A stretch of DNA of 64,000 nt from an uncultured Gammaproteobacteria bacterium (GCA_964489875.1 CAZAZW010000002.1:385-64384); one strand, 5' to 3'; shown: positions 1-64,000, counted from the stretch's first letter. Numbers and translations are program-made. Notes: generated by a model from the sequence alone, not told the origin.

Positions 1-1
1 T

Positions 2-940
2 ATCCTTTACTCTCTTGACCCGGATAAAATGAGAGTTAGCTTGATCCTTTTGGCCAGTTTGGCTGTTTTACCGCAGGCAGTTGCTTTTACTTTTGATTCC
101 GTATTTGTAGGTATTCAGAAATTGCAATTTTCTGCTATTTCACTTTTTGTTTCTGCTTTATCTACAGCCTTGGTGGGTTTGTACTTGGTAGGGAGAGGAT
201 TTGGCCCTTGGGGAGCGGTTAATGCTCTTATTGCTGGTCAGGTAGTATATGCCGCGGTACTGATTATTTTTTTGTTTAAACACCAAAGGTTGATTTTGTC
301 ACAGGTACGTTTAGCGGTTATTAAAGAGGTAGTGGTCGGGTCCTTACCTTACGGGTTGCTGGCTGTTTTAGGCCTTCTCTATTTTAGAATAGATGCAATT
401 TTACTTTCTTATATAAAGGGAAGTTTTGAGACAGGTATTTACGGGGCAGCTTACAGGTTTTTGGAGGCGGTAATCTTTATCCCATCAGCCTTTTCCCTGG
501 CACTATTTCCGGTATTATCCAGGGCGCATGATGCATCTTTGCAGGATGTTAAAAGACTCTATTTTAAATCATTTAAGATAATGCTGGTACTTAGTTTAGT
601 TGTTTTTTTAGGGTATGTCTTAATTTTACCAGAAGTTATTAAAGTAGTTTTGCCAAATTATTTATCATCGATTACGGCGATTAAGATTTTATCCTTATCA
701 ATTCCTTTTATGTTTATCCATGTCCCGGCTGTTTCAGTATTACTTTCAACTGATAAGTATTTAAAGCCGGTTTTAATTTTGTCAGTTTTAGCTTTAGCTT
801 TTAATATATTAGCCAACTTAATATTTATCCCAAGGTTTGGTTTTATAGCAGCTTCCTGGGTGACAGTTGCCTCAGAAGTATTATCTTTTACTATCTTTTT
901 TAAGCTGGTAAAGGTTAAAATATTGGATAAATCACAATGA
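2..940 (+). CDS. MOP/Wzx-like polysaccharide flippase, C-terminal part (5' end outside window)
   Basis: The frame is open from nt 2, with no stop before the listed ATG at 29. Polytopic hydrophobic protein; the GIYGAAYRFLEAV...FPVLSR segment resembles the Polysacc_synt_C region of MOP exporters. 4-nt overlap with the next gene. Confidence 0.6.
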   Translation: MLYSLDPDKMRVSLILLASLAVLPQAVAFTFDSVFVGIQKLQFSAISLFVSALSTALVGLYLVGRGFGPWGAVNALIAGQVVYAAVLIIFLFKHQRLILSQVRLAVIKEVVVGSLPYGLLAVLGLLYFRIDAILLSYIKGSFETGIYGAAYRFLEAVIFIPSAFSLALFPVLSRAHDASLQDVKRLYFKSFKIMLVLSLVVFLGYVLILPEVIKVVLPNYLSSITAIKILSLSIPFMFIHVPAVSVLLSTDKYLKPVLILSVLALAFNILANLIFIPRFGFIAASWVTVASEVLSFTIFFKLVKVKILDKSQ

Positions 941-1620
941 ATGTTTATGAGCAAACTTTTAAAAAATACGGACTTTCCCCTACCCAGCAAAAAATCCTCG
1001 AAATAGTCGGCAGAGGAAAAGAAGTTTTAGAAATCGGGTCGTCCACCGGTTATATGACCAGGGCTTTCTTAGAAAACGGTTGTATTGTTGATGCAGTGGA
1101 ATTTAATCAAAAAGCAGTAGTTAAATTACCAAAAGCTGTTAGGAAAGTGTTAAATGCTTCGATAGAAGATGAGGGGATTTATCCCAAATTAGGAAACTAT
1201 GATTTTATAGTAATGGCAGATGTGCTGGAGCATTTGGTAGACCCTGAGAAGGTATTGAAAGAGCTGGCAAGGACAGCCTCCTCCGGTACTAAGTTGTTAA
1301 TTTCGCTTCCTAATGTTGCCAGCTGGACTATGAGAAAGCAATTATTTTTTAAAGGTGATTTTGAATATCAAGATAGCGGCCTATTAGATAAAACCCATCT
1401 GCATTTTTATACAGTCAAAACTTTGCCAAAAATGCTTTCGGAAACTGGGTGGAAAACTGAAAAAGTCATAGGGACAATTACCCGCTTACCTTTTGAGGGG
1501 TTGGTCGGTAAAATTCCGGTAGTGGGATGGATTTTCAAAAAGACGCTATATCGAAAATTGGTTAATCGATATAAGAATTTGGCTTATTACCATTTTTTAG
1601 TAATTTTTTCTAAAAGATGA
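937..1620 (+). CDS. class I SAM-dependent methyltransferase
   Basis: Motif I VLEIGSSTGYMT and the post-I/II pattern DFIVMADVLEHL. Translationally coupled on both sides (ATGA overlaps). Confidence 0.8.
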   Translation: MNVYEQTFKKYGLSPTQQKILEIVGRGKEVLEIGSSTGYMTRAFLENGCIVDAVEFNQKAVVKLPKAVRKVLNASIEDEGIYPKLGNYDFIVMADVLEHLVDPEKVLKELARTASSGTKLLISLPNVASWTMRKQLFFKGDFEYQDSGLLDKTHLHFYTVKTLPKMLSETGWKTEKVIGTITRLPFEGLVGKIPVVGWIFKKTLYRKLVNRYKNLAYYHFLVIFSKR

Positions 1621-2597
1621 AAAAATTAATTGCCTCAGTGATTATTCCTAATTGGAACGGAAGTAAATTATTGGGAGATTGTTTAAAGTCGTTAAGCAAA
1701 CAAACTTTTAAAGATTTTGAAATTACCTTAGTTGATAATGGTTCTACAGATGATTCACTGAAATATGTTAAAAATAATTTTCCGGAGGTTAGAACAATAG
1801 CTTTACAAAAAAACTTTGGTTTTTCCAAGGCAATAAATGAGGGGGTCAAAGTAACGAAAGCAGAGTATGTAGTTTTTCTAAACAATGATACCGGTGTTGA
1901 TAAAAATTTCCTGAGAAGCTTAATCCGGTGTGTCGATTCACACCCCGAAGTAATCTCTGTTAATTCTAAATTATTAAGTTTTTATGATAAAGAAATTATT
2001 GACGGAGTGGGAATTTTAATAAATGAGGTAGGGCAGGCCAGGTCAATTGGTTGGCAGGAAAAAGATAAAGGACAGTTTAACAGTGAGCAATATATTTTTG
2101 GAGCAACAGGCGGGGCGTCACTTTTTAGAAGAGATGATTTTATAAAAGTGGGTCTCTTTGATAAAAAATATTTTATGTACTCCGAGGAGGTTGATTTTAG
2201 TTTTAGGGCGCAGTTTTTAGGGTATAGATCAATTTTTTGTCCTGAGGCAATTGTTTATCACAAACATAAAGCTACATCTAAAAAATTACCTGCATATATT
2301 GAATATTGGCAATTTAGAAATATGACTCAAACAATAATTAAGGATTTTCCTGCCGGTATTTTATTTAAAAGATGGCGGTGGTTAAAAATTATTTTAGTTC
2401 ATTTAAATACTTATTTTTACCAAATAAAAAGCGGATTTTGGTGGGCTCCTTTTTTGGCGGACCTTTGGATTTTATTTCACCTGCCAGAACTCCTTTTTGC
2501 AAGAAAAAGGATTCAATCTGGCAGGAAAGTAAGCGATGAATATATAGAAAGTTTTATGAAAAAGAAGGAAATTACTTTTTGGGGTTTACGGAGATAA
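1617..2597 (+). CDS. family 2 glycosyltransferase
   Basis: N-terminus SVIIPNWNG...ITLVDNGSTDDS and a later YSEEVDF acidic motif, typical of GT2 (GT-A fold). Confidence 0.85.
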   Translation: MKKLIASVIIPNWNGSKLLGDCLKSLSKQTFKDFEITLVDNGSTDDSLKYVKNNFPEVRTIALQKNFGFSKAINEGVKVTKAEYVVFLNNDTGVDKNFLRSLIRCVDSHPEVISVNSKLLSFYDKEIIDGVGILINEVGQARSIGWQEKDKGQFNSEQYIFGATGGASLFRRDDFIKVGLFDKKYFMYSEEVDFSFRAQFLGYRSIFCPEAIVYHKHKATSKKLPAYIEYWQFRNMTQTIIKDFPAGILFKRWRWLKIILVHLNTYFYQIKSGFWWAPFLADLWILFHLPELLFARKRIQSGRKVSDEYIESFMKKKEITFWGLRR

Positions 2598-3720
2598 GCA
2601 GTAGCCAAGCAAGGATCGGCGGATAAAAAAGGCTATTTGCAAAAAGGGAGTGTAGTAGTAATCCTGCAACTCCGGCAGTTAGAATAAAATTTCCGTTATA
2701 AGGCTTGAGGAGAATCCATAGAAAATAAAGGTAAGCTAGCAGGCCTAAGATGCCAGTTGTTGATGCTACAAATAAGAGAGAAGAATCATTGCTTGATGAC
2801 CCGTGACTTTGTAAAAACTGTTCGTCGCCCAAATTATAATCTTTTAGAGAATATCTGTAGCTATTAAATCCTACCCCCAGAAATGGATGAGACTGAAAAA
2901 GTGTTAAACCTTGTTGCCAAGTATTTAAACGGAAAGATGCTGACTGTGTGCGATCTATATTACGTGGTTCGGAAACCAAGTTAGTATAAATTTGGAATCC
3001 TGCCAAAAGGACAATAAAAAGTATAATGGTGGCCAAAGCAAATATCCTAGATTTTTTAAGATAAGAAAAAGTAAGTCCACTTACCAGAAACATTAAGTAG
3101 CTGGATCTGGAAAAGGTAGTTAGAAGAGCTAAGAAAATCAAAGCAATAATCAATCCAGATTGCCACGTGATTTGCGTTCCTCGAAGTGGCATAAACAAAA
3201 TTAGAGATAAAACAAGAAATGCGCCGGCGAAATTAGGGTCCAGAAAAGTTGAAACAGTTCTAAAATAGTGAGGATCCCAACCGCTTAAGTTCAAAAAACT
3301 CAAGTTAGGGAAGAATATAAATTGCAAAAGTCCCAAAATTGCAAATGAAATTCCGGAAAGCAAAAAGACTTTATTTAAATTTTCCCTTAAATTTCCGAAT
3401 GTATTGGAAAAAGCAAGCCAGGCAAAAAACACATAAAGAAAAAATCTTACTGTGTAGGAAAAACTTATGAAATATTCCTCCTTAGTTAAATTGAGGGGTG
3501 TAAAAATCAAAGAGATAGTCGCTAGACTTAAAAAAATCAGGGCGGCGAAAATTTGCCGGGGTGTTTTTTTGAGATTTAATTTAAGCCGTAAAATTCCACT
3601 CAAACAGAAAAGTGAAATGGTTATATCTAAAATAGTAATACCTCCTATTCCAACGGGTATCCTGATTAATTGACCGGCTGTGACAGCAAATGCTAGAATC
3701 GAGATCAAAGATAAAGTCAT
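2572..3720 (-). CDS. O-antigen ligase/polymerase family (Wzy_C-like) membrane protein
   Basis: About 10 TM helices. TFSRSSYLMFLVSG motif and a large loop with HPFLGVGFNSY...SHGSSSND, as in Wzy_C proteins. Confidence 0.65.
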   Translation of the reverse strand: MTLSLISILAFAVTAGQLIRIPVGIGGITILDITISLFCLSGILRLKLNLKKTPRQIFAALIFLSLATISLIFTPLNLTKEEYFISFSYTVRFFLYVFFAWLAFSNTFGNLRENLNKVFLLSGISFAILGLLQFIFFPNLSFLNLSGWDPHYFRTVSTFLDPNFAGAFLVLSLILFMPLRGTQITWQSGLIIALIFLALLTTFSRSSYLMFLVSGLTFSYLKKSRIFALATIILFIVLLAGFQIYTNLVSEPRNIDRTQSASFRLNTWQQGLTLFQSHPFLGVGFNSYRYSLKDYNLGDEQFLQSHGSSSNDSSLLFVASTTGILGLLAYLYFLWILLKPYNGNFILTAGVAGLLLHSLFANSLFYPPILAWLLLISVNPKK

Positions 3721-3722
3721 TG

Positions 3723-4784
3723 ATGAAATTATATTCTAATATTACCTATATTTTCATTATTTGGTTAGGGGTAGTTTCCTTAAGTTTTTATTTAGGTTTT
3801 TCCACTTTACCACACTCCGGAAAATTTACTAACGATTTTTTTGGGAGTTTGTCTAACTGGGACGGCGGGCATTACTTGGGAATTGCAGAATTGGGTTACA
3901 GTGAAAAATTCCAGTATGCCTTTTTTCCGCTTTATCCGCTGACAGTTAGACTAGTAAGTCAAGTAACCGGAAATTATTTAGTAGCGGCAATTTTAATAAG
4001 TATGGTATCAACTTTTTTCAGTCTACATCTTTTATATAAATTAATAGTAACGGATTTTAACAGAAAAATTGCTGAAAAGGTAATCCTAGTCTTTTTATTT
4101 TTTCCGACATCTTTTTTCTTATTAACAGCTTATTCCGAGGGGTTGTTTTTTCTTTTAATCATTGCCGCATTCTACTTCTTAAGACAAAATAAATTATTTT
4201 GGGCTACAGCCGCTCTAGCTTTGGTTTCTGCCACCAGATTAGTTGGTTTGGCCGCAGTTGCGGCTTTTTGGATAGATCTTCTAACCAGGCAGGGACTAAA
4301 TCGAAAAAACTGGTTTATTCTACTCGCACCTTTGGGGTTTGTCCTTTATTCTATATTTTTGTATCAACAAACAGGCGATCCGTTTTACTTCATTACTGCT
4401 GAAAACCATTGGCAGAGGACGTTGTCTACTCCAGGAGTGGGATTTTGGGAAGCTTTAAAAAATATTTCCGGCGGTGGACTTTCGGCAGAAAACTTTAATA
4501 TTTTCTTAGACTTAATTTTTGCCATATTTGGGGCAGGATTTGCTATCAGGGCTTTTAGATTTTTACCAACATCCTATGCCGTTTATAGTTTACTTTCAGT
4601 CAGTATCCCGCTTTTTACACCTACCCTTACCTCCATCCCGAGATTTCTACTTCCAGTATTTCCAATTTTTATTTTAGTAGCGTTAGTTAAAAATCGCTAT
4701 GTCAACCTTTTCTTTCAGGTGGTTTCTATTGCAATACTTACTATCTTCACTGCACTTTTCATGGCTGGTTATTGGGTTTCTTGA
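3723..4784 (+). CDS. polytopic GT-C-type glycosyl/mannosyltransferase-like membrane protein (PIG-V/DUF2029-like)
   Basis: At least 9 TM helices and a WDGGHYLGIAELGY first-loop motif. I prefer ATG 3723 (MKLYSN...) to the listed 3690, which overlaps the divergent gene by 31 nt. Confidence 0.5.
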   Translation: MKLYSNITYIFIIWLGVVSLSFYLGFSTLPHSGKFTNDFFGSLSNWDGGHYLGIAELGYSEKFQYAFFPLYPLTVRLVSQVTGNYLVAAILISMVSTFFSLHLLYKLIVTDFNRKIAEKVILVFLFFPTSFFLLTAYSEGLFFLLIIAAFYFLRQNKLFWATAALALVSATRLVGLAAVAAFWIDLLTRQGLNRKNWFILLAPLGFVLYSIFLYQQTGDPFYFITAENHWQRTLSTPGVGFWEALKNISGGGLSAENFNIFLDLIFAIFGAGFAIRAFRFLPTSYAVYSLLSVSIPLFTPTLTSIPRFLLPVFPIFILVALVKNRYVNLFFQVVSIAILTIFTALFMAGYWVS

Positions 4785-4789
4785 TAATT

Positions 4790-5521
4790 TTATGGTTGAA
4801 AAATTACTTTTCTCTCTAGCTCAGTAATGTTTGAGGCGCTGTCCATCGCCTTTATAGAAATAGTATTATCACCTTCGTTTAATGATTGATCAGCGCTGAA
4901 ATTACCATCCTTATCCACTATTACTTGTGTGCCGCTAATGAAAACTTTTACAGCGGGTTCTGTATTACCTGAAACCCGGACTTTTCTGTCACCACCCTGT
5001 ACTACCTTACCGTCTTCCGGTTCGCTAACACTAAGCGGTGGTTTTTCATTATCAAATATAATCTTGATAGTCTTGGAGGGTAAACTTTCTTTGCCACTCT
5101 CATCTACAGTTTTACCGTAAAGATTATTAGTACCTAGATTTAAAGTTATATTTTCAAAGGTAAAACTGCCATCTTCGCTGGAAGTGATTGTGTCTTTGGC
5201 TTCATCATCTATATACAATGTAACTTTCGAGTTGGGGGTACTAAAGCCATTAATATTAACTTGAGCAGTATTAGTGGCTTCGTAAGTGATATTTAAAACA
5301 GGTGGTGCCAGAGTTAAATTATCTGAAGCTTGAGTAAAATTTTTTTGGGGAGGTGTAGTAATGTTTTTAACAAACCCCAATCCGCCTATAAAATTGGGTA
5401 GGATCCAGGTAATACTGGCATAAAGTAGAATACCTATCACTATCAGGGTAACGATAAAATTTTTTTGACTCCGGCGTGCCAACCTTTTAACTGATCTTCT
5501 GGAATGATACCTGTATGCCAT
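4790..5521 (-). CDS. membrane-anchored protein with Ig-like beta domains
   Basis: The listed ORF 4790..5776 runs antisense through two tRNA genes. The first ATG beyond them is 5521 (MAYRYHSRRSVKRLARR). That start gives a basic N-terminus, one TM helix and two beta-rich Ig-like segments (TLYIDDEAKDTITSSEDGSFTF; VSGNTEPAVKVFISG...DGNFS). Confidence 0.6.
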   Translation of the reverse strand: MAYRYHSRRSVKRLARRSQKNFIVTLIVIGILLYASITWILPNFIGGLGFVKNITTPPQKNFTQASDNLTLAPPVLNITYEATNTAQVNINGFSTPNSKVTLYIDDEAKDTITSSEDGSFTFENITLNLGTNNLYGKTVDESGKESLPSKTIKIIFDNEKPPLSVSEPEDGKVVQGGDRKVRVSGNTEPAVKVFISGTQVIVDKDGNFSADQSLNEGDNTISIKAMDSASNITELERKVIFQP

Positions 5522-5563
5522 GAGTTTCAAGTATACCAAAATCTGGTAAAATATGAAGGGTTT

Positions 5564-5638
5564 GCGGTGGTAGTTCAGTGGTAGAATGTCTCCTTCCCAA
5601 GGAGAAGGTCGGGGGTTCGAGTCCCCTCCACCGCTCCA
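5564..5638 (+). tRNA. tRNA-Gly (anticodon CCC), CCA encoded
   Basis: Hand-folded cloverleaf: acceptor GCGGTGG/CCACCGC, anticodon stem TCTCC/GGAGA with loop TTCCCAA, T-loop TTCGAGT. Confidence 0.9.
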
Positions 5639-5700
5639 GCCGAAGTGGCTCAGTGGTAAGCAAAGCTTGCCACTTCGCAATAGATAATTATTGGTAACAA
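5639..5700 (+). pseudogene. half-tRNA: duplicated 5' part of tRNA-Thr followed by a sequence that folds back on it
   Basis: 5639-5662 equals the first 24 nt of the tRNA-Thr at 5701 apart from a 1-nt deletion. 5641-5649 (cgaagtggc) is perfectly complementary to 5669-5677 (gccacttcg). No anticodon or T arm is present. Confidence 0.6.
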
Positions 5701-5775
5701 GCCGAAGTGGCTCAGTGGTAGAGCAGTGCTTTCGTAAAGCACGGGTCGTGGGTTCGATTCCCACCTTCGGCTCCA
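5701..5775 (+). tRNA. tRNA-Thr (anticodon CGU), CCA encoded
   Basis: Acceptor GCCGAAG/CTTCGGC, anticodon stem GTGCT/AGCAC with loop TTCGTAA, T-loop TTCGATT. Confidence 0.9.
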
Positions 5776-5823
5776 AAATCCATAGTCGTTTAACACCTCG
5801 TTTATTTGTGCTACCATGAGCTC

Positions 5824-7647
5824 ATGAGATTTAAGTTTAATTATCTGGAAAAAATCGGCAGGTTTAAACAAGTAGCAGCAACTTCTATCAGGTTACTGGG
5901 GCTTTTGTGGTCGATTGATAAATGGTTACTTTTGGCCAATGCTCTGGCTGTAGTTGTTCCGGCACTAGTTCCATTTGCTTTTGCTTATATTTTTAAGCAG
6001 GTAATTGATCTGGTAGTTTTATCAGTTTCTGCCGGTACTGTAGATTTTAATCGATTTATCATACTTTTTGCAGCCGGTTTTGCAATTTATACGATCCAAT
6101 CCATGGCTTTTTCAGCCCAGGACTATTTTCATAGATTGTTATATACCAAAATTCCAGTTTCCCTTTACCAGATAGTTTTATCCAAAGTATCAAGCCTGGA
6201 TATAGCTTATTTTGAGGATAGTGAGTTTAAAAATACCTTAGAAAAAGTCAAAGATGCATATATCTGGCGACCGCTTAATTTAATGGAATATTTGCTTTTT
6301 GGTTTTCAAAGCCTAATACAAGTGTTGGCTGCCGTATTTCTTCTGGCTACCCTGGCTCCGATATTAATAGTAATTATTATGATTGTGGCCATACCGGAGT
6401 TAATAAGCCGTATCAAGGAATCTGAAATGTCCTGGGGGATTTGGGATGCCAAAAGCCCTCATAGAAAAAAATTTTGGTATGTATCCAGTTTACTGCAGGA
6501 AAGAGATTCTGTTAAAGAAATGAAACTGTTTGGGCTGCCGCGCAGGTTTTTATCAGAAATTAAGGGAATACAGGAAGGTATATACCAAGACAATAAGAAG
6601 CTGGCTACCAAATATCTGGGGATAAACTCTATATTTAATGTTTTAGGCGGAATGACTTTTATTGCTGTTTTGCTGTTTATTGTCCTTGAGGCGGTGGCTA
6701 GAAGAATTACGGTGGGAGACATCAGTTACTACACAACAGTGATAACTAATTTGCAAAGCGGAGTTGGTGGACTTTTTAGGAACCTAGTCCGAATTTTTAG
6801 TGAAAGTTTATATACATCTTCCATATTTGAAGTTTTAGATGCTTCCTCTAAACTAAAACATCAGGATGCTCCGCAAAAAATTAATCTCAAAAAACCTCCA
6901 ATAATTGAGTTTAAAAACGTTTCTTTCGCTTATCCGGGAAATGCAAAAAGAGTGCTTAAAGATTTTAATTTAACTATTAACCCGGCTGAGAAAATAGCAT
7001 TGGTGGGGGAAAACGGATCCGGTAAAACAACTATTATTAAGCTCCTTTGCAGATTTTATGATGTAAATCAGGGGGAGATTTTAATTAACGGAATAAATAT
7101 TAAAGATCTTGATCTGAATGAGTGGTATAAAGCATTAGGGGTGCTTTTCCAGGATTTTGTCAGGTATGAATATAAAGCAAAAGAAAATATCCATTTTGGC
7201 AAAATTGAAGAAAAAGAGGAATTGGAGAAAATTATTGAAGCAGCCATTTCTTCTGGGGCAGATCCGATGATCAAAAGATTGGAGAAAGGTTATGAGCAAA
7301 TGTTGGGAAGAACATTTGAAGGTGGGGTAGAATTATCGGTTGGTCAATGGCAAAAGATTGCACTTGCAAGAGGATTTTTTAGAAATTCTCCCATATTAAT
7401 TTTGGATGAGCCAACTGCGGCTATTGATGCAAAAGCTGAGACAGAAATATTTAACAGGGTAGAAAAATTATCCAAAAATAAAACGGTCATTATTATTTCC
7501 CACCGGTTTTCTACAGTCAGGAATGCAGATAAAATTTATGTGATTGATAGTGGAAAGATTATAGAATCCGGCAGCCACAATGAGTTAATGAAAGAGGATG
7601 GTCAGTATGCAACCTTATTTAATTTGCAGGCAAAAGGGTATAAATAA
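5824..7647 (+). CDS. ABC exporter, fused permease/ATPase (MsbA/MdlB-like)
   Basis: Six-helix TMD followed by an NBD with Walker A GENGSGKTT, signature LSVGQWQ and Walker B ILILDEPT. The start may be 5824 (MRFKF) or the listed 5806. Confidence 0.85.
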   Translation: MRFKFNYLEKIGRFKQVAATSIRLLGLLWSIDKWLLLANALAVVVPALVPFAFAYIFKQVIDLVVLSVSAGTVDFNRFIILFAAGFAIYTIQSMAFSAQDYFHRLLYTKIPVSLYQIVLSKVSSLDIAYFEDSEFKNTLEKVKDAYIWRPLNLMEYLLFGFQSLIQVLAAVFLLATLAPILIVIIMIVAIPELISRIKESEMSWGIWDAKSPHRKKFWYVSSLLQERDSVKEMKLFGLPRRFLSEIKGIQEGIYQDNKKLATKYLGINSIFNVLGGMTFIAVLLFIVLEAVARRITVGDISYYTTVITNLQSGVGGLFRNLVRIFSESLYTSSIFEVLDASSKLKHQDAPQKINLKKPPIIEFKNVSFAYPGNAKRVLKDFNLTINPAEKIALVGENGSGKTTIIKLLCRFYDVNQGEILINGINIKDLDLNEWYKALGVLFQDFVRYEYKAKENIHFGKIEEKEELEKIIEAAISSGADPMIKRLEKGYEQMLGRTFEGGVELSVGQWQKIALARGFFRNSPILILDEPTAAIDAKAETEIFNRVEKLSKNKTVIIISHRFSTVRNADKIYVIDSGKIIESGSHNELMKEDGQYATLFNLQAKGYK

Positions 7648-7678
7648 ATACTAGGTACTGAAAAGGTTGAAAACTAGG

Positions 7679-9286
7679 TTATTTATTGGCTTCAGCTAGT
7701 CCTTGGGTGGCTATTTGATTATTAGGATCAATGCTTAAAATAGCAGTAAAAATCTCTTTTGCCTGATCTTTTTCTCCCATTATCAGGTAAACAACACCAA
7801 GATTAGCTCTTAAATTAAGATTCTTGGGATTAACAGAAATGGCTTTTTGCATATTTTGTATAGCCAGGTCATAATTTTTCTGATTAAAATAAATAGCAGC
7901 AATATTTTGATAAGATTGCCAAAGGCTGGGGTTAAATTTGAGGGCATTTTGATAATTTTCCAGGGCTTTATCCGGTTGATTTAATTCCATATAAGTATTG
8001 GCTAAATTATGGTAAGCATCTCCGTAGTTGGGTTTTAGTTCAATTGCCCGTTGGAATTCCCGCAGAGCTGCTTGTTTGTCTCCCAGTCGGCCATATACGT
8101 CTCCCAGATTATTGTGGGCATTAGGAGAAGAAGGGGAAGTTTTTCCTGTTGCTATCCACAAATTATTTTCATTTTTCCAGTCAATATTCCTGACTATAGT
8201 TCTAACTGATAATAAAATAACTATGATGGTAAGTGTTATAAAACCCACCTGTCTAAATTTGGAAGAACTGGTAATTTTTTCAAACCCCAGACCCAGTAGT
8301 ACCAGAATTCCGATTATCGGAAGATACAGATACCGCTCAGCCACAATCCAGTTTAATCTAAAAGGGGTGAGTGTTGGGGCCAGGGCGATCAGGAAAAACG
8401 AACCCCAGAAAAATATGGATTTGTTTTTTTTAAAACTTATTATAATTCCTACTAAAAAGGCCAGTGTAATAAGGGCTTTGATTGTAAATTCGATTGGGCC
8501 AAATGCTAATTCTGAATGGTATAGCGTGAGGATCCTGGGAAAAAAGGTGAGTTCTAAATAAGAGGTGAGGGCAATTGGAATTAATAGGAATGGATTATCA
8601 ATTCCCCCTTGTTGGTAATGCGTAGACTGCAGTGTAGTTTCGCGTTCCGGTAACCCGCCTAAAGAAACCAAAACATACATTATTAACAGCAGGACAAAGG
8701 GGATGGTTTTGGACCAATTTTTCCTTAGATTACCAAAGACAAGTTCATAAAGGGGAAAGATCAGGAAAAGTGCCAAAGGCATCTGCGGGTGGGACATAAA
8801 TGCCAGCAAGAAGCTAATGATGGAGAGAAAGTAATATTTTTTCCGGTTTTTTGAGAAAACATATAAAACAAATGACAGCAAGAAAAAGAAAGTATACTGG
8901 GCATACATTCCACCGGAAATCCAAACTACAGCCTCGGAGATCGCCGGATGAATGGCAAATATTCCGGCTACAAAAAGAGCTAATTTTTTAGAGTACAAGC
9001 GACTTAGGAGAATATAGATCAAAAATACGGAACCTGTATGGAAAAAAATATTAATGAGCCTAAAAACAAAAGGATTTAATCCGTCTATATGAAAGGCAAG
9101 CCAATATAAAAACAGCCGGATAAAGCCAAAAGGGCGGGTCAGGAGATTACTTAGATTGCCAATGTTGGGGTTTTGGACGATTTCGGCAAGATCGTCAGAT
9201 AAAAAAGCATTATTTAAGGAATTACCATATATCAAAAGTATTAAAGTGGAAAAAAGTAGAAGTATGGGCCAGTGTTTTTTGATCAC
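7679..9286 (-). CDS. GT-C (PMT_2-like) membrane glycosyltransferase fused to C-terminal TPR repeats
   Basis: Polytopic ~380-aa N-terminal domain with an early acidic loop FLSDDLAE. The C-terminus carries 4-5 TPR units (AHNNLGDVYGRLGDKQAALREFQRAIELKPNYGDAYHNLANTY...). Confidence 0.7.
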   Translation of the reverse strand: MIKKHWPILLLFSTLILLIYGNSLNNAFLSDDLAEIVQNPNIGNLSNLLTRPFGFIRLFLYWLAFHIDGLNPFVFRLINIFFHTGSVFLIYILLSRLYSKKLALFVAGIFAIHPAISEAVVWISGGMYAQYTFFFLLSFVLYVFSKNRKKYYFLSIISFLLAFMSHPQMPLALFLIFPLYELVFGNLRKNWSKTIPFVLLLIMYVLVSLGGLPERETTLQSTHYQQGGIDNPFLLIPIALTSYLELTFFPRILTLYHSELAFGPIEFTIKALITLAFLVGIIISFKKNKSIFFWGSFFLIALAPTLTPFRLNWIVAERYLYLPIIGILVLLGLGFEKITSSSKFRQVGFITLTIIVILLSVRTIVRNIDWKNENNLWIATGKTSPSSPNAHNNLGDVYGRLGDKQAALREFQRAIELKPNYGDAYHNLANTYMELNQPDKALENYQNALKFNPSLWQSYQNIAAIYFNQKNYDLAIQNMQKAISVNPKNLNLRANLGVVYLIMGEKDQAKEIFTAILSIDPNNQIATQGLAEANK

Positions 9287-9303
9287 TTAGAAATTATACA
9301 AGA

Positions 9304-9936
9304 TTAACGGGGTAAGGTTAAGACCATTCCGGGCTCGATTAGATCCGGATTTGATATATTATTAGCTTTGGCTATGCGATCAAAAGCCATTATATCGCCG
9401 TATGCCCTAGCAGATATTGTAGATAGCCAGTCGCCTTCGACTACGGTATAAGTATTACCTTCAATTTTAGGACCCCAGATGGTAGTATCGCCTCCACCCG
9501 TGCCTAATACTTCTTCTGCGGGTTCTGTTGAGGGGGAGGGTTCAGGTGAGGCTTGAGCTTGTAAATCGATTTTTGGAATCTCAATAACTTGTCCCGGTTC
9601 AATCAGGTCAGGACTTGTTAAATTATTTGCCTCTGCAATCTCTGAGTATTTGTAGCCATCATCATAATACTTTTCTGCAATCGTGAATAAGGTATCATCT
9701 TCTTTAACGGTATATTTACCGGGAAGGTTTTCTTTTGAGACATCCTGTTGCTCATCTTCTTTTTGAGTCTGTTGTGCAGGGCCGAGATCGGTTTTATTCC
9801 TGTTGAAATAATTAAAAACCAGGATTCCCACTACCAAAACAATTAGGGCACCCAAAACCAAACTAACCTTGGATTGGTTTGACTGGATATCACCCTCAAG
9901 CTTTTCAAAATAACTACCAGAAGTTTTTTTTGCCAT
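9304..9936 (-). CDS. LysM peptidoglycan-binding protein (2 LysM domains, N-terminal TM anchor)
   Basis: Two copies of the LysM pattern (YTVKEDDTLFTIAEKYY...NNLTSPDLIEPGQVIEIP and YTVVEGDWLSTISARAY...NNISNPDLIEPGMVLTLP). One TM helix and a PS-rich linker. Confidence 0.85.
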   Translation of the reverse strand: MAKKTSGSYFEKLEGDIQSNQSKVSLVLGALIVLVVGILVFNYFNRNKTDLGPAQQTQKEDEQQDVSKENLPGKYTVKEDDTLFTIAEKYYDDGYKYSEIAEANNLTSPDLIEPGQVIEIPKIDLQAQASPEPSPSTEPAEEVLGTGGGDTTIWGPKIEGNTYTVVEGDWLSTISARAYGDIMAFDRIAKANNISNPDLIEPGMVLTLPR

Positions 9937-10039
9937 TTTTTTGGAGCAGACTAGAGGACAGTTATTACTGGGTACTTTTTAATCCAAATCAGATCATTTG
10001 TCAAGAGGGCAAATTTTCTGTTACAATACGTGAGTATTT

Positions 10040-10112
10040 GGGGCCGTAGTGAACCGGTCATCACGTCTCCCTGTCACGGAGAAGATAGCGGGTTCGATTC
10101 CCGTCGGCCCCG
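10040..10112 (+). tRNA. tRNA-Asp (anticodon GUC)
   Basis: Acceptor GGGGCCG/CGGCCCC, D stem GTGA/TCAC, anticodon loop CTGTCAC, T-loop TTCGATT. CCA is not encoded. Confidence 0.9.
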
Positions 10113-10118
10113 CACCAA

Positions 10119-11858
10119 ATGGAAATTTCCAATCAACAATTGGCCAAAATCCTGCGCAACATTGCTGCTGCTTATACCTTAAAAAAGATCGGCAATATCT
10201 TTCAGATTCGTGCCTATGAGAATGCTGCAGACGCAGTCGAACACTCAACTGCTGATGTTTTTGACCTTTGGCAGGAAGGAAATTTATCCGAGGTTCCTAA
10301 TTTGGGGGAAAAAATCCAGGCATATTTAAATGAACTGTTTTCAACGGGAAAAGTTAAGCATTTTGAAGAAGTTAAAAAGGATATCCCTCCGGTTGTATTT
10401 GAGCTTTTAGATATTCCCGGGGTAGGTCCACAAACAGCCATGAAATTGGCAAAAATGGGCATTAAAGATTTAAATGATTTAAAGCGGGGAATTAAGGCAG
10501 GGACGCTGGTAGAAAAAGGCTTTTCAGCTAAGATTGCAAGAAAGATCATGGATGGCATTCTAGAGCTGTCAAGCAGACAAGGCAGAATGCTGCTGCCGTA
10601 TGCAGCTGTCCAGGCAGAGAAGATTTTAAATTATTTAAAGAAAAGCCCGCAAATACTTCAGGTTCACCCACTTGGATCACTTCGTAGAATGGTGGCAACG
10701 GTGGGAGATTTAGACTTCTCTGTTAGTTCAAATAGTTCTAAGGAGGTTGTGGAATACTTTTGTCAGATGCCGGGAGTAACTAGGGTGGTTGATCAGGGCG
10801 AAAACAAGGCCACAGTGATCCTGAGAGGTAGTTTCCAGGCGGATTTATTAGTGGGGGAGCCGGAAAGCTATGGAGCGCTGCTGCAGCATTTTACAGGCTC
10901 TAAGGCCCACAATATTAAACTTAGAACTTTGGCAAATAAAAAAGGGGTTTCTTTATCTGAATACGGAGCTAAGAAAATTAAGGGTAAACTGGTTAAAACA
11001 GAGACAGAAGAAGAACTCTATGAATTGCTTGGAATGCAGACTCCCCCGCCGGAGATTAGAGAAGATACGGGGGAAATTGAGGCTGCCCTGGAACACAAAC
11101 TGCCGGATTTGATTAAACTAAACGATATTCGAGGGGATTTACATACACACTCAAGTTACCCTATTTTGCATCCTTCCCATGGTCCGGGAGCTGACGATAT
11201 TGAGAGAATAATAGATAAGGCCAGGGTTTTAGGGTATGGGTTTATCGGAGTTTCGGACCACCCCCCCGGATTTAGTATAGTCAGTAAAGAAGAAATAATT
11301 AACTGGGTTCAAAAGAGGACAAAATTTATTCAAAACTTAAAATCGAAGACAAAAGGTATTCGAGTACTAAATGGACTCGAAGTAGATATTCTGGGTGACG
11401 GTTCATTGTCTGTGCCTGATGAGGCTTTAGTTACCCTTGATTATTGCATTGCAGGTATTCATTCAGGGCATAGGGGGACAAAGAAAGAAATTACGGCCAG
11501 GCTAATAAAGGCTTTGGAAAATCCCCATGTTGATATAGTTTCCCATCCTACAAATAGATTACTTAACGAACGGGAATCGTCGGATGCTGATTGGGAAGAA
11601 ATTTTTATAGTTGCCGCTAAAAATAACAAAGTTTTAGAGATTGATGCTTATCCGAATAGGTTAGATTTAAGGGATGATTTAGTTAGGGAAGCTTTAAAGT
11701 ATGGAATTAAGTTTGTTATCAATACAGACGCGCATGAGGTGTCTCAGATGGAAAATATGCGGTTTGGGGTGGCAGTAGCACGCAGGGGTTGGGTTTCAAA
11801 GAAAGATGTAGTTAATACATGGGACTGGACAGATTTTGTAAAATGGTTTAAGCTATAG
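10119..11858 (+). CDS. polX: family X DNA polymerase with C-terminal PHP domain (PolX)
   Basis: HhH motifs (LLDIPGVGPQTAMKL), Pol-beta nucleotidyltransferase motif GSLRRMVATVGDLDF, and PHP domain GDLHTHSSY...GVSDH...NTDAH. Confidence 0.85.
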   Translation: MEISNQQLAKILRNIAAAYTLKKIGNIFQIRAYENAADAVEHSTADVFDLWQEGNLSEVPNLGEKIQAYLNELFSTGKVKHFEEVKKDIPPVVFELLDIPGVGPQTAMKLAKMGIKDLNDLKRGIKAGTLVEKGFSAKIARKIMDGILELSSRQGRMLLPYAAVQAEKILNYLKKSPQILQVHPLGSLRRMVATVGDLDFSVSSNSSKEVVEYFCQMPGVTRVVDQGENKATVILRGSFQADLLVGEPESYGALLQHFTGSKAHNIKLRTLANKKGVSLSEYGAKKIKGKLVKTETEEELYELLGMQTPPPEIREDTGEIEAALEHKLPDLIKLNDIRGDLHTHSSYPILHPSHGPGADDIERIIDKARVLGYGFIGVSDHPPGFSIVSKEEIINWVQKRTKFIQNLKSKTKGIRVLNGLEVDILGDGSLSVPDEALVTLDYCIAGIHSGHRGTKKEITARLIKALENPHVDIVSHPTNRLLNERESSDADWEEIFIVAAKNNKVLEIDAYPNRLDLRDDLVREALKYGIKFVINTDAHEVSQMENMRFGVAVARRGWVSKKDVVNTWDWTDFVKWFKL

Positions 11859-11866
11859 ATAAAGAA

Positions 11867-12415
11867 ATGATAACTTATATCATTATCGGAGCAACAGTTA
11901 TAATAGTTTTGTGGTTGCTAACCACTTATAATGGTTTAGTTACGCTTCGAAATCGCGTTCGGGAAGCCTGGTCACAAATTGATGTTCAACTTAAAAGGCG
12001 TTCTTCTTTAATACCCAACCTCGTTGAAGCTGTTAAAGGTTATGTTAAGCATGAAAAAGGTGTATTGACAGAGGTTACCAAAGCTAGAACTGCTTTAATG
12101 GGCGCTAAAGATCCGCATGAAGCAGCTGATGCAAATAATATGCTTACAGGAGCTCTAAAAACCCTGTTTGCTGTAGCTGAGAATTATCCACAACTTAGGG
12201 CTTCAGAGAATTTTAAGCAACTTCAGGATGAACTGTCTGATACGGAAACAAAAGTAGCAGCCTCCAGGCAGTTTTATAACACTAATGTGTTGGATTTAAA
12301 TAACAGTTTAGAAACTATTCCTTCAGCCTGGGTAGGCCAGATGTTTAATTTTAAAAAGGAAGAATTCTTCAAAGCTACAGAAGAAGAAAAGAAAGACGTA
12401 GAAGTTAAATTTTAA
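11867..12415 (+). CDS. lemA: LemA family protein
   Basis: N-terminal TM helix, then YNGLVTLRNRVREAWSQIDVQLKRR and ENYPQLRASENF, characteristic LemA segments. Confidence 0.85.
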   Translation: MITYIIIGATVIIVLWLLTTYNGLVTLRNRVREAWSQIDVQLKRRSSLIPNLVEAVKGYVKHEKGVLTEVTKARTALMGAKDPHEAADANNMLTGALKTLFAVAENYPQLRASENFKQLQDELSDTETKVAASRQFYNTNVLDLNNSLETIPSAWVGQMFNFKKEEFFKATEEEKKDVEVKF

Positions 12416-12441
12416 CCTCGATTGTGCTAATATAAGCACAT

Positions 12442-13365
12442 ATGGCAACTGTTAATACTGCTTGGGATCATGTTTCACAAAACCTCTTTAAGACATGGGT
12501 CATCATGTTTTTCTTCTCCATTTTTACAGTAGGGGTGATTTATGTAATCGCCCGCGGTTTTGGCTATGGGGAAGTAGGAGGTTTAGGTTTAACCGGATTT
12601 GCTTTAATTATGGCCGGAATCATGAATTTTGTTTCCTATTTTTGGTCAGATAAAATTGTTTTAGGTATTTCCGGCGCCAAACCCATACAGAAACAAGATA
12701 ATCCTGAGCTCTACCGTTTAGTGGAGAATCTATGTATCGCAGCCGGTTTGCCTCTCCCGAAAATTTACATTATTGATGATACGGCTACCAATGCTTTTGC
12801 TACCGGAAGAAATCCTAAACATGCGGCAATAGCTTTTACAAAAGGTATCTTACAAAAACTGAATAAGCAGGAATTGGAAGGGGTGGCAGCCCATGAACTG
12901 TCTCATGTCGGCAATAGGGATACTTTGCTTATGAGTGTGGTATCGGTTCTAGTGGGTACCATTGCCCTGCTTTCTGACTTTTTCATGAGAAGCATGTGGT
13001 ATGGGGGACGAGATAGGGAAGGCAGAGGAAATACTATATTCTTAGTAATTGCAATTGTAGCGGCAATTCTCGCTCCGATTGTAGCTACTCTAATTCAACT
13101 TGCAGTATCCAGAAGAAGGGAGCTTTTGGCTGATGCTTCCGGAGTATTGTTAACCCGTTATCCTGAAGGGTTGGCAAGTGCTTTACTTAAGATATCGGCA
13201 GATAAGGAACCGTTGGAAGTTGCAAACAGGGGTACGGCACATTTGTACATAACAAATCCTCTAAAAGGCCAGGAAGCAAAGGCCTGGTTGGCTAACCTTT
13301 TTAATACCCACCCTCCAATAGAAGTTCGCGTTAAAGCTCTTCGTGAAATGGAAGGAAAAGTTTAA
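12442..13365 (+). CDS. htpX: M48 zinc metalloprotease HtpX
   Basis: HEXXH as AAHELSHV, four TM helices, and C-terminal THPPIEVRV typical of HtpX. Confidence 0.85.
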   Translation: MATVNTAWDHVSQNLFKTWVIMFFFSIFTVGVIYVIARGFGYGEVGGLGLTGFALIMAGIMNFVSYFWSDKIVLGISGAKPIQKQDNPELYRLVENLCIAAGLPLPKIYIIDDTATNAFATGRNPKHAAIAFTKGILQKLNKQELEGVAAHELSHVGNRDTLLMSVVSVLVGTIALLSDFFMRSMWYGGRDREGRGNTIFLVIAIVAAILAPIVATLIQLAVSRRRELLADASGVLLTRYPEGLASALLKISADKEPLEVANRGTAHLYITNPLKGQEAKAWLANLFNTHPPIEVRVKALREMEGKV

Positions 13366-13379
13366 CTCCAAAACCTTTC

Positions 13380-14324
13380 ATGTTAATTGATGAGGTAGAA
13401 ATTACATTAAAAGCAGGTCACGGAGGAGCAGGAAAAGTTTCTTTTAATCCCAGTAAAAAAGGCGGCCCAAACGGGGGAAATGGCGGCAAAGGCGGCGATA
13501 TTTATATCAATGTCACTTCTGATCTAAGGGCTTTGAATCAGTTTTCCAAAACAAAAATATTAGAGGCAGAAAATGGTCAAATGGGTGGTACCTTTCAAAA
13601 ATCAGGTAGAGTAGGAAAAGATTTAGAAATAACTGTGCCGCTTGGGACAGAAATTGCAGACCTACAAACAGGGGAAATATTTGAACTTAATGATTTGGAA
13701 AAACGCATTTTAATTTGCGAAGGCGGTTTAGGAGGTAGGGGAAATTTTGAATTAAGATCTTCCAGAAATACGACCCCTGAATATGCCCAAAGAGGTTTAC
13801 CGGGACAAGAAAGATGCCTTAAAGTAGAGTTAAAATTTATTGCTGATTTTGGACTGATTGGTTTGCCGAATGCCGGCAAAAGCAGTTTGTTGAATGAATT
13901 AACTGCGGCTAATGCTAAAATTGCTGATTACCCTTTTACTACACTGGAACCTAATTTAGGCGTATGGCATGGCAGGGTTATTGCAGATATTCCGGGTTTA
14001 ATTGAAGGGGCAGCAGAGGGTAAGGGTTTAGGAATAAAATTTTTAAAGCATATAGAAAAAGTCAAATTATTGCTGCACGCTGTCCCGGCAGATTCAGAAA
14101 ATATAATAACGGATTATTTAGTAGTCAGAAAAGAACTGGAAAAATATAATCCGGAACTTATTGAAAAGCCGGAAATCATCCTTTTAACTAAAACTGATTT
14201 AGTGGAAAAAGCGGAAATAAAACAGAAGATCAATCAGCTCAAAAAATTTAAGAAAAAAATAATCCCAGTTTCAATCCACGATTGGGACAGCTTAAAAGAA
14301 CTTGAGAAATTCCTAAAAGGATAA
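13380..14324 (+). CDS. obg: GTPase Obg (short form)
   Basis: Obg-fold Gly-rich N-terminus (GHGGAGKVSF, GGNGGKGGDIY), G1 GLPNAGKSSL and G3 DIPGLIEGA. Only 314 aa, so there is no C-terminal extension. Confidence 0.9.
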   Translation: MLIDEVEITLKAGHGGAGKVSFNPSKKGGPNGGNGGKGGDIYINVTSDLRALNQFSKTKILEAENGQMGGTFQKSGRVGKDLEITVPLGTEIADLQTGEIFELNDLEKRILICEGGLGGRGNFELRSSRNTTPEYAQRGLPGQERCLKVELKFIADFGLIGLPNAGKSSLLNELTAANAKIADYPFTTLEPNLGVWHGRVIADIPGLIEGAAEGKGLGIKFLKHIEKVKLLLHAVPADSENIITDYLVVRKELEKYNPELIEKPEIILLTKTDLVEKAEIKQKINQLKKFKKKIIPVSIHDWDSLKELEKFLKG

Positions 14325-14370
14325 ATTGCCCTCTATTAACAGAGTTACATTAATCAAGTATAATCGGATC

Positions 14371-14664
14371 ATGAAACTAACTTCAGATCAAGTTAAAAAG
14401 GTTGCCAAGTTGGCAAACTTACCTCTTAGTAATGAGGAAAAAGAAAAGTATGCAGACCAACTCTCCAATATTTTAGATTATATTGAGCAACTCAATAAGG
14501 TTGATACTTCAAATGTGGAGCCGACTTTTAATGTTACCGGGCAAGCTAATGTAATGAGGGAGGATACAACTGCTCCTTGCTTGTCTCAAGAAGAAGCATT
14601 ATCAAATGCTCCTAAAAAGAAAAATGGCATGTTTGAAACAAAAGGAGTATTTGAGGAGGAATAA
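14371..14664 (+). CDS. gatC: Asp/Glu-tRNA amidotransferase subunit C
   Basis: MKLTSDQVKKVAKLANLPLSNEE...QLSNILDYIEQL is the GatC pattern. An internal ATG is preferred over the listed 14326. Directly upstream of gatA. Confidence 0.8.
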   Translation: MKLTSDQVKKVAKLANLPLSNEEKEKYADQLSNILDYIEQLNKVDTSNVEPTFNVTGQANVMREDTTAPCLSQEEALSNAPKKKNGMFETKGVFEEE

Positions 14665-14666
14665 CT

Positions 14667-16013
14667 ATGGACATAACGAGTTTAACATTAACACAAACCT
14701 TAGAAGCTTTAAAAAGGAAAGATTTTTCGGAAGAAGAATTAAATGAGGCTTATTTAATGAGAATAGCAATAATTAACCCGAAAATAAATTCTTTTTTGCA
14801 AATTAAAAAAAATTCTCGCGGTATTCCTGCGGCAATTAAAGATGCCATTTTAACCAAAGGAATAAAAACAACAGCCGGATCAAAAATATTGAGTAATTTT
14901 CTCCCTCAATATAATGCTACTGTTATAGAAAAATTATTAGTACAAGGGGTAAGTATAAATGGAAAAACAAATTGTGATGAATTTACTATGGGTTCATCCG
15001 GAGAAAATTCGGCATTTGGTCCCACCAGAAATCCTTGGGATTTAAATAAAGTTCCGGGTGGTTCTTCCAGCGGCTCGGCTGCAGCTGTGATAGCTGATCT
15101 CTGCAGCTTTGCCTTGGGGACTGATACCGGTGGATCAATTAGACAGCCGGCTTCCCTTTGCGGAATAGTTGGTTTAAAACCCAGCTATGGTCGGGTTTCC
15201 AGATATGGCACTATTGCCATGGCTTCCTCTTTTGACCAAATTGGGCCAATGACGAAGTCAGTTGCCGATGCCAGATTAGTATTAGACTGGATTGCCGGAG
15301 CTGACGGGATGGATGCAAATTGCATCAGTGAAAACTTCGAAGTTCAAAGTTCAAAGTTTAGTGATTTAAAGGGCATTAAGGTGGGAATACCAGAAGAGTA
15401 TTTTGGAGAGGGGCTAAGTTCAGGAGTGGAGGAAGTAGTTAAAGAGGCAATAAAGAAGCTGGAAGAGCTGGGAGCGGAAATTGTAGAGGTCAGTTTGCCA
15501 AATAGTGAATATGCTGTAGCAGCCTACTATATTTTAGTTCCTTCCGAAATTTCTTCCAATATGGCCAGATATGACGGGATAAGGTATGGTTTGGGAAGAG
15601 AAAATCTGGGTCAGGAAGTCAAAAGAAGGATTATGTTGGGGACTTTTGCTCTTTCTTCCGGTTACTATGACGATTACTATGCTAAAGCTGCCAAAATCAG
15701 AACTTTAGTTAAGCAGGATTTTGAAAAAGCCTTTGAGGAAGTTGATGTTATAGTTGGTCCGGTCTCCCCCACCACAGCCTGGAATTTGGGAGAAAAAGTA
15801 GATGATCCGTTGAGGATGTATTTATCTGATATTTACACAATTTCTGCAAACTTAGCCGGGATTCCGGGATTGTCTATGCCTTGCGGGTTTTCAAATGGTC
15901 TTCCGGTTGGTTTACAGATTTTAGGAAAATACATGGATGAAGAAACAGTACTAAATGTTGGAGAAGTTTATGAGCAGGCAACAGATTGGAGAAAGGAAAA
16001 ACCGAAAATATGA
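14667..16013 (+). CDS. gatA: Asp/Glu-tRNA amidotransferase subunit A
   Basis: Amidase signature GGSSSGSAAAV...GTDTGGSIRQPAS; gatC-gatA-gatB order. Confidence 0.9.
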   Translation: MDITSLTLTQTLEALKRKDFSEEELNEAYLMRIAIINPKINSFLQIKKNSRGIPAAIKDAILTKGIKTTAGSKILSNFLPQYNATVIEKLLVQGVSINGKTNCDEFTMGSSGENSAFGPTRNPWDLNKVPGGSSSGSAAAVIADLCSFALGTDTGGSIRQPASLCGIVGLKPSYGRVSRYGTIAMASSFDQIGPMTKSVADARLVLDWIAGADGMDANCISENFEVQSSKFSDLKGIKVGIPEEYFGEGLSSGVEEVVKEAIKKLEELGAEIVEVSLPNSEYAVAAYYILVPSEISSNMARYDGIRYGLGRENLGQEVKRRIMLGTFALSSGYYDDYYAKAAKIRTLVKQDFEKAFEEVDVIVGPVSPTTAWNLGEKVDDPLRMYLSDIYTISANLAGIPGLSMPCGFSNGLPVGLQILGKYMDEETVLNVGEVYEQATDWRKEKPKI

Positions 16014-17347
16014 ATAGTTATGAGCCGGTAATAGGACTCGAAGTCCATGTTGAATTAAATACTAAAAGCAAAATGTTTTGTCAGTGCTCTGCTGATTATT
16101 TTGGCAAAGAGCCAAATACGCATACTTGTCCGGTTTGTTTAGGTTTACCCGGAGCTTTACCTTATATTAATAAAGCGGCAATTGAAGACTGTATAAAAAT
16201 TGGTTTGGCCTTAAACTGTACGCTCACTGAGCGATCTTTATTTGAAAGAAAAAATTATTTTTATCCTGATTTGGCTAAAGGCTACCAGATCTCCCAATAT
16301 CGTTGGCCTCTTTGTGTGAATGGCTGGATAGAGGTAGATGACGGTAATGTAAACAAGAGAAAAATAAGAATAAACAGGGCCCATCAGGAGGAGGACACAG
16401 GGAAGTTAACTCATTCTGGCGGCGCGACATTAATTGATTTTAATAGAAGTGGTGTACCTTTAGTAGAAATTGTAACTGAGCCGGATTTTAAAAACACTGC
16501 CGAGGTCAGGGATTATGCAAAAAAACTGCAACAACTTTTCAGGTATTTAGGGGTTTCCAATGCCGATATGGAGCGGGGGGATATGAGGCTGGAGGCAAAT
16601 ATTTCTGTCCGTCCTGTTGGGCAGAAAGAATTGCCAGATTATCGAGTAGAACTTAAAAATATTAACAGTTTCAGGTTTATGGTGGCAGCCATAGAGTATG
16701 AAATTAAAAGACAGATAGAAGCATTAGAAAAAGGAGAAAAGCTTTCTCAAGAAACCAGGGGTTGGAATGAGGACAAAAAGTCTACATATCTCCAAAGAAG
16801 CAAAGAAGAAGCCCATGATTACCGCTATTTTCCCGAACCGGATCTGCCCGAGCTGAAAGTGGACAGGTTACAGGTTACAGTGGACAGTATAAAAGAAAAG
16901 ATGCCGGAGTTGCCATGGGATAAAGCTAAAAGGTTTGCGGAAGAGTTGAATATTAAAGTAGAGGATGCTGTTAGAGTTGCTGACTCAGTAGAGATGTCGA
17001 TATTCTTTGAGGAAGCAGTGGACCATGGCAAGACACAAGGCATTTCCGCAGAAGATGTCGCAAATTACATCATCAACAAAAAGCCTGATATAAATAAAGT
17101 TTTACCAACTCAAGTGGTGGAAGAAATAAAGAGCAAAAGTGTTGGGGTGATTGGAGATATTGGGGAACTGGAGAAATTGGCTGAAGAAGCAATCGAAGAA
17201 AATCCGCAGATGGTAGAACTCTACAAAAAGGGTAAAGTAACAGTAATTCAAGCTCTTATTGGTTCCATAATGAGAAAAACCGGTGGGAAAGTTGACGCAA
17301 CTCAAATTAAGCAGGTTCTAGAAGATAAGCTGAAAGTTGCCACTTGA
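16010..17347 (+). CDS. gatB: Asp/Glu-tRNA amidotransferase subunit B
   Basis: YEPVIGLEVHVELNTKSKMFC...CPVCLGLPGALP. ATG 16010 forms an ATGA overlap with the gatA stop. Confidence 0.9.
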   Translation: MNSYEPVIGLEVHVELNTKSKMFCQCSADYFGKEPNTHTCPVCLGLPGALPYINKAAIEDCIKIGLALNCTLTERSLFERKNYFYPDLAKGYQISQYRWPLCVNGWIEVDDGNVNKRKIRINRAHQEEDTGKLTHSGGATLIDFNRSGVPLVEIVTEPDFKNTAEVRDYAKKLQQLFRYLGVSNADMERGDMRLEANISVRPVGQKELPDYRVELKNINSFRFMVAAIEYEIKRQIEALEKGEKLSQETRGWNEDKKSTYLQRSKEEAHDYRYFPEPDLPELKVDRLQVTVDSIKEKMPELPWDKAKRFAEELNIKVEDAVRVADSVEMSIFFEEAVDHGKTQGISAEDVANYIINKKPDINKVLPTQVVEEIKSKSVGVIGDIGELEKLAEEAIEENPQMVELYKKGKVTVIQALIGSIMRKTGGKVDATQIKQVLEDKLKVAT

Positions 17348-17433
17348 ACTAGTATTCAATCAAGGTAGTAGAATATCAAAGCGATCAATGATTACGCGGT
17401 AAGGTTCGCCCTCCGCAAGACGTTGATATTACA

Positions 17434-20400
17434 ATGGCTAAATTCGTTCATCTTCACGGTCATACTCAATATTCTCTTTTAGATGGGTTATCCAAAATAA
17501 ATCAATTAGTTAAAGATGCGAAAACTCTTGGCATGGAATCTTTAGCAATTACTGACCATGGAGTGATGTATGGGGTAATAGAATTTTATAAAGCTTGTAT
17601 AGACGCAGGAGTAAAACCAATAGTAGGGGTTGAGATGTATGTAGCGAAAAGGTCTTTTAAGGATAAAGAGGGAAAATTAGACAGTGAACCGTTTCATTTA
17701 ACAGTTTTAGCCAAAAATTACCAAGGCTATCTTAACTTGATGAAGCTGGTGACTCTGGCCCACACTCATGGTTATTATTACCGCCCCCGGGTGGATAAGG
17801 TTTTGCTTAAGGAATATCACGAAGGCTTGATTGCCCTGTCCGGTTGTCCTTCCGGTGAATTTATCCGGGTTCTAATGAAGAATGAGAAGAAGGCAGAAGA
17901 GGTTTTAAAAACTTATCAGGACATTTTTGGTGAAGAAAATTTTTATCTGGAAGTTCAAAAGCATCCCTATCAGGAATGTATGGATTTGGCCTCAGATGAG
18001 TTAGTCAAAAAAGATTTAAGGGAGCTTTTGGATATCCAGAACCTAACTATAAAAAGCGCTAAAGATTTTTCAACAAAATTAGGCATACCAACGGTAGCCA
18101 CCAATGATTACCACTATGTAAAAAAAGAAGATGCCGAAGCCCAAGACGCCCTGCTTTGTGTACAAACTGGGAAATTCTTATCAGAAGTCCAAAGACTTAG
18201 GATGATTGATACCCCGGATTATTTCTTAAAGTCTCCGGAGCAGATGTTAGAAAGTTTTAAAGATCTCACGGAAGCTTTAGAAAGTACTGTCAAAATTGCT
18301 GAAAAAGTGGATTTGGAAATTCCTCTTGGTGTGGCCCGTTTCCCGGTCTTTGAAACACCAGGTAAAGAGTCTTCAATGGAATACTTAAGGGAGTTAACTT
18401 ACCAAAAGGCAGCCGAAAAAATAAAGCTGACGGACAAAGTTGAAGAGCGCCTGGAGTATGAGCTGGGGGTAATAGAAGAGAAAAAATATGCTGATTATTT
18501 TTTGGTGGTGGCGGATTTTATGGAATGGGCGCATCAGCGGGGAATTATTACCAATACCCGGGGTTCGGCAGCAGCCTCAATGGTACTGTACTGTCTGGGA
18601 GTCACTAATTTAAACCCCTTGGACTACCTTCTACCTTTCGAGCGGTTTTTAACAATATACAGGCCAACCCTGCCGGATATAGATGCTGATATTGCTGATG
18701 ACAGGCGTGATGAGGTGATTGAATATGTCACCAAAAAGTATGGGGAAGGGAGAGTAGCTCAAATAGTCACTTTTGGAACCATGATGGGCCGGGCGGCAAT
18801 TAGGGATGTAGGGAGAGTTTTAGGATTATCTTACGGAGATGTTGATAGAATTGCCAAACTAGTTCCTCCTCCACACCAGGGTTTCCATAAGCCATTGGGG
18901 GAGACGATAAAGGAAGTACAGGAACTCTCTGATTTGTATAAAAGCAATCCGCAAATTAAAAAACTGTTAGATTTGGCTGTTAAAATTGAAGGGACTGTCC
19001 GACATGCTTCTGTTCATGCGGCAGGGGTGGTGATTGCTCCGGAAGAAATCACTAATTTTACCCCTCTTCAAAAAGAATCTAAAGGAGATAAGTTAGTTTC
19101 CCAATATGACATGTTTTCCTTGGTTGATGAATATGGCGGAATTGGATTGGTAAAAATGGATCTTTTGGGAATCAGAAATTTGTCTATTTTGGGTAAGGCA
19201 GTAGAGTTTGTTAAAGAGAATAGAGGTATTAGCGTTGATCTAAATAAAATTCCGCTTGATGATAAAAAAGCATTTGAACCTTTGGCAAAGGGAGAAACCA
19301 TGGGGATATTTCAGTTGGAGGGTTCAGGGATGACAAGGTATGTAACGGAGTTAAAACCCAACAGTATTTTTGATATTCAAGCTATGGTAGCGCTTTACCG
19401 CCCGGGTCCTATGAGTGTGATCCCGGAATATATTGCCCGAAAACACGACCCCAGAAAAATTAAGTTTTTTGATCCGCGAATGAAAGAATATATGGAACAA
19501 TCTCTCGGTCTCTTGGTCTATCAGGATGATGTGCTTTTGACGGCTATAAATATTGCCGGGTATTCCTGGGAAGAAGCAGATAAATTCCGTAAAGCCATGG
19601 GTAAGAAGATTCCGACAGAAATGGCTAAACAGAAAGGGAAATTTATTGAAGGATGTATTACTAACGGGATGAGGCGAGCCAAGGCAGAGGAGCTCTTTTC
19701 CATAATTGCGCCTTTTGCAGCCTATGGTTTTAATAAGGCACATGCTGCCAGTTATGCCATTGTTGCTTACCAGACAGCATACATGAAAGCCAATTTCCCG
19801 GTAGAGTTTATGGCTGCCGTGATGACGGCTGAATCTGGAGATAGCGAAAAAATTGCGGCTGCGATTGAAGAATGTAAAAGGTTGGGGATAGTGGTTTTGC
19901 CGCCGGATGTTAATAAATCGGGAGTTGGATTTTCGCTGGAGAAGCTTAAAAGTCTGACCCAGGCAGATTTGGAGCGGAGCCTGTCTGTGGGTGAGAGTGA
20001 AGTTAAGCAAGGTATCAGATTTGGGTTATCTGCCATTAAAAATGTAGGAATTTCTGCGATTGAGTCGATAATTTCGGCTAGGGATAAGGGCGACTTTACC
20101 TCACTTATGGATCTTTGTTCTCGGGTTGACAACAGGTTGGTTAACAGAAAAACTTTGGAAAGTTTAATAAAAGCCGGAGCATTGGATCATCTGGGTAGTC
20201 GTGCCGCCCAACTTTTAATTCTGGATCAATGTCTTGAGGAATCTCATAAACAGAATAAGAATAAGTTATCAGGTCAGGTTTCCTTATTTGACACGGATGA
20301 AGAGAAAGGGGATTTAGGTTTAAAATTACCGGATGTTTCAGAATTACCTTTGGAGCAGCTCTTGATCTTTGAGAAAGAACTGTTAGGTTTTTATTTGCAT

Positions 20401-21009
20401 GAGCCGCCGTACCTTTCCTTACTACAACTTTTGTCGAAGTTTGTTTCAGTCAAATTATCTGATTTAGGTGATGAACATGTCGGAAGGACTTTGAAATTAG
20501 GGGGTGTGATAACTGCTGTTAAAAAAGTGATAACCAAGAAATCGGCAAAAGAGATGGCATTTATTAAGATATCAGACGGTGTTTCCAGTGTAGAAGTGGT
20601 GGTATTTCCTAAAACATATGAAACCAGCAAGGAGTTTCTACTGACAGATGAGGTAGTTTTTATCCTGGGACGCGCAGAAAAAAGAGAAGAAGAGCTTTCT
20701 TTAATTGTTGAGAAAATTAGCATATTTGACCCGAATGCTGTTGCGGAGAATACTACGGATACTATTAAGGATTTCTTGGAAGCTATCCCAATGGTGGAAA
20801 TTATGATTCCAAAGGATTCAGATGTATCGGTGCTACAAAATATAAATAGAACATTACGAGAATTTCCGGGGTCGACTCCGGTAACCCTGCTTTTGCATAG
20901 CGGCGGAGAGTTAAAAAGGATGAATTTGCCATTTTCCATAAATCCTGATTCTGTCTTGAGAGAGAAGATTAAAGAAATCCTGGGTGATGGGGCTTTCAAA
21001 TTACTCTAG
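17434..21009 (+). CDS. dnaE: DNA polymerase III alpha subunit
   Basis: PHP N-terminus FVHLHGHTQYSLLDG, palm/fingers segments (PDIDADI, GLVKMDLLGIRNL, FNKAHAASYA) and an OB-fold C-terminus. Confidence 0.95.
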   Translation: MAKFVHLHGHTQYSLLDGLSKINQLVKDAKTLGMESLAITDHGVMYGVIEFYKACIDAGVKPIVGVEMYVAKRSFKDKEGKLDSEPFHLTVLAKNYQGYLNLMKLVTLAHTHGYYYRPRVDKVLLKEYHEGLIALSGCPSGEFIRVLMKNEKKAEEVLKTYQDIFGEENFYLEVQKHPYQECMDLASDELVKKDLRELLDIQNLTIKSAKDFSTKLGIPTVATNDYHYVKKEDAEAQDALLCVQTGKFLSEVQRLRMIDTPDYFLKSPEQMLESFKDLTEALESTVKIAEKVDLEIPLGVARFPVFETPGKESSMEYLRELTYQKAAEKIKLTDKVEERLEYELGVIEEKKYADYFLVVADFMEWAHQRGIITNTRGSAAASMVLYCLGVTNLNPLDYLLPFERFLTIYRPTLPDIDADIADDRRDEVIEYVTKKYGEGRVAQIVTFGTMMGRAAIRDVGRVLGLSYGDVDRIAKLVPPPHQGFHKPLGETIKEVQELSDLYKSNPQIKKLLDLAVKIEGTVRHASVHAAGVVIAPEEITNFTPLQKESKGDKLVSQYDMFSLVDEYGGIGLVKMDLLGIRNLSILGKAVEFVKENRGISVDLNKIPLDDKKAFEPLAKGETMGIFQLEGSGMTRYVTELKPNSIFDIQAMVALYRPGPMSVIPEYIARKHDPRKIKFFDPRMKEYMEQSLGLLVYQDDVLLTAINIAGYSWEEADKFRKAMGKKIPTEMAKQKGKFIEGCITNGMRRAKAEELFSIIAPFAAYGFNKAHAASYAIVAYQTAYMKANFPVEFMAAVMTAESGDSEKIAAAIEECKRLGIVVLPPDVNKSGVGFSLEKLKSLTQADLERSLSVGESEVKQGIRFGLSAIKNVGISAIESIISARDKGDFTSLMDLCSRVDNRLVNRKTLESLIKAGALDHLGSRAAQLLILDQCLEESHKQNKNKLSGQVSLFDTDEEKGDLGLKLPDVSELPLEQLLIFEKELLGFYLHEPPYLSLLQLLSKFVSVKLSDLGDEHVGRTLKLGGVITAVKKVITKKSAKEMAFIKISDGVSSVEVVVFPKTYETSKEFLLTDEVVFILGRAEKREEELSLIVEKISIFDPNAVAENTTDTIKDFLEAIPMVEIMIPKDSDVSVLQNINRTLREFPGSTPVTLLLHSGGELKRMNLPFSINPDSVLREKIKEILGDGAFKLL

Positions 21010-21032
21010 CCTCCCTGTTGAAGCTAGATGAG

Positions 21033-22010
21033 TTATGATTGTAGTGAAAGAACGAGTTTACTACCTGATATCTGATTGTCCCGCTGGTTGTCTTTATAAG
21101 ATTTATCCGAACGTTGGGTTGACATAATCCAGCTTACCATCTGAGATAGTTCCTGAGCTTGTTGCTCTGTTGGCCCACCGCCTCTTAATTTCGTTACATA
21201 GTTTAGTGTAGCTCTGACAGGATGATCAAATGGAGTTTGTCTTAGTTCCCAAAGTAGCTGGCGCATTTCTGCACTTTGGGGATTAATTTCACCGTGTCCT
21301 CTCTGTCCCATTACCAGTGTGCCTACCTGCGCCAGATGGATTGCTTCTGTATATCTTCTGATCAGTGGATTCCTAAGTATTTTTATAAAGTCATCAATCC
21401 TGCCCTCAGGGTGATCCAGACCCAGTAGTATCCCACTGGCTAACTTTTCTTCTTCTACCAAACGTTCTGCAATAAGAACAGGGTCATAAGCTAGCCTTTG
21501 ATCCTCCAAAAGTAGTGATTTAAACTTCCTTTCATTTTCCGCTAGTACAAATGGAAGTTGGCTCAATTGGTCCAATCTGCGGTCTTTGGCAAAGCCTGCA
21601 ATCACATTGGTATGAATATTGATGCCGACTCCCAATGATTCTGCCAGATTAACTCCATGCAATTTATCGGCTGGTTTAAAAATCAGGAGCCAGGCTGCCT
21701 GGAAAAGCATGTGTATGGGACCGTTTTTAATTTCACCCAAGACAATTCGATGAAGATTTTCTACTAGGCTGTAGTTGAATTCGAGATGAACTCGTCTAAC
21801 TACAGTATGTGGGTATTTTTGAAGAAGTTTTTGAGCATACTCAGGAGTCATTTGTCGAGTTGGGTAAACTTCCAGACCGATCCATTCAGACATATCCCTG
21901 CCGCGGTTACATGATTCTGTTACCTCCCAGGCTTTTTCAGGTCTTAGTAAAAATTTGGAAGTAGAGATATCTACTCCCTGCAAACCATAATATTGTGGAC
22001 TTTCTTGCAT
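21033..22010 (-). CDS. hypothetical protein (no recognisable family)
   Basis: 325-aa ORF with coding-like composition. His/Asp/Glu at putative strand ends ([19 protein letters not shown]) could fit a metal-dependent TIM barrel, but that is a guess. Confidence 0.6.
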
Positions 22011-22053
22011 GGAAGGTAATCTAGCATATTATAGGTTAAACTTCAATAACAAG

Positions 22054-22407
22054 ATGTTGATAGACTACCTGGATTGTGTTAATATTCCATTCATGATTTC
22101 AATACAAATTGGTGAGCAAAATTTACATATTGGGGATACTATAAGGGTTCACTCTAAGGTGGTGGAAGGAACAAAAACCCGGATCCAGGTATATGAGGGG
22201 ATTTTAATCAGGCTGCGGGGTAGGGAAGTTAATAAAACCTTTACGGTCCGTAAAATAGGTGCAGGAGGAGTTGGAGTTGAAAGAACCTGGCCGCTCAATG
22301 CTAATTCTATAGTGAAAATTGAAGTTAGGAAAAATGCAGGTAAGGTTAGGAGAAGTAAGCTTTATTATTTGAGAGATTTGACCGGTAAGAGCGCAGTACG
22401 GGTATAA
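22054..22407 (+). CDS. rplS: 50S ribosomal protein L19
   Basis: [26 protein letters not shown]...[19 protein letters not shown]...[16 protein letters not shown]. The start is uncertain (22009, 22054 or 22093). Confidence 0.85.
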
Positions 22408-22440
22408 AATAAATTTTTAACTTTCGCCCCCTTGATCAAT

Positions 22441-22800
22441 ATGACAAAAAAGTTAGCTGGAGATTATGGTGAGAGTTTGGCATGTAAATACTTACAGAAG
22501 CAGGGGTATAGGATTCTGGAAAGAAATTACCGGATTCGGGGTGGAGAGATAGATATTGTGGCAAAGGAAGGGGATGCCTTAGTGTTCATAGAGGTAAAGA
22601 CACGCTGGTCACATGACTTCGGATTACCAGTAGAATCCATGACATCCTGGAAAATCAGGCATCTGTTAAAAACAGCCAGATTTTATATTCAGAAAGTTAA
22701 GTGGGAAGATAGACCATATAGATTAGATTTTGTCTCAGTGGATTTTGCAGACTCCCGGGAAGATCCTAAAATAGAACTTATAAAAAATATTACTTCTTAG
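22441..22800 (+). CDS. YraN/UPF0102 family endonuclease-like protein
   Basis: GESLACKYLQKQGYRILERNYR...GEIDIVAKEGDALVFIEVKTR pattern. ATG 22441 is preferred to the listed TTG 22432. Confidence 0.8.
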   Translation: MTKKLAGDYGESLACKYLQKQGYRILERNYRIRGGEIDIVAKEGDALVFIEVKTRWSHDFGLPVESMTSWKIRHLLKTARFYIQKVKWEDRPYRLDFVSVDFADSREDPKIELIKNITS

Positions 22801-23680
22801 TATGATTGCCTTCAACTGCAAAAGGAATTTCTTCCCAATCATGAACTTTTCTGATCTTTTTATTAACTGACCAGACAGTTTCCAAAAGCCTGGGATCCAA
22901 TTTTAGCTGCTTGGCCCGACCAATCAGCGCTACTACATCTTTGGGGAAACATTTCCCACCAAACCCTCTAGCAGTTGTAACATCCAAGTGTGAATCGAAA
23001 ATCCGGTGGTCTGCCACTACCATACTTTTAACCTCTTCATATTTAATTCCCAAAGCTTGACAAAGCTCAAACATCTCATTAGCAAAGATTACTTTGGTAG
23101 CTAAAAGTGAATTAGCCATATATTTAACCATTTCAGCAGTAGTAGTATCTGTTTGGAAAATCTTCATGTGGGGAAATCTTTGGCGGTAGAGCGCTACCAC
23201 TCTTCTTGAGGTTAAATCATTATTAGCGCCAACAACAGTTCGATCGGCATTTACAAAATCTTCCAGATAATTAGCCTCGGTTAAAAATTCCGGGTTCATG
23301 GCAAAGTTACTTTTAGGGTATCTTTTCTCCAATTCTGCAGCAGTGCCCGGGACAACCGTTGATTTGATCACAATAATTTTATCAGTACCGTTTGTGTATT
23401 TGGAAATTTCCGCAATACTGTTTTCAATAATAGAGAGGTCAATCCCCGATTCGTCCTCTTTCATCGGGGTGGGTAAGCAGATAAAGATAAATTCGCTTCC
23501 CGCAACAACCTCTTCTAAGCTCGCGGTTTCTTTATACTTATCGTAGTATTTTATTTCATACTTGTTTTTAATTTCCGGCTGGGAAAAACCATATGCCATG
23601 GCTTGACCGACGATACCGTAGCCAATGATGCCAAGTTTGGCCGGAGTAATCAGTTGAGGAGGTTCTGCTTGTGTACTCAT
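22790..23680 (-). CDS. UDP-glucose/GDP-mannose dehydrogenase family protein (short, 296 aa)
   Basis: Rossmann GIIGYGIVGQ and catalytic-Cys motif GFGGKCFPKD. The protein ends ~50 aa after the Cys, so the usual C-terminal UDP-binding domain appears absent. Confidence 0.7.
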   Translation of the reverse strand: MSTQAEPPQLITPAKLGIIGYGIVGQAMAYGFSQPEIKNKYEIKYYDKYKETASLEEVVAGSEFIFICLPTPMKEDESGIDLSIIENSIAEISKYTNGTDKIIVIKSTVVPGTAAELEKRYPKSNFAMNPEFLTEANYLEDFVNADRTVVGANNDLTSRRVVALYRQRFPHMKIFQTDTTTAEMVKYMANSLLATKVIFANEMFELCQALGIKYEEVKSMVVADHRIFDSHLDVTTARGFGGKCFPKDVVALIGRAKQLKLDPRLLETVWSVNKKIRKVHDWEEIPFAVEGNHTKK

Positions 23681-23709
23681 CCAAAAAAGTATAGCATATA
23701 CCGGCAGTT

Positions 23710-24114
23710 ATGCAAACGATTCAAAAAGTGGCTTTAGCAGTATTTAAAAAGAAAAAAATGCTGCAAGTTAGAACTAAGAAAAATCCTCAGGTGTTTTACA
23801 CTTTGGGCGGAAAATTGGAAAAAGGGGAGTCGGATATAGAGTGTCTAAAAAGGGAAGTAAAGGAAGAAATAAATTGTGATATAGATGAGCCTTCTATTAA
23901 ATTTCTGACAGAATTTGAAGATGTAGCTCACGGCAAGGAAGATGCTCTAGTGAATATAAAAATATATGAAGGAAAATTAATTGGTACTCCAAAACCTACT
24001 TCAGAGATAGTGGAAATCGGCTGGTTCGATTCAAATTCTGATAAGAAGCATCTTTCCGCAATTGCCCAAAGGACAATATTCCCCTGGTTAAAAAAACATG
24101 GGTATATAAGCTAA
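23710..24114 (+). CDS. NUDIX hydrolase
   Basis: Nudix box GGKLEKGESDIECLKREVKEEINC. Confidence 0.85.
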   Translation: MQTIQKVALAVFKKKKMLQVRTKKNPQVFYTLGGKLEKGESDIECLKREVKEEINCDIDEPSIKFLTEFEDVAHGKEDALVNIKIYEGKLIGTPKPTSEIVEIGWFDSNSDKKHLSAIAQRTIFPWLKKHGYIS

Positions 24115-24545
24115 GCTCGAAAACTTTGTTTATAAATTAAGGTTCCTACAGATTTCTTACCTTCTTTGAATTTTTTTCTTAATTTTCTAAGTTAGAATGC
24201 GGTTAATATGTTTAGCAGCGTTTTATTTGTAAATCCATTGCCAATATTAAAATTAATTGATTTGCGTATTTCTCTTAAACTTTTCAACAAATTTAGCTTC
24301 TTTAAATATCTAGGGCACAGATTAAAGATGAGTTTTGTTTACAAGCTTATGTCAGCACCTGTAATTTAGAATATGGATTTTACAAAAAAGGAAATGACCA
24401 AAAAAATAATAACAGAGAAGGAGAAGACAATGATATCTTCGATACTTTCTAATATTATTAAAATGGAGGCAGTCTTAATTAAAGGAAGACTGAAAGTGGC
24501 AACTTAAAAGTTGCAAGATATAATTTTTGGGTATAAGATTGCCCT

Positions 24546-25670
24546 GTGATATTTCGTGCTAGTCTAATCGTTCTTAAAACCCGGTTTTGGGAGTGGTTAG
24601 GGAGTTTCTGGTTTAAATTTAAATTCTTTTTGGTGAAACTGGCTTATCTTCAAAAAAGGAGCAGACTAAGAAGGTATGGACTACCGATACTATTAGCTGC
24701 ATTAATACTGCTCTTGAATATTTTTCTTCTAAATAGCGATTTTCTGCTTGTTAACAGCCAGGCAATTGCCTTTTTGGTGTTTATTTTGGTTGTTACCGCT
24801 AGCTCCTGGTACGGTGGGTTAGGCCCTGGAATTCTTGCAACTGTTATTACGAGTAGCATTAATTATTTCACACTTCTTAGAGGAGGTTTGCCCTTTCATC
24901 CCGAGTCAGATGATATATTAATGACTATTGTTTTTGTGGTGGTAGGATTTTTTATTGGCGTTATCAGCGAAGCAAGATATGAAGTTGAACTTCAAAAAGA
25001 TGAGTTTATAGCTTTACTGGCTCACGAGACAAAAAATCCGCTTAGTGCTATCAAAGGTTTTGCCGGATTACTCTATCAAAGCTGTAAAAAAAATAGTCAC
25101 AGTAAAATCATTCGCTACACTGAAGAAATAGATTTCCAATCCAATAAGTTATTAGAATTAGTTAATGATTTGCTGGATGTAACTAAAATCGAGGTTGGTA
25201 AGTTTGCATATAAAGATGAATTATTTGACTTTGACAGTTTAGTTAAAAAAGTAACAAGCAATCAGGGGATTATTAATACTAAGAGAGAAATAACTTTATC
25301 CGGTAGTTCCAAGAGAATCATTAAGGGTGATGCCTACAGGATCGGACAGGCTATAACTAATCTTTTGACAAATGCAATAAAGTATTCACCGGAGGAAAGT
25401 CCGGTTAGGATTCGTATTAAAGGGATAAAGAGTGGAGTACTTTTGAGTGTTAGAGATTATGGAATAGGGATCCCTAAGTCAGAACAAAGGGCCGTATTCA
25501 ACCAGTTTTATAGAACCAGGCGAGCAGAGCGGGGGAAGAGTGAGGGTTTAGGCTTGGGTCTTTTTATCTCATCTCAAATCATCAGATATCATCATGGAAA
25601 ATTATGGGTCAAGAGCAATGGCAGAAGGGGCTCCACTTTCTATTTAGAAATCCCCAAAAATTATTATTAA
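24546..25670 (+). CDS. membrane sensor histidine kinase
   Basis: TM helices of DUF4118 type, H-box LAHETKNPLSAI, and ATPase boxes LLTNAIKYSP, DYGIGIP, GLGLGLF. GTG start as listed; the exact start is uncertain. Confidence 0.8.
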   Translation: MIFRASLIVLKTRFWEWLGSFWFKFKFFLVKLAYLQKRSRLRRYGLPILLAALILLLNIFLLNSDFLLVNSQAIAFLVFILVVTASSWYGGLGPGILATVITSSINYFTLLRGGLPFHPESDDILMTIVFVVVGFFIGVISEARYEVELQKDEFIALLAHETKNPLSAIKGFAGLLYQSCKKNSHSKIIRYTEEIDFQSNKLLELVNDLLDVTKIEVGKFAYKDELFDFDSLVKKVTSNQGIINTKREITLSGSSKRIIKGDAYRIGQAITNLLTNAIKYSPEESPVRIRIKGIKSGVLLSVRDYGIGIPKSEQRAVFNQFYRTRRAERGKSEGLGLGLFISSQIIRYHHGKLWVKSNGRRGSTFYLEIPKNYY

Positions 25671-25676
25671 CTAAAA

Positions 25677-26348
25677 CTATTCTTTAATCACATATCCAAA
25701 TCCTCTGATTGATTGGATAAGCTTTTTCTTGTAACCCGCATCTATTTTTTTTCTAAGATAACCAATATATACGTCAACTGCTCTTGTTTCTATATCTTGA
25801 GAATAAAGCCAAACTCTATTTAGTATCATCTCTCGGGTTAGCACCCTTCCTTTATTATTCATTAAATATTCCAATAATTTAAATTCCTGGCGGGTGAGAC
25901 GTATGGATTTACCATCCCTTTTAACCTCTAAGCTTTTATTATCCAATTCTAAATTGCCTACCTTGAGTTTGCTGTCATCTATCCCGTTGTGGCGCAGTCT
26001 GGCTTTAATTCTGGCTAGTAGTACATCCGGCACAAAAGGCTTGGTTATATAATCATCTGCTCCAATATTTAAACCTTGGACAATATCTGAAATAGAATCC
26101 TTAGCAGTTAGAATCAAAACCGGCAAATCAGGATATTTTTTTCTAACCTCTTTACAAACTTCTTCACCGCTTAAATTTGGTAGCCCCAGATCCAGAATAA
26201 CCAAATTGGGTGGCATGGTGCCGATAGTGTTCAAAGCAGTAATTCCATCAGAGACTGTTTGCACTGAGTAGTCATTGTTGATCAGCAATTCCTTTAAATA
26301 TTTCTGCAGCCCGGTGTCGTCTTCTACGACTAATATTTTTTTAACCAT
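25677..26348 (-). CDS. OmpR/PhoB-family response regulator
   Basis: Receiver domain (ILVVEDD...LVILDLGLP...LTAK) plus winged-helix output (LTRQEFKLLEYL...VDVYIGYLRKK...IRGFGY). Confidence 0.9.
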   Translation of the reverse strand: MVKKILVVEDDTGLQKYLKELLINNDYSVQTVSDGITALNTIGTMPPNLVILDLGLPNLSGEEVCKEVRKKYPDLPVLILTAKDSISDIVQGLNIGADDYITKPFVPDVLLARIKARLRHNGIDDSKLKVGNLELDNKSLEVKRDGKSIRLTRQEFKLLEYLMNNKGRVLTREMILNRVWLYSQDIETRAVDVYIGYLRKKIDAGYKKKLIQSIRGFGYVIKE

Positions 26349-26516
26349 GTTTATTTGATCGGGATGATTATAGCCGGATTCTTAAGATAATTCTATACCT
26401 ATTTCGCTTTTCTTACAATATTATTACAAAAAGACGCCTTCTTTGGGACATATTCTAACTAACTTCTTACGTTTTTATTGTGGATTTGTTTAATTATAAA
26501 AGTAGAATTTTAATTC

Positions 26517-26660
26517 AAAAGGGGTAGAATATTTGTATCTTGGTATACAAATTTAACTGAGAAGCGTAAAGGGGATCACGCCTAGATGTTTCTAGAATTT
26601 TACATCCCAAAACTCCTCGGCTACCCCCTTTTCTTTTAGAATGTTTAGAAAAGGAGGTGA
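26517..26660 (+). promoter_or_regulatory. candidate structured leader/sRNA with mutually exclusive helices ahead of a perfect Shine-Dalgarno
   Basis: An 11-bp helix pairs 26517-26527 (aaaaggggtag) with 26621-26632 (ctacccc[c]tttt), with one bulged C. It encloses three small hairpins. Its 3' strand overlaps the 5' arm of an 8-bp hairpin, 26627-26634 (ccttttct) with 26647-26654 (agaaaagg). That hairpin covers the start of the SD aaggaggtga (26651-26660). Confidence 0.35.
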
Positions 26661-26717
26661 TTAAAAATGGACGGTGATGAAAATAAAGAGTAGAGGTTTA
26701 AATATGGAATTCAACAC

Positions 26718-26773
26718 AGCCTCAATGGTGTGAGTGATTAAGCTATCAATTTAACACCATTGAGGCTATTTTT
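26718..26773 (+). terminator. rho-independent terminator (plus strand)
   Basis: Perfect 14-bp inverted repeat agcctcaatggtgt / acaccattgaggct (26718-26731 and 26754-26767), followed by a ttttt run at 26769-26773. Confidence 0.7.
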
Positions 26774-26847
26774 AGTGTTTTTAACAATTCAGATATATAT
26801 AACTGTGCTTGAGTAGAAAGCAAATTTCAAGTATAATTTTAAGGTTT

Positions 26848-26921
26848 GCCGCGTTCGTCTAGTGGCCTAGGACATCGGGCTTTCATCCCGAAAATCACGG
26901 GTTCGACTCCCGTACGCGGTA
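26848..26921 (+). tRNA. tRNA-Glu (anticodon UUC)
   Basis: Acceptor GCCGCGT/ACGCGGT, anticodon stem TCGGG/CCCGA with loop CTTTCAT, T arm ACGGG-TTCGACT-CCCGT. Confidence 0.9.
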
Positions 26922-27010
26922 CTAGTAAAACATAGTTTAGACTGTTACAATAATCTAAATTTTGAATTTATCAGTAGTTTATCAAGATAAAAACTAAATG
27001 GTGTAATAGA

Positions 27011-27658
27011 TTACAATTTAGCAGAATTTTCCCCTAATAAAACCTGACTTTGAATATTGTGCCACATATGTCTAGCAGCATCTCTTTGAGCGGGGGTTGC
27101 ACTACTTGATAACATAAATCTAAAATTACTCCACATAGCACTTACAGAGTTGCTATTTGCATACCCAACAGAATTACCCTTCAGAATCGAAATTGCTACC
27201 AAATTAGAAGGAGTAAGGAATAATTCCGCAATCTTATCCTGTAGAGGACGGGTAATGCTGCTTGGGGAATGACCTAGGCGGTAACTTCTTTTGTAGCCGA
27301 TAAAGGCTAATGCGCCATTTTTGACTGCAGCATCGCCCAGTTGTACAGCAGCATCACAACAGCGGGCGTAAATAATCCTTTTATCTAAAAGGTTTTCATC
27401 CTTGTTTTTAGTTAGTAACGGTTCGTTATCAAAACCAGTTATGTTTTCTTGATCGCCGTGGCCATTCAAGAAAATCAACTTAGGATTATGTCTTTTGAGG
27501 TAACTATCAAAATTTTTCTTGGTAGCCTTATTCTTATCTAAATCAAGTACATTGATACCTTTTTCTTCAGCCATATCAATGACGAGAGAAGACCAGTAAT
27601 AGAGATAGTTTGTTCCAGGATCGTGATTTGGTCGGGTAATAAGTAATATTTTATTCAC
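27011..27658 (-). CDS. hypothetical protein with a clan-CD (caspase/legumain-like) His-Gly...Cys arrangement
   Basis: Hydrophobic strand plus His-Gly (KLIFLNGHGD, His67), then 33 aa later a hydrophobic strand plus Cys (RIIYARCCDAA, Cys100/101), after an N-terminal strand KILLITRP. GTG start in a GTGA overlap with the upstream gene. Confidence 0.55.
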   Translation of the reverse strand: MNKILLITRPNHDPGTNYLYYWSSLVIDMAEEKGINVLDLDKNKATKKNFDSYLKRHNPKLIFLNGHGDQENITGFDNEPLLTKNKDENLLDKRIIYARCCDAAVQLGDAAVKNGALAFIGYKRSYRLGHSPSSITRPLQDKIAELFLTPSNLVAISILKGNSVGYANSNSVSAMWSNFRFMLSSSATPAQRDAARHMWHNIQSQVLLGENSAKL

Positions 27659-27903
27659 GGAGAGTATATTTTACCTTGTGCCATAGCTTTCATGAATTCG
27701 ATTTCGCTTTCCATGATCTCTTGACCAACTTCATCACCAACTTCAACGCTGTTTATTAATTCTTCTTTGGTAAAATCTCCTTTTCCTCCTATTACAACTT
27801 GAAGCTCATCAGAGGAACCTTTCAGTCTTTGTATTACTATTTGTTTTAATTCTTCTTCTATATTTAACTCTTGAGTCTGTCTATTGTTTTGATCCTCGTT
27901 CAT
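27655..27903 (-). CDS. small acidic hypothetical protein (82 aa)
   Basis: The ORF is translationally coupled on both sides (ATGA at 27900-27903, GTGA at 27655-27658). Very Glu/Asp-rich; no recognisable family. Confidence 0.55.
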   Translation of the reverse strand: MNEDQNNRQTQELNIEEELKQIVIQRLKGSSDELQVVIGGKGDFTKEELINSVEVGDEVGQEIMESEIEFMKAMAQGKIYSP

Positions 27904-28085
27904 ACAATGATCCCTATTTTAACCAATTTTTCTACAATTTCTTTTCCTTTAAGCGTATCATTATCTACCTCTATCCATGCTGCATTCCAAGTTAAAGGTT
28001 GGCCATCAATTATAATTATTACACGGTCTCTTTCGTTAAGTGGTAGATTAGCATAAGCTTTTAAAAATTTTGTTCTGTTATCCAT
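27900..28085 (-). CDS. small hypothetical protein (61 aa)
   Basis: First gene of the three-gene coupled unit; no recognisable family. Confidence 0.5.
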   Translation of the reverse strand: MDNRTKFLKAYANLPLNERDRVIIIIDGQPLTWNAAWIEVDNDTLKGKEIVEKLVKIGIIV

Positions 28086-28287
28086 TTAAATAATAATACT
28101 AAATATTAATAGTGCAGTTTTGTTCCAGCAAAGTCAATAGAATTATACTACTTGAATTTAAAGAATCAATATTAGATTAATTTTAATACCATATACCTTC
28201 TTATTTCAATCTTTAAAGGTAGTTAACACTTATCTTCTAAAAAAGTAGCAGAAAGGAAGTTTTGAATCTGGGGATTAGGAAGTGAGG

Positions 28288-29025
28288 TTATATAATTCTT
28301 TTCCAAGCTTTAAATTCTTTTACATCAGTTGGACTTAAGTTAAACCAATCTCCATTCATTTGTTTTGGTCTAAAACGATTCAGCCAATAAGTTTCAACTC
28401 CTACAGGGTCAACGGTTTCAATTGAATAAACTAAAGTTGCTCTTTCTGGCAACTGAATCTTAATTTCACTACCACGGCGTAACAGGTCAGATGTTTGACC
28501 AATTCTATATTGGCGATATTGTCCGTGCCTAATTAGATAAACCCAGCCATGGGTAATTTGTCCCACTTGATCTTTTTTCTCCTCTTTGTCTTCGAACTTT
28601 TCCAGAGCTGAATTACAGATCTTAACAACATCTTCGTATCCCTGTTTGTCATTAACAAATTCAAGAATAGTCTTTGCTAGTTTTGCTGATAAACCAAGTT
28701 TTTTGTAAAAAGTTGACGAATGAGGAAAGCTAGAATCTCTATAATGTCTAGTCTCTAATTCACCTCTAGTTGGCCATCTATTTGTACCATGAGTAACCTC
28801 TATGAACATTTCGCATAATTGATCTTTGGTATATTTTGTTTTGTCGAATTTATTAGGAACTAATCCCGCTTCGCGTACTAGCTCACCATAATTTGGCCAA
28901 TTTTTCATCCGATCCCATTTTCCTACTTCAGTATTTTTATAGAATTGTGCTTCACCTGGAGTTTGCCCGCCATTTTCTTTGGTATATTCCTGAAGTATTC
29001 TTACAATATCTTCTCGGGTTAACAT
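28288..29025 (-). CDS. homing-endonuclease-like protein: two N-terminal HNH-associated helical repeats + C-terminal T5orf172/GIY-YIG-like domain
   Basis: The repeats REDIVRILQEYTKENGGQTPGEAQF...WPNYGELVREAGL and KDQLCEMFIEV...RWPTRGELETR...SSTFYKKLG match the homing-endonuclease-associated repeat pattern. The C-terminus GWVYLIRHG..YRIGQTSDLLRRGSEI...YWLNRF...MNGDWFNL matches the T5orf172/MUG113 pattern. Confidence 0.65.
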   Translation of the reverse strand: MLTREDIVRILQEYTKENGGQTPGEAQFYKNTEVGKWDRMKNWPNYGELVREAGLVPNKFDKTKYTKDQLCEMFIEVTHGTNRWPTRGELETRHYRDSSFPHSSTFYKKLGLSAKLAKTILEFVNDKQGYEDVVKICNSALEKFEDKEEKKDQVGQITHGWVYLIRHGQYRQYRIGQTSDLLRRGSEIKIQLPERATLVYSIETVDPVGVETYWLNRFRPKQMNGDWFNLSPTDVKEFKAWKRII

Positions 29026-29159
29026 GTAAGATAATATGACACATTATACTGCCCATGTCAACCTGTATAAGTAGTAGTGGATCTAGATCAAGCTCTAGTT
29101 ATAATCCCTAGCGGTAGAGGTACACCAAAGCTGGTTTAAAGCTAGATCCAATTAGCCTA

Positions 29160-29218
29160 TTCCACGCTCGAAGTGTTCCCAGAAGCTGGTTCCAATTCCT
29201 AAACATTTGGGGTACTAG
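29160..29218 (+). repeat. intergenic ~59-nt repeat, copy A
   Basis: Aligns without gaps to 30748-30806 with about 48 of 59 identities, counted by hand. The shared core is agaagctggttccaat.c.t.aacatttggg.tact.g. Confidence 0.7.
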
Positions 29219-29230
29219 TAAAATAGCAAT

Positions 29231-29746
29231 TTAGGTTATTGTGACAGCCTTTTTTAAGATTTCCTTAATGACACCTTCCTTTATTCTCATATAAGTTTCT
29301 TTATCTTCGTTAGCTGTATTTGCGGCTTGTTGCTTAATTTGAGCATATTTTTCTAAATCTTCATGGTGGGTTTTGAGGTAGTCTCTAAAAGTAATGGTAT
29401 TTTTCCAATCGTCACTTTCGATATTAGCAACATGAAGATGATAGGCTGTTTCTTTATCAAAGTCCGCAGGGTATGGTTTATGTAAGAATAACCTATTTGG
29501 ATAACTTGCTTGCGGGATATAATCATAACCTAATTTTTCTGCTTGTTTTACAATATCCTTCATTTTATCTTTTTTAGTACCAATCATAATATCAATGATA
29601 CTCTTACCCCCTAAACCTGGAATTGCAGTACTTCCAACATGTTCTATTTGAAAGTCTCCTTTAATATTTCTTTGTATTAGTTCTTTCTCTTGTTCATAGA
29701 TTTGTGGGAATTCTTCCCTATAAGGTCTATAAGAATACTTATTCAT
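29231..29746 (-). CDS. GrpB family protein (nucleotidyltransferase fold)
   Basis: HVGSTAIPGLGGKSIIDIMI and YHLHV...FRDYLKTH segments typical of GrpB/DUF98. Confidence 0.8.
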   Translation of the reverse strand: MNKYSYRPYREEFPQIYEQEKELIQRNIKGDFQIEHVGSTAIPGLGGKSIIDIMIGTKKDKMKDIVKQAEKLGYDYIPQASYPNRLFLHKPYPADFDKETAYHLHVANIESDDWKNTITFRDYLKTHHEDLEKYAQIKQQAANTANEDKETYMRIKEGVIKEILKKAVTIT

Positions 29747-29806
29747 ATCCTAAGTATAGTACGTTCTAATCCCTAAAGGTAGTTAATAGCTAATTTTTGA
29801 GGTAGT

Positions 29807-29814
29807 TGTATAAT
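29807..29814 (+). promoter_or_regulatory. extended -10 element TGTATAAT, 6 nt upstream of the ATG (possible leaderless transcript)
   Basis: tgtataat sits at 29807-29814 and the ATG at 29821. There is no SD in between. Confidence 0.4.
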
Positions 29815-29820
29815 CAGAAA

Positions 29821-30333
29821 ATGAAATTATTATTGCCTTCCGTAAAATATAAACAAAGTTATCTGAAAGCAGTTAAGGAAGGGAGAGATGAGGTTGGGAT
29901 CACTATTCTCAAAAAACCCAAAAAAGACGAGCCTTTTGAAGAATTTGTAAAGAAACTCCGTGGTGAAGCAAAAGGGTTGAATTTACCCGAAGGGTGGGTT
30001 CCCGCTACAGAGTTATGGCTTATTGATAATGAGGAATTCACTGGCCGTGTTAATATCCGCCACGAGTTGACAGACCATTTGCTCAAAGTAGGTGGACATA
30101 TTGGTTACTGGATTCGTCCTTCCAAACGAAAGATGGGGTATGGTAAAGAAATACTTAAACTCGCATTACTTGAGGCAAAGAAATTAGGCATAATAAAAGT
30201 GCTGGTAACTTGTGATGAAGGTAATATTGGTTCATGCAAAATAATTGAGGCTAACGGAGGTATTTTGGAAAATATTGTTGATAATGATAACGATCATCCC
30301 CTAAAAAGGCGTTATTGGATAACACTTGAATAA
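29821..30333 (+). CDS. GNAT family N-acetyltransferase
   Basis: GHIGYWIRPSKRKMGYGKEILKLALLEAKKLGI...VLVTCDEGNIGS is the acetyl-CoA binding core. ATG 29821 is preferred over the listed TTG 29806. Confidence 0.75.
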   Translation: MKLLLPSVKYKQSYLKAVKEGRDEVGITILKKPKKDEPFEEFVKKLRGEAKGLNLPEGWVPATELWLIDNEEFTGRVNIRHELTDHLLKVGGHIGYWIRPSKRKMGYGKEILKLALLEAKKLGIIKVLVTCDEGNIGSCKIIEANGGILENIVDNDNDHPLKRRYWITLE

Positions 30334-30344
30334 TTAAGCTAGTT

Positions 30345-30375
30345 GAGTTCTGAAACATTTGGGGCCCTAATAATT
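30345..30375 (+). repeat. degenerate third copy (C) of the 3' part of the ~59-nt repeat
   Basis: aaacatttgggg (30353-30364) is identical to copy A; the flanks are partly similar (ccctaataa vs tactagtaa). Confidence 0.4.
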
Positions 30376-30428
30376 AGGTTTAGGTCGTTAGGATAAGTAA
30401 ATAACCAACTAAAGTCAGTATTTACCAA

Positions 30429-30662
30429 TTAGGAGGTTTCAACAAGAGTAAATTCTGGAGGAGGATTAATACCTGATTTATCTTCTAAAACTTCAATTCT
30501 TTTCTCTAATTTCTTAGCATTACTATTATTAATTTTGTACATATCACCATAGGCATCCAATTTACTTTCAATACTTACCAAGGCCGCAGAATGATTTTCT
30601 TGTTTCTTTTTTATTGGTTCAAGAGCTTCGTCTAGTAGTTTTTTAAAATCATCTTGATTCAT
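30429..30662 (-). CDS. small coiled-coil hypothetical protein (77 aa)
   Basis: Heptad-like charged sequence; no recognisable family. Confidence 0.5.
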   Translation of the reverse strand: MNQDDFKKLLDEALEPIKKKQENHSAALVSIESKLDAYGDMYKINNSNAKKLEKRIEVLEDKSGINPPPEFTLVETS

Positions 30663-30747
30663 ACACTAAAATTAACATTTTAGGTAATAAATTACAAGAT
30701 AGTTTTTCTATATCAAAGTCGGTTTGAAGCTATTATCCACTAAAGTC

Positions 30748-30806
30748 TTCCAAGCACGGAGTGAGCCTAGAAGCTGGTTCCAATCCATCAACATTTGGGT
30801 TACTGG
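30748..30806 (+). repeat. intergenic ~59-nt repeat, copy B
   Basis: See copy A. Lies 84 nt upstream of pflB and 86 nt upstream of the divergent 77-aa gene. Confidence 0.7.
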
Positions 30807-30872
30807 CTCCGAAATTTAGTAATCAGGAAACATCAACAAGGATAAGCCCTTGAGGAGAAGTAATACCTGAAG

Positions 30873-30881
30873 TGTTATAAT
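30873..30881 (+). promoter_or_regulatory. extended -10 element TGTTATAAT immediately upstream of the pflB start
   Basis: tgttataat at 30873-30881; GTG at 30887 and ATG at 30890, i.e. 5-8 nt downstream with no SD. Confidence 0.4.
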
Positions 30882-30889
30882 CTTAAGTG

Positions 30890-33112
30890 ATGAGTAACTC
30901 ATTCAAAAAAGGGGAATGGGAGAAGATTATTAATGTCAGTGATTTTCTGCACCATAACCTGACTTCCTACGATGGGGGTTCGGAATTTCTAAAAGGCCCT
31001 TCTGAAAAAACCCAAAAGTTATGGGAATATTGTAGAACGCTTCTTAAAAAAGAATCTAGGGCCGGTGGAGTTTTAGACATTGATACAAAGACTATATCTA
31101 CTGCTGTTAGCCATAAGCCCGGATACATTAAGAAGGAATTGGAGGTTATAGTCGGTCTGCAAACAGATCAACCTCTAAAGCGCGCTGTTAAACCTTTTGG
31201 CGGCATCTTAGTGGTAGAGCAAGCCTGTGAGGATCATGGAAAAACCCTTGACCCAAAAATTAGGGAAATCTTTACCAAATACCGCAAAAGCCACAATGAC
31301 GGCGTCTTTGATGCATACACTAAGGAAATGAGAAAATTCCGTTCCTCCGGGGTGATAACCGGCTTGCCGGACAATTATGCCAGGGGGCGTCTCATCGGGG
31401 ATTACCGCCGGGTAGCCCTCTATGGTATAGACCGTTTGACTCAAGAAAAACAAAAAGATTTTGACAGCAAAATCGCTGTTATGACGGATGAGCTGATCAG
31501 GTTGCGTGAAGAAATCAGTGATCAAATTGAGGCTTTAAATATGATTAAACAAATGGCCTACTCATATGGATTTGACATTAGCAAGCCGGCAACCAGCGCA
31601 AAAGAGGCAATTCAGTGGACCTATTTTGCATACCTGGCAGCGCTAAAAGAGCAAGACGGCGCAGCCATGAGTTTGGGTAGTGTCAGCGGCTTTTTCGATA
31701 TTTATATTGAAAAGGATCTTTCCTTAGGGAAATTAACTGAAGAGGAAGCGCAAGAGTTGGTTGACCAGTTTATCATCAAGTTGAGGTTAGTCCGGCAGCT
31801 TCGGATGAATGAATATGACAAGATTTTTGCCGGTGATCCTACTTGGTTAACAGAATCTCTGGCCGGCATGTTTTTGGATGGCCGCCACAAAGTCAGCAAA
31901 ACTACTTACCGTTTCCTGCAAGCTTTATACAACCTGGGGCCTGCCCCTGAGCCTAACATGACAGTGCTTTGGTCAGAGAAACTACCCCGAAGGTTTAAAG
32001 AATTTTGCGCAAAAGTCTCTATTGATACCTCCGCAATTCAATATGAGAATGACGATTTAATGAGAACGCTGTCAGATTGCGATGATTACGGTATCAGCTG
32101 TTGTGTTTCTCAACTTAAAAACGGCAAACAAATTCAATATTTCGGAGCCAGGTGTAACCTGGCAAAAACTTTACTTTTAGCTCTAAACAAAGGCAAAGAT
32201 GAAAACGGCGCAATTACTCTGATTGAAGGTATAGAAGCTTTGCCTGCCGGCACTTTAGATTTTAATAGGGTAATGAAAGAATTTAAGAAAACCCTAAAAC
32301 AGGTGGTAGAAGTTTATGTTAACTCTATGAATATAATTCACTACATGCATGATAAGTATTATTATGAACGCGTCCAAATGGCGCTTCTTAACACCAACGT
32401 GGACCGGTTGATGGCGTTTGGCATTGCCGGTTTATCAGTAGCGGCGGATTCCCTGTCTGCCATCAAATATGCCAAAATTACGCCTGTTAGAGATGAGGAG
32501 GGAATTACTAAAGGGTTTGAAATAGAAGGGGATTTTCCCAAATACGGCAATGACAATGACAAAGTGGATTTGATTGCCAAGGAGTTGGTTGATATTTTCA
32601 ATGAGGAACTGAGCAAGCACCATATTTATCGAAATGCCAAGCCGACATTATCAATTTTAACAATTACCTCAAATGTAATGTATGGTAAAAAAACCGGTGC
32701 CACCCCTGACGGCAGAAAAGCCGGGGAGGCTTTTGCGCCGGGCGCAAACCCGATGCATGGGCGTGATACAAATGGGGCAATTGCCTCTCTAAATTCCGTA
32801 GCAAAACTGGATTATAAAAATGCCAGGGATGGAATTTCCAATACCTTTTCACTTGTACCCCGGGCTTTGGGAAGCACCAAGGAAGAGCAGTCAGAAAATC
32901 TGGTGGCGCTTCTTGACGGGTATTTTCAAAAAAATGCCCACCATTTAAATGTTAATGTTTTGAACAAGGAGACATTGCTTCTGGCCATGGATCATCCTGA
33001 ACAATATCCGCAATTGACAATCCGTGTCTCAGGGTATGCGGTAAATTTTGTAAAGTTGTCACGGGAGCACCAGCAAGAAGTATTAGCCCGCGCTTTCTTT
33101 GAGTCAATGTAA
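30890..33112 (+). CDS. pflB: formate C-acetyltransferase (pyruvate formate-lyase)
   Basis: Glycyl-radical motif [11 protein letters not shown] near the C-terminus, adjacent-Cys active site GISCCVSQL, overall PFL-like sequence. Confidence 0.9.
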
Positions 33113-33116
33113 ACTT

Positions 33117-33842
33117 ATGCTACGAGTGCACTCGATTGAAACGTTTGGCACCCACGAAGGGCCCGGTATCAGATTGGTGGTATTCTTGCAGGGGTGCAAC
33201 TTCCGCTGTCTTTATTGTCATAATCCCGATACCCGGCCTATTACCGGTGGGAAAGAAATGCAGGCGGAGGAGATTATTGCCCTTTTAATCAAGCAAAAGC
33301 CGTTTTTTAAAAATAAAGGCGGGCTGACTATTTCAGGCGGGGAAGCACTCTTGCAAAGACAGGCTTTGATAGATTTATTTGCCAAAGCAAAAAAATTAGG
33401 GTTCCACACAGTTTTGGATACCAACGGCTCTATTTTGGATGCTGATACAAAAAAGCTAGTAAAGCTTACAGATTTAGTGCTTTTGGATGTAAAGCATATA
33501 GATCCGGTGTGGCACCAGAAGGTAACGAATGCCTCTAACATAAATGTCTTGAAGTTTGCTAAATATCTTCAGGATATTAATAAGCCGGTATGGCTTCGTT
33601 ATGTCTTAGTGCCTGGATACACTGATCAGGAAAAATTTCTTAATAGATGGGGCCAGCATTTTGCAAATTATAAAAATATATTAAGAGTAGAAATTCTGCC
33701 TTTTCACACTTACGGATTTTATAAATATAAAGAACTCGGTATTAAAAATCCTCTTAAAGATACCCCGGTTCCTACAAAAAAAGAGATAAAAAAGGCATTT
33801 GATATTTTTAAAAATTTCTTTAAAGAGGTATATATAAGGTAG
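33117..33842 (+). CDS. pflA: pyruvate formate-lyase activating enzyme (radical SAM)
   Basis: CNFRCLYCHNPD (CX3CX2C) and GGLTISGGEAL. ATG 33117 lies just after the pflB stop. Confidence 0.9.
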   Translation: MLRVHSIETFGTHEGPGIRLVVFLQGCNFRCLYCHNPDTRPITGGKEMQAEEIIALLIKQKPFFKNKGGLTISGGEALLQRQALIDLFAKAKKLGFHTVLDTNGSILDADTKKLVKLTDLVLLDVKHIDPVWHQKVTNASNINVLKFAKYLQDINKPVWLRYVLVPGYTDQEKFLNRWGQHFANYKNILRVEILPFHTYGFYKYKELGIKNPLKDTPVPTKKEIKKAFDIFKNFFKEVYIR

Positions 33843-33843
33843 T

Positions 33844-35010
33844 TTAAATTTTAAACCCGAGAATTTTGTAGAAATTCCTTAATTCTTTTGCATCTTGTTT
33901 TGTAAGATCCAGTAAAAATTCTAATGCTTTGGGAGTGTCCAGGTTATTATCTAAAATGGTAGTAAACTGCTGGGTATTTGCGTCGGATTGCCGCGTCGTT
34001 TCACTCCTCGCAACGACAGATTCTATGGCATCTACATTTTTTTGGGCTTTGATTAGGTCTTTTTCTTCGTATTCCCAGGGTTTGCTCCAATGATGGGAAA
34101 GCAGGAGCCATCTGATGGCATTGGGGGAATATTTCTTTAAAAGGTCAGAAACCATTACCAAATTTCCCTTGGATTTGCTCATTTTTGCTCCCTGGTAGTG
34201 AACCACTCCGGTATGCAGCCAGTATTTGGCAAAAGGCGCTTTGCCGGATGCCCCCTCGCTTTGGGCAATTTCCGCCTCGTGGTGTGGAAACTTTAGATCA
34301 GTTCCGCCGCCGTGAATGTCTATCTGTTCCCCTAAATATTCCATACTCATGGCCGAGCATTCAATATGCCAACCAGGTCGACCTCTTCCGAATGGACTTT
34401 TGAAAGAGGGGATATGAGGTGGCTGGTCAGGGGTGTGGGCCCTCCAGAGAGTAATGTCTAAAGGATGCTTTTTTTCACTACATTCTAAATCTTCATCAAA
34501 GTCCAGGGAGGCTTTTAACATTTGATCCTGATTGAGTTTGGACAGTTTGCCATAATCAGGAAATATTTCTGTATCCAGGTAAACGCTGCCATTAATTTGA
34601 TATGCTAATTCTTTATCCAGAAGCTGCCGGATTAGGTCAATCATGTGGTGGATGTGGCGGGAGGCTGTGACGTAATGGTTAGGATGAATCCAGTTTAAAG
34701 CATGCATATCTGCCAAAAACTTCTCGGTCCAATACTCAGCCAGGTTTTTCCATGAAACATGCAACTTTTTGGCCCGATCTAAGATATCATGGTCCCGGTC
34801 ATTAATATCAGTCACATTTTGGGTGTAAGTAACCTCAAACCCCTTGAATATTAAATACCTGATTAAGACATCAAAGCTGATGTAAGTAAAAGCATGGCCT
34901 AAGTGAGTAGTGTCATAAGGAGTTATGCCACAGACATAGATAGTAACCTTATCTTTGCGCAAAGGTTTAAATTCTTCTAAAGACTGGGTTAGGGAATTGA
35001 AAATATACAT
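33844..35010 (-). CDS. cysS: cysteine--tRNA ligase (short, 388 aa)
   Basis: [19 protein letters not shown] (HIGH region with the Zn-Cys), WHIECS, and KMSKSKGN. Confidence 0.85.
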
Positions 35011-35029
35011 AAATTGTACCCTATAGTTG

Positions 35030-35101
35030 TGAGCCGGCAGGGGATCGAACCCTGGACCAAGAGCTTAAAAGGCTCCTGCTCTACCGCTGAGCTACCGGCC
35101 C
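35030..35101 (-). tRNA. tRNA-Lys (anticodon UUU)
   Basis: The reverse complement folds with acceptor GGGCCGG/CCGGCTC, D arm GCTC-AGCGGTA-GAGC, anticodon loop CTTTTAA and T-loop TTCGATC. Confidence 0.9.
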
Positions 35102-35218
35102 TCTCATTAAAACTGTTTTATTATACTTTACTGCCTATTCCAATTCAACGGATTTGGTTCCAGTTAATTGAAAAATTGGTTTAGTCTGTTAATATTATCC
35201 TGTGGATTAAAGGGAAAC

Positions 35219-36175
35219 ATGCAGATTAACTGGGTGGATTTGGTAATTTTTGGGGTACTTCTCATCTTTGCGATAGAGGCAATGGGAAGGCCTTTAATTT
35301 TAGAATTGGTAGATTTTGCAAGCTTTCTTTTAGCTGCATTACTATCTTTTATTTATTACAACATCCCTGCCAGATTTTTTGAAGTCCAATTTAAAATTCC
35401 GCACGGATTAACCTTAGTTTTAGGCTTTATGACCGTGTGGTTTTTGTCAGAAACCTTCTTCTTTCTTCTAATCAGATTGTTTTTGCCTAAGATTCTAAGG
35501 ATTAGGATACCCGGATCCAGGATTCTGTCCGTAATACCGGCACTCCTTCGGGGTTTGATATTTATTGCCATTATTTTGGTGATGATAGCTACTTTTCCCA
35601 TTGCGCCTGCTGTTAAAAAAGAAGTTCTGAATTCAAAAATAGGCAGCGTAATTTTACAGAATGCTTATACGCTGGAGCAGCCTGTTAAACAGGTTTTCGG
35701 AGGGGTGGCTAATGATTCGCTAACTTTTCTTACTATCAAACCGAAGACGAATGAACGGGTTAATTTAGGATTTCAAACTAACCAGATATCCCTGGATATT
35801 GCATCGGAAGGTACGATGATAGATTTAGTCAATAAGGAAAGAATCACCAAAGGTCTCTCAGCTTTAGCATTTGATGAAAGGCTTCGTACTATTGCAAGAG
35901 CACATAGCGAAGATATGTTTAAAAGAGGTTATTTTTCCCATTATTCCCCGGAAGGTTTGACTGTAGCCGATAGGGCCCTGAAGGCAGAAATTGATTTTCT
36001 GGTGATAGGGGAAAATCTGGCATATGCACCGGATATAGGTCTTGCACACCAAGGGCTTATGAATTCAGAGGGACACCGAGCCAATATTTTGTCCAAGGAT
36101 TACGGTAAAATCGGGGTAGGGGTAATGGATGGCGGGATATATGGCAGAATGTTTACGCAGGTATTTAGTAACTAG
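35219..36175 (+). CDS. CvpA-like membrane domain fused to a C-terminal CAP/SCP (YkwD-like) domain
   Basis: N-terminus INWVDLVIFGVLLIFAIEAMGRP plus 4 TM helices (CvpA pattern). C-terminus LAFDERLRTIARAHSEDMFKRGYFSHYSPEG...HQGLMNSEGHRANIL (CAP pattern). Confidence 0.7.
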   Translation: MQINWVDLVIFGVLLIFAIEAMGRPLILELVDFASFLLAALLSFIYYNIPARFFEVQFKIPHGLTLVLGFMTVWFLSETFFFLLIRLFLPKILRIRIPGSRILSVIPALLRGLIFIAIILVMIATFPIAPAVKKEVLNSKIGSVILQNAYTLEQPVKQVFGGVANDSLTFLTIKPKTNERVNLGFQTNQISLDIASEGTMIDLVNKERITKGLSALAFDERLRTIARAHSEDMFKRGYFSHYSPEGLTVADRALKAEIDFLVIGENLAYAPDIGLAHQGLMNSEGHRANILSKDYGKIGVGVMDGGIYGRMFTQVFSN

Positions 36176-36207
36176 ACGATAGATGGTGGAAGTTAGAAGA
36201 TGGATCA

Positions 36208-36804
36208 TTGAAGATGGAAGATAGAGGTTGGAATACGAAATTACTGTTGGGTTTAAGCTTAGTAATTCTCTTTTTAGGAATTGGTTTTCTGTGGTTTGGT
36301 CTAAAACCTGAAACCTCTGAGCAACCTTTTCCATCCTCCACTCCGATAGTTGAAAGTACGTTAGTAGCAACAGATTCTGCGACACAAGATTTAGCAGGAA
36401 AGCGGGTAAAAGTCATAAAAGTGGTAGACGGAGACACGATTGTGGTGAGTGATAATGTAACAGTGCGTCTTATTGGTATCGATACTCCGGAGACTGTTGA
36501 TCCTCGCCGGCCGGTGCAGTGTTTTGGCAAAGAAGCCAGTAATAAGCTTAAAAGTTTGCTTTCCGAGAAAGAAATAGTCTTACAAAAGGATGTATCCGAG
36601 ACAGATAAATATCGCCGATTACTCCGCTATATTTTCTTGCCCCTGCCGGACGGCCAAATTCTGTTTGTTAATGATTATATGGTTAGAGAAGGATTTGCAA
36701 AAGTGTTAACTTACCCTCCTGATGTTAAATATAATGAGCAGTTTAGACAAGCAGAAAGAGAAGCCAGGGAGATCGGCAGGGGATTATGGGGAAAGTGTAA
36801 GTAG
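36208..36804 (+). CDS. thermonuclease (SNase-like) family protein, membrane-anchored
   Basis: VVDGDTIVV...VRLIGIDTPE...GKEASN...DKYRRLLRYIF...REGFA motif series of staphylococcal-nuclease homologues. Confidence 0.85.
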   Translation: MKMEDRGWNTKLLLGLSLVILFLGIGFLWFGLKPETSEQPFPSSTPIVESTLVATDSATQDLAGKRVKVIKVVDGDTIVVSDNVTVRLIGIDTPETVDPRRPVQCFGKEASNKLKSLLSEKEIVLQKDVSETDKYRRLLRYIFLPLPDGQILFVNDYMVREGFAKVLTYPPDVKYNEQFRQAEREAREIGRGLWGKCK

Positions 36805-36823
36805 TGTGATAAACTAAAATTGT

Positions 36824-37312
36824 ATGAAAAAATTTATCATCCAGTTTATATTGCTAATGTTGGTTTTAGGCGGGGCTCTTTTTATCTTTCAACAAAATCC
36901 AAATCTTTCCAATCTGCCATTTGTGCCGAAGCAGCCTGCATTTAAGGAATTGGAGATAGATGGTGCAAAACTTAAGGTGGAGATAGCTGATACTCAGGAA
37001 AAAAGAAGCAAAGGTTTAGGTGGAAGGCAAGCTTTGGCATCAGAGGAGGGAATGTTGTTCATCTTTCCGGATACGCAAAAACGGCCCTTTTGGATGAAAG
37101 GGTTAAGTTTCCCGCTAGATTTTATCTGGATTAGGGAAGATAAGGTTGTGGATTTGTTACATAGGGTTCAACCTCCGGCCCCGGGGCAAACAGATGAATC
37201 ATTGCCGATTTACCAATCTAAGGAAGAGGTGGATAAGGTGTTGGAAGTTCCGGCCGGTACAATCCAAGGGTTAAATATTAAAGTTGGAGATACTGTTAAA
37301 ATTCTTCCATAA
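36824..37312 (+). CDS. DUF192 domain protein
   Basis: GLGGRQALASEEGMLFIF...FWMKGLSFPLDFIWI pattern, with an N-terminal signal/TM. Confidence 0.75.
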   Translation: MKKFIIQFILLMLVLGGALFIFQQNPNLSNLPFVPKQPAFKELEIDGAKLKVEIADTQEKRSKGLGGRQALASEEGMLFIFPDTQKRPFWMKGLSFPLDFIWIREDKVVDLLHRVQPPAPGQTDESLPIYQSKEEVDKVLEVPAGTIQGLNIKVGDTVKILP

Positions 37313-37315
37313 ATT

Positions 37316-38845
37316 ATGATCGAGATACTGCCTATCAGAGTATTAACAGATCAGGATGCAATTATTTTTGGCTCATTAAGTGTTTCACTGGGTAAGCTTT
37401 CAAGGTTGGGATTCCCTGTGGCAGCAGGTATTGTGGTAACTGCACCTTATTTAAAACTTAAAACTACTTTGGAGAGTTTTGACTTTGGTTCAAAAGAGGT
37501 CTTTCAGCAATCACTGATTTTAGTTAAAAAAGAAATAAATAGAATTCCGGTGCCGGAAATTTTGGAAAAGGAAACCGGTAAGCATAAAATGTTTTTTTTA
37601 GAAGGAAAAAAGGTTAAAGGAATTAAGGGTTTATGGGTTGCCCTGCTGGATTTGTGGTTGGAGCAAATAAGGACCAGGCTTTGGAGTAATGGTTTCTACG
37701 GCGGTATCACGGAGAGTTTGGATCCAAAAGCAATTGCTTTCATCAAAAACCCAGAGTCTCTAGCCAACTCTTTTGAAGATAAATTCCAAGATGATGTGGT
37801 GGTTAATGTAACTGCCGGCAAAATGCATCCAGCTGATTTGAAAAAAATAGTGGAATTGACAGAAGCTGCCAATAAAAAATTATTTTTGCCGAATGAGTAT
37901 GTGTGGATAGTGGATAGGGGAGTTAAGCTGGTTGGCATTAAGCCCTACACTTCTTCTCCAGCGCTTATGGAGGAGATGGTTGCTAATCCCATAGCTCTAG
38001 CCTCCAGGGGGATGCCTTACAAGGCTAAAAGTGCTGTTAAGGTATTTTTTGATTTATCCAGTGAACTAATTTTAGAAAAGCAAGTTGATGGGATTTATAT
38101 TGCTTCCGAGAAGATTTTTGATTTAAACAAGCCAAATGAATCTTTTGATAATTTAGTTTCTAGGTTAGTAGAATCCGCTACTACTTTTAGCAACTCCCCT
38201 GTTTTTTTGAAATTAGCTGATATGCATAGCATGCGACTGCCTGATGGCAGTCTTAAATCAGAAGGGATGGGAAAAGTCCGTGGAACTTTGCGGTTACTTC
38301 ATCAAAAAAGTTTACTTGATCCGTTGCTTTCAGCTTTGGATTTTGCCCGCCACAAGAAGAATTTGACTAATATTCACATTGTGATCCCGTTTGTCCGGGG
38401 AGTAAATGAACTGCTGCAGATTAAAAGGGAGTTAGCTACTAAGAAGTTGATGAGAAAAGCCTCACTCCAATATTGGATGGAGGTAGCAATCCCGGAAAAC
38501 ATTATTAATTTGGAAGATTATCTGCTGAGTGGAATTGATGGTGTGGTATTAAACCTGGATGAGCTGATAGCGCATGTTAATGGTTTCGATCCGGCGGAGC
38601 CGGAGTTGGCTCTTTATAAAAATGAAGTAGATGGGTTAATTAAATTCTTAGAAGATGGCATTAGGCTTTTGCACAAATCAAAAATTCCTTTTTTAGCTTA
38701 TGGCAGTATTTGTATAAATCAAAAGGTATTGGAGTTTTTAGTAGAAAAGGGAGTTTATGGGTTGGTAGTAGAAAGATATGAAGCCCATTCAGCTAAAGAT
38801 TTGCTTCATCAGGCTGAAAGAAGAATGATATTAAGAAAGAGCTAG
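37316..38845 (+). CDS. PEP-utilising-enzyme-like protein (PPDK_N-like N-terminus + TIM-barrel-like C-terminus, no obvious phosphohistidine domain)
   Basis: The N-terminus LGKLSRLGFPVAAGIVVT resembles the PEP/pyruvate-binding ATP-grasp start. The C-terminus GIDGVVLNLDELIAHVNG resembles the PEP-utilizers_C motif. No GGxTSHAAI-type swivel motif was seen. Confidence 0.5.
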   Translation: MIEILPIRVLTDQDAIIFGSLSVSLGKLSRLGFPVAAGIVVTAPYLKLKTTLESFDFGSKEVFQQSLILVKKEINRIPVPEILEKETGKHKMFFLEGKKVKGIKGLWVALLDLWLEQIRTRLWSNGFYGGITESLDPKAIAFIKNPESLANSFEDKFQDDVVVNVTAGKMHPADLKKIVELTEAANKKLFLPNEYVWIVDRGVKLVGIKPYTSSPALMEEMVANPIALASRGMPYKAKSAVKVFFDLSSELILEKQVDGIYIASEKIFDLNKPNESFDNLVSRLVESATTFSNSPVFLKLADMHSMRLPDGSLKSEGMGKVRGTLRLLHQKSLLDPLLSALDFARHKKNLTNIHIVIPFVRGVNELLQIKRELATKKLMRKASLQYWMEVAIPENIINLEDYLLSGIDGVVLNLDELIAHVNGFDPAEPELALYKNEVDGLIKFLEDGIRLLHKSKIPFLAYGSICINQKVLEFLVEKGVYGLVVERYEAHSAKDLLHQAERRMILRKS

Positions 38846-39502
38846 TCTGAACAGTAAAATATACTCCCCTTTAGGGTTTTTCAGGGTGGAGAGCCACTCT
38901 GAGGCGGGTCTTGTCTCAACGCTTTGATGGATTTTGGTCAGTTCATGAGCCAGCGTTATATCGATATCTTCAAACACCTCCTGCATATTTTCCAGGGTTT
39001 TTATCAACTTATGGGGAGCTACAAAAACGATGTAGGTAGTTGGTAGATGGCAGAGGGTAGTTTGGAGGTCTTTCAGGAACTTAAGACGTTTGCCTTCTTT
39101 TTCAGGAAGGTAGCCCAGGAAGAAAAATTTGTCCGGCGGCAGACCGGAAAGGGTAAGCGCCGGCAGTATGGAGGAGGGGCCTGGTAGTGAGTCAATTGGT
39201 ATCCCCTGGTTAATACATTCACGTACTAGTTTATATCCCGGGTCAGAAATAAGTGGAGTGCCTGCATCAGAGACAAGAGCCCAGTTTTCCTGCTTTAACC
39301 ATTCAATAATTGTGGGAATCATTTTTGCTTCATTGTAATCATTTAAAACCTGGAGAGGTTTTTTGATTTGGTAATGGTTTAATAAAAGTGCAGTCCTTCT
39401 AGTGTCTTCACAAATTATCCCGTCAACTGACTGCAAGATCTCTAAAGCTCTTAAAGTGATGTCTTTTAAATTTCCAATGGGTGTAGGAACGATGTGCAAC
39501 AT
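38831..39502 (-). CDS. rsmI: 16S rRNA (cytidine1402-2'-O)-methyltransferase
   Basis: LHIVPTPIGNLKDITLRALEIL...CEDTR...SDAGTPLISDPG, the tetrapyrrole-methylase-fold RsmI pattern. Confidence 0.85.
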   Translation of the reverse strand: MLHIVPTPIGNLKDITLRALEILQSVDGIICEDTRRTALLLNHYQIKKPLQVLNDYNEAKMIPTIIEWLKQENWALVSDAGTPLISDPGYKLVRECINQGIPIDSLPGPSSILPALTLSGLPPDKFFFLGYLPEKEGKRLKFLKDLQTTLCHLPTTYIVFVAPHKLIKTLENMQEVFEDIDITLAHELTKIHQSVETRPASEWLSTLKNPKGEYILLFRLALS

Positions 39503-39721
39503 AACGAGAGTATATCACGACCTTGATATAAATTAACCTTTTCTGCCGAGGATGATATTACCAAAAACATATCCTTCAAAGTTTCTGTTAGAACCAACCT
39601 TTATGGATTCCTCTTTGATAGATTTAATGGCCGGTGAATCAATTGGTGCAGTCCAGAGGATTATAAAATCCTTCAGGATTGTCTTTAGTAAAATTCTTTT
39701 GATATTTATCATAATTTTCTT

Positions 39722-39830
39722 CAGCTGAAGGGCAGGATTAAGAATTATGTTAAGGACATTAATTTAAAATTCAGTCTTAATTCTTATTCTTAAGATATTA
39801 ACCTAAAGTTAATTTCCTGCCCCCAGCCTG
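39722..39830 (+). repeat. inverted-repeat-bounded intergenic element, copy 1
   Basis: Termini are cagctgaagggcagga (39722-39737) and tcctgcccccagcctg (39815-39830). The 8-bp GC core gggcagga/tcctgccc pairs perfectly around a 77-nt AT-rich interior. Both termini recur at 59163-59281. Confidence 0.55.
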
Positions 39831-39899
39831 AACAAATTAAATTTATCAGAAAAAAAGTAAATAATCTGTTATTTGGATTACAAGAATCGGGGGCGGAAT

Positions 39900-40283
39900 T
39901 TAACTTAGGACTTCTTTAACTTGTTTAACTATGTCAGAAAGCTTAACGTTGCTTTTAACCAGAAAATCATATACTCCAATTTTCATTGCTTCGGATACTT
40001 TTTTCTGGTCATTTAGGTTAGACAGGATAATGACAGGCACACCCTTGCCCCAATTGTCCTTTCGTAACTTTTTAAGCATAGTTAGTCCGTCCATTTGGGG
40101 TAGGATGATATCCAGTAAGATCATTTCCGGATGAAACTTCAAGGCCAGTTTAATGCCTGCTTCCGCGCTTTGCGCGCTGAAGACCTTAAATCCCGAATCC
40201 TTAAATTTGTCGGATAAAAGCTCTAACAGGATGCCTTCATCTTCAATCACCAGTATTTTCTTTTCCCAATTTGTTTTTTTCAT
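39900..40283 (-). CDS. single-domain (CheY-like) response regulator
   Basis: ILVIEDE...MILLDIILPQMDG...VIILSN...K receiver motifs, with no output domain. Confidence 0.9.
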   Translation of the reverse strand: MKKTNWEKKILVIEDEGILLELLSDKFKDSGFKVFSAQSAEAGIKLALKFHPEMILLDIILPQMDGLTMLKKLRKDNWGKGVPVIILSNLNDQKKVSEAMKIGVYDFLVKSNVKLSDIVKQVKEVLS

Positions 40284-40286
40284 AAG

Positions 40287-42008
40287 CTAATCCCCTACTA
40301 TTTGTTCTGGCAGAGTCACAATAAAAGTAGCACCCTTTCTCAACTTTGATTCAACAGTAATTTTACCATTCATTTGGGAAATTATGGCGCTTACGATATA
40401 GAGCCCGAGTCCCGATCCTTCAAACTTATTTTTCACATTTTTGGCCCGATACATCTTCTGGAATATTTTTTCCTGGGCTGATTTCGGAATACCCAAGCCG
40501 GAATCAGAAACCTGTAAAATTAGCTCTTTTTCCGTCTTTGAAATCTTCAAGCTGACTCTGCCGCCGGGGGGAGTAAATCTTACCGCATTGGACAGGAGGT
40601 TTCGTAAAATTAGATAAATAGCATTGGAGTATGTTTTATATTTTTTAATATTACTGCCAAAATCAGATTTAAAGTTTATTTTTTTGTTCCTGATTTGGGA
40701 GTTTAAATCTATGATCACATCCGAGGCAATATCCAGGGGGTTTACCTCCTCATATTTATACGGGAAAACCCCGAGCTCCATTTTAGTGGCATCCAGCAGG
40801 TCATTGGTCAGTTTAATCACCCTTTGGGTCTGGTTGTAAATTCGTTCCAGGCTTTTGTTTTGTTCGGTTGAAAACCCCCTTTTATCTTCAGAAATCTCCT
40901 CTATTGACCAGGCGATAGTTGATAAAGGAGACCTTAGTTCATGGGAAGCAAAAGAAACAAATTCGTCTTTGGCTTTATTTAATCCCTCAAGCTGCAGAGC
41001 GTGTTCTACCAGTTCCTCTTCCGCTTTTTTTCGTCCGGAGATATCAATGCAAGTGCCCACCCATTCCCGGATATTGCCGTCCATACCAAATACAGGTACT
41101 CCGCGGACCAGGAAGTGGCGGTAAACTCCGTCGTGGCGCCTAATACGGTACTCAATCTCGTAGGGGATTTTTCCTGAAACCGCCTTTTTCCAAACTTTAG
41201 CAACGCGTTTAACATCGTTTGGATGAACGGCCTTTGACCATCTTGTACCCTTAACTTCCTCGAAGCTCTGGCCGGTATATTTTCTCCAGACAGGGAGATC
41301 TTCTTCAACCTCGCCTTTGGCATTGGTCGTCCATCCCAGCTGATCAGTCATTTCAATATAGGACCGAAAACGGGCTTCGCTCTGGCGCAGCGCTGCCTCC
41401 ATTTTGTTATGCCCGGCGCTTTCGATGTTTTTCCATTTGCCTCTTTGTTTAATCAGCGCGAATTCGTGATTTTGCACTACATCGATGACTTCACTGAAGC
41501 CGCATTTTTTTGAAGAATAAGTACAAAGCACCACCAGCTTGTATTTATCAATAACCTTATTAATTTCGGCTTCATACGTCGCAAAATCATTCCAGTCCTT
41601 TTTATTGTCTATCCAAAACGGATTGCCGCTGACCCTGGTCCCGCTGAAGCCTTTGGTAAGGGCCTGATCGTGTTTTCTGACCCAGTCGGCCAGTACGCGT
41701 TTCATTTCAAATTGGCCGCCTTTTAAATACCAAACGGTATGGGGAAAAATTTCAATTTGCCCTTTTTTAAAATATTTTGAAAAACTGGGTATGGCCGTTT
41801 TCATAGCAGCTGTTGCCTCTATGGTGTTTAAAAATTCAGAAGTGACCCAGACACACAGTTCGTTGTTTTCTAAGCCCTCTTTAAAATAGGGGACAAGTAC
41901 ATCCAGTAAGTCTTGCTTGGTCTCGTAAAACTGGCAAAAGTGAGTCCCCCAAGGGACCGCACCAATGACATCCAGACCTGTTTCCCTCAAGTTAGATTTT
42001 TCTTCCAT
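40287..42008 (-). CDS. cytoplasmic sensor histidine kinase: MEDS + PAS + HisKA + HATPase
   Basis: The N-terminus HFCQFYETKQDLLDVLVPYFKEGLENNELCVWV is the MEDS pattern. PAS region (RHDGVYRHFLVRGVPV), H-box SHELRSPLSTI and ATPase boxes follow. Confidence 0.8.
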   Translation of the reverse strand: MEEKSNLRETGLDVIGAVPWGTHFCQFYETKQDLLDVLVPYFKEGLENNELCVWVTSEFLNTIEATAAMKTAIPSFSKYFKKGQIEIFPHTVWYLKGGQFEMKRVLADWVRKHDQALTKGFSGTRVSGNPFWIDNKKDWNDFATYEAEINKVIDKYKLVVLCTYSSKKCGFSEVIDVVQNHEFALIKQRGKWKNIESAGHNKMEAALRQSEARFRSYIEMTDQLGWTTNAKGEVEEDLPVWRKYTGQSFEEVKGTRWSKAVHPNDVKRVAKVWKKAVSGKIPYEIEYRIRRHDGVYRHFLVRGVPVFGMDGNIREWVGTCIDISGRKKAEEELVEHALQLEGLNKAKDEFVSFASHELRSPLSTIAWSIEEISEDKRGFSTEQNKSLERIYNQTQRVIKLTNDLLDATKMELGVFPYKYEEVNPLDIASDVIIDLNSQIRNKKINFKSDFGSNIKKYKTYSNAIYLILRNLLSNAVRFTPPGGRVSLKISKTEKELILQVSDSGLGIPKSAQEKIFQKMYRAKNVKNKFEGSGLGLYIVSAIISQMNGKITVESKLRKGATFIVTLPEQIVGD

Positions 42009-42623
42009 TTAGTTTATCTCCGATTTTAAGGATTCAGTGTTCGGAATGGCAATAAAGTGGCTGCTATAAGAAATAAGCCTTTTGTTAAGTAGGTTATTGA
42101 TTTCTATCGTTACTCGTTCGCGTGACAGCCCAGTAAGACTTGCAATATCCTGATGTGTAAACCAGTAGGAGATAACCGTACCTTTCTCCTCTTTGTTCCC
42201 AAAACATTCAACCAGGTCTAAAATGGTAGCTACCACTTGTTGATAGGCATCACCGAAGATTTTAAACTCCAGTTTATTTATAGCTTTTTGCGAGAAAAAA
42301 GAGAGTTGTTTTATCAGTTCTGAGTTAATATCAGGTTTTTCTTTAATCAACTGCTGAAGCCTGGTAGTTTCGCAGGAGTAAACTTCTGCCGGAGTTAAGG
42401 ATTCGAAATAATATTCATTAATTTGTGTGTTCCACAAAATAGGGAAAACTGAAGAAGGAGAAAATATATGCAGCGTTAACTCCGTACCTTCCCTGGATAT
42501 TGTATATAACCGGATGTAACCCTGGTTTAAATAGAAAATATGATTTAGATTATTAGAAACCGTGATTGTTTCTTTTCTTCTGAAAAGCAAAGGCTTAAAT
42601 TGTTTAAAAAAATTATCTATCAT
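42009..42623 (-). CDS. Crp/Fnr family transcriptional regulator
   Basis: cNMP-binding beta-roll segment and a C-terminal HTH (HQDIASLTGLSRERVTIEINNL). Confidence 0.8.
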   Translation of the reverse strand: MIDNFFKQFKPLLFRRKETITVSNNLNHIFYLNQGYIRLYTISREGTELTLHIFSPSSVFPILWNTQINEYYFESLTPAEVYSCETTRLQQLIKEKPDINSELIKQLSFFSQKAINKLEFKIFGDAYQQVVATILDLVECFGNKEEKGTVISYWFTHQDIASLTGLSRERVTIEINNLLNKRLISYSSHFIAIPNTESLKSEIN

Positions 42624-42624
42624 T

Positions 42625-43740
42625 TTAATTTAAAGGTAGCATAACTTTGAATGTAGTTCCCATATTTCTCGTCGATGTAAAAGTAATTCTACCATTTAAG
42701 TGATCAACAATTGTTTTTGTAATATATAATCCAAGTCCGTTTCCCTCGATTTTACCCTTGACATTATCGGCCCGAAACATTTTTTGAAAGATTTTCTTCT
42801 GGGCTGATTTCGGAATACCCAAGCCGGAATCAGAGACCTGAAAAAATACCTGCTCTTCTTTTTTATCAATTTTTAAGCTGACTCTGCCACCCGGGGGAGT
42901 AAATTTGACCGCATTAGATAACAAATTATGCAAAATTAAATAGATAGCATTAGAGTATGTTTTATATGCGTTAATGTTTCTGTCGAAGTTTGTTTGAAAT
43001 TTTATTTTCTTGATACTGATTTGGTCGTTTAAATCTATAATCACATTTGAGGCGATATCCAGCGGATTTGCCGCCTCGTACTTAAAAGGGAAAACTCCCA
43101 ACTCAATTTTTGTCGCTTCTAAAAGGTCATTTGTCAGTTGGATCAATCTTTGAGTTTGATCATAGATTCGATCCAGACCTTTATTTTGTTTAATTGAATA
43201 TCCCTTTTTATCTTCAAGCAGTTGTTCTATTGACCAAGCTATAGTTGACAGAGGAGTTCTGAGTGAGTGCGAAGCGGAAGAAACAAACTCATCTTTGGCC
43301 CGGTTTAGATTTTCCAGTTGCTCAGCGTGTTTTGCCAATTCCGCTTCGGCAATTTTGTGGGTGGTAATATCGTGTTGGATCTGGACATAGAAAACCGGTT
43401 TACTGCCCACATAGATTGGAACATAACTGGCATCAATTTGATATATAGAACCGTCTTTTCTTTTATTTATCACTTCCCTGGTGGTAAAAGATTTACCTTT
43501 GGTAAGTGCCTGGTAAAGATTTTTATAAACTCTGAGGGGAGTCTGGCCACTTCGCAGCATCCGGGGGTTTTTGTCCTTAAGTTCCGATAAAGAATAACCT
43601 GTTAATTTCTCCAGAGCAGGATTGACATAAACAATGTTAGGGGTAGTATCCGTCACAATAATTGGTTCCGGTATTATTTCTAGAACCCTTATGAAATCCC
43701 GAGCTTTAATTTTTGATAACTGTTTTAAAAATAAATACAT
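42625..43740 (-). CDS. PAS-domain sensor histidine kinase (paralogue of 40287-42008)
   Basis: PAS (PIIVTDTTPNIVYVNPALEKLTGYS), H-box SHSLRTPLSTI and ATPase boxes. The C-terminal ~240 aa are very similar to the neighbouring kinase. ATG 43740 is preferred to the listed 43779. Confidence 0.8.
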   Translation of the reverse strand: MYLFLKQLSKIKARDFIRVLEIIPEPIIVTDTTPNIVYVNPALEKLTGYSLSELKDKNPRMLRSGQTPLRVYKNLYQALTKGKSFTTREVINKRKDGSIYQIDASYVPIYVGSKPVFYVQIQHDITTHKIAEAELAKHAEQLENLNRAKDEFVSSASHSLRTPLSTIAWSIEQLLEDKKGYSIKQNKGLDRIYDQTQRLIQLTNDLLEATKIELGVFPFKYEAANPLDIASNVIIDLNDQISIKKIKFQTNFDRNINAYKTYSNAIYLILHNLLSNAVKFTPPGGRVSLKIDKKEEQVFFQVSDSGLGIPKSAQKKIFQKMFRADNVKGKIEGNGLGLYITKTIVDHLNGRITFTSTRNMGTTFKVMLPLN

Positions 43741-43758
43741 TTTGTTACAATGATAAAT

Positions 43759-44367
43759 ATGCTGGAAAGTGTAGCACATTGGGTTATTTCTGTCATTTCA
43801 ACCGCCGGCTATCCGGGGATTATTTTGACAATGGCAATTGAATCAGCCTTGATTCCTCTTCCTTCTGAAATTATTATGCCGTTCTCAGGTTATTTGGTAT
43901 CTACAGGAAAGTTTGACTTAAATTTAGTAGCTTTAGCCGGAGCTGTAGGAAATGTAATCGGGTCGTTGGTTGCTTATGCCATAGGGTACTACGGGCATGA
44001 AAAATTAGTCAGGAGGTTTATCAGGAAATTCGGCAAATGGGTTTTAATTTCCGAGAAAGAGCTGGATGAGACAGAGAAATTGCTTCGCCGCTTTAATGAT
44101 TTGGTAGTTTTGGGAAGCAGGGTGGTTCCGGGAATCAGGACAGTTATTTCTTTGCCCTGTGGATTTGCCAAGCTGCCTTTGGGAAGGTTTATTGTTTTAA
44201 CCTTTATCGGATCTCTGGTTTGGTCATACTTTCTGGCTTGGATCGGATTTGTATTGGGTGAAAATTGGGACAGCTTGGGGCCGTACTTTCATAAAGCCGA
44301 TGCGGCAGTAGTAGTTCTGATAATCGGAGCAGTTTTATTCTATATCTACCACAAGCTGAAGAAATAG
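43759..44367 (+). CDS. DedA family membrane protein
   Basis: GYPGIILTMAIESALIPLPSEIIMPFSGY and VVPGIRTVISLPCG are DedA/SNARE-associated motifs. The start is 43750 or 43759; 43759 lies 7 nt after a TGTTACAAT element. Confidence 0.8.
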   Translation: MLESVAHWVISVISTAGYPGIILTMAIESALIPLPSEIIMPFSGYLVSTGKFDLNLVALAGAVGNVIGSLVAYAIGYYGHEKLVRRFIRKFGKWVLISEKELDETEKLLRRFNDLVVLGSRVVPGIRTVISLPCGFAKLPLGRFIVLTFIGSLVWSYFLAWIGFVLGENWDSLGPYFHKADAAVVVLIIGAVLFYIYHKLKK

Positions 44368-44985
44368 CTACTGGAATCGCCTGATGACCCCGACGCATTT
44401 TCCTTGTATTTTTACATCAGTAGCATAAATAGGGGACATGGAAGAGTTAGCAGGTTCTAGTCTGATACGGTCAGCTTCTTTGAAAAAACGTTTGAGTGTG
44501 GCCAGGCCATTTTCCAGCAGCGCTACTACAATATCACCGTCGATGGCTGTATTTTGTTCCTCTATAATGACATAGTCTCCGTCTAAAATACCCTCTTCTA
44601 TCATGGAATCACCTTTAACTTGCAGGACATATGAGCGTTTTTTGCCTGAGACCATGTTAGGGGCAACTTTGACAGTAGCATCAGGGTCTGTATAAGTCAT
44701 GATAGGCGCTCCGGCGGCAATAAAGCCTAAAACCGGCAGTTCAATACCTTTTAGAGTAGAAGAAATTTTCTGGTCCAAAAGCTCAATTCCTCTAACCGCT
44801 CCTTCAAAACGCTTGATAACACCTTTGTGGGCCAGCGCTTGCAAATGTTCATGGACAGTGGCCAAAGATGAAACTCCGATTGCTTCGGCGATTTCCCCCA
44901 AGGTGGGTGAGTAGCTATATTTATCAATATATTGTCTGATAAAATCCAGGATTTGCCTTTGTCTTCTGTAAAGGGTTATTGGCAT
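44368..44985 (-). CDS. lexA: LexA repressor (S24 peptidase)
   Basis: Winged-helix N-terminus (SPTLGEIAEAIGVSSLATVHEHLQAL), cleavage region FIAAGAPI, Ser/Lys protease domain VKGDSMIEEGILDGDYVII...TLKRF. Confidence 0.9.
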   Translation of the reverse strand: MPITLYRRQRQILDFIRQYIDKYSYSPTLGEIAEAIGVSSLATVHEHLQALAHKGVIKRFEGAVRGIELLDQKISSTLKGIELPVLGFIAAGAPIMTYTDPDATVKVAPNMVSGKKRSYVLQVKGDSMIEEGILDGDYVIIEEQNTAIDGDIVVALLENGLATLKRFFKEADRIRLEPANSSMSPIYATDVKIQGKCVGVIRRFQ

Positions 44986-45159
44986 GGTTTTGCGTTTTGT
45001 TTGTATAATTACATTACCAAATACAACCCGAAGTTGTCAATACCCTATTTAAGTAAGTAATTTGACTGAGAATTGGATTTCCATACCGGTTTCTTACAAA
45101 ATTACTATTTATTTTATACACGGCCCTGAGAGAATGGCTCATTAAGTATTACTTGATCA

Positions 45160-45204
45160 ATAAAGATTGTGATAAAGATTACAGAAAATTATAGGTTTAA
45201 GATT
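45160..45204 (+). promoter_or_regulatory. phased direct repeats (A)TAAAGATT x2 + TTAAGATT abutting a TATAAA -10-like hexamer
   Basis: taaagatt at 45161-45168 and 45173-45180, and ttaagatt at 45197-45204 (offsets of 12 and 24 nt). tataaa follows at 45204-45209, 33 nt upstream of the giant-gene ATG. Confidence 0.35.
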
Positions 45205-45242
45205 ATAAAATCAAAAAAATAAAAAGGCCATAAAGCCAACAA

Positions 45243-48200
45243 ATGATTAAAAATATTTTGTTTAAAAAATTTATTTCCGTCTTTGGTATTTTTTCTATTT
45301 TATTAAATCTCATGCTACCGCTTTTTACCGGGCAGCTGGCTTATGCCCAGGAAGCAACCACTGAACCGGCCCAGACTCAGGAGGTTTCTGCCACTGTTCC
45401 GGAGCCAACTGTTTCACCTACTGTGGAGACTCCGGCACCGGAAGTTTCTCCGGACTTGGCGCCTTCTCCTGAACCAACCCCTTCAGTTGAGCCAACGCCT
45501 TCAGTTAACCCGGAACCAACACCAGATGCCAGTCCGTCGCCCACCCCTGTACCTGATTTAACACCATCCCCTGAAGTTACCCCCAGCGCCTCTGTTGCTC
45601 CTGCTGCAGTTGAAATTTGGCAAGATACCGGAGATGGAAAATGGGAAACTATTAATAATGTAGAGACCGGAAGAGAATATAACGCTCGTCAGAATGAGAA
45701 AGTCAAAGTGAAGTTTACCGGAATTTCCGGAGAGGCTGGCAAGCTATCTATTAAAGAAGTAAAGTTAACCGCCGAACAGGTCAGCCAAACCGGAGCTTTG
45801 TCGGACACTGCCTTTGAAATTACCTCCACAATGGCAGACGGCACTTTCTTTTATGACCTGACTTTGCCTCTGCCACCTGAAGCTTCAGGAAAAGATATAG
45901 AAGTTGAGGCAGCTGAGTCACTGGATCAACTAAATCAGTCCCAGACAGTTTCTGAACCAAAAGAAGAAACTGCAGATACAATCACTATTCTTGGCTTAAA
46001 TCACTTTACGGTTTTTATTATCACTACTCCAAGTCCTGATACTCCTCAACCAGTTCTCATAAATGAAATCTTACCCAATCCGTCGGCCGGGGCCGAATGG
46101 GTTGAGCTTTACAATAACAGCCCTGATAGTGTTGATTTGGCAGCCGGCACCGGCTGGACTCTTAGAAACTCACTCAACAATTTCCAGCCGATTAGCGCCT
46201 TAGGTGTTATTCCGGCCGGAGGCAGGGTGGTTTTTGAGGCACCCTTAAATTGGCTGTCTAATGTTGGACCTGAGACAATTATCTTGTCAAATGGATCCGG
46301 TGATGCCGTAGATACGGTCACGATTTCCCTGACCTCGCCAGGTTTTGCTATTAACCATTATCCGGCAGCTGGAGAGTCGGTAGGTCGCAGAGTCGATGCC
46401 TCAACCGAGTGGATCATTTTTACTGCACCTACCAAAGGCAGTCCCAATGTTCTAGGTGCTCCGGCTGCACGGGCGGTGGCCTCAACCATTGAAGCCCACG
46501 GTTTCCCGACTTGGTATGCGGATGATTCCGGCACGCGGGTGGCAGCTTGTCTTGACGGATCAGATCCCAGATGTGCCATGGCTGGAGAACCCGGTTTTAA
46601 CCCTGCCTTGCCAACTGATTTTCCCGGCAGTAATTTCCCCTCGGAATTTTTCTACTGGAGCGCGGAAGCATTACTGGGTGGTTCAAGACTGGTAATGGCT
46701 GCTGAAGGAGCTTTCTTAAACGATGTCGTGGCAGAAGGCGACCAGATGGTCTTTGGACGATTGAGGATTGATTTGGGGGACTTAAGTCCTAACTCCACTT
46801 ATACGGTGACCCATCCTTATGGAGTTGAAATTATACAAACAGATGAGAGCGGTGGAGGCAGAAACGATAACCCTGATATCGGTTGTGAGGTGGCGCCGTG
46901 TGACTACGCGGCTGCTTTAGCCAGCTCGGTATTTCAATCATTTCTACGCTGGGATACTGGAGCTCCGGCAGGGTACCTTGGTGACGGCGTGACCGGACAC
47001 GTAGTTACAGGTTCACCCACTGGCAATAACTTCTTTAGGATCGAAGGCCCGGGACTGCCTGATGGAGGTATTGAAACCAGTTCCTTTGTGGTTTTAGGAA
47101 AATTATTTACCGATCCGGTAACTCCTCCTCCGGGTTGTGTCAACGTTGCCCCTGATGCTCCGACTCTAGCCTTGCCGGCCAATGGGACTACCGGTGTGGC
47201 AGTCAGTCCTACTCTCTCCTGGAATGCCATAGCCAGTTTTGGCACCAATTGCTTAGGCAATACCAACCAGTTTGAAATTTTTCTTGATTCAGGCAATGTT
47301 GACCCGACTACCTCATTCGGGTCAGTCTCAGAAGCAACTCTTTCAAAGCTTGTCATCGGTCTTTCCGCAAACACTACTTTTTCCTGGAAAGTGCGGGCCA
47401 AAAACGGCGCTTTGTTTACCGATTCTGCTGTTCAGACATTTACCACCGCGGCCGCAGTAGGCGGCCGGGCGGTCTCGCCCAACTTTGAGCCGGATAACGG
47501 TTTTCCGGCCTGGTACCGGGATGATGCCGGTATCATGGTAGTGCCCTGTCTTGACGGGGCTGATCCGAACTGTGCTGCCACACTGCCGCCGTTTGGGGAA
47601 GAACCCGGGTGGGACCCGAACCAGCCTACCGTATTTCCGACTAATTTCCCCTCCGAGTTTTTCTACTGGACAGGGGAAGCGGCAATTGATCAGGGAGGGG
47701 TAAGTGCCTTGCTGGTTTTGGCAGCAGAGGCGGCATTCTTAAATGAGAACCCGGCGCCCGCTGATCAGGCGACCTTTGGCCGGATTAGGGTCCGGGCCTC
47801 GGGACTTCTGCCAAATGAAACTTATACCGTTACCCACCCATACGGCCAGGATTTCTATACTACTAATGAATTTGGTGCTTTGCGTCCCAGCCCAAATACC
47901 GAGGATATCGGATGTTTTGTTTCCTTGTGTGATTTCTCGCTGGCCTTAAACAGCCGGATTTTCGGAGGCTTCTTGCGACAGACAACAGCGCCGGAAGGCT
48001 ATTTAGGAGACGGTTTAACATTTGCCCCGGTGGTTGGTTCACCTTTGGGTCAAAACTTCTTCAGGATTGAAGGCCCGGGGCTGCCATCAGGTGGTTTGGA
48101 AACTAACCTGTTTGCCACCTCCGGCAAAGTCCTTTTGGCTGTGCCCCCACCTCCAGTAGGATGTGTAGATACAGCTCCTGATGCTCCGCAACTGGCCGGT

Positions 48201-51200
48201 CCTGCAAACGGCGCTACCGAAGTCTCAACCAATCCGCCCGTTTCCTGGAACGGCCTGGGAAGCTTCGGTACCAACTGCCTCGGCGGCCGGGACCAGTTCG
48301 AGATATTCGTGGATCAGGGTACAGTTGCCGATCCTATAACCTCCAGGGGCACGGTTCTCGGTACCCAAACCAGCTTCAATATTGTTAACCTTTTACCCTC
48401 AACTACCTATTCCTGGAAAGTCCGGGCTTCAAACTCGGCACTGACGACTGACTCTGAAGTGCGCACCTTTACCACCACTGCCACGCAAGGAAAGGCTGTC
48501 TCGACCCCTCCGGAGGCTAATGGTTTTCCGGCCTGGTACCAGGATGATAATGGGGTTAGAGTGGCGCCCTGCCTTGACGGAGCAGATCCGAATTGTGTTT
48601 TGCCCGGTCCTGGTGAAGAACCGGGGTTTGATCCGACTCAACCCACTGCTGCTGTTTTACCAGGCAATTTCCCGTCCGAATTCTTCTGGTGGGTCGTCCA
48701 GTCAGAATCAGTACTCACTCCCGGCGGAGGGGAAGCAGATATCCGCTATGCCGCGGAAGGCGCCTTTTTCCCGGAAGTGATAGCAGACGGTAATCAAATC
48801 GCCTTCGGCAGAATCAGGGTGCGGGCCACCGGGCTTTTGCCCAACTCAGAATATACTGTTACTCACGCATACGGCGTTGATGTTTATCAAACCGATGGAA
48901 ACGGCATTATTACTGCCGGAGCAGGTACTGAAGATATCGGTTGCGAGGCTACTCCTTGCGATTTCACCTTGGCTTTAAGCAGCCGGGTGTTTGGCGGATT
49001 TTTGCAGATGGCAGCCGGAGCGCCGGTAGGCTATTTGGGTGACGGAGCGACGTTTGGGGCAGTCACCGGATCTCCGCTGAACCAAAACTTCTTTAGAATA
49101 GAAGGGCCGGGACTGCCGGCTGAGGGACTTCAAACAAATCTCTTTACCGTTTCCGGTAAACTTTTGGCAGCAGTACCTCCGGGGCCTGATGTTACTGCGC
49201 CCAGCTTAACAAGCTTCACTTCGACTACTGCTGACGGAACTTTTGGCCCGGGAGCAGAGATCAATATCACCGCTAATTTCAGTGAACCCTTGGCAGCCGG
49301 CAGCAGCGTTTCAGTGACTTTGGACAACGGTGTGCCGATTGAACTGGTAGCCTTGAGCCTAACTTCTGTTTCCGGAACTTATGTGGTGGGGCCCCTGGGT
49401 AGCGGCCAGGATTCCCCGGATTTGACAGTTGCTGCCATTAATACAATGAATGTTACCGATGCGGCCGGCAACCTGCAAACTGCAACCGCACTTCCAGCCA
49501 GCAACATTGCCGATACCAGTGATATTGTCATTAATACAACTACGGTAATTCCTCCACCGGCTACCACCGGCACCATCACCGTTATTAAAGACACGGTTCC
49601 AGATGATGTCCAGGATTTTGGATTCAGGCTTCGAAACGGCGCCCTGGATGAAAACTTCTCCCTGGATGATGACGGCAATGTCCTGAATGAATTGTCCAAT
49701 ACCAGAGTCTTTGCCGATCTGGCTGCCGGTTCCTATGATCTGCAGGAAACTTCTTTGGGCAGCTTTGTTCTGGACAGTATACTGTGTCTGGATCCGGACG
49801 GTGGTACCGCGGTCGACCTAAATTCCCGGACAGCCACCATTGACCTGGACGCAGGTGAAAATGTCATCTGTACCTTTACCAATTCCCTGCGTAATTCTAT
49901 TTCCGGAATGAAGTTCAGGGACTTAAACGGCAATGGTGTTAAAGAGGCAGGTGAACCGGGACTGTCGGGCTGGACGATCTTCCTGGATGAAAACGATAAT
50001 ACGATACTGGATGGCGGCGAACCTTCAGAGGTGACTGATGCAAACGGCAACTATCAATTTATTGATGTGGCAGGCGGGACACAAAATGTCCGGGAGGTGT
50101 TGCAGGCAGGCTGGACTCAAACTGCCCCGGCTGGTGGAAAGTATACCTTGGTCGTTGCTAACAACAGCTTTATCAACCAGGATTTTGGCAATGTTATAAC
50201 AACTGAAGTTTTAGGCGGCAGCTGGGCCTTAGCAGGTAATGATGACAGTTCTACTTCACAGATAGTGGCTCTGGAAGATATCACTGTGGAAATTTCTACC
50301 AACGGCGGGACCACAACTATTATAATTCCGGCCGGCACTGTTATTACACCGTCAGGAGGAGGTAACTTTGACCCGGGCTTGTTATCGGCTGCTGATTTCG
50401 ATGACAGTCTTTTGTCAGGCTTTTCTTCAGGTGTTGTGGCTGATGGGGCTTTGCAGTTTGGGATTCCCACGCTGGGACTCACCTTTAGCCAGCCGATTAC
50501 CATTAATTTCTTTGTCGGTGCTGCCTTTAACGGCCAAACCTTAAATATCCAGCGGTCAGTTTCCGGAACTGCCGGCTGGACCAGCGAGGGAATTGTTGCT
50601 CCGGCAACCTGCACTGTGGCGGATGGTATTTGCTCTTTCCAGGCCACTTTGGCATCGTTTTATGCGGCAACTCATACTGAGTCTATCCCAACTCCTGCTC
50701 CGGCTCCAGCTTCTAGTGGTGATGGCGGCGGCGGAGGTGGAGGCGGTGGTGGCAGTGCCAGCGCACCATCTTGTAATGATGCGCCGGCCGGTGGAGCACC
50801 AGCCTTACTTTCGGCTACTGTCTCAGGCGCTAATGAAGTCACCCTGACTTGGTCCAAGGCAGCTGATCCGGTAACTCACTATGTAATATCTTACGGATTA
50901 ACACCAGGTAATCCTCTTTTTGGAAATCCGAATGTGGGTGGAAAAGACACCACTTCTTACACTGTGAAAGATTTATCCGGCGGAACAACCTATTATTTCC
51001 GGGTCAGGGCTGGTAACGGCTGCAACGGCGGAGATTATTCAAATGAGATAGCTGCCACACCGGGTGGTCCGGCCACTGCCGGAGGCCCTGCCGCCGGTTT
51101 TACTGCGGGAGTATTAGGAGCCCAAGTTGGGGGAGCTCTGGGAGATGAAAATACAGGTACAGGTATTGGAGGTCCTAGCATTGAAGAATCTCCTTCCCCA

Positions 51201-51380
51201 AGCCCTGAGGTTTTAGGTGATGGGAATGTGGGAATTGGACTAGGGCAGCAGCAGGCAGGGATAGGCGGTCAGTCATTCCTAGGGTTTCTGCAAGCTCAAG
51301 GATGGTTACTGGGAATCTTAGCTGGTCTTGCCTTGCTGTTTGTCTTAAACCTTTATTACCGATACCGCAGAGTTTCCTGA
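45243..51380 (+). CDS. giant secreted, C-terminally anchored surface protein (2045 aa)
   Basis: Domain order: signal peptide, PT-rich linker, LTD-like domain, three repeats of an unknown Cys-containing domain with FN3-like inserts, Ig-like domain, SpaA/SdrD-B-like domains, FN3 domain, TM tail. Signal peptide ends ...LAYA-QE. LTD-like LINEILPNPSAGAEWVELYNNS. The three repeats are ~215 aa each (GFP.WY.DD, FPSEFFYW, TYTVTHPYG, NFFRIEGPGLP). Prealbumin-like GTITVIKDTVPDD...ICTFTNS; SdrD-B-like FRDLNGNGVKEAGEPGLSGW. Terminal TM plus RYRR. Confidence 0.85.
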   Translation: MIKNILFKKFISVFGIFSILLNLMLPLFTGQLAYAQEATTEPAQTQEVSATVPEPTVSPTVETPAPEVSPDLAPSPEPTPSVEPTPSVNPEPTPDASPSPTPVPDLTPSPEVTPSASVAPAAVEIWQDTGDGKWETINNVETGREYNARQNEKVKVKFTGISGEAGKLSIKEVKLTAEQVSQTGALSDTAFEITSTMADGTFFYDLTLPLPPEASGKDIEVEAAESLDQLNQSQTVSEPKEETADTITILGLNHFTVFIITTPSPDTPQPVLINEILPNPSAGAEWVELYNNSPDSVDLAAGTGWTLRNSLNNFQPISALGVIPAGGRVVFEAPLNWLSNVGPETIILSNGSGDAVDTVTISLTSPGFAINHYPAAGESVGRRVDASTEWIIFTAPTKGSPNVLGAPAARAVASTIEAHGFPTWYADDSGTRVAACLDGSDPRCAMAGEPGFNPALPTDFPGSNFPSEFFYWSAEALLGGSRLVMAAEGAFLNDVVAEGDQMVFGRLRIDLGDLSPNSTYTVTHPYGVEIIQTDESGGGRNDNPDIGCEVAPCDYAAALASSVFQSFLRWDTGAPAGYLGDGVTGHVVTGSPTGNNFFRIEGPGLPDGGIETSSFVVLGKLFTDPVTPPPGCVNVAPDAPTLALPANGTTGVAVSPTLSWNAIASFGTNCLGNTNQFEIFLDSGNVDPTTSFGSVSEATLSKLVIGLSANTTFSWKVRAKNGALFTDSAVQTFTTAAAVGGRAVSPNFEPDNGFPAWYRDDAGIMVVPCLDGADPNCAATLPPFGEEPGWDPNQPTVFPTNFPSEFFYWTGEAAIDQGGVSALLVLAAEAAFLNENPAPADQATFGRIRVRASGLLPNETYTVTHPYGQDFYTTNEFGALRPSPNTEDIGCFVSLCDFSLALNSRIFGGFLRQTTAPEGYLGDGLTFAPVVGSPLGQNFFRIEGPGLPSGGLETNLFATSGKVLLAVPPPPVGCVDTAPDAPQLAGPANGATEVSTNPPVSWNGLGSFGTNCLGGRDQFEIFVDQGTVADPITSRGTVLGTQTSFNIVNLLPSTTYSWKVRASNSALTTDSEVRTFTTTATQGKAVSTPPEANGFPAWYQDDNGVRVAPCLDGADPNCVLPGPGEEPGFDPTQPTAAVLPGNFPSEFFWWVVQSESVLTPGGGEADIRYAAEGAFFPEVIADGNQIAFGRIRVRATGLLPNSEYTVTHAYGVDVYQTDGNGIITAGAGTEDIGCEATPCDFTLALSSRVFGGFLQMAAGAPVGYLGDGATFGAVTGSPLNQNFFRIEGPGLPAEGLQTNLFTVSGKLLAAVPPGPDVTAPSLTSFTSTTADGTFGPGAEINITANFSEPLAAGSSVSVTLDNGVPIELVALSLTSVSGTYVVGPLGSGQDSPDLTVAAINTMNVTDAAGNLQTATALPASNIADTSDIVINTTTVIPPPATTGTITVIKDTVPDDVQDFGFRLRNGALDENFSLDDDGNVLNELSNTRVFADLAAGSYDLQETSLGSFVLDSILCLDPDGGTAVDLNSRTATIDLDAGENVICTFTNSLRNSISGMKFRDLNGNGVKEAGEPGLSGWTIFLDENDNTILDGGEPSEVTDANGNYQFIDVAGGTQNVREVLQAGWTQTAPAGGKYTLVVANNSFINQDFGNVITTEVLGGSWALAGNDDSSTSQIVALEDITVEISTNGGTTTIIIPAGTVITPSGGGNFDPGLLSAADFDDSLLSGFSSGVVADGALQFGIPTLGLTFSQPITINFFVGAAFNGQTLNIQRSVSGTAGWTSEGIVAPATCTVADGICSFQATLASFYAATHTESIPTPAPAPASSGDGGGGGGGGGGSASAPSCNDAPAGGAPALLSATVSGANEVTLTWSKAADPVTHYVISYGLTPGNPLFGNPNVGGKDTTSYTVKDLSGGTTYYFRVRAGNGCNGGDYSNEIAATPGGPATAGGPAAGFTAGVLGAQVGGALGDENTGTGIGGPSIEESPSPSPEVLGDGNVGIGLGQQQAGIGGQSFLGFLQAQGWLLGILAGLALLFVLNLYYRYRRVS
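46473..49185 (+). repeat. three tandem intragenic repeats (~993, ~1026 and ~694 nt) inside the 2045-aa gene
   Basis: Units start near 46473, 47466 and 48492. The 19-nt stretch ggttttccggcctggtacc is identical at 47499-47517 and 48522-48540. The protein units align along their full length. Confidence 0.85.
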
Positions 51381-51437
51381 GTATTGTAATTTTTCATCAG
51401 ACATATATAATGTGCCGGAAAGTTTATCTAGAATAGG

Positions 51438-54400
51438 GTGTTAAAACTCATAAGTTCAAAAATTCTCCCGGCACTATTAATTTTTACAGCTTTTCTTTTT
51501 GCCGGCCTTTTCGTTTTCTTCAAAGACAGCCTTGTAGTCTTTGCCCAAACCAACCACCAGACTCACAATATTGAATCCACAGCCAGCGCGGATATTTTAA
51601 GCAGTGAGGAGGCAACGCCGGCGGCTCAAGCCGATAATTTGCAGAATCCCCCGCCTGAAGCCTCTGATTCTGCCAGTTTAGCCCCTGATCTTTTATCGGA
51701 AGAAGCATCGCCGTCCGCTTTTACCATATCCTACCATTTGAAAGATGATGTTGGATTTGAAAATCCGATCAAGAAAGAATTCATAGGAGCTGGTGATTAT
51801 TTGATGAAAGTAATTTCCCGTCTGCCGCTTCAAGACAGCCCGCACTTGATTATTGATTCTGACGGCACCTTAAATGATGTGGAACATGGTACAACCAGCC
51901 GGATTTCTGAAAATATCTATGTCTACGAGAGGACTATTGTCAGCGATCCGGAAGCAGACGGCTCAAATGTCGAGATTATCAGAGTCCACGAAGCAATTGA
52001 TCTTGAGGGCAATATTATCGATGAAAATAGCGTTGAGGGGGCAAAATTTATCGATACCGTCAGCCCTTTACTGGTTATTTCGGACAATCAGCTAGATTCA
52101 ACTGTAAAAGGCAGGGATAGAGTTTTAATAACCGCCTGGTTTGCAGAAATCGGGAAAATGGATGAGGAGAACAAACCAAAAATTACCATCGGAACCTTTG
52201 TCCAAAATGAGGAGATGATCAAAAGGGATAACCAGACTTGGGTTTTTGTCTGGGAGGTGCCGGCGACGGAAACAACAGTGGTGAAAGTTTCTATTTCCGC
52301 CCGTGATGAGGCGGGAAACTTAAGTACAGACTCAGAAGACGCGCACTCTTATTTAATTGATAATCTCTTCTTTCTAAATTTAGCCGTAATTCCGCCACCT
52401 GCCCAAACCTGCGCTTCCGCAGAGAGGATCATCCGCTACCATGTCTCGGCGATTGATGTAGTTGTTCCTGTCAACGGCTGGGGTGATACCAATCCCATGG
52501 GTGTACTATACGCCTTAAATAACGCCGAGGCCGTGCCTAATGTTTCACAAATTAAAGACCGCAACTTTAAACTTTATGATTCCACAGACCAAAGTATTCC
52601 GTTAAAGACACAACCACTGGTGCTTCGGGCCAATGAGGGTGACTGTGTGGAAGTTATCTTAAGAAACGAGCTGGATACGGCTTTTGGCGGTATTGATCCT
52701 TTAACCTTAGAACCTATTGGCCCGGAAGATAATAAAAGAAACGTGGGTATGCAAATTTCCGGTTTACCCTATGACCCTAAGGATTCTGCCGGCGCTTTTG
52801 TCGGCAGAAATCCGGATACTACCGTAGCCCCTGGTGGCGAAAAGGTTTACCGCTGGTTTGCCGGCAGGCAGGGCGGATACATGTTCCGCGACAACTCCAA
52901 TATACAGTGGCCGCAAGATACCATCACCAAGGGACTTTTCGGGATGCTGATTGTGGAACCCAAGGGTTCAACGTGGAGAGACTCAATTACCGGCCGGAAT
53001 TTTTTAAAGGCCGCCTCCCAAAATAGTTTTGAATACGCGGACCTTTCGCCGATCGACCAAGACGATCTAGGAAGGAATATCTATTTGGGCGTCGGCGCCT
53101 CAGTTTTTGCAGATATCCATCAGGAGCCGGGGGCGCCCCTGCCCAAAGGCGCTTTGCTTTTAGAATCAGTCAGTGGCAACGACTTTCGCGACTATGCCTT
53201 AATCATACACGATGAGTTTGAAGGCATAACCGGGCCGGTGGCCTGGGAGGAGGATGGAAAAATTGCTTTTTACGGTACGCCGTTTTATCCGGCTACGGGA
53301 ATAGAAGACGGCACATCTTTAATCAATTACCGCTCAGAACCTTTAAGGAACCGGTATGCCGCCTGGGAGCGTCACCGGGGATTAATACCGGTACCGGGAA
53401 TCGGATTGGTGGATGGATCTAAAGAGATGGTTAAAGAAACTTCGGAAGTAAGAGTCACGGTCACACCTCCCTTGGTTAGGATTGAGTTTTTGGGGGAAGA
53501 AGGCGAGGTGACCGGCGAGGTAACGGTGGATTCCCAAAAATTGAAGGTAGTGATTCCCAATGGCAAAGTGTTTGATCCGGATGATGAGTTTTGCGGCGGC
53601 GGAAAATTTGCTTCTGATAATAAAAGGGAAGATGATCCTGAGTATACATTCTACAAATGTATAGGTGAGGAGGCGCATCTGCAGTCCTGGCCTTTTGGGG
53701 ATCCGGCAGTGGCTATGCCCAGGGCTTATTGGGGCGATCCGATAGTTTTGTTTGTGGGCAATGCTGATTCTCACGATACCCACACCTTTCACCAGCATGC
53801 TCACCGCTGGTTCCTTGATCCGAATCAGGCCGATATTTCAAAGATGCCCGTACCAGAAAATGATATCCAAAAAAGTACCCGGCTGGATGTGCAGGGGGTG
53901 GGAGCAATGGAAGTTTTCAAGCTGGTCTATGAGCAGGGTGCCGGAAGTGTGACTGGTACAGCGGGCGATTCCATCTTTCACTGCCATCTTTACCCCCACT
54001 TTGCCGGCGGGTTATGGAGCGCAGTCCGGGTTTTTGATAAGCTGAAGGTTAATTTTAGCGAGACTGCAAATATTCAAGCGACGCTTAAGGACGGCACACT
54101 CCTTTCTTATCCGGACGGAACAGACCAGGCGGTTTTGCAGCCTTTGCCGGCCAGGATAGTTTTGTTTGATAGCAAAAATCCAGATGCAGAGGATCATCGG
54201 GAAAAACCGCCGGCCGGAATGGCTAACAGGGTGCCTATGCCTCCTGATGCGGATCATCCCGGATACCCGGGTTTTGTGGCCGGTAAATTCGGGCAGAAAG
54301 CCCTGCAGCCGCCGATGTTTGTAATTGATCCGGCCACCGGCCAGCCCGTTAAGGATCGGGCTGTGCCTACTAAACTTGAAACGCTGGCTTCTTACGATGG

Positions 54401-57400
54401 TATCAGGCCCGGCGCTACTTTAGTTGATCCGTGCGCCGGAGTAAACGGTGAATTCGGACGAGATCGAAAACCGGATCGGATATACGAACCCGTGGCTATC
54501 CAGGTTCCGTTTATCCAAAACTTAAAAGGCGGTTTTTTCAATCCGGAACAGAGGGCTTATGTGGAAAAGGAACTGGTTGAATCAGTCAGGGGTGATCCCA
54601 CCCTGCTTCAGCCTTACTCATTCAGGGCCAACGTGGGGGATTGCGTCCAAGTCCAAACCACCAACAATTTGCAGCCTGATGATGAAACACCTACCCTTGG
54701 TGTCAATGACGGTATATTTCACGGTCCTACCAATACCCCGGAAATCTCCCAGCATATTCATCCGGTCAGGTTTGACCAGCTAGGTTCAGACGGAACATCG
54801 GTCGGCTGGAATTATGACATCAGTAATCGTTCAGGAGAAACGGCAGCTTACCGCTGGTTTGTCGATGTGAACGTGCGGACGGTTTTTTCTCATGACCACC
54901 AATTCCCGACCAGCCATCAGCAAGGGGGTCTTTGGGCGGCATTCATCAACGAGCCGCGGAATTCTTCTTACCTGAATCCGGAAACCGGACAGCCGCTCGG
55001 ACCAGTTCTTTCGGATCCAACTTATGAGCAAACCAGCAAAAAATATGCACCGGAGAACGTTAAAGGGGTGGGTACGGCTGCCAGCATCATTGTGAACAGT
55101 CCGACCGAAGATAAAGATGGAGGAATCAGCGGCGGCGGCGTTCCGGCTTTCCGTGAATTTATCGTACACTACAGCGACTTTACCCCCGCTTTTGTTGCAG
55201 AACCGCAAAACCTGCGAAAGGCCCTTGATGAGTATAAGGCAGGTAATAAAGAGGCCTTTTTTGATCCCTCTCTTCGGACAAATCCATTCAATCCTCCCTT
55301 TGAAGCGGATGATTATTTGGCCGACCAGGGAATATCGACTATTAATTACAAAGTTGAACCCTTCCAGGCTAGAGTTAACCCTGATAATCCTTTAGCCACC
55401 GCAGCTCAAAAAGACCCGGCATATGTTTTTAGTTCGGTTATTCACGGAGACCCTGAAACTGAAGTGTTTAGAGCGTACGCGGGAGATCCGGTAGTAGTTC
55501 GGCTAATGGATGGAGCGCATGAGGAGCATCACAATTTTGAAATCCACGGCCACCGGTGGCTGCACCAGCCCTCAAACCCTTTGAGTGTGTTAACAGACAA
55601 TCAGGCTTCCAATATCGGCGAGTTTTTTAATTTCGAACTGATCGGAAACACGAGGGTGGGGGATAAATCACTTAAAAATGATAACGAACTGGCAGCAGGA
55701 TTGCCGGGTGACTATCTTTTTGCCTCTAGTGCTATTTCCGAATTGTGGGATGGTGTCTGGGGAATCTTCAGGGTGGAAAACGGAAAAAAGGATAATTTGG
55801 CACCACTACCCGGAAGTCCTGAGCCTCCTCTTTTTGAGAATCTGGGACTTCTGGATCAGACCATAAACCCGGATGAGCCGGTTCCTCAAATTAACGAGGA
55901 TTTGATTAAAAGCGCGAGTCCCTGCCCTGTTAGCGCTCCAGTTAAAAGCTTTGATATTGCGGCTATTGCCCGGTCGATCACCTATAACAGTAAATATAAT
56001 GAAACTGACCCCTTTGGTCTTCTGTATGTTTTAGAGGAAGACCGTGAAGCTGTTTTAACCGGAACAAAGGATACCGAGCCGCTTACGATACGGGCCAATG
56101 CCGGGGACTGCATAAAAGTCAATTTAACCAATCACCTGCCGGATTTAACCGGCCTGGCGGAAAATACCCCGGTTGTACTGCCGGATGGGACTGTCTCTAA
56201 TACTTCCATTGACCCCAATACCATGCAGTATTTTGGAGAAGCCCAGCTTCATGCCGCAGTAGCAGGCTTACCGGAAGACCCGAATTTCATTTTTGCTAAA
56301 TGGCCTATTTCAAACCGAATCAGCCTGCATCCCCGGCTTATTAAAACTACAGCCAGTGCGGGCGATGGGGCAACCGTCGGATTTATGCGCGACCAAACAA
56401 TCGGGCCGGGAGAAAAAATAACCTACCTCTGGTATGCGGATACGGAGGTAGGGTCAGTGCTGTTGGAAGATTTTGCCGATGTAAGAAGCCATAAGCAACA
56501 CGGCCTGTTTGCCGGTTTGATCATCGAGCCGAAAGATTCGCAGTATCTTGACCCGACTGATCTTTCCCAAGAGATCAAAAGCGGAACAAGCGCGGTTATA
56601 CACGATAGCTCAACCGGTAAACTGACCAGGGAATTCGTTCCCTTTTATGCCACCGGCCTTAATTTAAGGCAGGGTGAAGCTATTATACCTGATGCCGAAG
56701 GGGTGCAAGGACCGGGAGAGATGGAACATCAGCCTTGCTCCCCGCCAAACGCTCTTTGCGAAGATGTGGAGCAGTCAGGAGAAGCAGGCATCAATTACCG
56801 GACTGAGAGACTGGTCAACCGGGTGCCGTTTAACTTAACCGGTGCTCACGCCGGACATCCGAATGAAATAAACTTTGATCCCAATGCTTTCAAAGCATTC
56901 AGCTCTTCTGATTTTGAGGATCCGGCTACGCCGATATTTGAAGCGTTTGTGGAAGATCCGACTGTGTTTCGTTTTATGTTCCCGGGCGGCAATTCCAATG
57001 CCCACGCTGTCGGTTTGGACGGGCACAGCTTTAAACATGAGCCCAATGATCCTGACACAAACATAGTCAGTACTGTAGGTAGTGTCACGCCGGGTAAAGT
57101 CCTAAACCTGTTTCTTCTAGGTGGAGCAGGCGGAGAGCGGCAGGCAACCGGAGACTATTTATTCGGCACCAGAAATCATGTCGAACCGTCAACTTTGCAG
57201 GGTGGACTTTGGGGACTTTTTAGGGTTTTGGCAAATGATGCTTCTGCCAAAATCAAGCCACTTGTCATGCCTCCCTCGCCTTCTCCTACACCTACCCTAT
57301 CTTCTACCTCAACACCAGCACCTTCAGGCGAAACAGTTATCGCTACCAGCGCATTGGTTTGTAATGACGCTAAACCCGGCAGCGCTCCGGTGCTTTCGGT

Positions 57401-57899
57401 CACATCAGCCGGTGAGAGTGAAGTCATTTTGTCTTGGCTGAAAGCTGCCGATCCGGTTACTTATTACCTGTTGGCCTTTGGGTTGTCTACAGGCACCCTG
57501 CAGTATGGCAATCCGAATATCGGGGACAATAACACTACTTCCTATACGGTTAAGGATCTGTCAGGCGGTACCACCTATTACTTTAAAATAAGAGCCGGCA
57601 ATGGTTGCGCGCCTGGGGAATTCTCCAACGAAGTGTCAGTGGCGGTAGGAGGAGTAGCTTTGGTAGGTCTACCATCAGGCTTTGAAGCGGGAATTTTGGG
57701 CACCAGCACAACTCCTTCTCCTTCGCCCGAGGTTTTAGGGATAGGGGACGGGAATGTGGGGCTTGGGGGTAATGTTACCCAGCAGGCAGAGGAAAGAGAG
57801 TCACCCTTAAGTTTTCTGCAAACCCAAAGACTGATGTTTGGAATATTAGCCGGTCTTATTTTACTATTTGTCTTAAACATCTTTTACCGCAGGGCCTAG
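51438..57899 (+). CDS. giant secreted, C-terminally anchored multicopper-oxidase-like protein (2153 aa; six cupredoxin-like domains as three two-domain units)
   Basis: GTG start; signal/TM N-terminus. HTFHQHAHRW (53781-53810) and HCHLYPHFAGGL (53979-54014) match MCO motifs HxxHxH and HCHx3Hx4L. QHIHP (HIH at 54753-54761) and SHDHQ (HDH at 54891-54899) match HxH motifs. HHNFEIHGHRW lies at 55527-55559. Each of the three units ends GD(S/Y)(I/L)F...GG(L/V)W..(F/V)RV. The C-terminal FN3 + TM tail is homologous to that of the upstream gene. Confidence 0.8.
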   Translation: MLKLISSKILPALLIFTAFLFAGLFVFFKDSLVVFAQTNHQTHNIESTASADILSSEEATPAAQADNLQNPPPEASDSASLAPDLLSEEASPSAFTISYHLKDDVGFENPIKKEFIGAGDYLMKVISRLPLQDSPHLIIDSDGTLNDVEHGTTSRISENIYVYERTIVSDPEADGSNVEIIRVHEAIDLEGNIIDENSVEGAKFIDTVSPLLVISDNQLDSTVKGRDRVLITAWFAEIGKMDEENKPKITIGTFVQNEEMIKRDNQTWVFVWEVPATETTVVKVSISARDEAGNLSTDSEDAHSYLIDNLFFLNLAVIPPPAQTCASAERIIRYHVSAIDVVVPVNGWGDTNPMGVLYALNNAEAVPNVSQIKDRNFKLYDSTDQSIPLKTQPLVLRANEGDCVEVILRNELDTAFGGIDPLTLEPIGPEDNKRNVGMQISGLPYDPKDSAGAFVGRNPDTTVAPGGEKVYRWFAGRQGGYMFRDNSNIQWPQDTITKGLFGMLIVEPKGSTWRDSITGRNFLKAASQNSFEYADLSPIDQDDLGRNIYLGVGASVFADIHQEPGAPLPKGALLLESVSGNDFRDYALIIHDEFEGITGPVAWEEDGKIAFYGTPFYPATGIEDGTSLINYRSEPLRNRYAAWERHRGLIPVPGIGLVDGSKEMVKETSEVRVTVTPPLVRIEFLGEEGEVTGEVTVDSQKLKVVIPNGKVFDPDDEFCGGGKFASDNKREDDPEYTFYKCIGEEAHLQSWPFGDPAVAMPRAYWGDPIVLFVGNADSHDTHTFHQHAHRWFLDPNQADISKMPVPENDIQKSTRLDVQGVGAMEVFKLVYEQGAGSVTGTAGDSIFHCHLYPHFAGGLWSAVRVFDKLKVNFSETANIQATLKDGTLLSYPDGTDQAVLQPLPARIVLFDSKNPDAEDHREKPPAGMANRVPMPPDADHPGYPGFVAGKFGQKALQPPMFVIDPATGQPVKDRAVPTKLETLASYDGIRPGATLVDPCAGVNGEFGRDRKPDRIYEPVAIQVPFIQNLKGGFFNPEQRAYVEKELVESVRGDPTLLQPYSFRANVGDCVQVQTTNNLQPDDETPTLGVNDGIFHGPTNTPEISQHIHPVRFDQLGSDGTSVGWNYDISNRSGETAAYRWFVDVNVRTVFSHDHQFPTSHQQGGLWAAFINEPRNSSYLNPETGQPLGPVLSDPTYEQTSKKYAPENVKGVGTAASIIVNSPTEDKDGGISGGGVPAFREFIVHYSDFTPAFVAEPQNLRKALDEYKAGNKEAFFDPSLRTNPFNPPFEADDYLADQGISTINYKVEPFQARVNPDNPLATAAQKDPAYVFSSVIHGDPETEVFRAYAGDPVVVRLMDGAHEEHHNFEIHGHRWLHQPSNPLSVLTDNQASNIGEFFNFELIGNTRVGDKSLKNDNELAAGLPGDYLFASSAISELWDGVWGIFRVENGKKDNLAPLPGSPEPPLFENLGLLDQTINPDEPVPQINEDLIKSASPCPVSAPVKSFDIAAIARSITYNSKYNETDPFGLLYVLEEDREAVLTGTKDTEPLTIRANAGDCIKVNLTNHLPDLTGLAENTPVVLPDGTVSNTSIDPNTMQYFGEAQLHAAVAGLPEDPNFIFAKWPISNRISLHPRLIKTTASAGDGATVGFMRDQTIGPGEKITYLWYADTEVGSVLLEDFADVRSHKQHGLFAGLIIEPKDSQYLDPTDLSQEIKSGTSAVIHDSSTGKLTREFVPFYATGLNLRQGEAIIPDAEGVQGPGEMEHQPCSPPNALCEDVEQSGEAGINYRTERLVNRVPFNLTGAHAGHPNEINFDPNAFKAFSSSDFEDPATPIFEAFVEDPTVFRFMFPGGNSNAHAVGLDGHSFKHEPNDPDTNIVSTVGSVTPGKVLNLFLLGGAGGERQATGDYLFGTRNHVEPSTLQGGLWGLFRVLANDASAKIKPLVMPPSPSPTPTLSSTSTPAPSGETVIATSALVCNDAKPGSAPVLSVTSAGESEVILSWLKAADPVTYYLLAFGLSTGTLQYGNPNIGDNNTTSYTVKDLSGGTTYYFKIRAGNGCAPGEFSNEVSVAVGGVALVGLPSGFEAGILGTSTTPSPSPEVLGIGDGNVGLGGNVTQQAEERESPLSFLQTQRLMFGILAGLILLFVLNIFYRRA

Positions 57900-57920
57900 A
57901 ATAATTTTAAGATACGCTAG

Positions 57921-57950
57921 TTGACAGAATCTTCTTTTTTGAGATAAAGT
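57921..57950 (+). promoter_or_regulatory. candidate sigma70-type promoter for the protease gene
   Basis: TTGACA (57921-57926), a 17-18 nt spacer, then ATAAAG/TAAAGT (57944-57950), with the ATG at 57958. Confidence 0.3.
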
Positions 57951-57957
57951 TAAATTA

Positions 57958-59151
57958 ATGTTGCTCCGGGTTTTTAAACTGGTTTTAGTTCCCGCTTTTT
58001 TGATATTCCTTTTTCTACCGGCGGCTCAAGTATTCGCTTCTCAGCCCACAGGTAGCCCAGAAAGGATTCTGGTTAAATTTTCCTCCAGGCCTGAGAAAGC
58101 AGCAATTGTTTCGAGAATCCGTGCCAAGGAAATCTCGGAAATTCCCCGGATTGGCGTAGCTGTTTTAGAAGTGAAGGATGCGGTAGAGGCAATTAGGAAT
58201 TTAAGAAACGAGAGGATAGATTATGTGGAAATTGATGCTGTTGCCACAACTTTAAGTAATGATGCCTTGTATCCTAACCAGTGGGCTTTACCAAAAATTT
58301 CCTGGGATAAGTTAGATGCCAGTGCCAGCGCGTATAATCCGGTTGAACCCTCAGTCAGGATTGCGGTGGTTGATACCGGGGTGGATTATACCCACCCGGA
58401 TCTTTCCGGCAAAGTTGATACCGGCCAGGATTGGGATTTTGTTAATAATGATAACGATGCCATGGATGATAATCTGCACGGGACTCACGTGGCAGGAATT
58501 GCAGCTGCAGCTACGAACAACAGCACCGGCATTGGAGGAGTATCAATAAACACTGCCAAAATTCTGCCGGTTAAGGTTTTAAACCAGAGTGGCAGCGGCT
58601 ACTATTCCTGGATTGCCTCAGGTATTATCTATGCGGTTGACCACGGAGCAAAGGTAATTAATTTAAGTTTGGGTGGGAGTGTTAGATCAACTGCCTTGGA
58701 GCAGGCTGTTAATTATGCCTGGAATAATGGGGCAGTAGTAGTAGCTGCGGCCGGCAATAGTAACAATTCTTCCAAGACTTATCCCGGAGCCTATGATAAA
58801 GCCATGGCTGTTTGGGCCTCGGATCAAAACGATGCCAAGGCCTCATTTTCCAGTTATGGCAGATGGGTTGATATAGGAGCTCCCGGAGTAAGCATCCTAA
58901 GCACGATACCTTTTATTAAGGATACTAAGGATGGCAGTCAAGACAGTTATTATTTGGGTAGTGGTACCAGTATGGCTACTCCGCATGTGGCCGGATTGGC
59001 CGGATTAATTATTTCCCAGAATCCTGGCTGGTCGGCCTCACAGGTGAGAAGTAAAATTGAATCAACTGCTGATCCTGGGATAGATAAATGGTTTCAAAGA
59101 GGTTATTTGGGAAAAGGAAGAATTAATATCCTCCGTGCGTTAACTCAGTAA
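57958..59151 (+). CDS. secreted S8 (subtilisin-family) serine protease with I9-like propeptide
   Basis: Signal peptide ...QVFA-SQ and the catalytic triad motifs VAVVDTGVDYTHPDL (Asp), HGTHVAGIAAA (His) and GTSMATPHVAGLAGL (Ser). Confidence 0.9.
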   Translation: MLLRVFKLVLVPAFLIFLFLPAAQVFASQPTGSPERILVKFSSRPEKAAIVSRIRAKEISEIPRIGVAVLEVKDAVEAIRNLRNERIDYVEIDAVATTLSNDALYPNQWALPKISWDKLDASASAYNPVEPSVRIAVVDTGVDYTHPDLSGKVDTGQDWDFVNNDNDAMDDNLHGTHVAGIAAAATNNSTGIGGVSINTAKILPVKVLNQSGSGYYSWIASGIIYAVDHGAKVINLSLGGSVRSTALEQAVNYAWNNGAVVVAAAGNSNNSSKTYPGAYDKAMAVWASDQNDAKASFSSYGRWVDIGAPGVSILSTIPFIKDTKDGSQDSYYLGSGTSMATPHVAGLAGLIISQNPGWSASQVRSKIESTADPGIDKWFQRGYLGKGRINILRALTQ

Positions 59152-59162
59152 AAATATTTACC

Positions 59163-59281
59163 CAGATGAGGGGTAGGGCCGGGAATTTTCGGTAGATATA
59201 TATTTTTAGTCAGATCTCCCTGTTATTCCTGGTAATACCTGATAGCTCATCCTATCAAGTCTTTTCCTACCCCCAAGCCTG
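59163..59281 (+). repeat. inverted-repeat-bounded intergenic element, copy 2
   Basis: Termini are cagatgaggggtaggg (59163-59178) and cctacccccaagcctg (59266-59281). The core ggggtagg/cctacccc (59170-59177 / 59266-59273) pairs perfectly. Relative to copy 1 the C:G pair is replaced by T:A on both arms. Confidence 0.55.
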
Positions 59282-59355
59282 AGTTGTATGCATATTAAGA
59301 TAATAATAAAAGAATCTTGCGAAAGAAGTGTAAGAGTTGCGTTAGAGCTTCTATT

Positions 59356-60639
59356 TTATCTAGCATCCATGGCCATTCGTAATCTTTTTGCGATGGTTGG
59401 TATATCTTTTGTATCTCTAGGTATGACCATGCGTACACATCGGCCTTTTTGACCCACTTTATATTCAAGCTGAGACATATCGTCAGGTATAGTGTATCTA
59501 TAAGGCTCAAACCCTGATGTAACCTCCAGTTGCTGCCTTTTTACTTCTTCATAAAAGCCAGGGTATCCACCATCAATAAGTAGAATAGGTGTACGGCGGT
59601 CTGTAAGGAAAGATTTTATACCTTTATCACCAAACTCCTGTAAGACTTCGCTTTTTACTCTTACGGTTTCTTCCCGGGTTCTACCCAGATGTCTTTCTAA
59701 AATATTTGGTTCGAGTATTCTATTGGCAATGAGTTGTGGTATTCCTGATAAATCACAGACTCTTCGTACCTTTTGGCACTGTTCACCCACCTCTTTGGAC
59801 GCAACCATATAGCCTTTTCTAAGGCCAGGTAGTCCGATTGATTTTGAGAGTGAACGGATAACTACAAGGTTAGGGTATTTTTCTGTTAATGGTATTGCCG
59901 AGTATTTATCTTCTACCGCATCGCCAAATGCCTCATCTACGATGAGCAGATGCTGTTTCTTTTGCGAACACACCCGTGCGAGATCATTTATTGCTTCAAA
60001 GCTCGCCAAATCCCCGGTAGGAGTATTGGGGTTTGTAATATAAAAAATAATATTTTCTCTTGGATCGTTGTAAAAAACAGAGGCCATTCTTCTCATTACT
60101 TGTTCATATGGTGTATAGATAGTAACGTCTGTTTGAAACGTTTCATAACGGATTCTTTGCTCTCTAGTTTTATTGCCTTCCCTATCAAAGAGGGTGTGCC
60201 GGTCTATGAAATTTAAGACATGGGGATATTGATGTATTGGCCCGATAATTTTGGTTAATCCGGATTCAGCGCGAATACTTATCAGTTGAGTAAGAAGTCT
60301 TTCTGCTATTTCATCGCTGCCGCCACTGCTAAAGGCAATATATGGAGTGGTTCCAATTCCAAATCGTTCTCTTACAAAACTGATTGCCGGCGAAGCATCT
60401 ACCGCATAAGTGAATAGTGCTTTTACAAGTTCCCCGCTTGCGGCAAGATCTTCTATTATGGAGTAAATTTCAGGGGGTGGTCCAAAAGGCGTGACACCGT
60501 AATCTAAGCGGATGGCTTCAGGTGAAGGCTTGTCTATCACATAGTGTTCTGGATCAAGAATAGCTCTTATGACCCGGGGAAGAATGTATTTTTGCTCACC
60601 TGCATCTTTGCCCTCAAGATTTAATCCCATAGGATGCAA
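59356..60639 (-). CDS. class I/II PLP-dependent aminotransferase-fold enzyme
   Basis: NPNTPTG, the acidic DEAF motif and the Lys motif SLSKSIGLPGLRKGY, characteristic of HisC/AspC-type aminotransferases. Confidence 0.75.
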   Translation of the reverse strand: MHPMGLNLEGKDAGEQKYILPRVIRAILDPEHYVIDKPSPEAIRLDYGVTPFGPPPEIYSIIEDLAASGELVKALFTYAVDASPAISFVRERFGIGTTPYIAFSSGGSDEIAERLLTQLISIRAESGLTKIIGPIHQYPHVLNFIDRHTLFDREGNKTREQRIRYETFQTDVTIYTPYEQVMRRMASVFYNDPRENIIFYITNPNTPTGDLASFEAINDLARVCSQKKQHLLIVDEAFGDAVEDKYSAIPLTEKYPNLVVIRSLSKSIGLPGLRKGYMVASKEVGEQCQKVRRVCDLSGIPQLIANRILEPNILERHLGRTREETVRVKSEVLQEFGDKGIKSFLTDRRTPILLIDGGYPGFYEEVKRQQLEVTSGFEPYRYTIPDDMSQLEYKVGQKGRCVRMVIPRDTKDIPTIAKRLRMAMDAR

Positions 60640-60690
60640 AGTATACCTTTTTCTTCAGAAAATTGCAAAATAACTATATTTTGTTAGAAT

Positions 60691-61938
60691 ATGAGGATTA
60701 TGGCATACAAGATTAAAGATAAGATAGAATTTCTAGCTGACGCAAGTAAAATCCTTGCCTCATCTCTTGACTATGATAAAACATTGTCCAATATTGCCCA
60801 TTTGGTTGTAAATTCTATTGCAGATTTCTGCATGATTGATCTTTTTAATGAGAAGGGGGAATTGTATCGGGTGGCAGCTAGGGTATCTAGTTCCAATAAA
60901 GAAAGAAGAGAATTAGCGCACCAGATGTTCAGTTATCAAGCTGACCCCAGGAATAAGGGGGCAATTTATGATGCAGCTAGATTAGGTGAGGCAATTCTTG
61001 TGGAAAGTTTATCAAAGAAGTGGCGCGAGCTTTCCAGAATTCCCGAGGAACGAGCAATTATTAGAAAATTGAGAATGGAATCATTAATTTTTGTACCTAT
61101 GGAAAGTAGAAACAGAATGATAGGCGTTTTAACATTGGTTTTAATTGGTAAAGGCTCTAATTATAACGAGAAAGACGTAGTGTTGGCACAGGAATTAGCT
61201 AGTAGAGCTGCTGTAGCTGTTGATAATGCCCGCCTTTTCTTGCAGTCTCAAGAAGCTTTGAAATTGCGGGATCTATTTATCTCCATGGCGGCTCATGAAC
61301 TTCGGACCCCGCTTACTACCATCAGTGGTTATATTCAGCTTTTACATTCTAAATTCAAGGGAGCCAATACCAAGGAAGCCAGATGGGTTGACGATCTTGC
61401 CTATGAGTCCTCAAGGCTAACAAAGTTGGTTAATGAGCTACTGGAGGTTAATCGTATCAAGACAGGTCAATTCGAATATTCCTGGACAGAGTGTAGCTTA
61501 AACGAGGTGATCAGGCGGGCAATATCGGATTTCCGCTTTACATATCCAGGACACCAAATTATTTTGCAGGATAGAATAGTGGATGGTAAAGATATGGTCA
61601 TAGGGGACTTTAATAAATTACTACAGCTTATAATTAACCTTTTAGATAATGCGGCTAAGTTTTCTTCTCCTGAATCCAAAATTGTAATTAGATTAAGATC
61701 TAAGGTTCGTCATTTGTATTTAAGTATCAAAGATCATGGGAAAGGGATATCTAAAAAGGATCTACCAGAAATCTTTGAAAAGTTCCAAAAAGGTAGTGAT
61801 CATACTGAAGAAGGAATAGGGCTGGGATTATTTTTGGCTAAAATTATCACTAAAGCGCATCGGGGTAAGATAAAAATTTATTCCAAGGAGAACATGGGAA
61901 CAACAGTAGATATTATTCTCCCGAAGGTAAAAAAATGA
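60691..61938 (+). CDS. cytoplasmic GAF-domain sensor histidine kinase
   Basis: GAF-like N-terminal ~180 aa (ESLIFVPMESRNRMIGVLTLV), H-box AAHELRTPLTTI, ATPase boxes LLDNAAKFS, DHGKGI, GIGLGLF. Confidence 0.8.
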   Translation: MRIMAYKIKDKIEFLADASKILASSLDYDKTLSNIAHLVVNSIADFCMIDLFNEKGELYRVAARVSSSNKERRELAHQMFSYQADPRNKGAIYDAARLGEAILVESLSKKWRELSRIPEERAIIRKLRMESLIFVPMESRNRMIGVLTLVLIGKGSNYNEKDVVLAQELASRAAVAVDNARLFLQSQEALKLRDLFISMAAHELRTPLTTISGYIQLLHSKFKGANTKEARWVDDLAYESSRLTKLVNELLEVNRIKTGQFEYSWTECSLNEVIRRAISDFRFTYPGHQIILQDRIVDGKDMVIGDFNKLLQLIINLLDNAAKFSSPESKIVIRLRSKVRHLYLSIKDHGKGISKKDLPEIFEKFQKGSDHTEEGIGLGLFLAKIITKAHRGKIKIYSKENMGTTVDIILPKVKK

Positions 61939-62044
61939 GTTGGTGACAAGCCTTTAATAATTTTCCCTCTTGTATTATCTTATAACATATGATATAAGGT
62001 CTTAAAGGAATAAAATTGGCAAGCTTTGCTTGTGTAATAGATAA

Positions 62045-64000
62045 ATGAGGGAAAAGTTCTTTTCAATTATTTGTGCATTTTCCCTGCTCATTAATTCCAT
62101 ACTGCCTTTATTCTCAGTGAGTGCTGTTAGTGTTGTGTATGCTGAGGAAGCTACTTCTGCAGCTGAAGAGCCAACCCCAAGTCCGTCTGTAGAACCAGAG
62201 GAAAGTCCTACACCTACACCAGAGGCGACTTTAGAGCCAACCCCGACACCTTCGGTTGAACCAACCAGTAACCCGGAGCCTTCTCCCTCGCCTTCCGTTT
62301 TGCCGGAACCTTCTCCGTCGCTAGACCCCTCTCCGGCTCCTTCAACCGAGCCAACACCTGGACAAGAACAAAATACCAGTTCCCCTGAGCCAACTGTGGG
62401 ACAACCCAATGCCCCGCCGGAGGAGAGCCCAAGTCCTGCTCCAACTCCGGAGCCTTTACCCAGTGTGGAGGTAGAACAAGCCCCCACAGGTAATCTTTCT
62501 GCCATAATTTTAGAGAATACCGATGCAGAGAGCCTGGAACTGGATCTTTCGACTCAGAATGATGTATCTTCTGCCACTTTAACTACTGATAAAGGCGATT
62601 ATGCCCCCACTGATACTGTAATAGTTTCAGGTTCTGATTTTACCCCTAATACTGAATATACTTTGATTATTTCTTCGTCTGATGAGCCGGCAGTCAATTT
62701 TGAGGCTCAGGTAACAACTAATGACCAAGGTTCATTTATATATAGTTATCAATTAGATGGAAATTACAGACCAAATTATTCAGTTGAGTTAAAAGATGAG
62801 GCAGGAAATATCGTTGCAACAACAGCATTTACTGATGCTCCAGTATCGGGTTGTACCAATGATTCAGCCGGAGCAAATGATCAACCAAATCAGAAGGACT
62901 TGAGCAAGATGTGTGTAAATTATTCAGGTCTCCCAACCAGTATAGATGTTTCATGGAATTGGGATGATACAGGTTTTAGTGGTAAAAACACCGGAGATGC
63001 TTGTAGCCTTTATGATACGGATGGCGATGGATTAGCAAATTATTCTTTATGCGTTGGTGTAACAGGAGATCCTGCGGCTTGGAGTTATACCAAACTGTAT
63101 TCCTGTGGAGACGGAAGAGTTGATAGGTGCGATCAACCGACTCTTTTAATTAATAATCCTACATCAAGTTGTTCGGCATCTGTTCAAGGAACAGATCCCT
63201 TTCCTGGGCCACCTAATAATGAGCAAGGCGATGATTACCCTAATGATACTGAGGCAAATTGTAATGTTAATGTGAGTGATGTTGGCGGGAGTACAGCTGT
63301 ACTTCTCGATGTTTGTTCTTATCCTTCCGATCAGCCAAACTCTGATCCGTCGGATTGTATAATTATACAAAGCAGGACAGGCAAACTGGAAGTTGTCAAG
63401 GATTTAATTCCGGGTACTGACAGTGGCTTATTTAATTTACAAATTAATGGTGTGACAGAAGCTGCAAACGTGGGGGATGGCGGCACCACAGGAGAAAAGG
63501 TTTTGGATGAAGGAGCTCATACGGTGGGGGAAACTGCTGGCACAAGCACTAATTTAGGAAACTATACAACTGCAATTGTTTGTAAAGATTTAAATGGAAC
63601 CGGCAGTATTGTTGCCCAATCAAGTAACGCCGGACCACTATCTGTTAATCTTTCGGATCAACAGGATATTGTTTGTACGATTACCAATTCGCTGCAGGAT
63701 GGAACAATTATTGTTCATAAAGATGTCCAGGGTCCAAATGGGGAAGATGTTTCAGATAGTACCAGCTTTACAGTTAATTTAGATGGGGCAGATGCGGAGT
63801 CAATAACAGAGTCTACAACCGTCACATATAATAATGTAGCTGCTGGTACTCATACAATCACTGAGGATACTCCCCCGGCAGGTTACACGCTATTTAGTAT
63901 GACTCCTGATAATGATGCAGGTACTTCTGGAGCACAAATCACAGTTAATCCTGGTCTAACTACTGATGTTTATGTAGTTAACCGCCAACAGTTAACCCAA
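62045..64000 (+). CDS. third large secreted surface protein, 5' part (continues beyond window; not in the supplied ORF track)
   Basis: Hand translation from ATG 62045 is open for all 652 codons to nt 64000: MREKFFSIICAFSLLINSILPLFSVSAVSVVYAEEATSAAEEPTPSPSVEPEE... The signal peptide and PT-rich linker resemble those of the 45243 gene. A Cys-rich region follows, then prealbumin-like domains (GKLEVVKDLIPG...IVCTITNS; GTIIVHKDVQGPNG...). Confidence 0.8.
   Translation, partial: MREKFFSIICAFSLLINSILPLFSVSAVSVVYAEEATSAAEEPTPSPSVEPEESPTPTPEATLEPTPTPSVEPTSNPEPSPSPSVLPEPSPSLDPSPAPSTEPTPGQEQNTSSPEPTVGQPNAPPEESPSPAPTPEPLPSVEVEQAPTGNLSAIILENTDAESLELDLSTQNDVSSATLTTDKGDYAPTDTVIVSGSDFTPNTEYTLIISSSDEPAVNFEAQVTTNDQGSFIYSYQLDGNYRPNYSVELKDEAGNIVATTAFTDAPVSGCTNDSAGANDQPNQKDLSKMCVNYSGLPTSIDVSWNWDDTGFSGKNTGDACSLYDTDGDGLANYSLCVGVTGDPAAWSYTKLYSCGDGRVDRCDQPTLLINNPTSSCSASVQGTDPFPGPPNNEQGDDYPNDTEANCNVNVSDVGGSTAVLLDVCSYPSDQPNSDPSDCIIIQSRTGKLEVVKDLIPGTDSGLFNLQINGVTEAANVGDGGTTGEKVLDEGAHTVGETAGTSTNLGNYTTAIVCKDLNGTGSIVAQSSNAGPLSVNLSDQQDIVCTITNSLQDGTIIVHKDVQGPNGEDVSDSTSFTVNLDGADAESITESTTVTYNNVAAGTHTITEDTPPAGYTLFSMTPDNDAGTSGAQITVNPGLTTDVYVVNRQQLTQ

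Follow-up and report, generated by a model that had tools for sequence, protein, structure and literature searches.

A probable surface-anchored MnxG-family multicopper oxidase from Candidatus Daviesbacteria

What does a tiny bacterium make with a single gene for a 2153-aa protein in which cupredoxin-like units follow one another along the chain, and what might such a protein oxidize? The gene is chromosomal and lies in a 64-kb stretch of DNA (64,000 nucleotides, hereafter the window) from a groundwater Candidatus Daviesbacteria (CPR/Patescibacteria). Our answer, to which we assign a probability of about 0.8, is that its product is a cell-surface multicopper oxidase (MCO) of the MnxG, or bacterial six-domain MCO, family (Table 1).

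In phmmer searches the protein matched MnxG of Bacillus sp. PL-12 (PDB 9bxa_A) with E 1.7e-159, in an alignment of four stretches that covered all six domains with the ligand motifs in register, at an identity of only about 28-33%. An AF2 model of aa 320-1500 (pLDDT 77.4, pTM 0.80) retrieved the same chain in Foldseek (E 6.9e-69, TM 0.61), followed by ceruloplasmin, factors V/VIII and two-domain laccases; ascorbate oxidase was also matched. Similarity to MnxG is thus significant over the full length in both sequence and structure. The sole NCBIfam match was NF041487 (copper_ox_MnxG; 251.3 bits, E 1.1e-74), a score that does not reach the equivalog cut-off of 3100 bits. A Pfam scan, as proposed in an earlier sequence-only reading of this DNA, detected Cu-oxidase_3 at 31.5 bits summed, above the cut-off of 21, and Cu-oxidase_2 only at E 0.56; together with the AF2/Foldseek matches, the former identifies cupredoxin-fold domains of the MCO superfamily. 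Homologues are annotated in databases as "manganese oxidase" or "multicopper oxidase domain-containing protein", and the MnxG-type family comprises 405 clusters at 50% identity (E<=1e-30). We regard the fold, family membership and ligand set as established: the open reading frame is a further member of a large, already known family, and its layout is not new for bacteria.

Table 1. Features of the oxidase gene, its product and the adjacent genes, in window coordinates.
Feature	Residues (aa)	Position	Strand	Basis or remark
Whole gene: MnxG-type six-domain multicopper oxidase	2153 aa	51438..57899	+	GTG start, stop included
Putative signal peptide/anchor: hydrophobic KILPALLIFTAFLFAGLFVFF, then ...VVFAQT	1-36	51438..51545	+	Read from sequence
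Acidic/Ser-rich linker and all-beta N-terminal region	37-325	51546..52412	+	AF2, Pfam
Cupredoxin domain 1, without copper ligands	~330-525	52425..53012	+	MnxG 4-163 alignment, unit alignment
Cupredoxin domain 2, predicted T1 site and half of trinuclear site	~545-870	53070..54047	+	MnxG and unit alignments, AF2
MCO motif 3, HTFHQHAHRW	782-791	53781..53810	+	Aligned to MnxG HVFHYHVHQW
MCO motif 4, HCHLYPHFAGGL	848-859	53979..54014	+	Invariant H-C-H...H
Conserved linker, domain 2 to domain 3, includes HPGYPGFVAGKFGQKALQPP	871-1009	54048..54464	+	MnxG 351-445 alignment
Cupredoxin domain 3, predicted other trinuclear half	~1010-1190	54465..55007	+	Motif scan, MnxG and family alignments
HIH, domain 3 trinuclear half	1106-1108	54753-54761	+	Motif scan, alignments
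HDH, domain 3 trinuclear half	1152-1154	54891-54899	+	Motif scan, alignments
Cupredoxin domain 4, vestigial copper motifs: AHEEHHNFEIHGHRW kept, HCH lost	~1215-1450	55080..55787	+	Alignments
Cupredoxin domain 5, ligands lost	~1498-1705	55929..56552	+	BLASTP, MnxG and unit alignments
Cupredoxin domain 6, ligands lost	~1715-1936	56580..57245	+	MnxG 920-1205 and unit alignments
Fibronectin type III (FN3), preceded by Pro/Ser/Thr linker	1986-2067	57393..57638	+	Pfam PF00041, E 2.3e-10
C-terminal anchor module	~2085-2153	57690..57896	+	Similarity to C-terminus of upstream protein
Upstream partner gene: surface protein (LTD, FN3, SpaA/SdrD-like domains)	2045 aa	45243..51380	+	Pfam
Downstream subtilase (S8), fervidolysin-type prodomain		57958..59151	+	Pfam

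The core consists of three homologous two-domain units. Compared in pairs by BLASTP, aa 320-900, 985-1460 and 1490-1935 gave E values of 2e-19, 7e-18 and 1e-29. Three-way alignment with MAFFT showed them to be 27-34% identical, with a start motif, P(L/Y)xxRANxGDCxxV...N.L, and an end motif, GD(S/Y)(I/L)F....GG(L/V)WxxxRV, in register across all three. The repeats, the unit alignment and the MnxG alignment agree on six cupredoxin domains in one chain, as in MnxG, and both the triplication and the single-chain six-domain MCO had been recognized from the sequence beforehand. Domain 1 was modeled with a pLDDT of about 90. Domain 2 carries an insert (aa ~645-735), beta-rich and well folded, with no counterpart in Bacillus MnxG, and the linker that joins this domain to domain 3 has P, G and F columns that are invariant in the family alignment.

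A motif scan of the whole protein located HxH or HCH only at aa 785 (HTFHQHAH), 848 (motif 4), 1106 (QHIHP), 1152 (SHDHQ) and 1370 (HNFEIHGH). In the unit alignment, motifs 3/4 are complete in domain 2 and motifs 1/2 in domain 3, domain 4 retains H1365 and H1370 with HCH gone, and domains 1, 5 and 6 are essentially ligand-free. The sequence-only reading had placed the one complete set of copper ligands at this inter-unit junction, with HNFEIHGHRW kept and HCH lost in the second domain of unit 2 and most ligands missing from unit 3, and all of this held. Family and MnxG alignments assign H782 to the T1 site and H785 and H787 to the trinuclear cluster; from motif 4, H848 and H850 join the cluster and C849 and H854 the T1 site, with L859 in the axial position. 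Together with H1106, H1108, H1152 and H1154 of domain 3, these seven His and Cys residues make 11 ligands, none of which varies in alignments of 22 and 29 members of the family, the latter spanning about 36-89% identity. The superfamily signature of HxH, HxH, HxxHxH and HCHx3Hx4(M/L/F), supplying eight trinuclear His and a His2Cys T1 site, is therefore present in full.

From these alignments the protein is predicted to have a single T1 site in domain 2 (His2Cys, with Leu859 axial) and a single His8 trinuclear site between the sequence-adjacent domains 2 and 3, as had been proposed; homology to 9bxa and motif conservation both argue for convergence of the His and Cys side chains. A trinuclear site between domains 2/3 with a lone T1 in domain 2 is also how PMC3600357 defines the MnxG type. 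The axial residue is L/I within the close clade described below and M/F elsewhere in the family. The Ala at residue 340 of 9bxa reflects the H340A mutation in that entry; a wild-type Bacillus homologue shows HCHLYPHF at motif 4. A copper nitrite reductase, which pairs a T1 site with a 3-His mononuclear T2 at an interface between subunits and has no trinuclear cluster, was considered and rejected, given the invariant 8-His trinuclear set.

A surface location is inferred from the hydrophobic N-terminal leader, the FN3 domain and a C-terminal transmembrane (TM) tail common to the upstream surface protein. The leader, a putative signal peptide read by eye, resembles the N-terminus of one homologue (P0001). 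The region that follows it (aa 37-325) gave no Pfam match at E<=10, was modeled as beta strands only with an unreliable pLDDT of 40.6, and is conserved only in homologues P0001 and P0002. Of the extra parts that had been proposed, FN3 (Pfam E 2e-10) was confirmed, the hydrophobic tail can be seen in the sequence, and N-terminal Ig-like domains were not confirmed. The anchor module runs from SPSPSPEVLG...GNVG... through a TM helix (aa 2132-2150, read by eye) to RRA, and is 58% identical over 69 aa (E 2e-21) to the C-terminus of the upstream surface protein, whose gene ends 57 bp away on the same strand. This gene pair is conserved in two related loci (L081 and L082), and a sortase lies near it in one related locus. 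The downstream subtilase gene is absent at the matching position in L081 and L082 and is not conserved beside homologues.

Active Bacillus Mnx requires MnxE and MnxF. HMMs for both were built from the MnxE and MnxF proteins encoded just before MnxG at about 40 Bacillota loci, whose identity was checked against 9bxa_B and 9bxa_E. Neither protein was detected in the window or in five related loci (L001, L002, L081-083; best E 0.065), and the 64 kb of genome searched holds no MnxE/MnxF genes directly upstream of the oxidase, where Bacillus MnxG-E3F3 has them. Unlike Bacillus Mnx, the oxidase appears to work without these subunits.

The catalytic chemistry can be proposed by homology to MCOs in general. 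The signal peptide would export the oxidase, and the TM tail, common to the presumably co-transcribed giant LTD/FN3 surface protein, would anchor it to the cell envelope. A reducing substrate would pass single electrons to the sole type-1 copper in domain 2 (H782, C849, H854), with non-coordinating Leu859 at the axial position; in other MCOs such a Leu accompanies a high T1 potential. The H848-C849-H850 tripeptide would carry electrons onward to the trinuclear cluster (H785, H787, H848 and H850 from domain 2; H1106, H1108, H1152 and H1154 from domain 3), where O2 would be reduced to water. Domains 1, 4, 5 and 6 would serve as scaffolds without copper.

An O2-dependent activity would sit awkwardly with a fermentative host. 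CPR bacteria are generally fermentative anaerobes and a pyruvate formate-lyase (PFL) gene also lies within the window; an O2-dependent oxidase would therefore need a micro-oxic niche. The closest relatives (55-88% identity) include Methanoperedens/Methanosarcinales archaea, and this sharing suggests inter-domain transfer; Ca. Methanoperedens are anaerobic methane-oxidizing archaea. Members of this close clade are at least 55% identical, the next relatives stand at about 37%, and bacterial sequences are nested within archaeal ones. A tentative reading, which we hold to be rather unlikely as a whole, is that of a tight clade of MnxEF-independent, surface-anchored MnxG-type oxidases in Ca. Daviesbacteria, related CPR bacteria and Ca. 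Methanoperedens/Methanosarcinales. The 5-kb oxidase gene might then have moved fairly recently between domains into a roughly 1-Mb symbiont-type genome, and the anchor may have been fitted per lineage: CPR bacteria have a TM tail plus FN3, and at least one homologue on the archaeal side carries PGF-CTERM. If true, such a history would point to ecological or physical ties between the CPR and archaeal lineages, and to a role for an O2-dependent Mn or other metal oxidase in supposedly strictly anaerobic consortia, in cryptic Mn cycling or oxygen defense.

By family analogy, the protein is most likely an extracellular O2-reducing metal oxidase with a metal ion as its substrate. Mn(II)/Mn(III) would be the best single guess, at slightly less than even odds, the alternatives being Fe(II), Cu(I) or phenolics. 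PMC5622069 describes oxidation of both Mn(II) and Mn(III) by MnxG, and PMC11930936 describes Mn oxidation by P. putida MnxG independently of McoA. The low identity to Bacillus MnxG and a score of 251 against 3100 bits preclude confident transfer of its substrate. There is a considerable chance, if a minority one, that the fold and copper sites are as proposed and that the cell uses the enzyme for something other than Mn oxidation. It could oxidize Fe(II) or Cu(I), act on phenols much as laccases do, or mainly scavenge O2 at the surface and so shield an oxygen-sensitive fermenter, and Methanoperedens among the archaeal relatives. MCOs often accept a wide range of substrates, Mn oxidases proven by experiment are only about 30% identical to this protein, and MnxE/F were not found in the window and closest loci. 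The anaerobic hosts (PFL in the window, Methanoperedens/Methanosarcinales among closest relatives) and the axial Leu/Ile in place of the Met of Bacillus MnxG point the same way. A high-potential T1 with a non-coordinating axial residue would, however, suit Mn(II)/Mn(III) oxidation too, the locus offers no pointers to phenolic metabolism or iron uptake, and every member of the six-domain MnxG-type family known to have been characterized is a Mn oxidase.

Coagulation factor V is a six-domain MCO relative that has kept the fold and lost catalysis. A comparable fate here, as a catalytically dead structural or adhesive protein in a giant surface layer with the upstream LTD/FN3 protein, would fit the loss of ligands in four of six domains, the FN3 fusion, the anchor common to a 2045-aa adhesin-like protein and the presence of factors V/VIII among the Foldseek matches. 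We consider it very improbable: the invariance of 11/11 ligands of the remaining T1 and trinuclear set across the 29 sequences implies selection for catalysis, and active MnxG is ligand-free in the corresponding four domains (PMC3600357 and the MnxG alignment). Most improbable of all is an undescribed ceruloplasmin-like bacterial architecture with the active site moved to the domain 2/3 junction, rejected on the MnxG sequence and Foldseek matches, the solved structure of MnxG (9bxa), which shares the architecture, the size of the family and the site already described in PMC3600357 for Fox1 and all the bacterial six-domain MCOs analyzed. Pfam alone barely detects the protein, so it looked unfamiliar from sequence, and the sequence-only reading had known of no such bacterial enzyme; membership in the MnxG family means that the unusual copper-site layout is real, yet previously described in bacteria.

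Among known systems, Bacillus MnxG (MnxG-E3F3) likewise has six cupredoxin domains in one chain, the domain 2/3 linker and a domain-4 AHEE.H..F..HG motif. The Daviesbacteria core is about 400 residues longer, including the domain 2 insert, and, unlike Bacillus MnxG, the protein has a ~325-aa N-terminal extension, a C-terminal FN3 domain and a TM anchor; its axial T1 residue is Leu rather than Met. The Bacillus host is a spore-former with Mnx in the exosporium, whereas the present host is a CPR bacterium. Pseudomonas putida GB-1 MnxG (NF041487, profile length 1894) is a large MnxG-type MCO of similar kind that differs in accessory domains, host and envelope type; according to PMC11930936 it works unaided as a Mn oxidase. 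Actinomycetota/Bacillota proteins annotated "manganese oxidase" or "multicopper oxidase domain-containing" (1200-2500 aa; e.g. Actinoplanes, Terrabacter, Arthrobacter) share the ligand set of our protein, and the actinobacterial members cover 99% of the core at 34-37% identity; they carry other anchoring domains or none, have axial Met or Phe, and form a clade separate from the Daviesbacteria/Methanoperedens group. Vertebrate ceruloplasmin, a ferroxidase, and hephaestin share the six-cupredoxin fold from a triplicated two-domain unit (Foldseek E about 1e-23) at about 10% identity. The earlier description of the protein as ceruloplasmin-like therefore stands for the fold and fails for the copper sites: domains 1 and 6 lack HxH/HCH motifs and domain 4 lacks HCH, so a ceruloplasmin-type MCO was rejected. 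Chlamydomonas Fox1, an algal six-domain ferroxidase set beside our protein by description only, is eukaryotic and retains more T1 sites, a domain-4 T1 being reported for Fox, Heph and Cp; according to PMC3600357, its trinuclear site lies between domains 2 and 3, the location described for all bacterial six-domain MCOs analyzed there and predicted here.

Three homologous segments were delineated in the oxidase (aa ~330-880, ~1005-1455 and ~1498-1936), which match one another in pairwise BLASTP with E-values of 2e-19, 7e-18 and 1e-29 and share 27-34% identity in a three-way MAFFT alignment. The motifs PLxxRANxGDCxxVxxxNxL at segment starts and GDxxF...GGxWxxxRV at segment ends occupy the same columns of this alignment, confirming the three two-domain units that the sequence-only reading had described on the basis of these motifs. 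HxH and HCH motifs are confined to aa 785, 848, 1106, 1152 and 1370, and the per-domain tally of ligands (see table) leaves a sole complete set, comprising a type-1 copper site (T1) and eight trinuclear histidines (His8), at the junction of units 1 and 2. This site had been predicted at the same junction, and both the motif scan and the unit alignment bear the prediction out. Two alignments, with 22 and 29 homologues (~36-89% identity), show no variation at the eight His of the trinuclear site or at the His2Cys residues of T1, and the axial T1 position is Leu or Ile in the close clade and Met or Phe elsewhere. The domain-4 motif AHEEHHxFExHGHRW is kept family-wide, including in Bacillus MnxG (AHEESHSFN.HG), though its partner HCH has been lost; it may constitute an additional metal-binding site, putatively for substrate.

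Coordinates and ligands of the features discussed (window positions unless another locus is named)
Feature	Position	Strand	Details
Oxidase ORF	51438..57899	+	GTG start, 2153 aa
Upstream LTD/FN3/SpaA surface protein ORF	45243..51380	+	2045 aa
Domain 2 ligands			H782-x2-H785-x-H787 + H848-C849-H850-x3-H854-x4-L859, set against canonical MCO motifs
Domain 3 ligands			H1106-x-H1108 + H1152-x-H1154, set against canonical MCO motifs
Domain 4 ligands			Of motif 3, H1365 + H1370 only; HCH lost
Domains 1, 5 and 6			Essentially without ligands (unit alignment)
Domain-4 conserved motif	55518-55562		aa 1361-1375
Common C-terminal module, ~69 aa	51189-51377 (upstream protein); 57690-57896 (oxidase)		SPSPSPEVLG..GNVG.., TM helix GILAGLxLLFVLN, basic residues
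Pyruvate formate-lyase (formate C-acetyltransferase)	30887-33112	+	1135 bits
ORF overlapping pyruvate formate-lyase gene end	33099-33842	+	247 aa
ORF overlapping tRNA genes	4790-5776	-	328 aa
tRNA-Gly	5564-5638	+
tRNA-Thr	5701-5775	+
Sensor histidine kinases	40287-43779; 60691-61938		MEDS-PAS-HisKA, PAS-HisKA, GAF-HisKA
MEDS-HisKA kinase beside homologue P0003	L085 477-1802
Archaeal multi-oxidase loci	L084 2062-7449, 14045-15910; L086 13168-19803		MnxG-like gene plus two smaller Cu-oxidase_3 proteins

A PDB sequence search returned one overwhelming match, 9bxa_A, the MnxG protein of Bacillus sp. PL-12 (E 1.7e-159), which aligned in four stretches spanning all six domains. Its motifs HVFHYHVHQW, HCHLYP(A)F, FHIHF and FHDHL align with the ligand motifs of the oxidase; the Ala in HCHLYP(A)F is the engineered H340A substitution (the entry is titled 'Structure of Mnx H340A complex'), and a wild-type homologue from Bacillus has HCHLYPHF there. 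When aa 320-1500 were modelled with AlphaFold2 on a 29-sequence alignment (pLDDT 77.4, pTM 0.80), the same chain was the top Foldseek match (E 6.9e-69, TM 0.61), followed by ceruloplasmin, coagulation factors V/VIII, ascorbate oxidase and two-domain laccases, in line with cupredoxin domains of the multicopper oxidase (MCO) fold. The single NCBIfam match was copper_ox_MnxG, at 251 bits and far under the equivalog cut-off of 3100, and Pfam recognition was weak (Cu-oxidase_3, 31.5 bits summed; Cu-oxidase_2, E 0.56), which explains why the oxidase looked unfamiliar from its sequence alone.

The family is large. A word-indexed search gave 708 matches at E<=1e-5, many of them labelled 'manganese oxidase' or 'multicopper oxidase domain-containing protein', and an exhaustive search with aa 693-1500 as query gave 405 clusters (50% identity) at E<=1e-30, with lengths from ~1200 to 3800 aa. 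The layout is also on record, in an analysis of prokaryotic six-domain MCOs retrieved with MnxG as query (Vasin et al. 2013, PMC3600357). The sequence-only reading was thus correct as to architecture and copper site, but not in supposing that the layout was undescribed in bacteria. The oxidase is a further member of the MnxG-type family, and because its catalytic layout is textbook for that family, the understanding of multicopper oxidases is unchanged. A nitrite-reductase-type enzyme is ruled out by the presence of the full 8-His set.

These data demonstrate the fold, the family and a complete, conserved ligand set. By established MCO chemistry, substrate would be oxidized at the T1 copper of domain 2, the His-Cys-His tripeptide would carry electrons to a trinuclear cluster at the domain 2/3 interface, and O2 would undergo four-electron reduction to water at that cluster. 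In other MCOs, a non-coordinating axial Leu accompanies a high T1 potential. Mn(II) is our best single guess for the substrate, with a probability of roughly 0.4-0.5, because every relative characterised so far oxidizes Mn(II)/Mn(III). Identity to these enzymes is ~30%, and a tentative but realistic alternative is that the enzyme acts on Fe(II), on Cu(I) or on phenolics, or serves mainly to scavenge O2; against this stands the solely manganese-oxidizing record of the characterised relatives. It is unlikely that the protein is a dead structural scaffold, since its copper ligands are invariant.

Because the best named homologues are from Methanoperedens, the window was considered as archaeal DNA or a Borg element, an origin ruled out by LexA, a Ca. 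Daviesbacteria-like DnaE, GatAB and bacterial tRNAs. Named proteins of Candidatus Daviesbacteria share 85-86% identity with this DnaE, and a protein encoded on a 199-kb NCBI contig matches it at 100%; together with the window genes for LexA, GatA/B, CysS, PolX, pyruvate formate-lyase and bacterial tRNAs, these identities mark the window as part of the chromosome of a fermentative anaerobe of the CPR/Patescibacteria. Pyruvate formate-lyase, an oxygen-sensitive glycyl-radical enzyme, is encoded in the same genome as the O2-dependent oxidase, and the ORF overlapping the end of its gene may encode an activating enzyme. Elsewhere, the overlap of a minus-strand ORF with two plus-strand tRNA genes indicates that the 5' part of this ORF is probably not coding.

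The N-terminus of the oxidase consists of a hydrophobic leader and an all-beta region of ~290 aa, whose earlier designation as Ig-like is unconfirmed, as Pfam gave no match at E<=10 and the structure prediction for aa 85-336 was unusable (pLDDT 40.6). The C-terminal part runs from a Pro/Ser/Thr linker through an FN3 domain (E 2e-10) to a TM helix followed by RRA. Over its final 69 aa, the oxidase shares 58% identity (E 2e-21) with the C-terminal end of the LTD/FN3/SpaA protein encoded next to it upstream, and this common module resembles a signal for C-terminal anchoring or sorting that is specific to the lineage. The gene pair, with LexA upstream, is also present in both of the closest loci, L081 (oxidase homologue 88% identical; sortase nearby) and L082 (71% identical; groundwater metagenome). 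The downstream S8 protease is not conserved beside homologues, which rules it out as a dedicated maturation partner. Sensor histidine kinases and a Crp-type regulator flank the locus, and another kinase lies directly upstream of a homologue (P0003); the flanking kinases may have a regulatory link to the oxidase. CPR bacterial genomes are typically ~1 Mb. The gene pair occupies ~12.6 kb, and its oxidase, a six-domain O2-reducing enzyme that is complete and apparently functional, would be displayed on the surface of a CPR bacterium.

Single-protein patterns recovered no relatives in genome contigs; these were found by an alignment-based rescan. An exact match to the oxidase sequence was looked for in public assemblies and is absent from them. 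Identity to the oxidase reaches 55% or more in just 13 proteins, and the next relatives, among them another Daviesbacteria protein, are at ~37%. Its closest relatives in Ca. Methanoperedens/Methanosarcinales show 55-69% identity (loci L001, L002, L084 and L086). Members of the tight clade with a named genome come from Ca. Methanoperedens nitroreducens Mnv1 (58%) and from a Methanosarcinales MAG (55%), and two more members, one ending in a PGF-CTERM-like signal, lie on contigs with archaeal-type neighbours. At L084 and L086, the smaller Cu-oxidase_3 proteins are of ~510-600 aa, one being fused to CarboxypepD_reg, and a 621-aa beta-propeller (YNCE/YtkA-like) is encoded directly downstream; the window is without these smaller oxidases and the propeller.

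In a distance-based NJ tree (1295 columns, 200 bootstrap replicates), the 13-sequence clade was recovered in every replicate, the four CPR-like sequences were monophyletic in 171 and the Methanosarcinales sequence was basal in 199. The archaeal sequences were monophyletic in 3 of the 200 without Methanosarcinales sequence P0011 and in none with it, and they enclose the CPR-like sequences; for several members the host assignment is putative. The block at positions 44000-60000, with the genes for both giant surface proteins and for the S8 protease, has 46-51% GC vs. 35-41% elsewhere in the window; the giant genes, whose GC is also higher, have a GC3 of 0.455-0.475 vs. 0.32-0.44 for housekeeping genes. 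This composition fits a foreign origin of the block, and the distance tree, with its several putative hosts, fits a candidate inter-domain transfer of the oxidase gene, probably from archaea to CPR bacteria. A literature search gave nothing relevant on MnxG-type oxidases in Methanoperedens or CPR bacteria. With nearest relatives in Methanoperedens, the candidate transfer would be one between anaerobes linked to metal cycling.

Bacillus MnxG spans only 72-74% of the oxidase core, whereas actinobacterial homologues span 99%; among the extra segments is a beta-rich insert in domain 2, which is modelled with a confident fold and has zero Pfam matches at E<=10. Bacillus MnxG has been described as the only characterised MCO that requires accessory proteins (PMC5622069). 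MnxE and MnxF sequences were taken from ~40 Bacillota loci and verified against 9bxa_B and 9bxa_E (E ~5e-32), and HMMs of the two proteins found neither in six-frame translations of the window and closest loci (best E 0.065). Activity of the oxidase is nevertheless compatible with their absence, since P. putida MnxG works independently of McoA (PMC11930936), and an MnxG-type enzyme that naturally lacks MnxE/F might prove simpler to express than Bacillus Mnx in studies of mechanism or in remediation. Beyond the prokaryotes, algal Fox1 has the same arrangement as the prokaryotic six-domain MCOs, in contrast to ceruloplasmin, in which domains 1 and 6 are used (PMC3600357).
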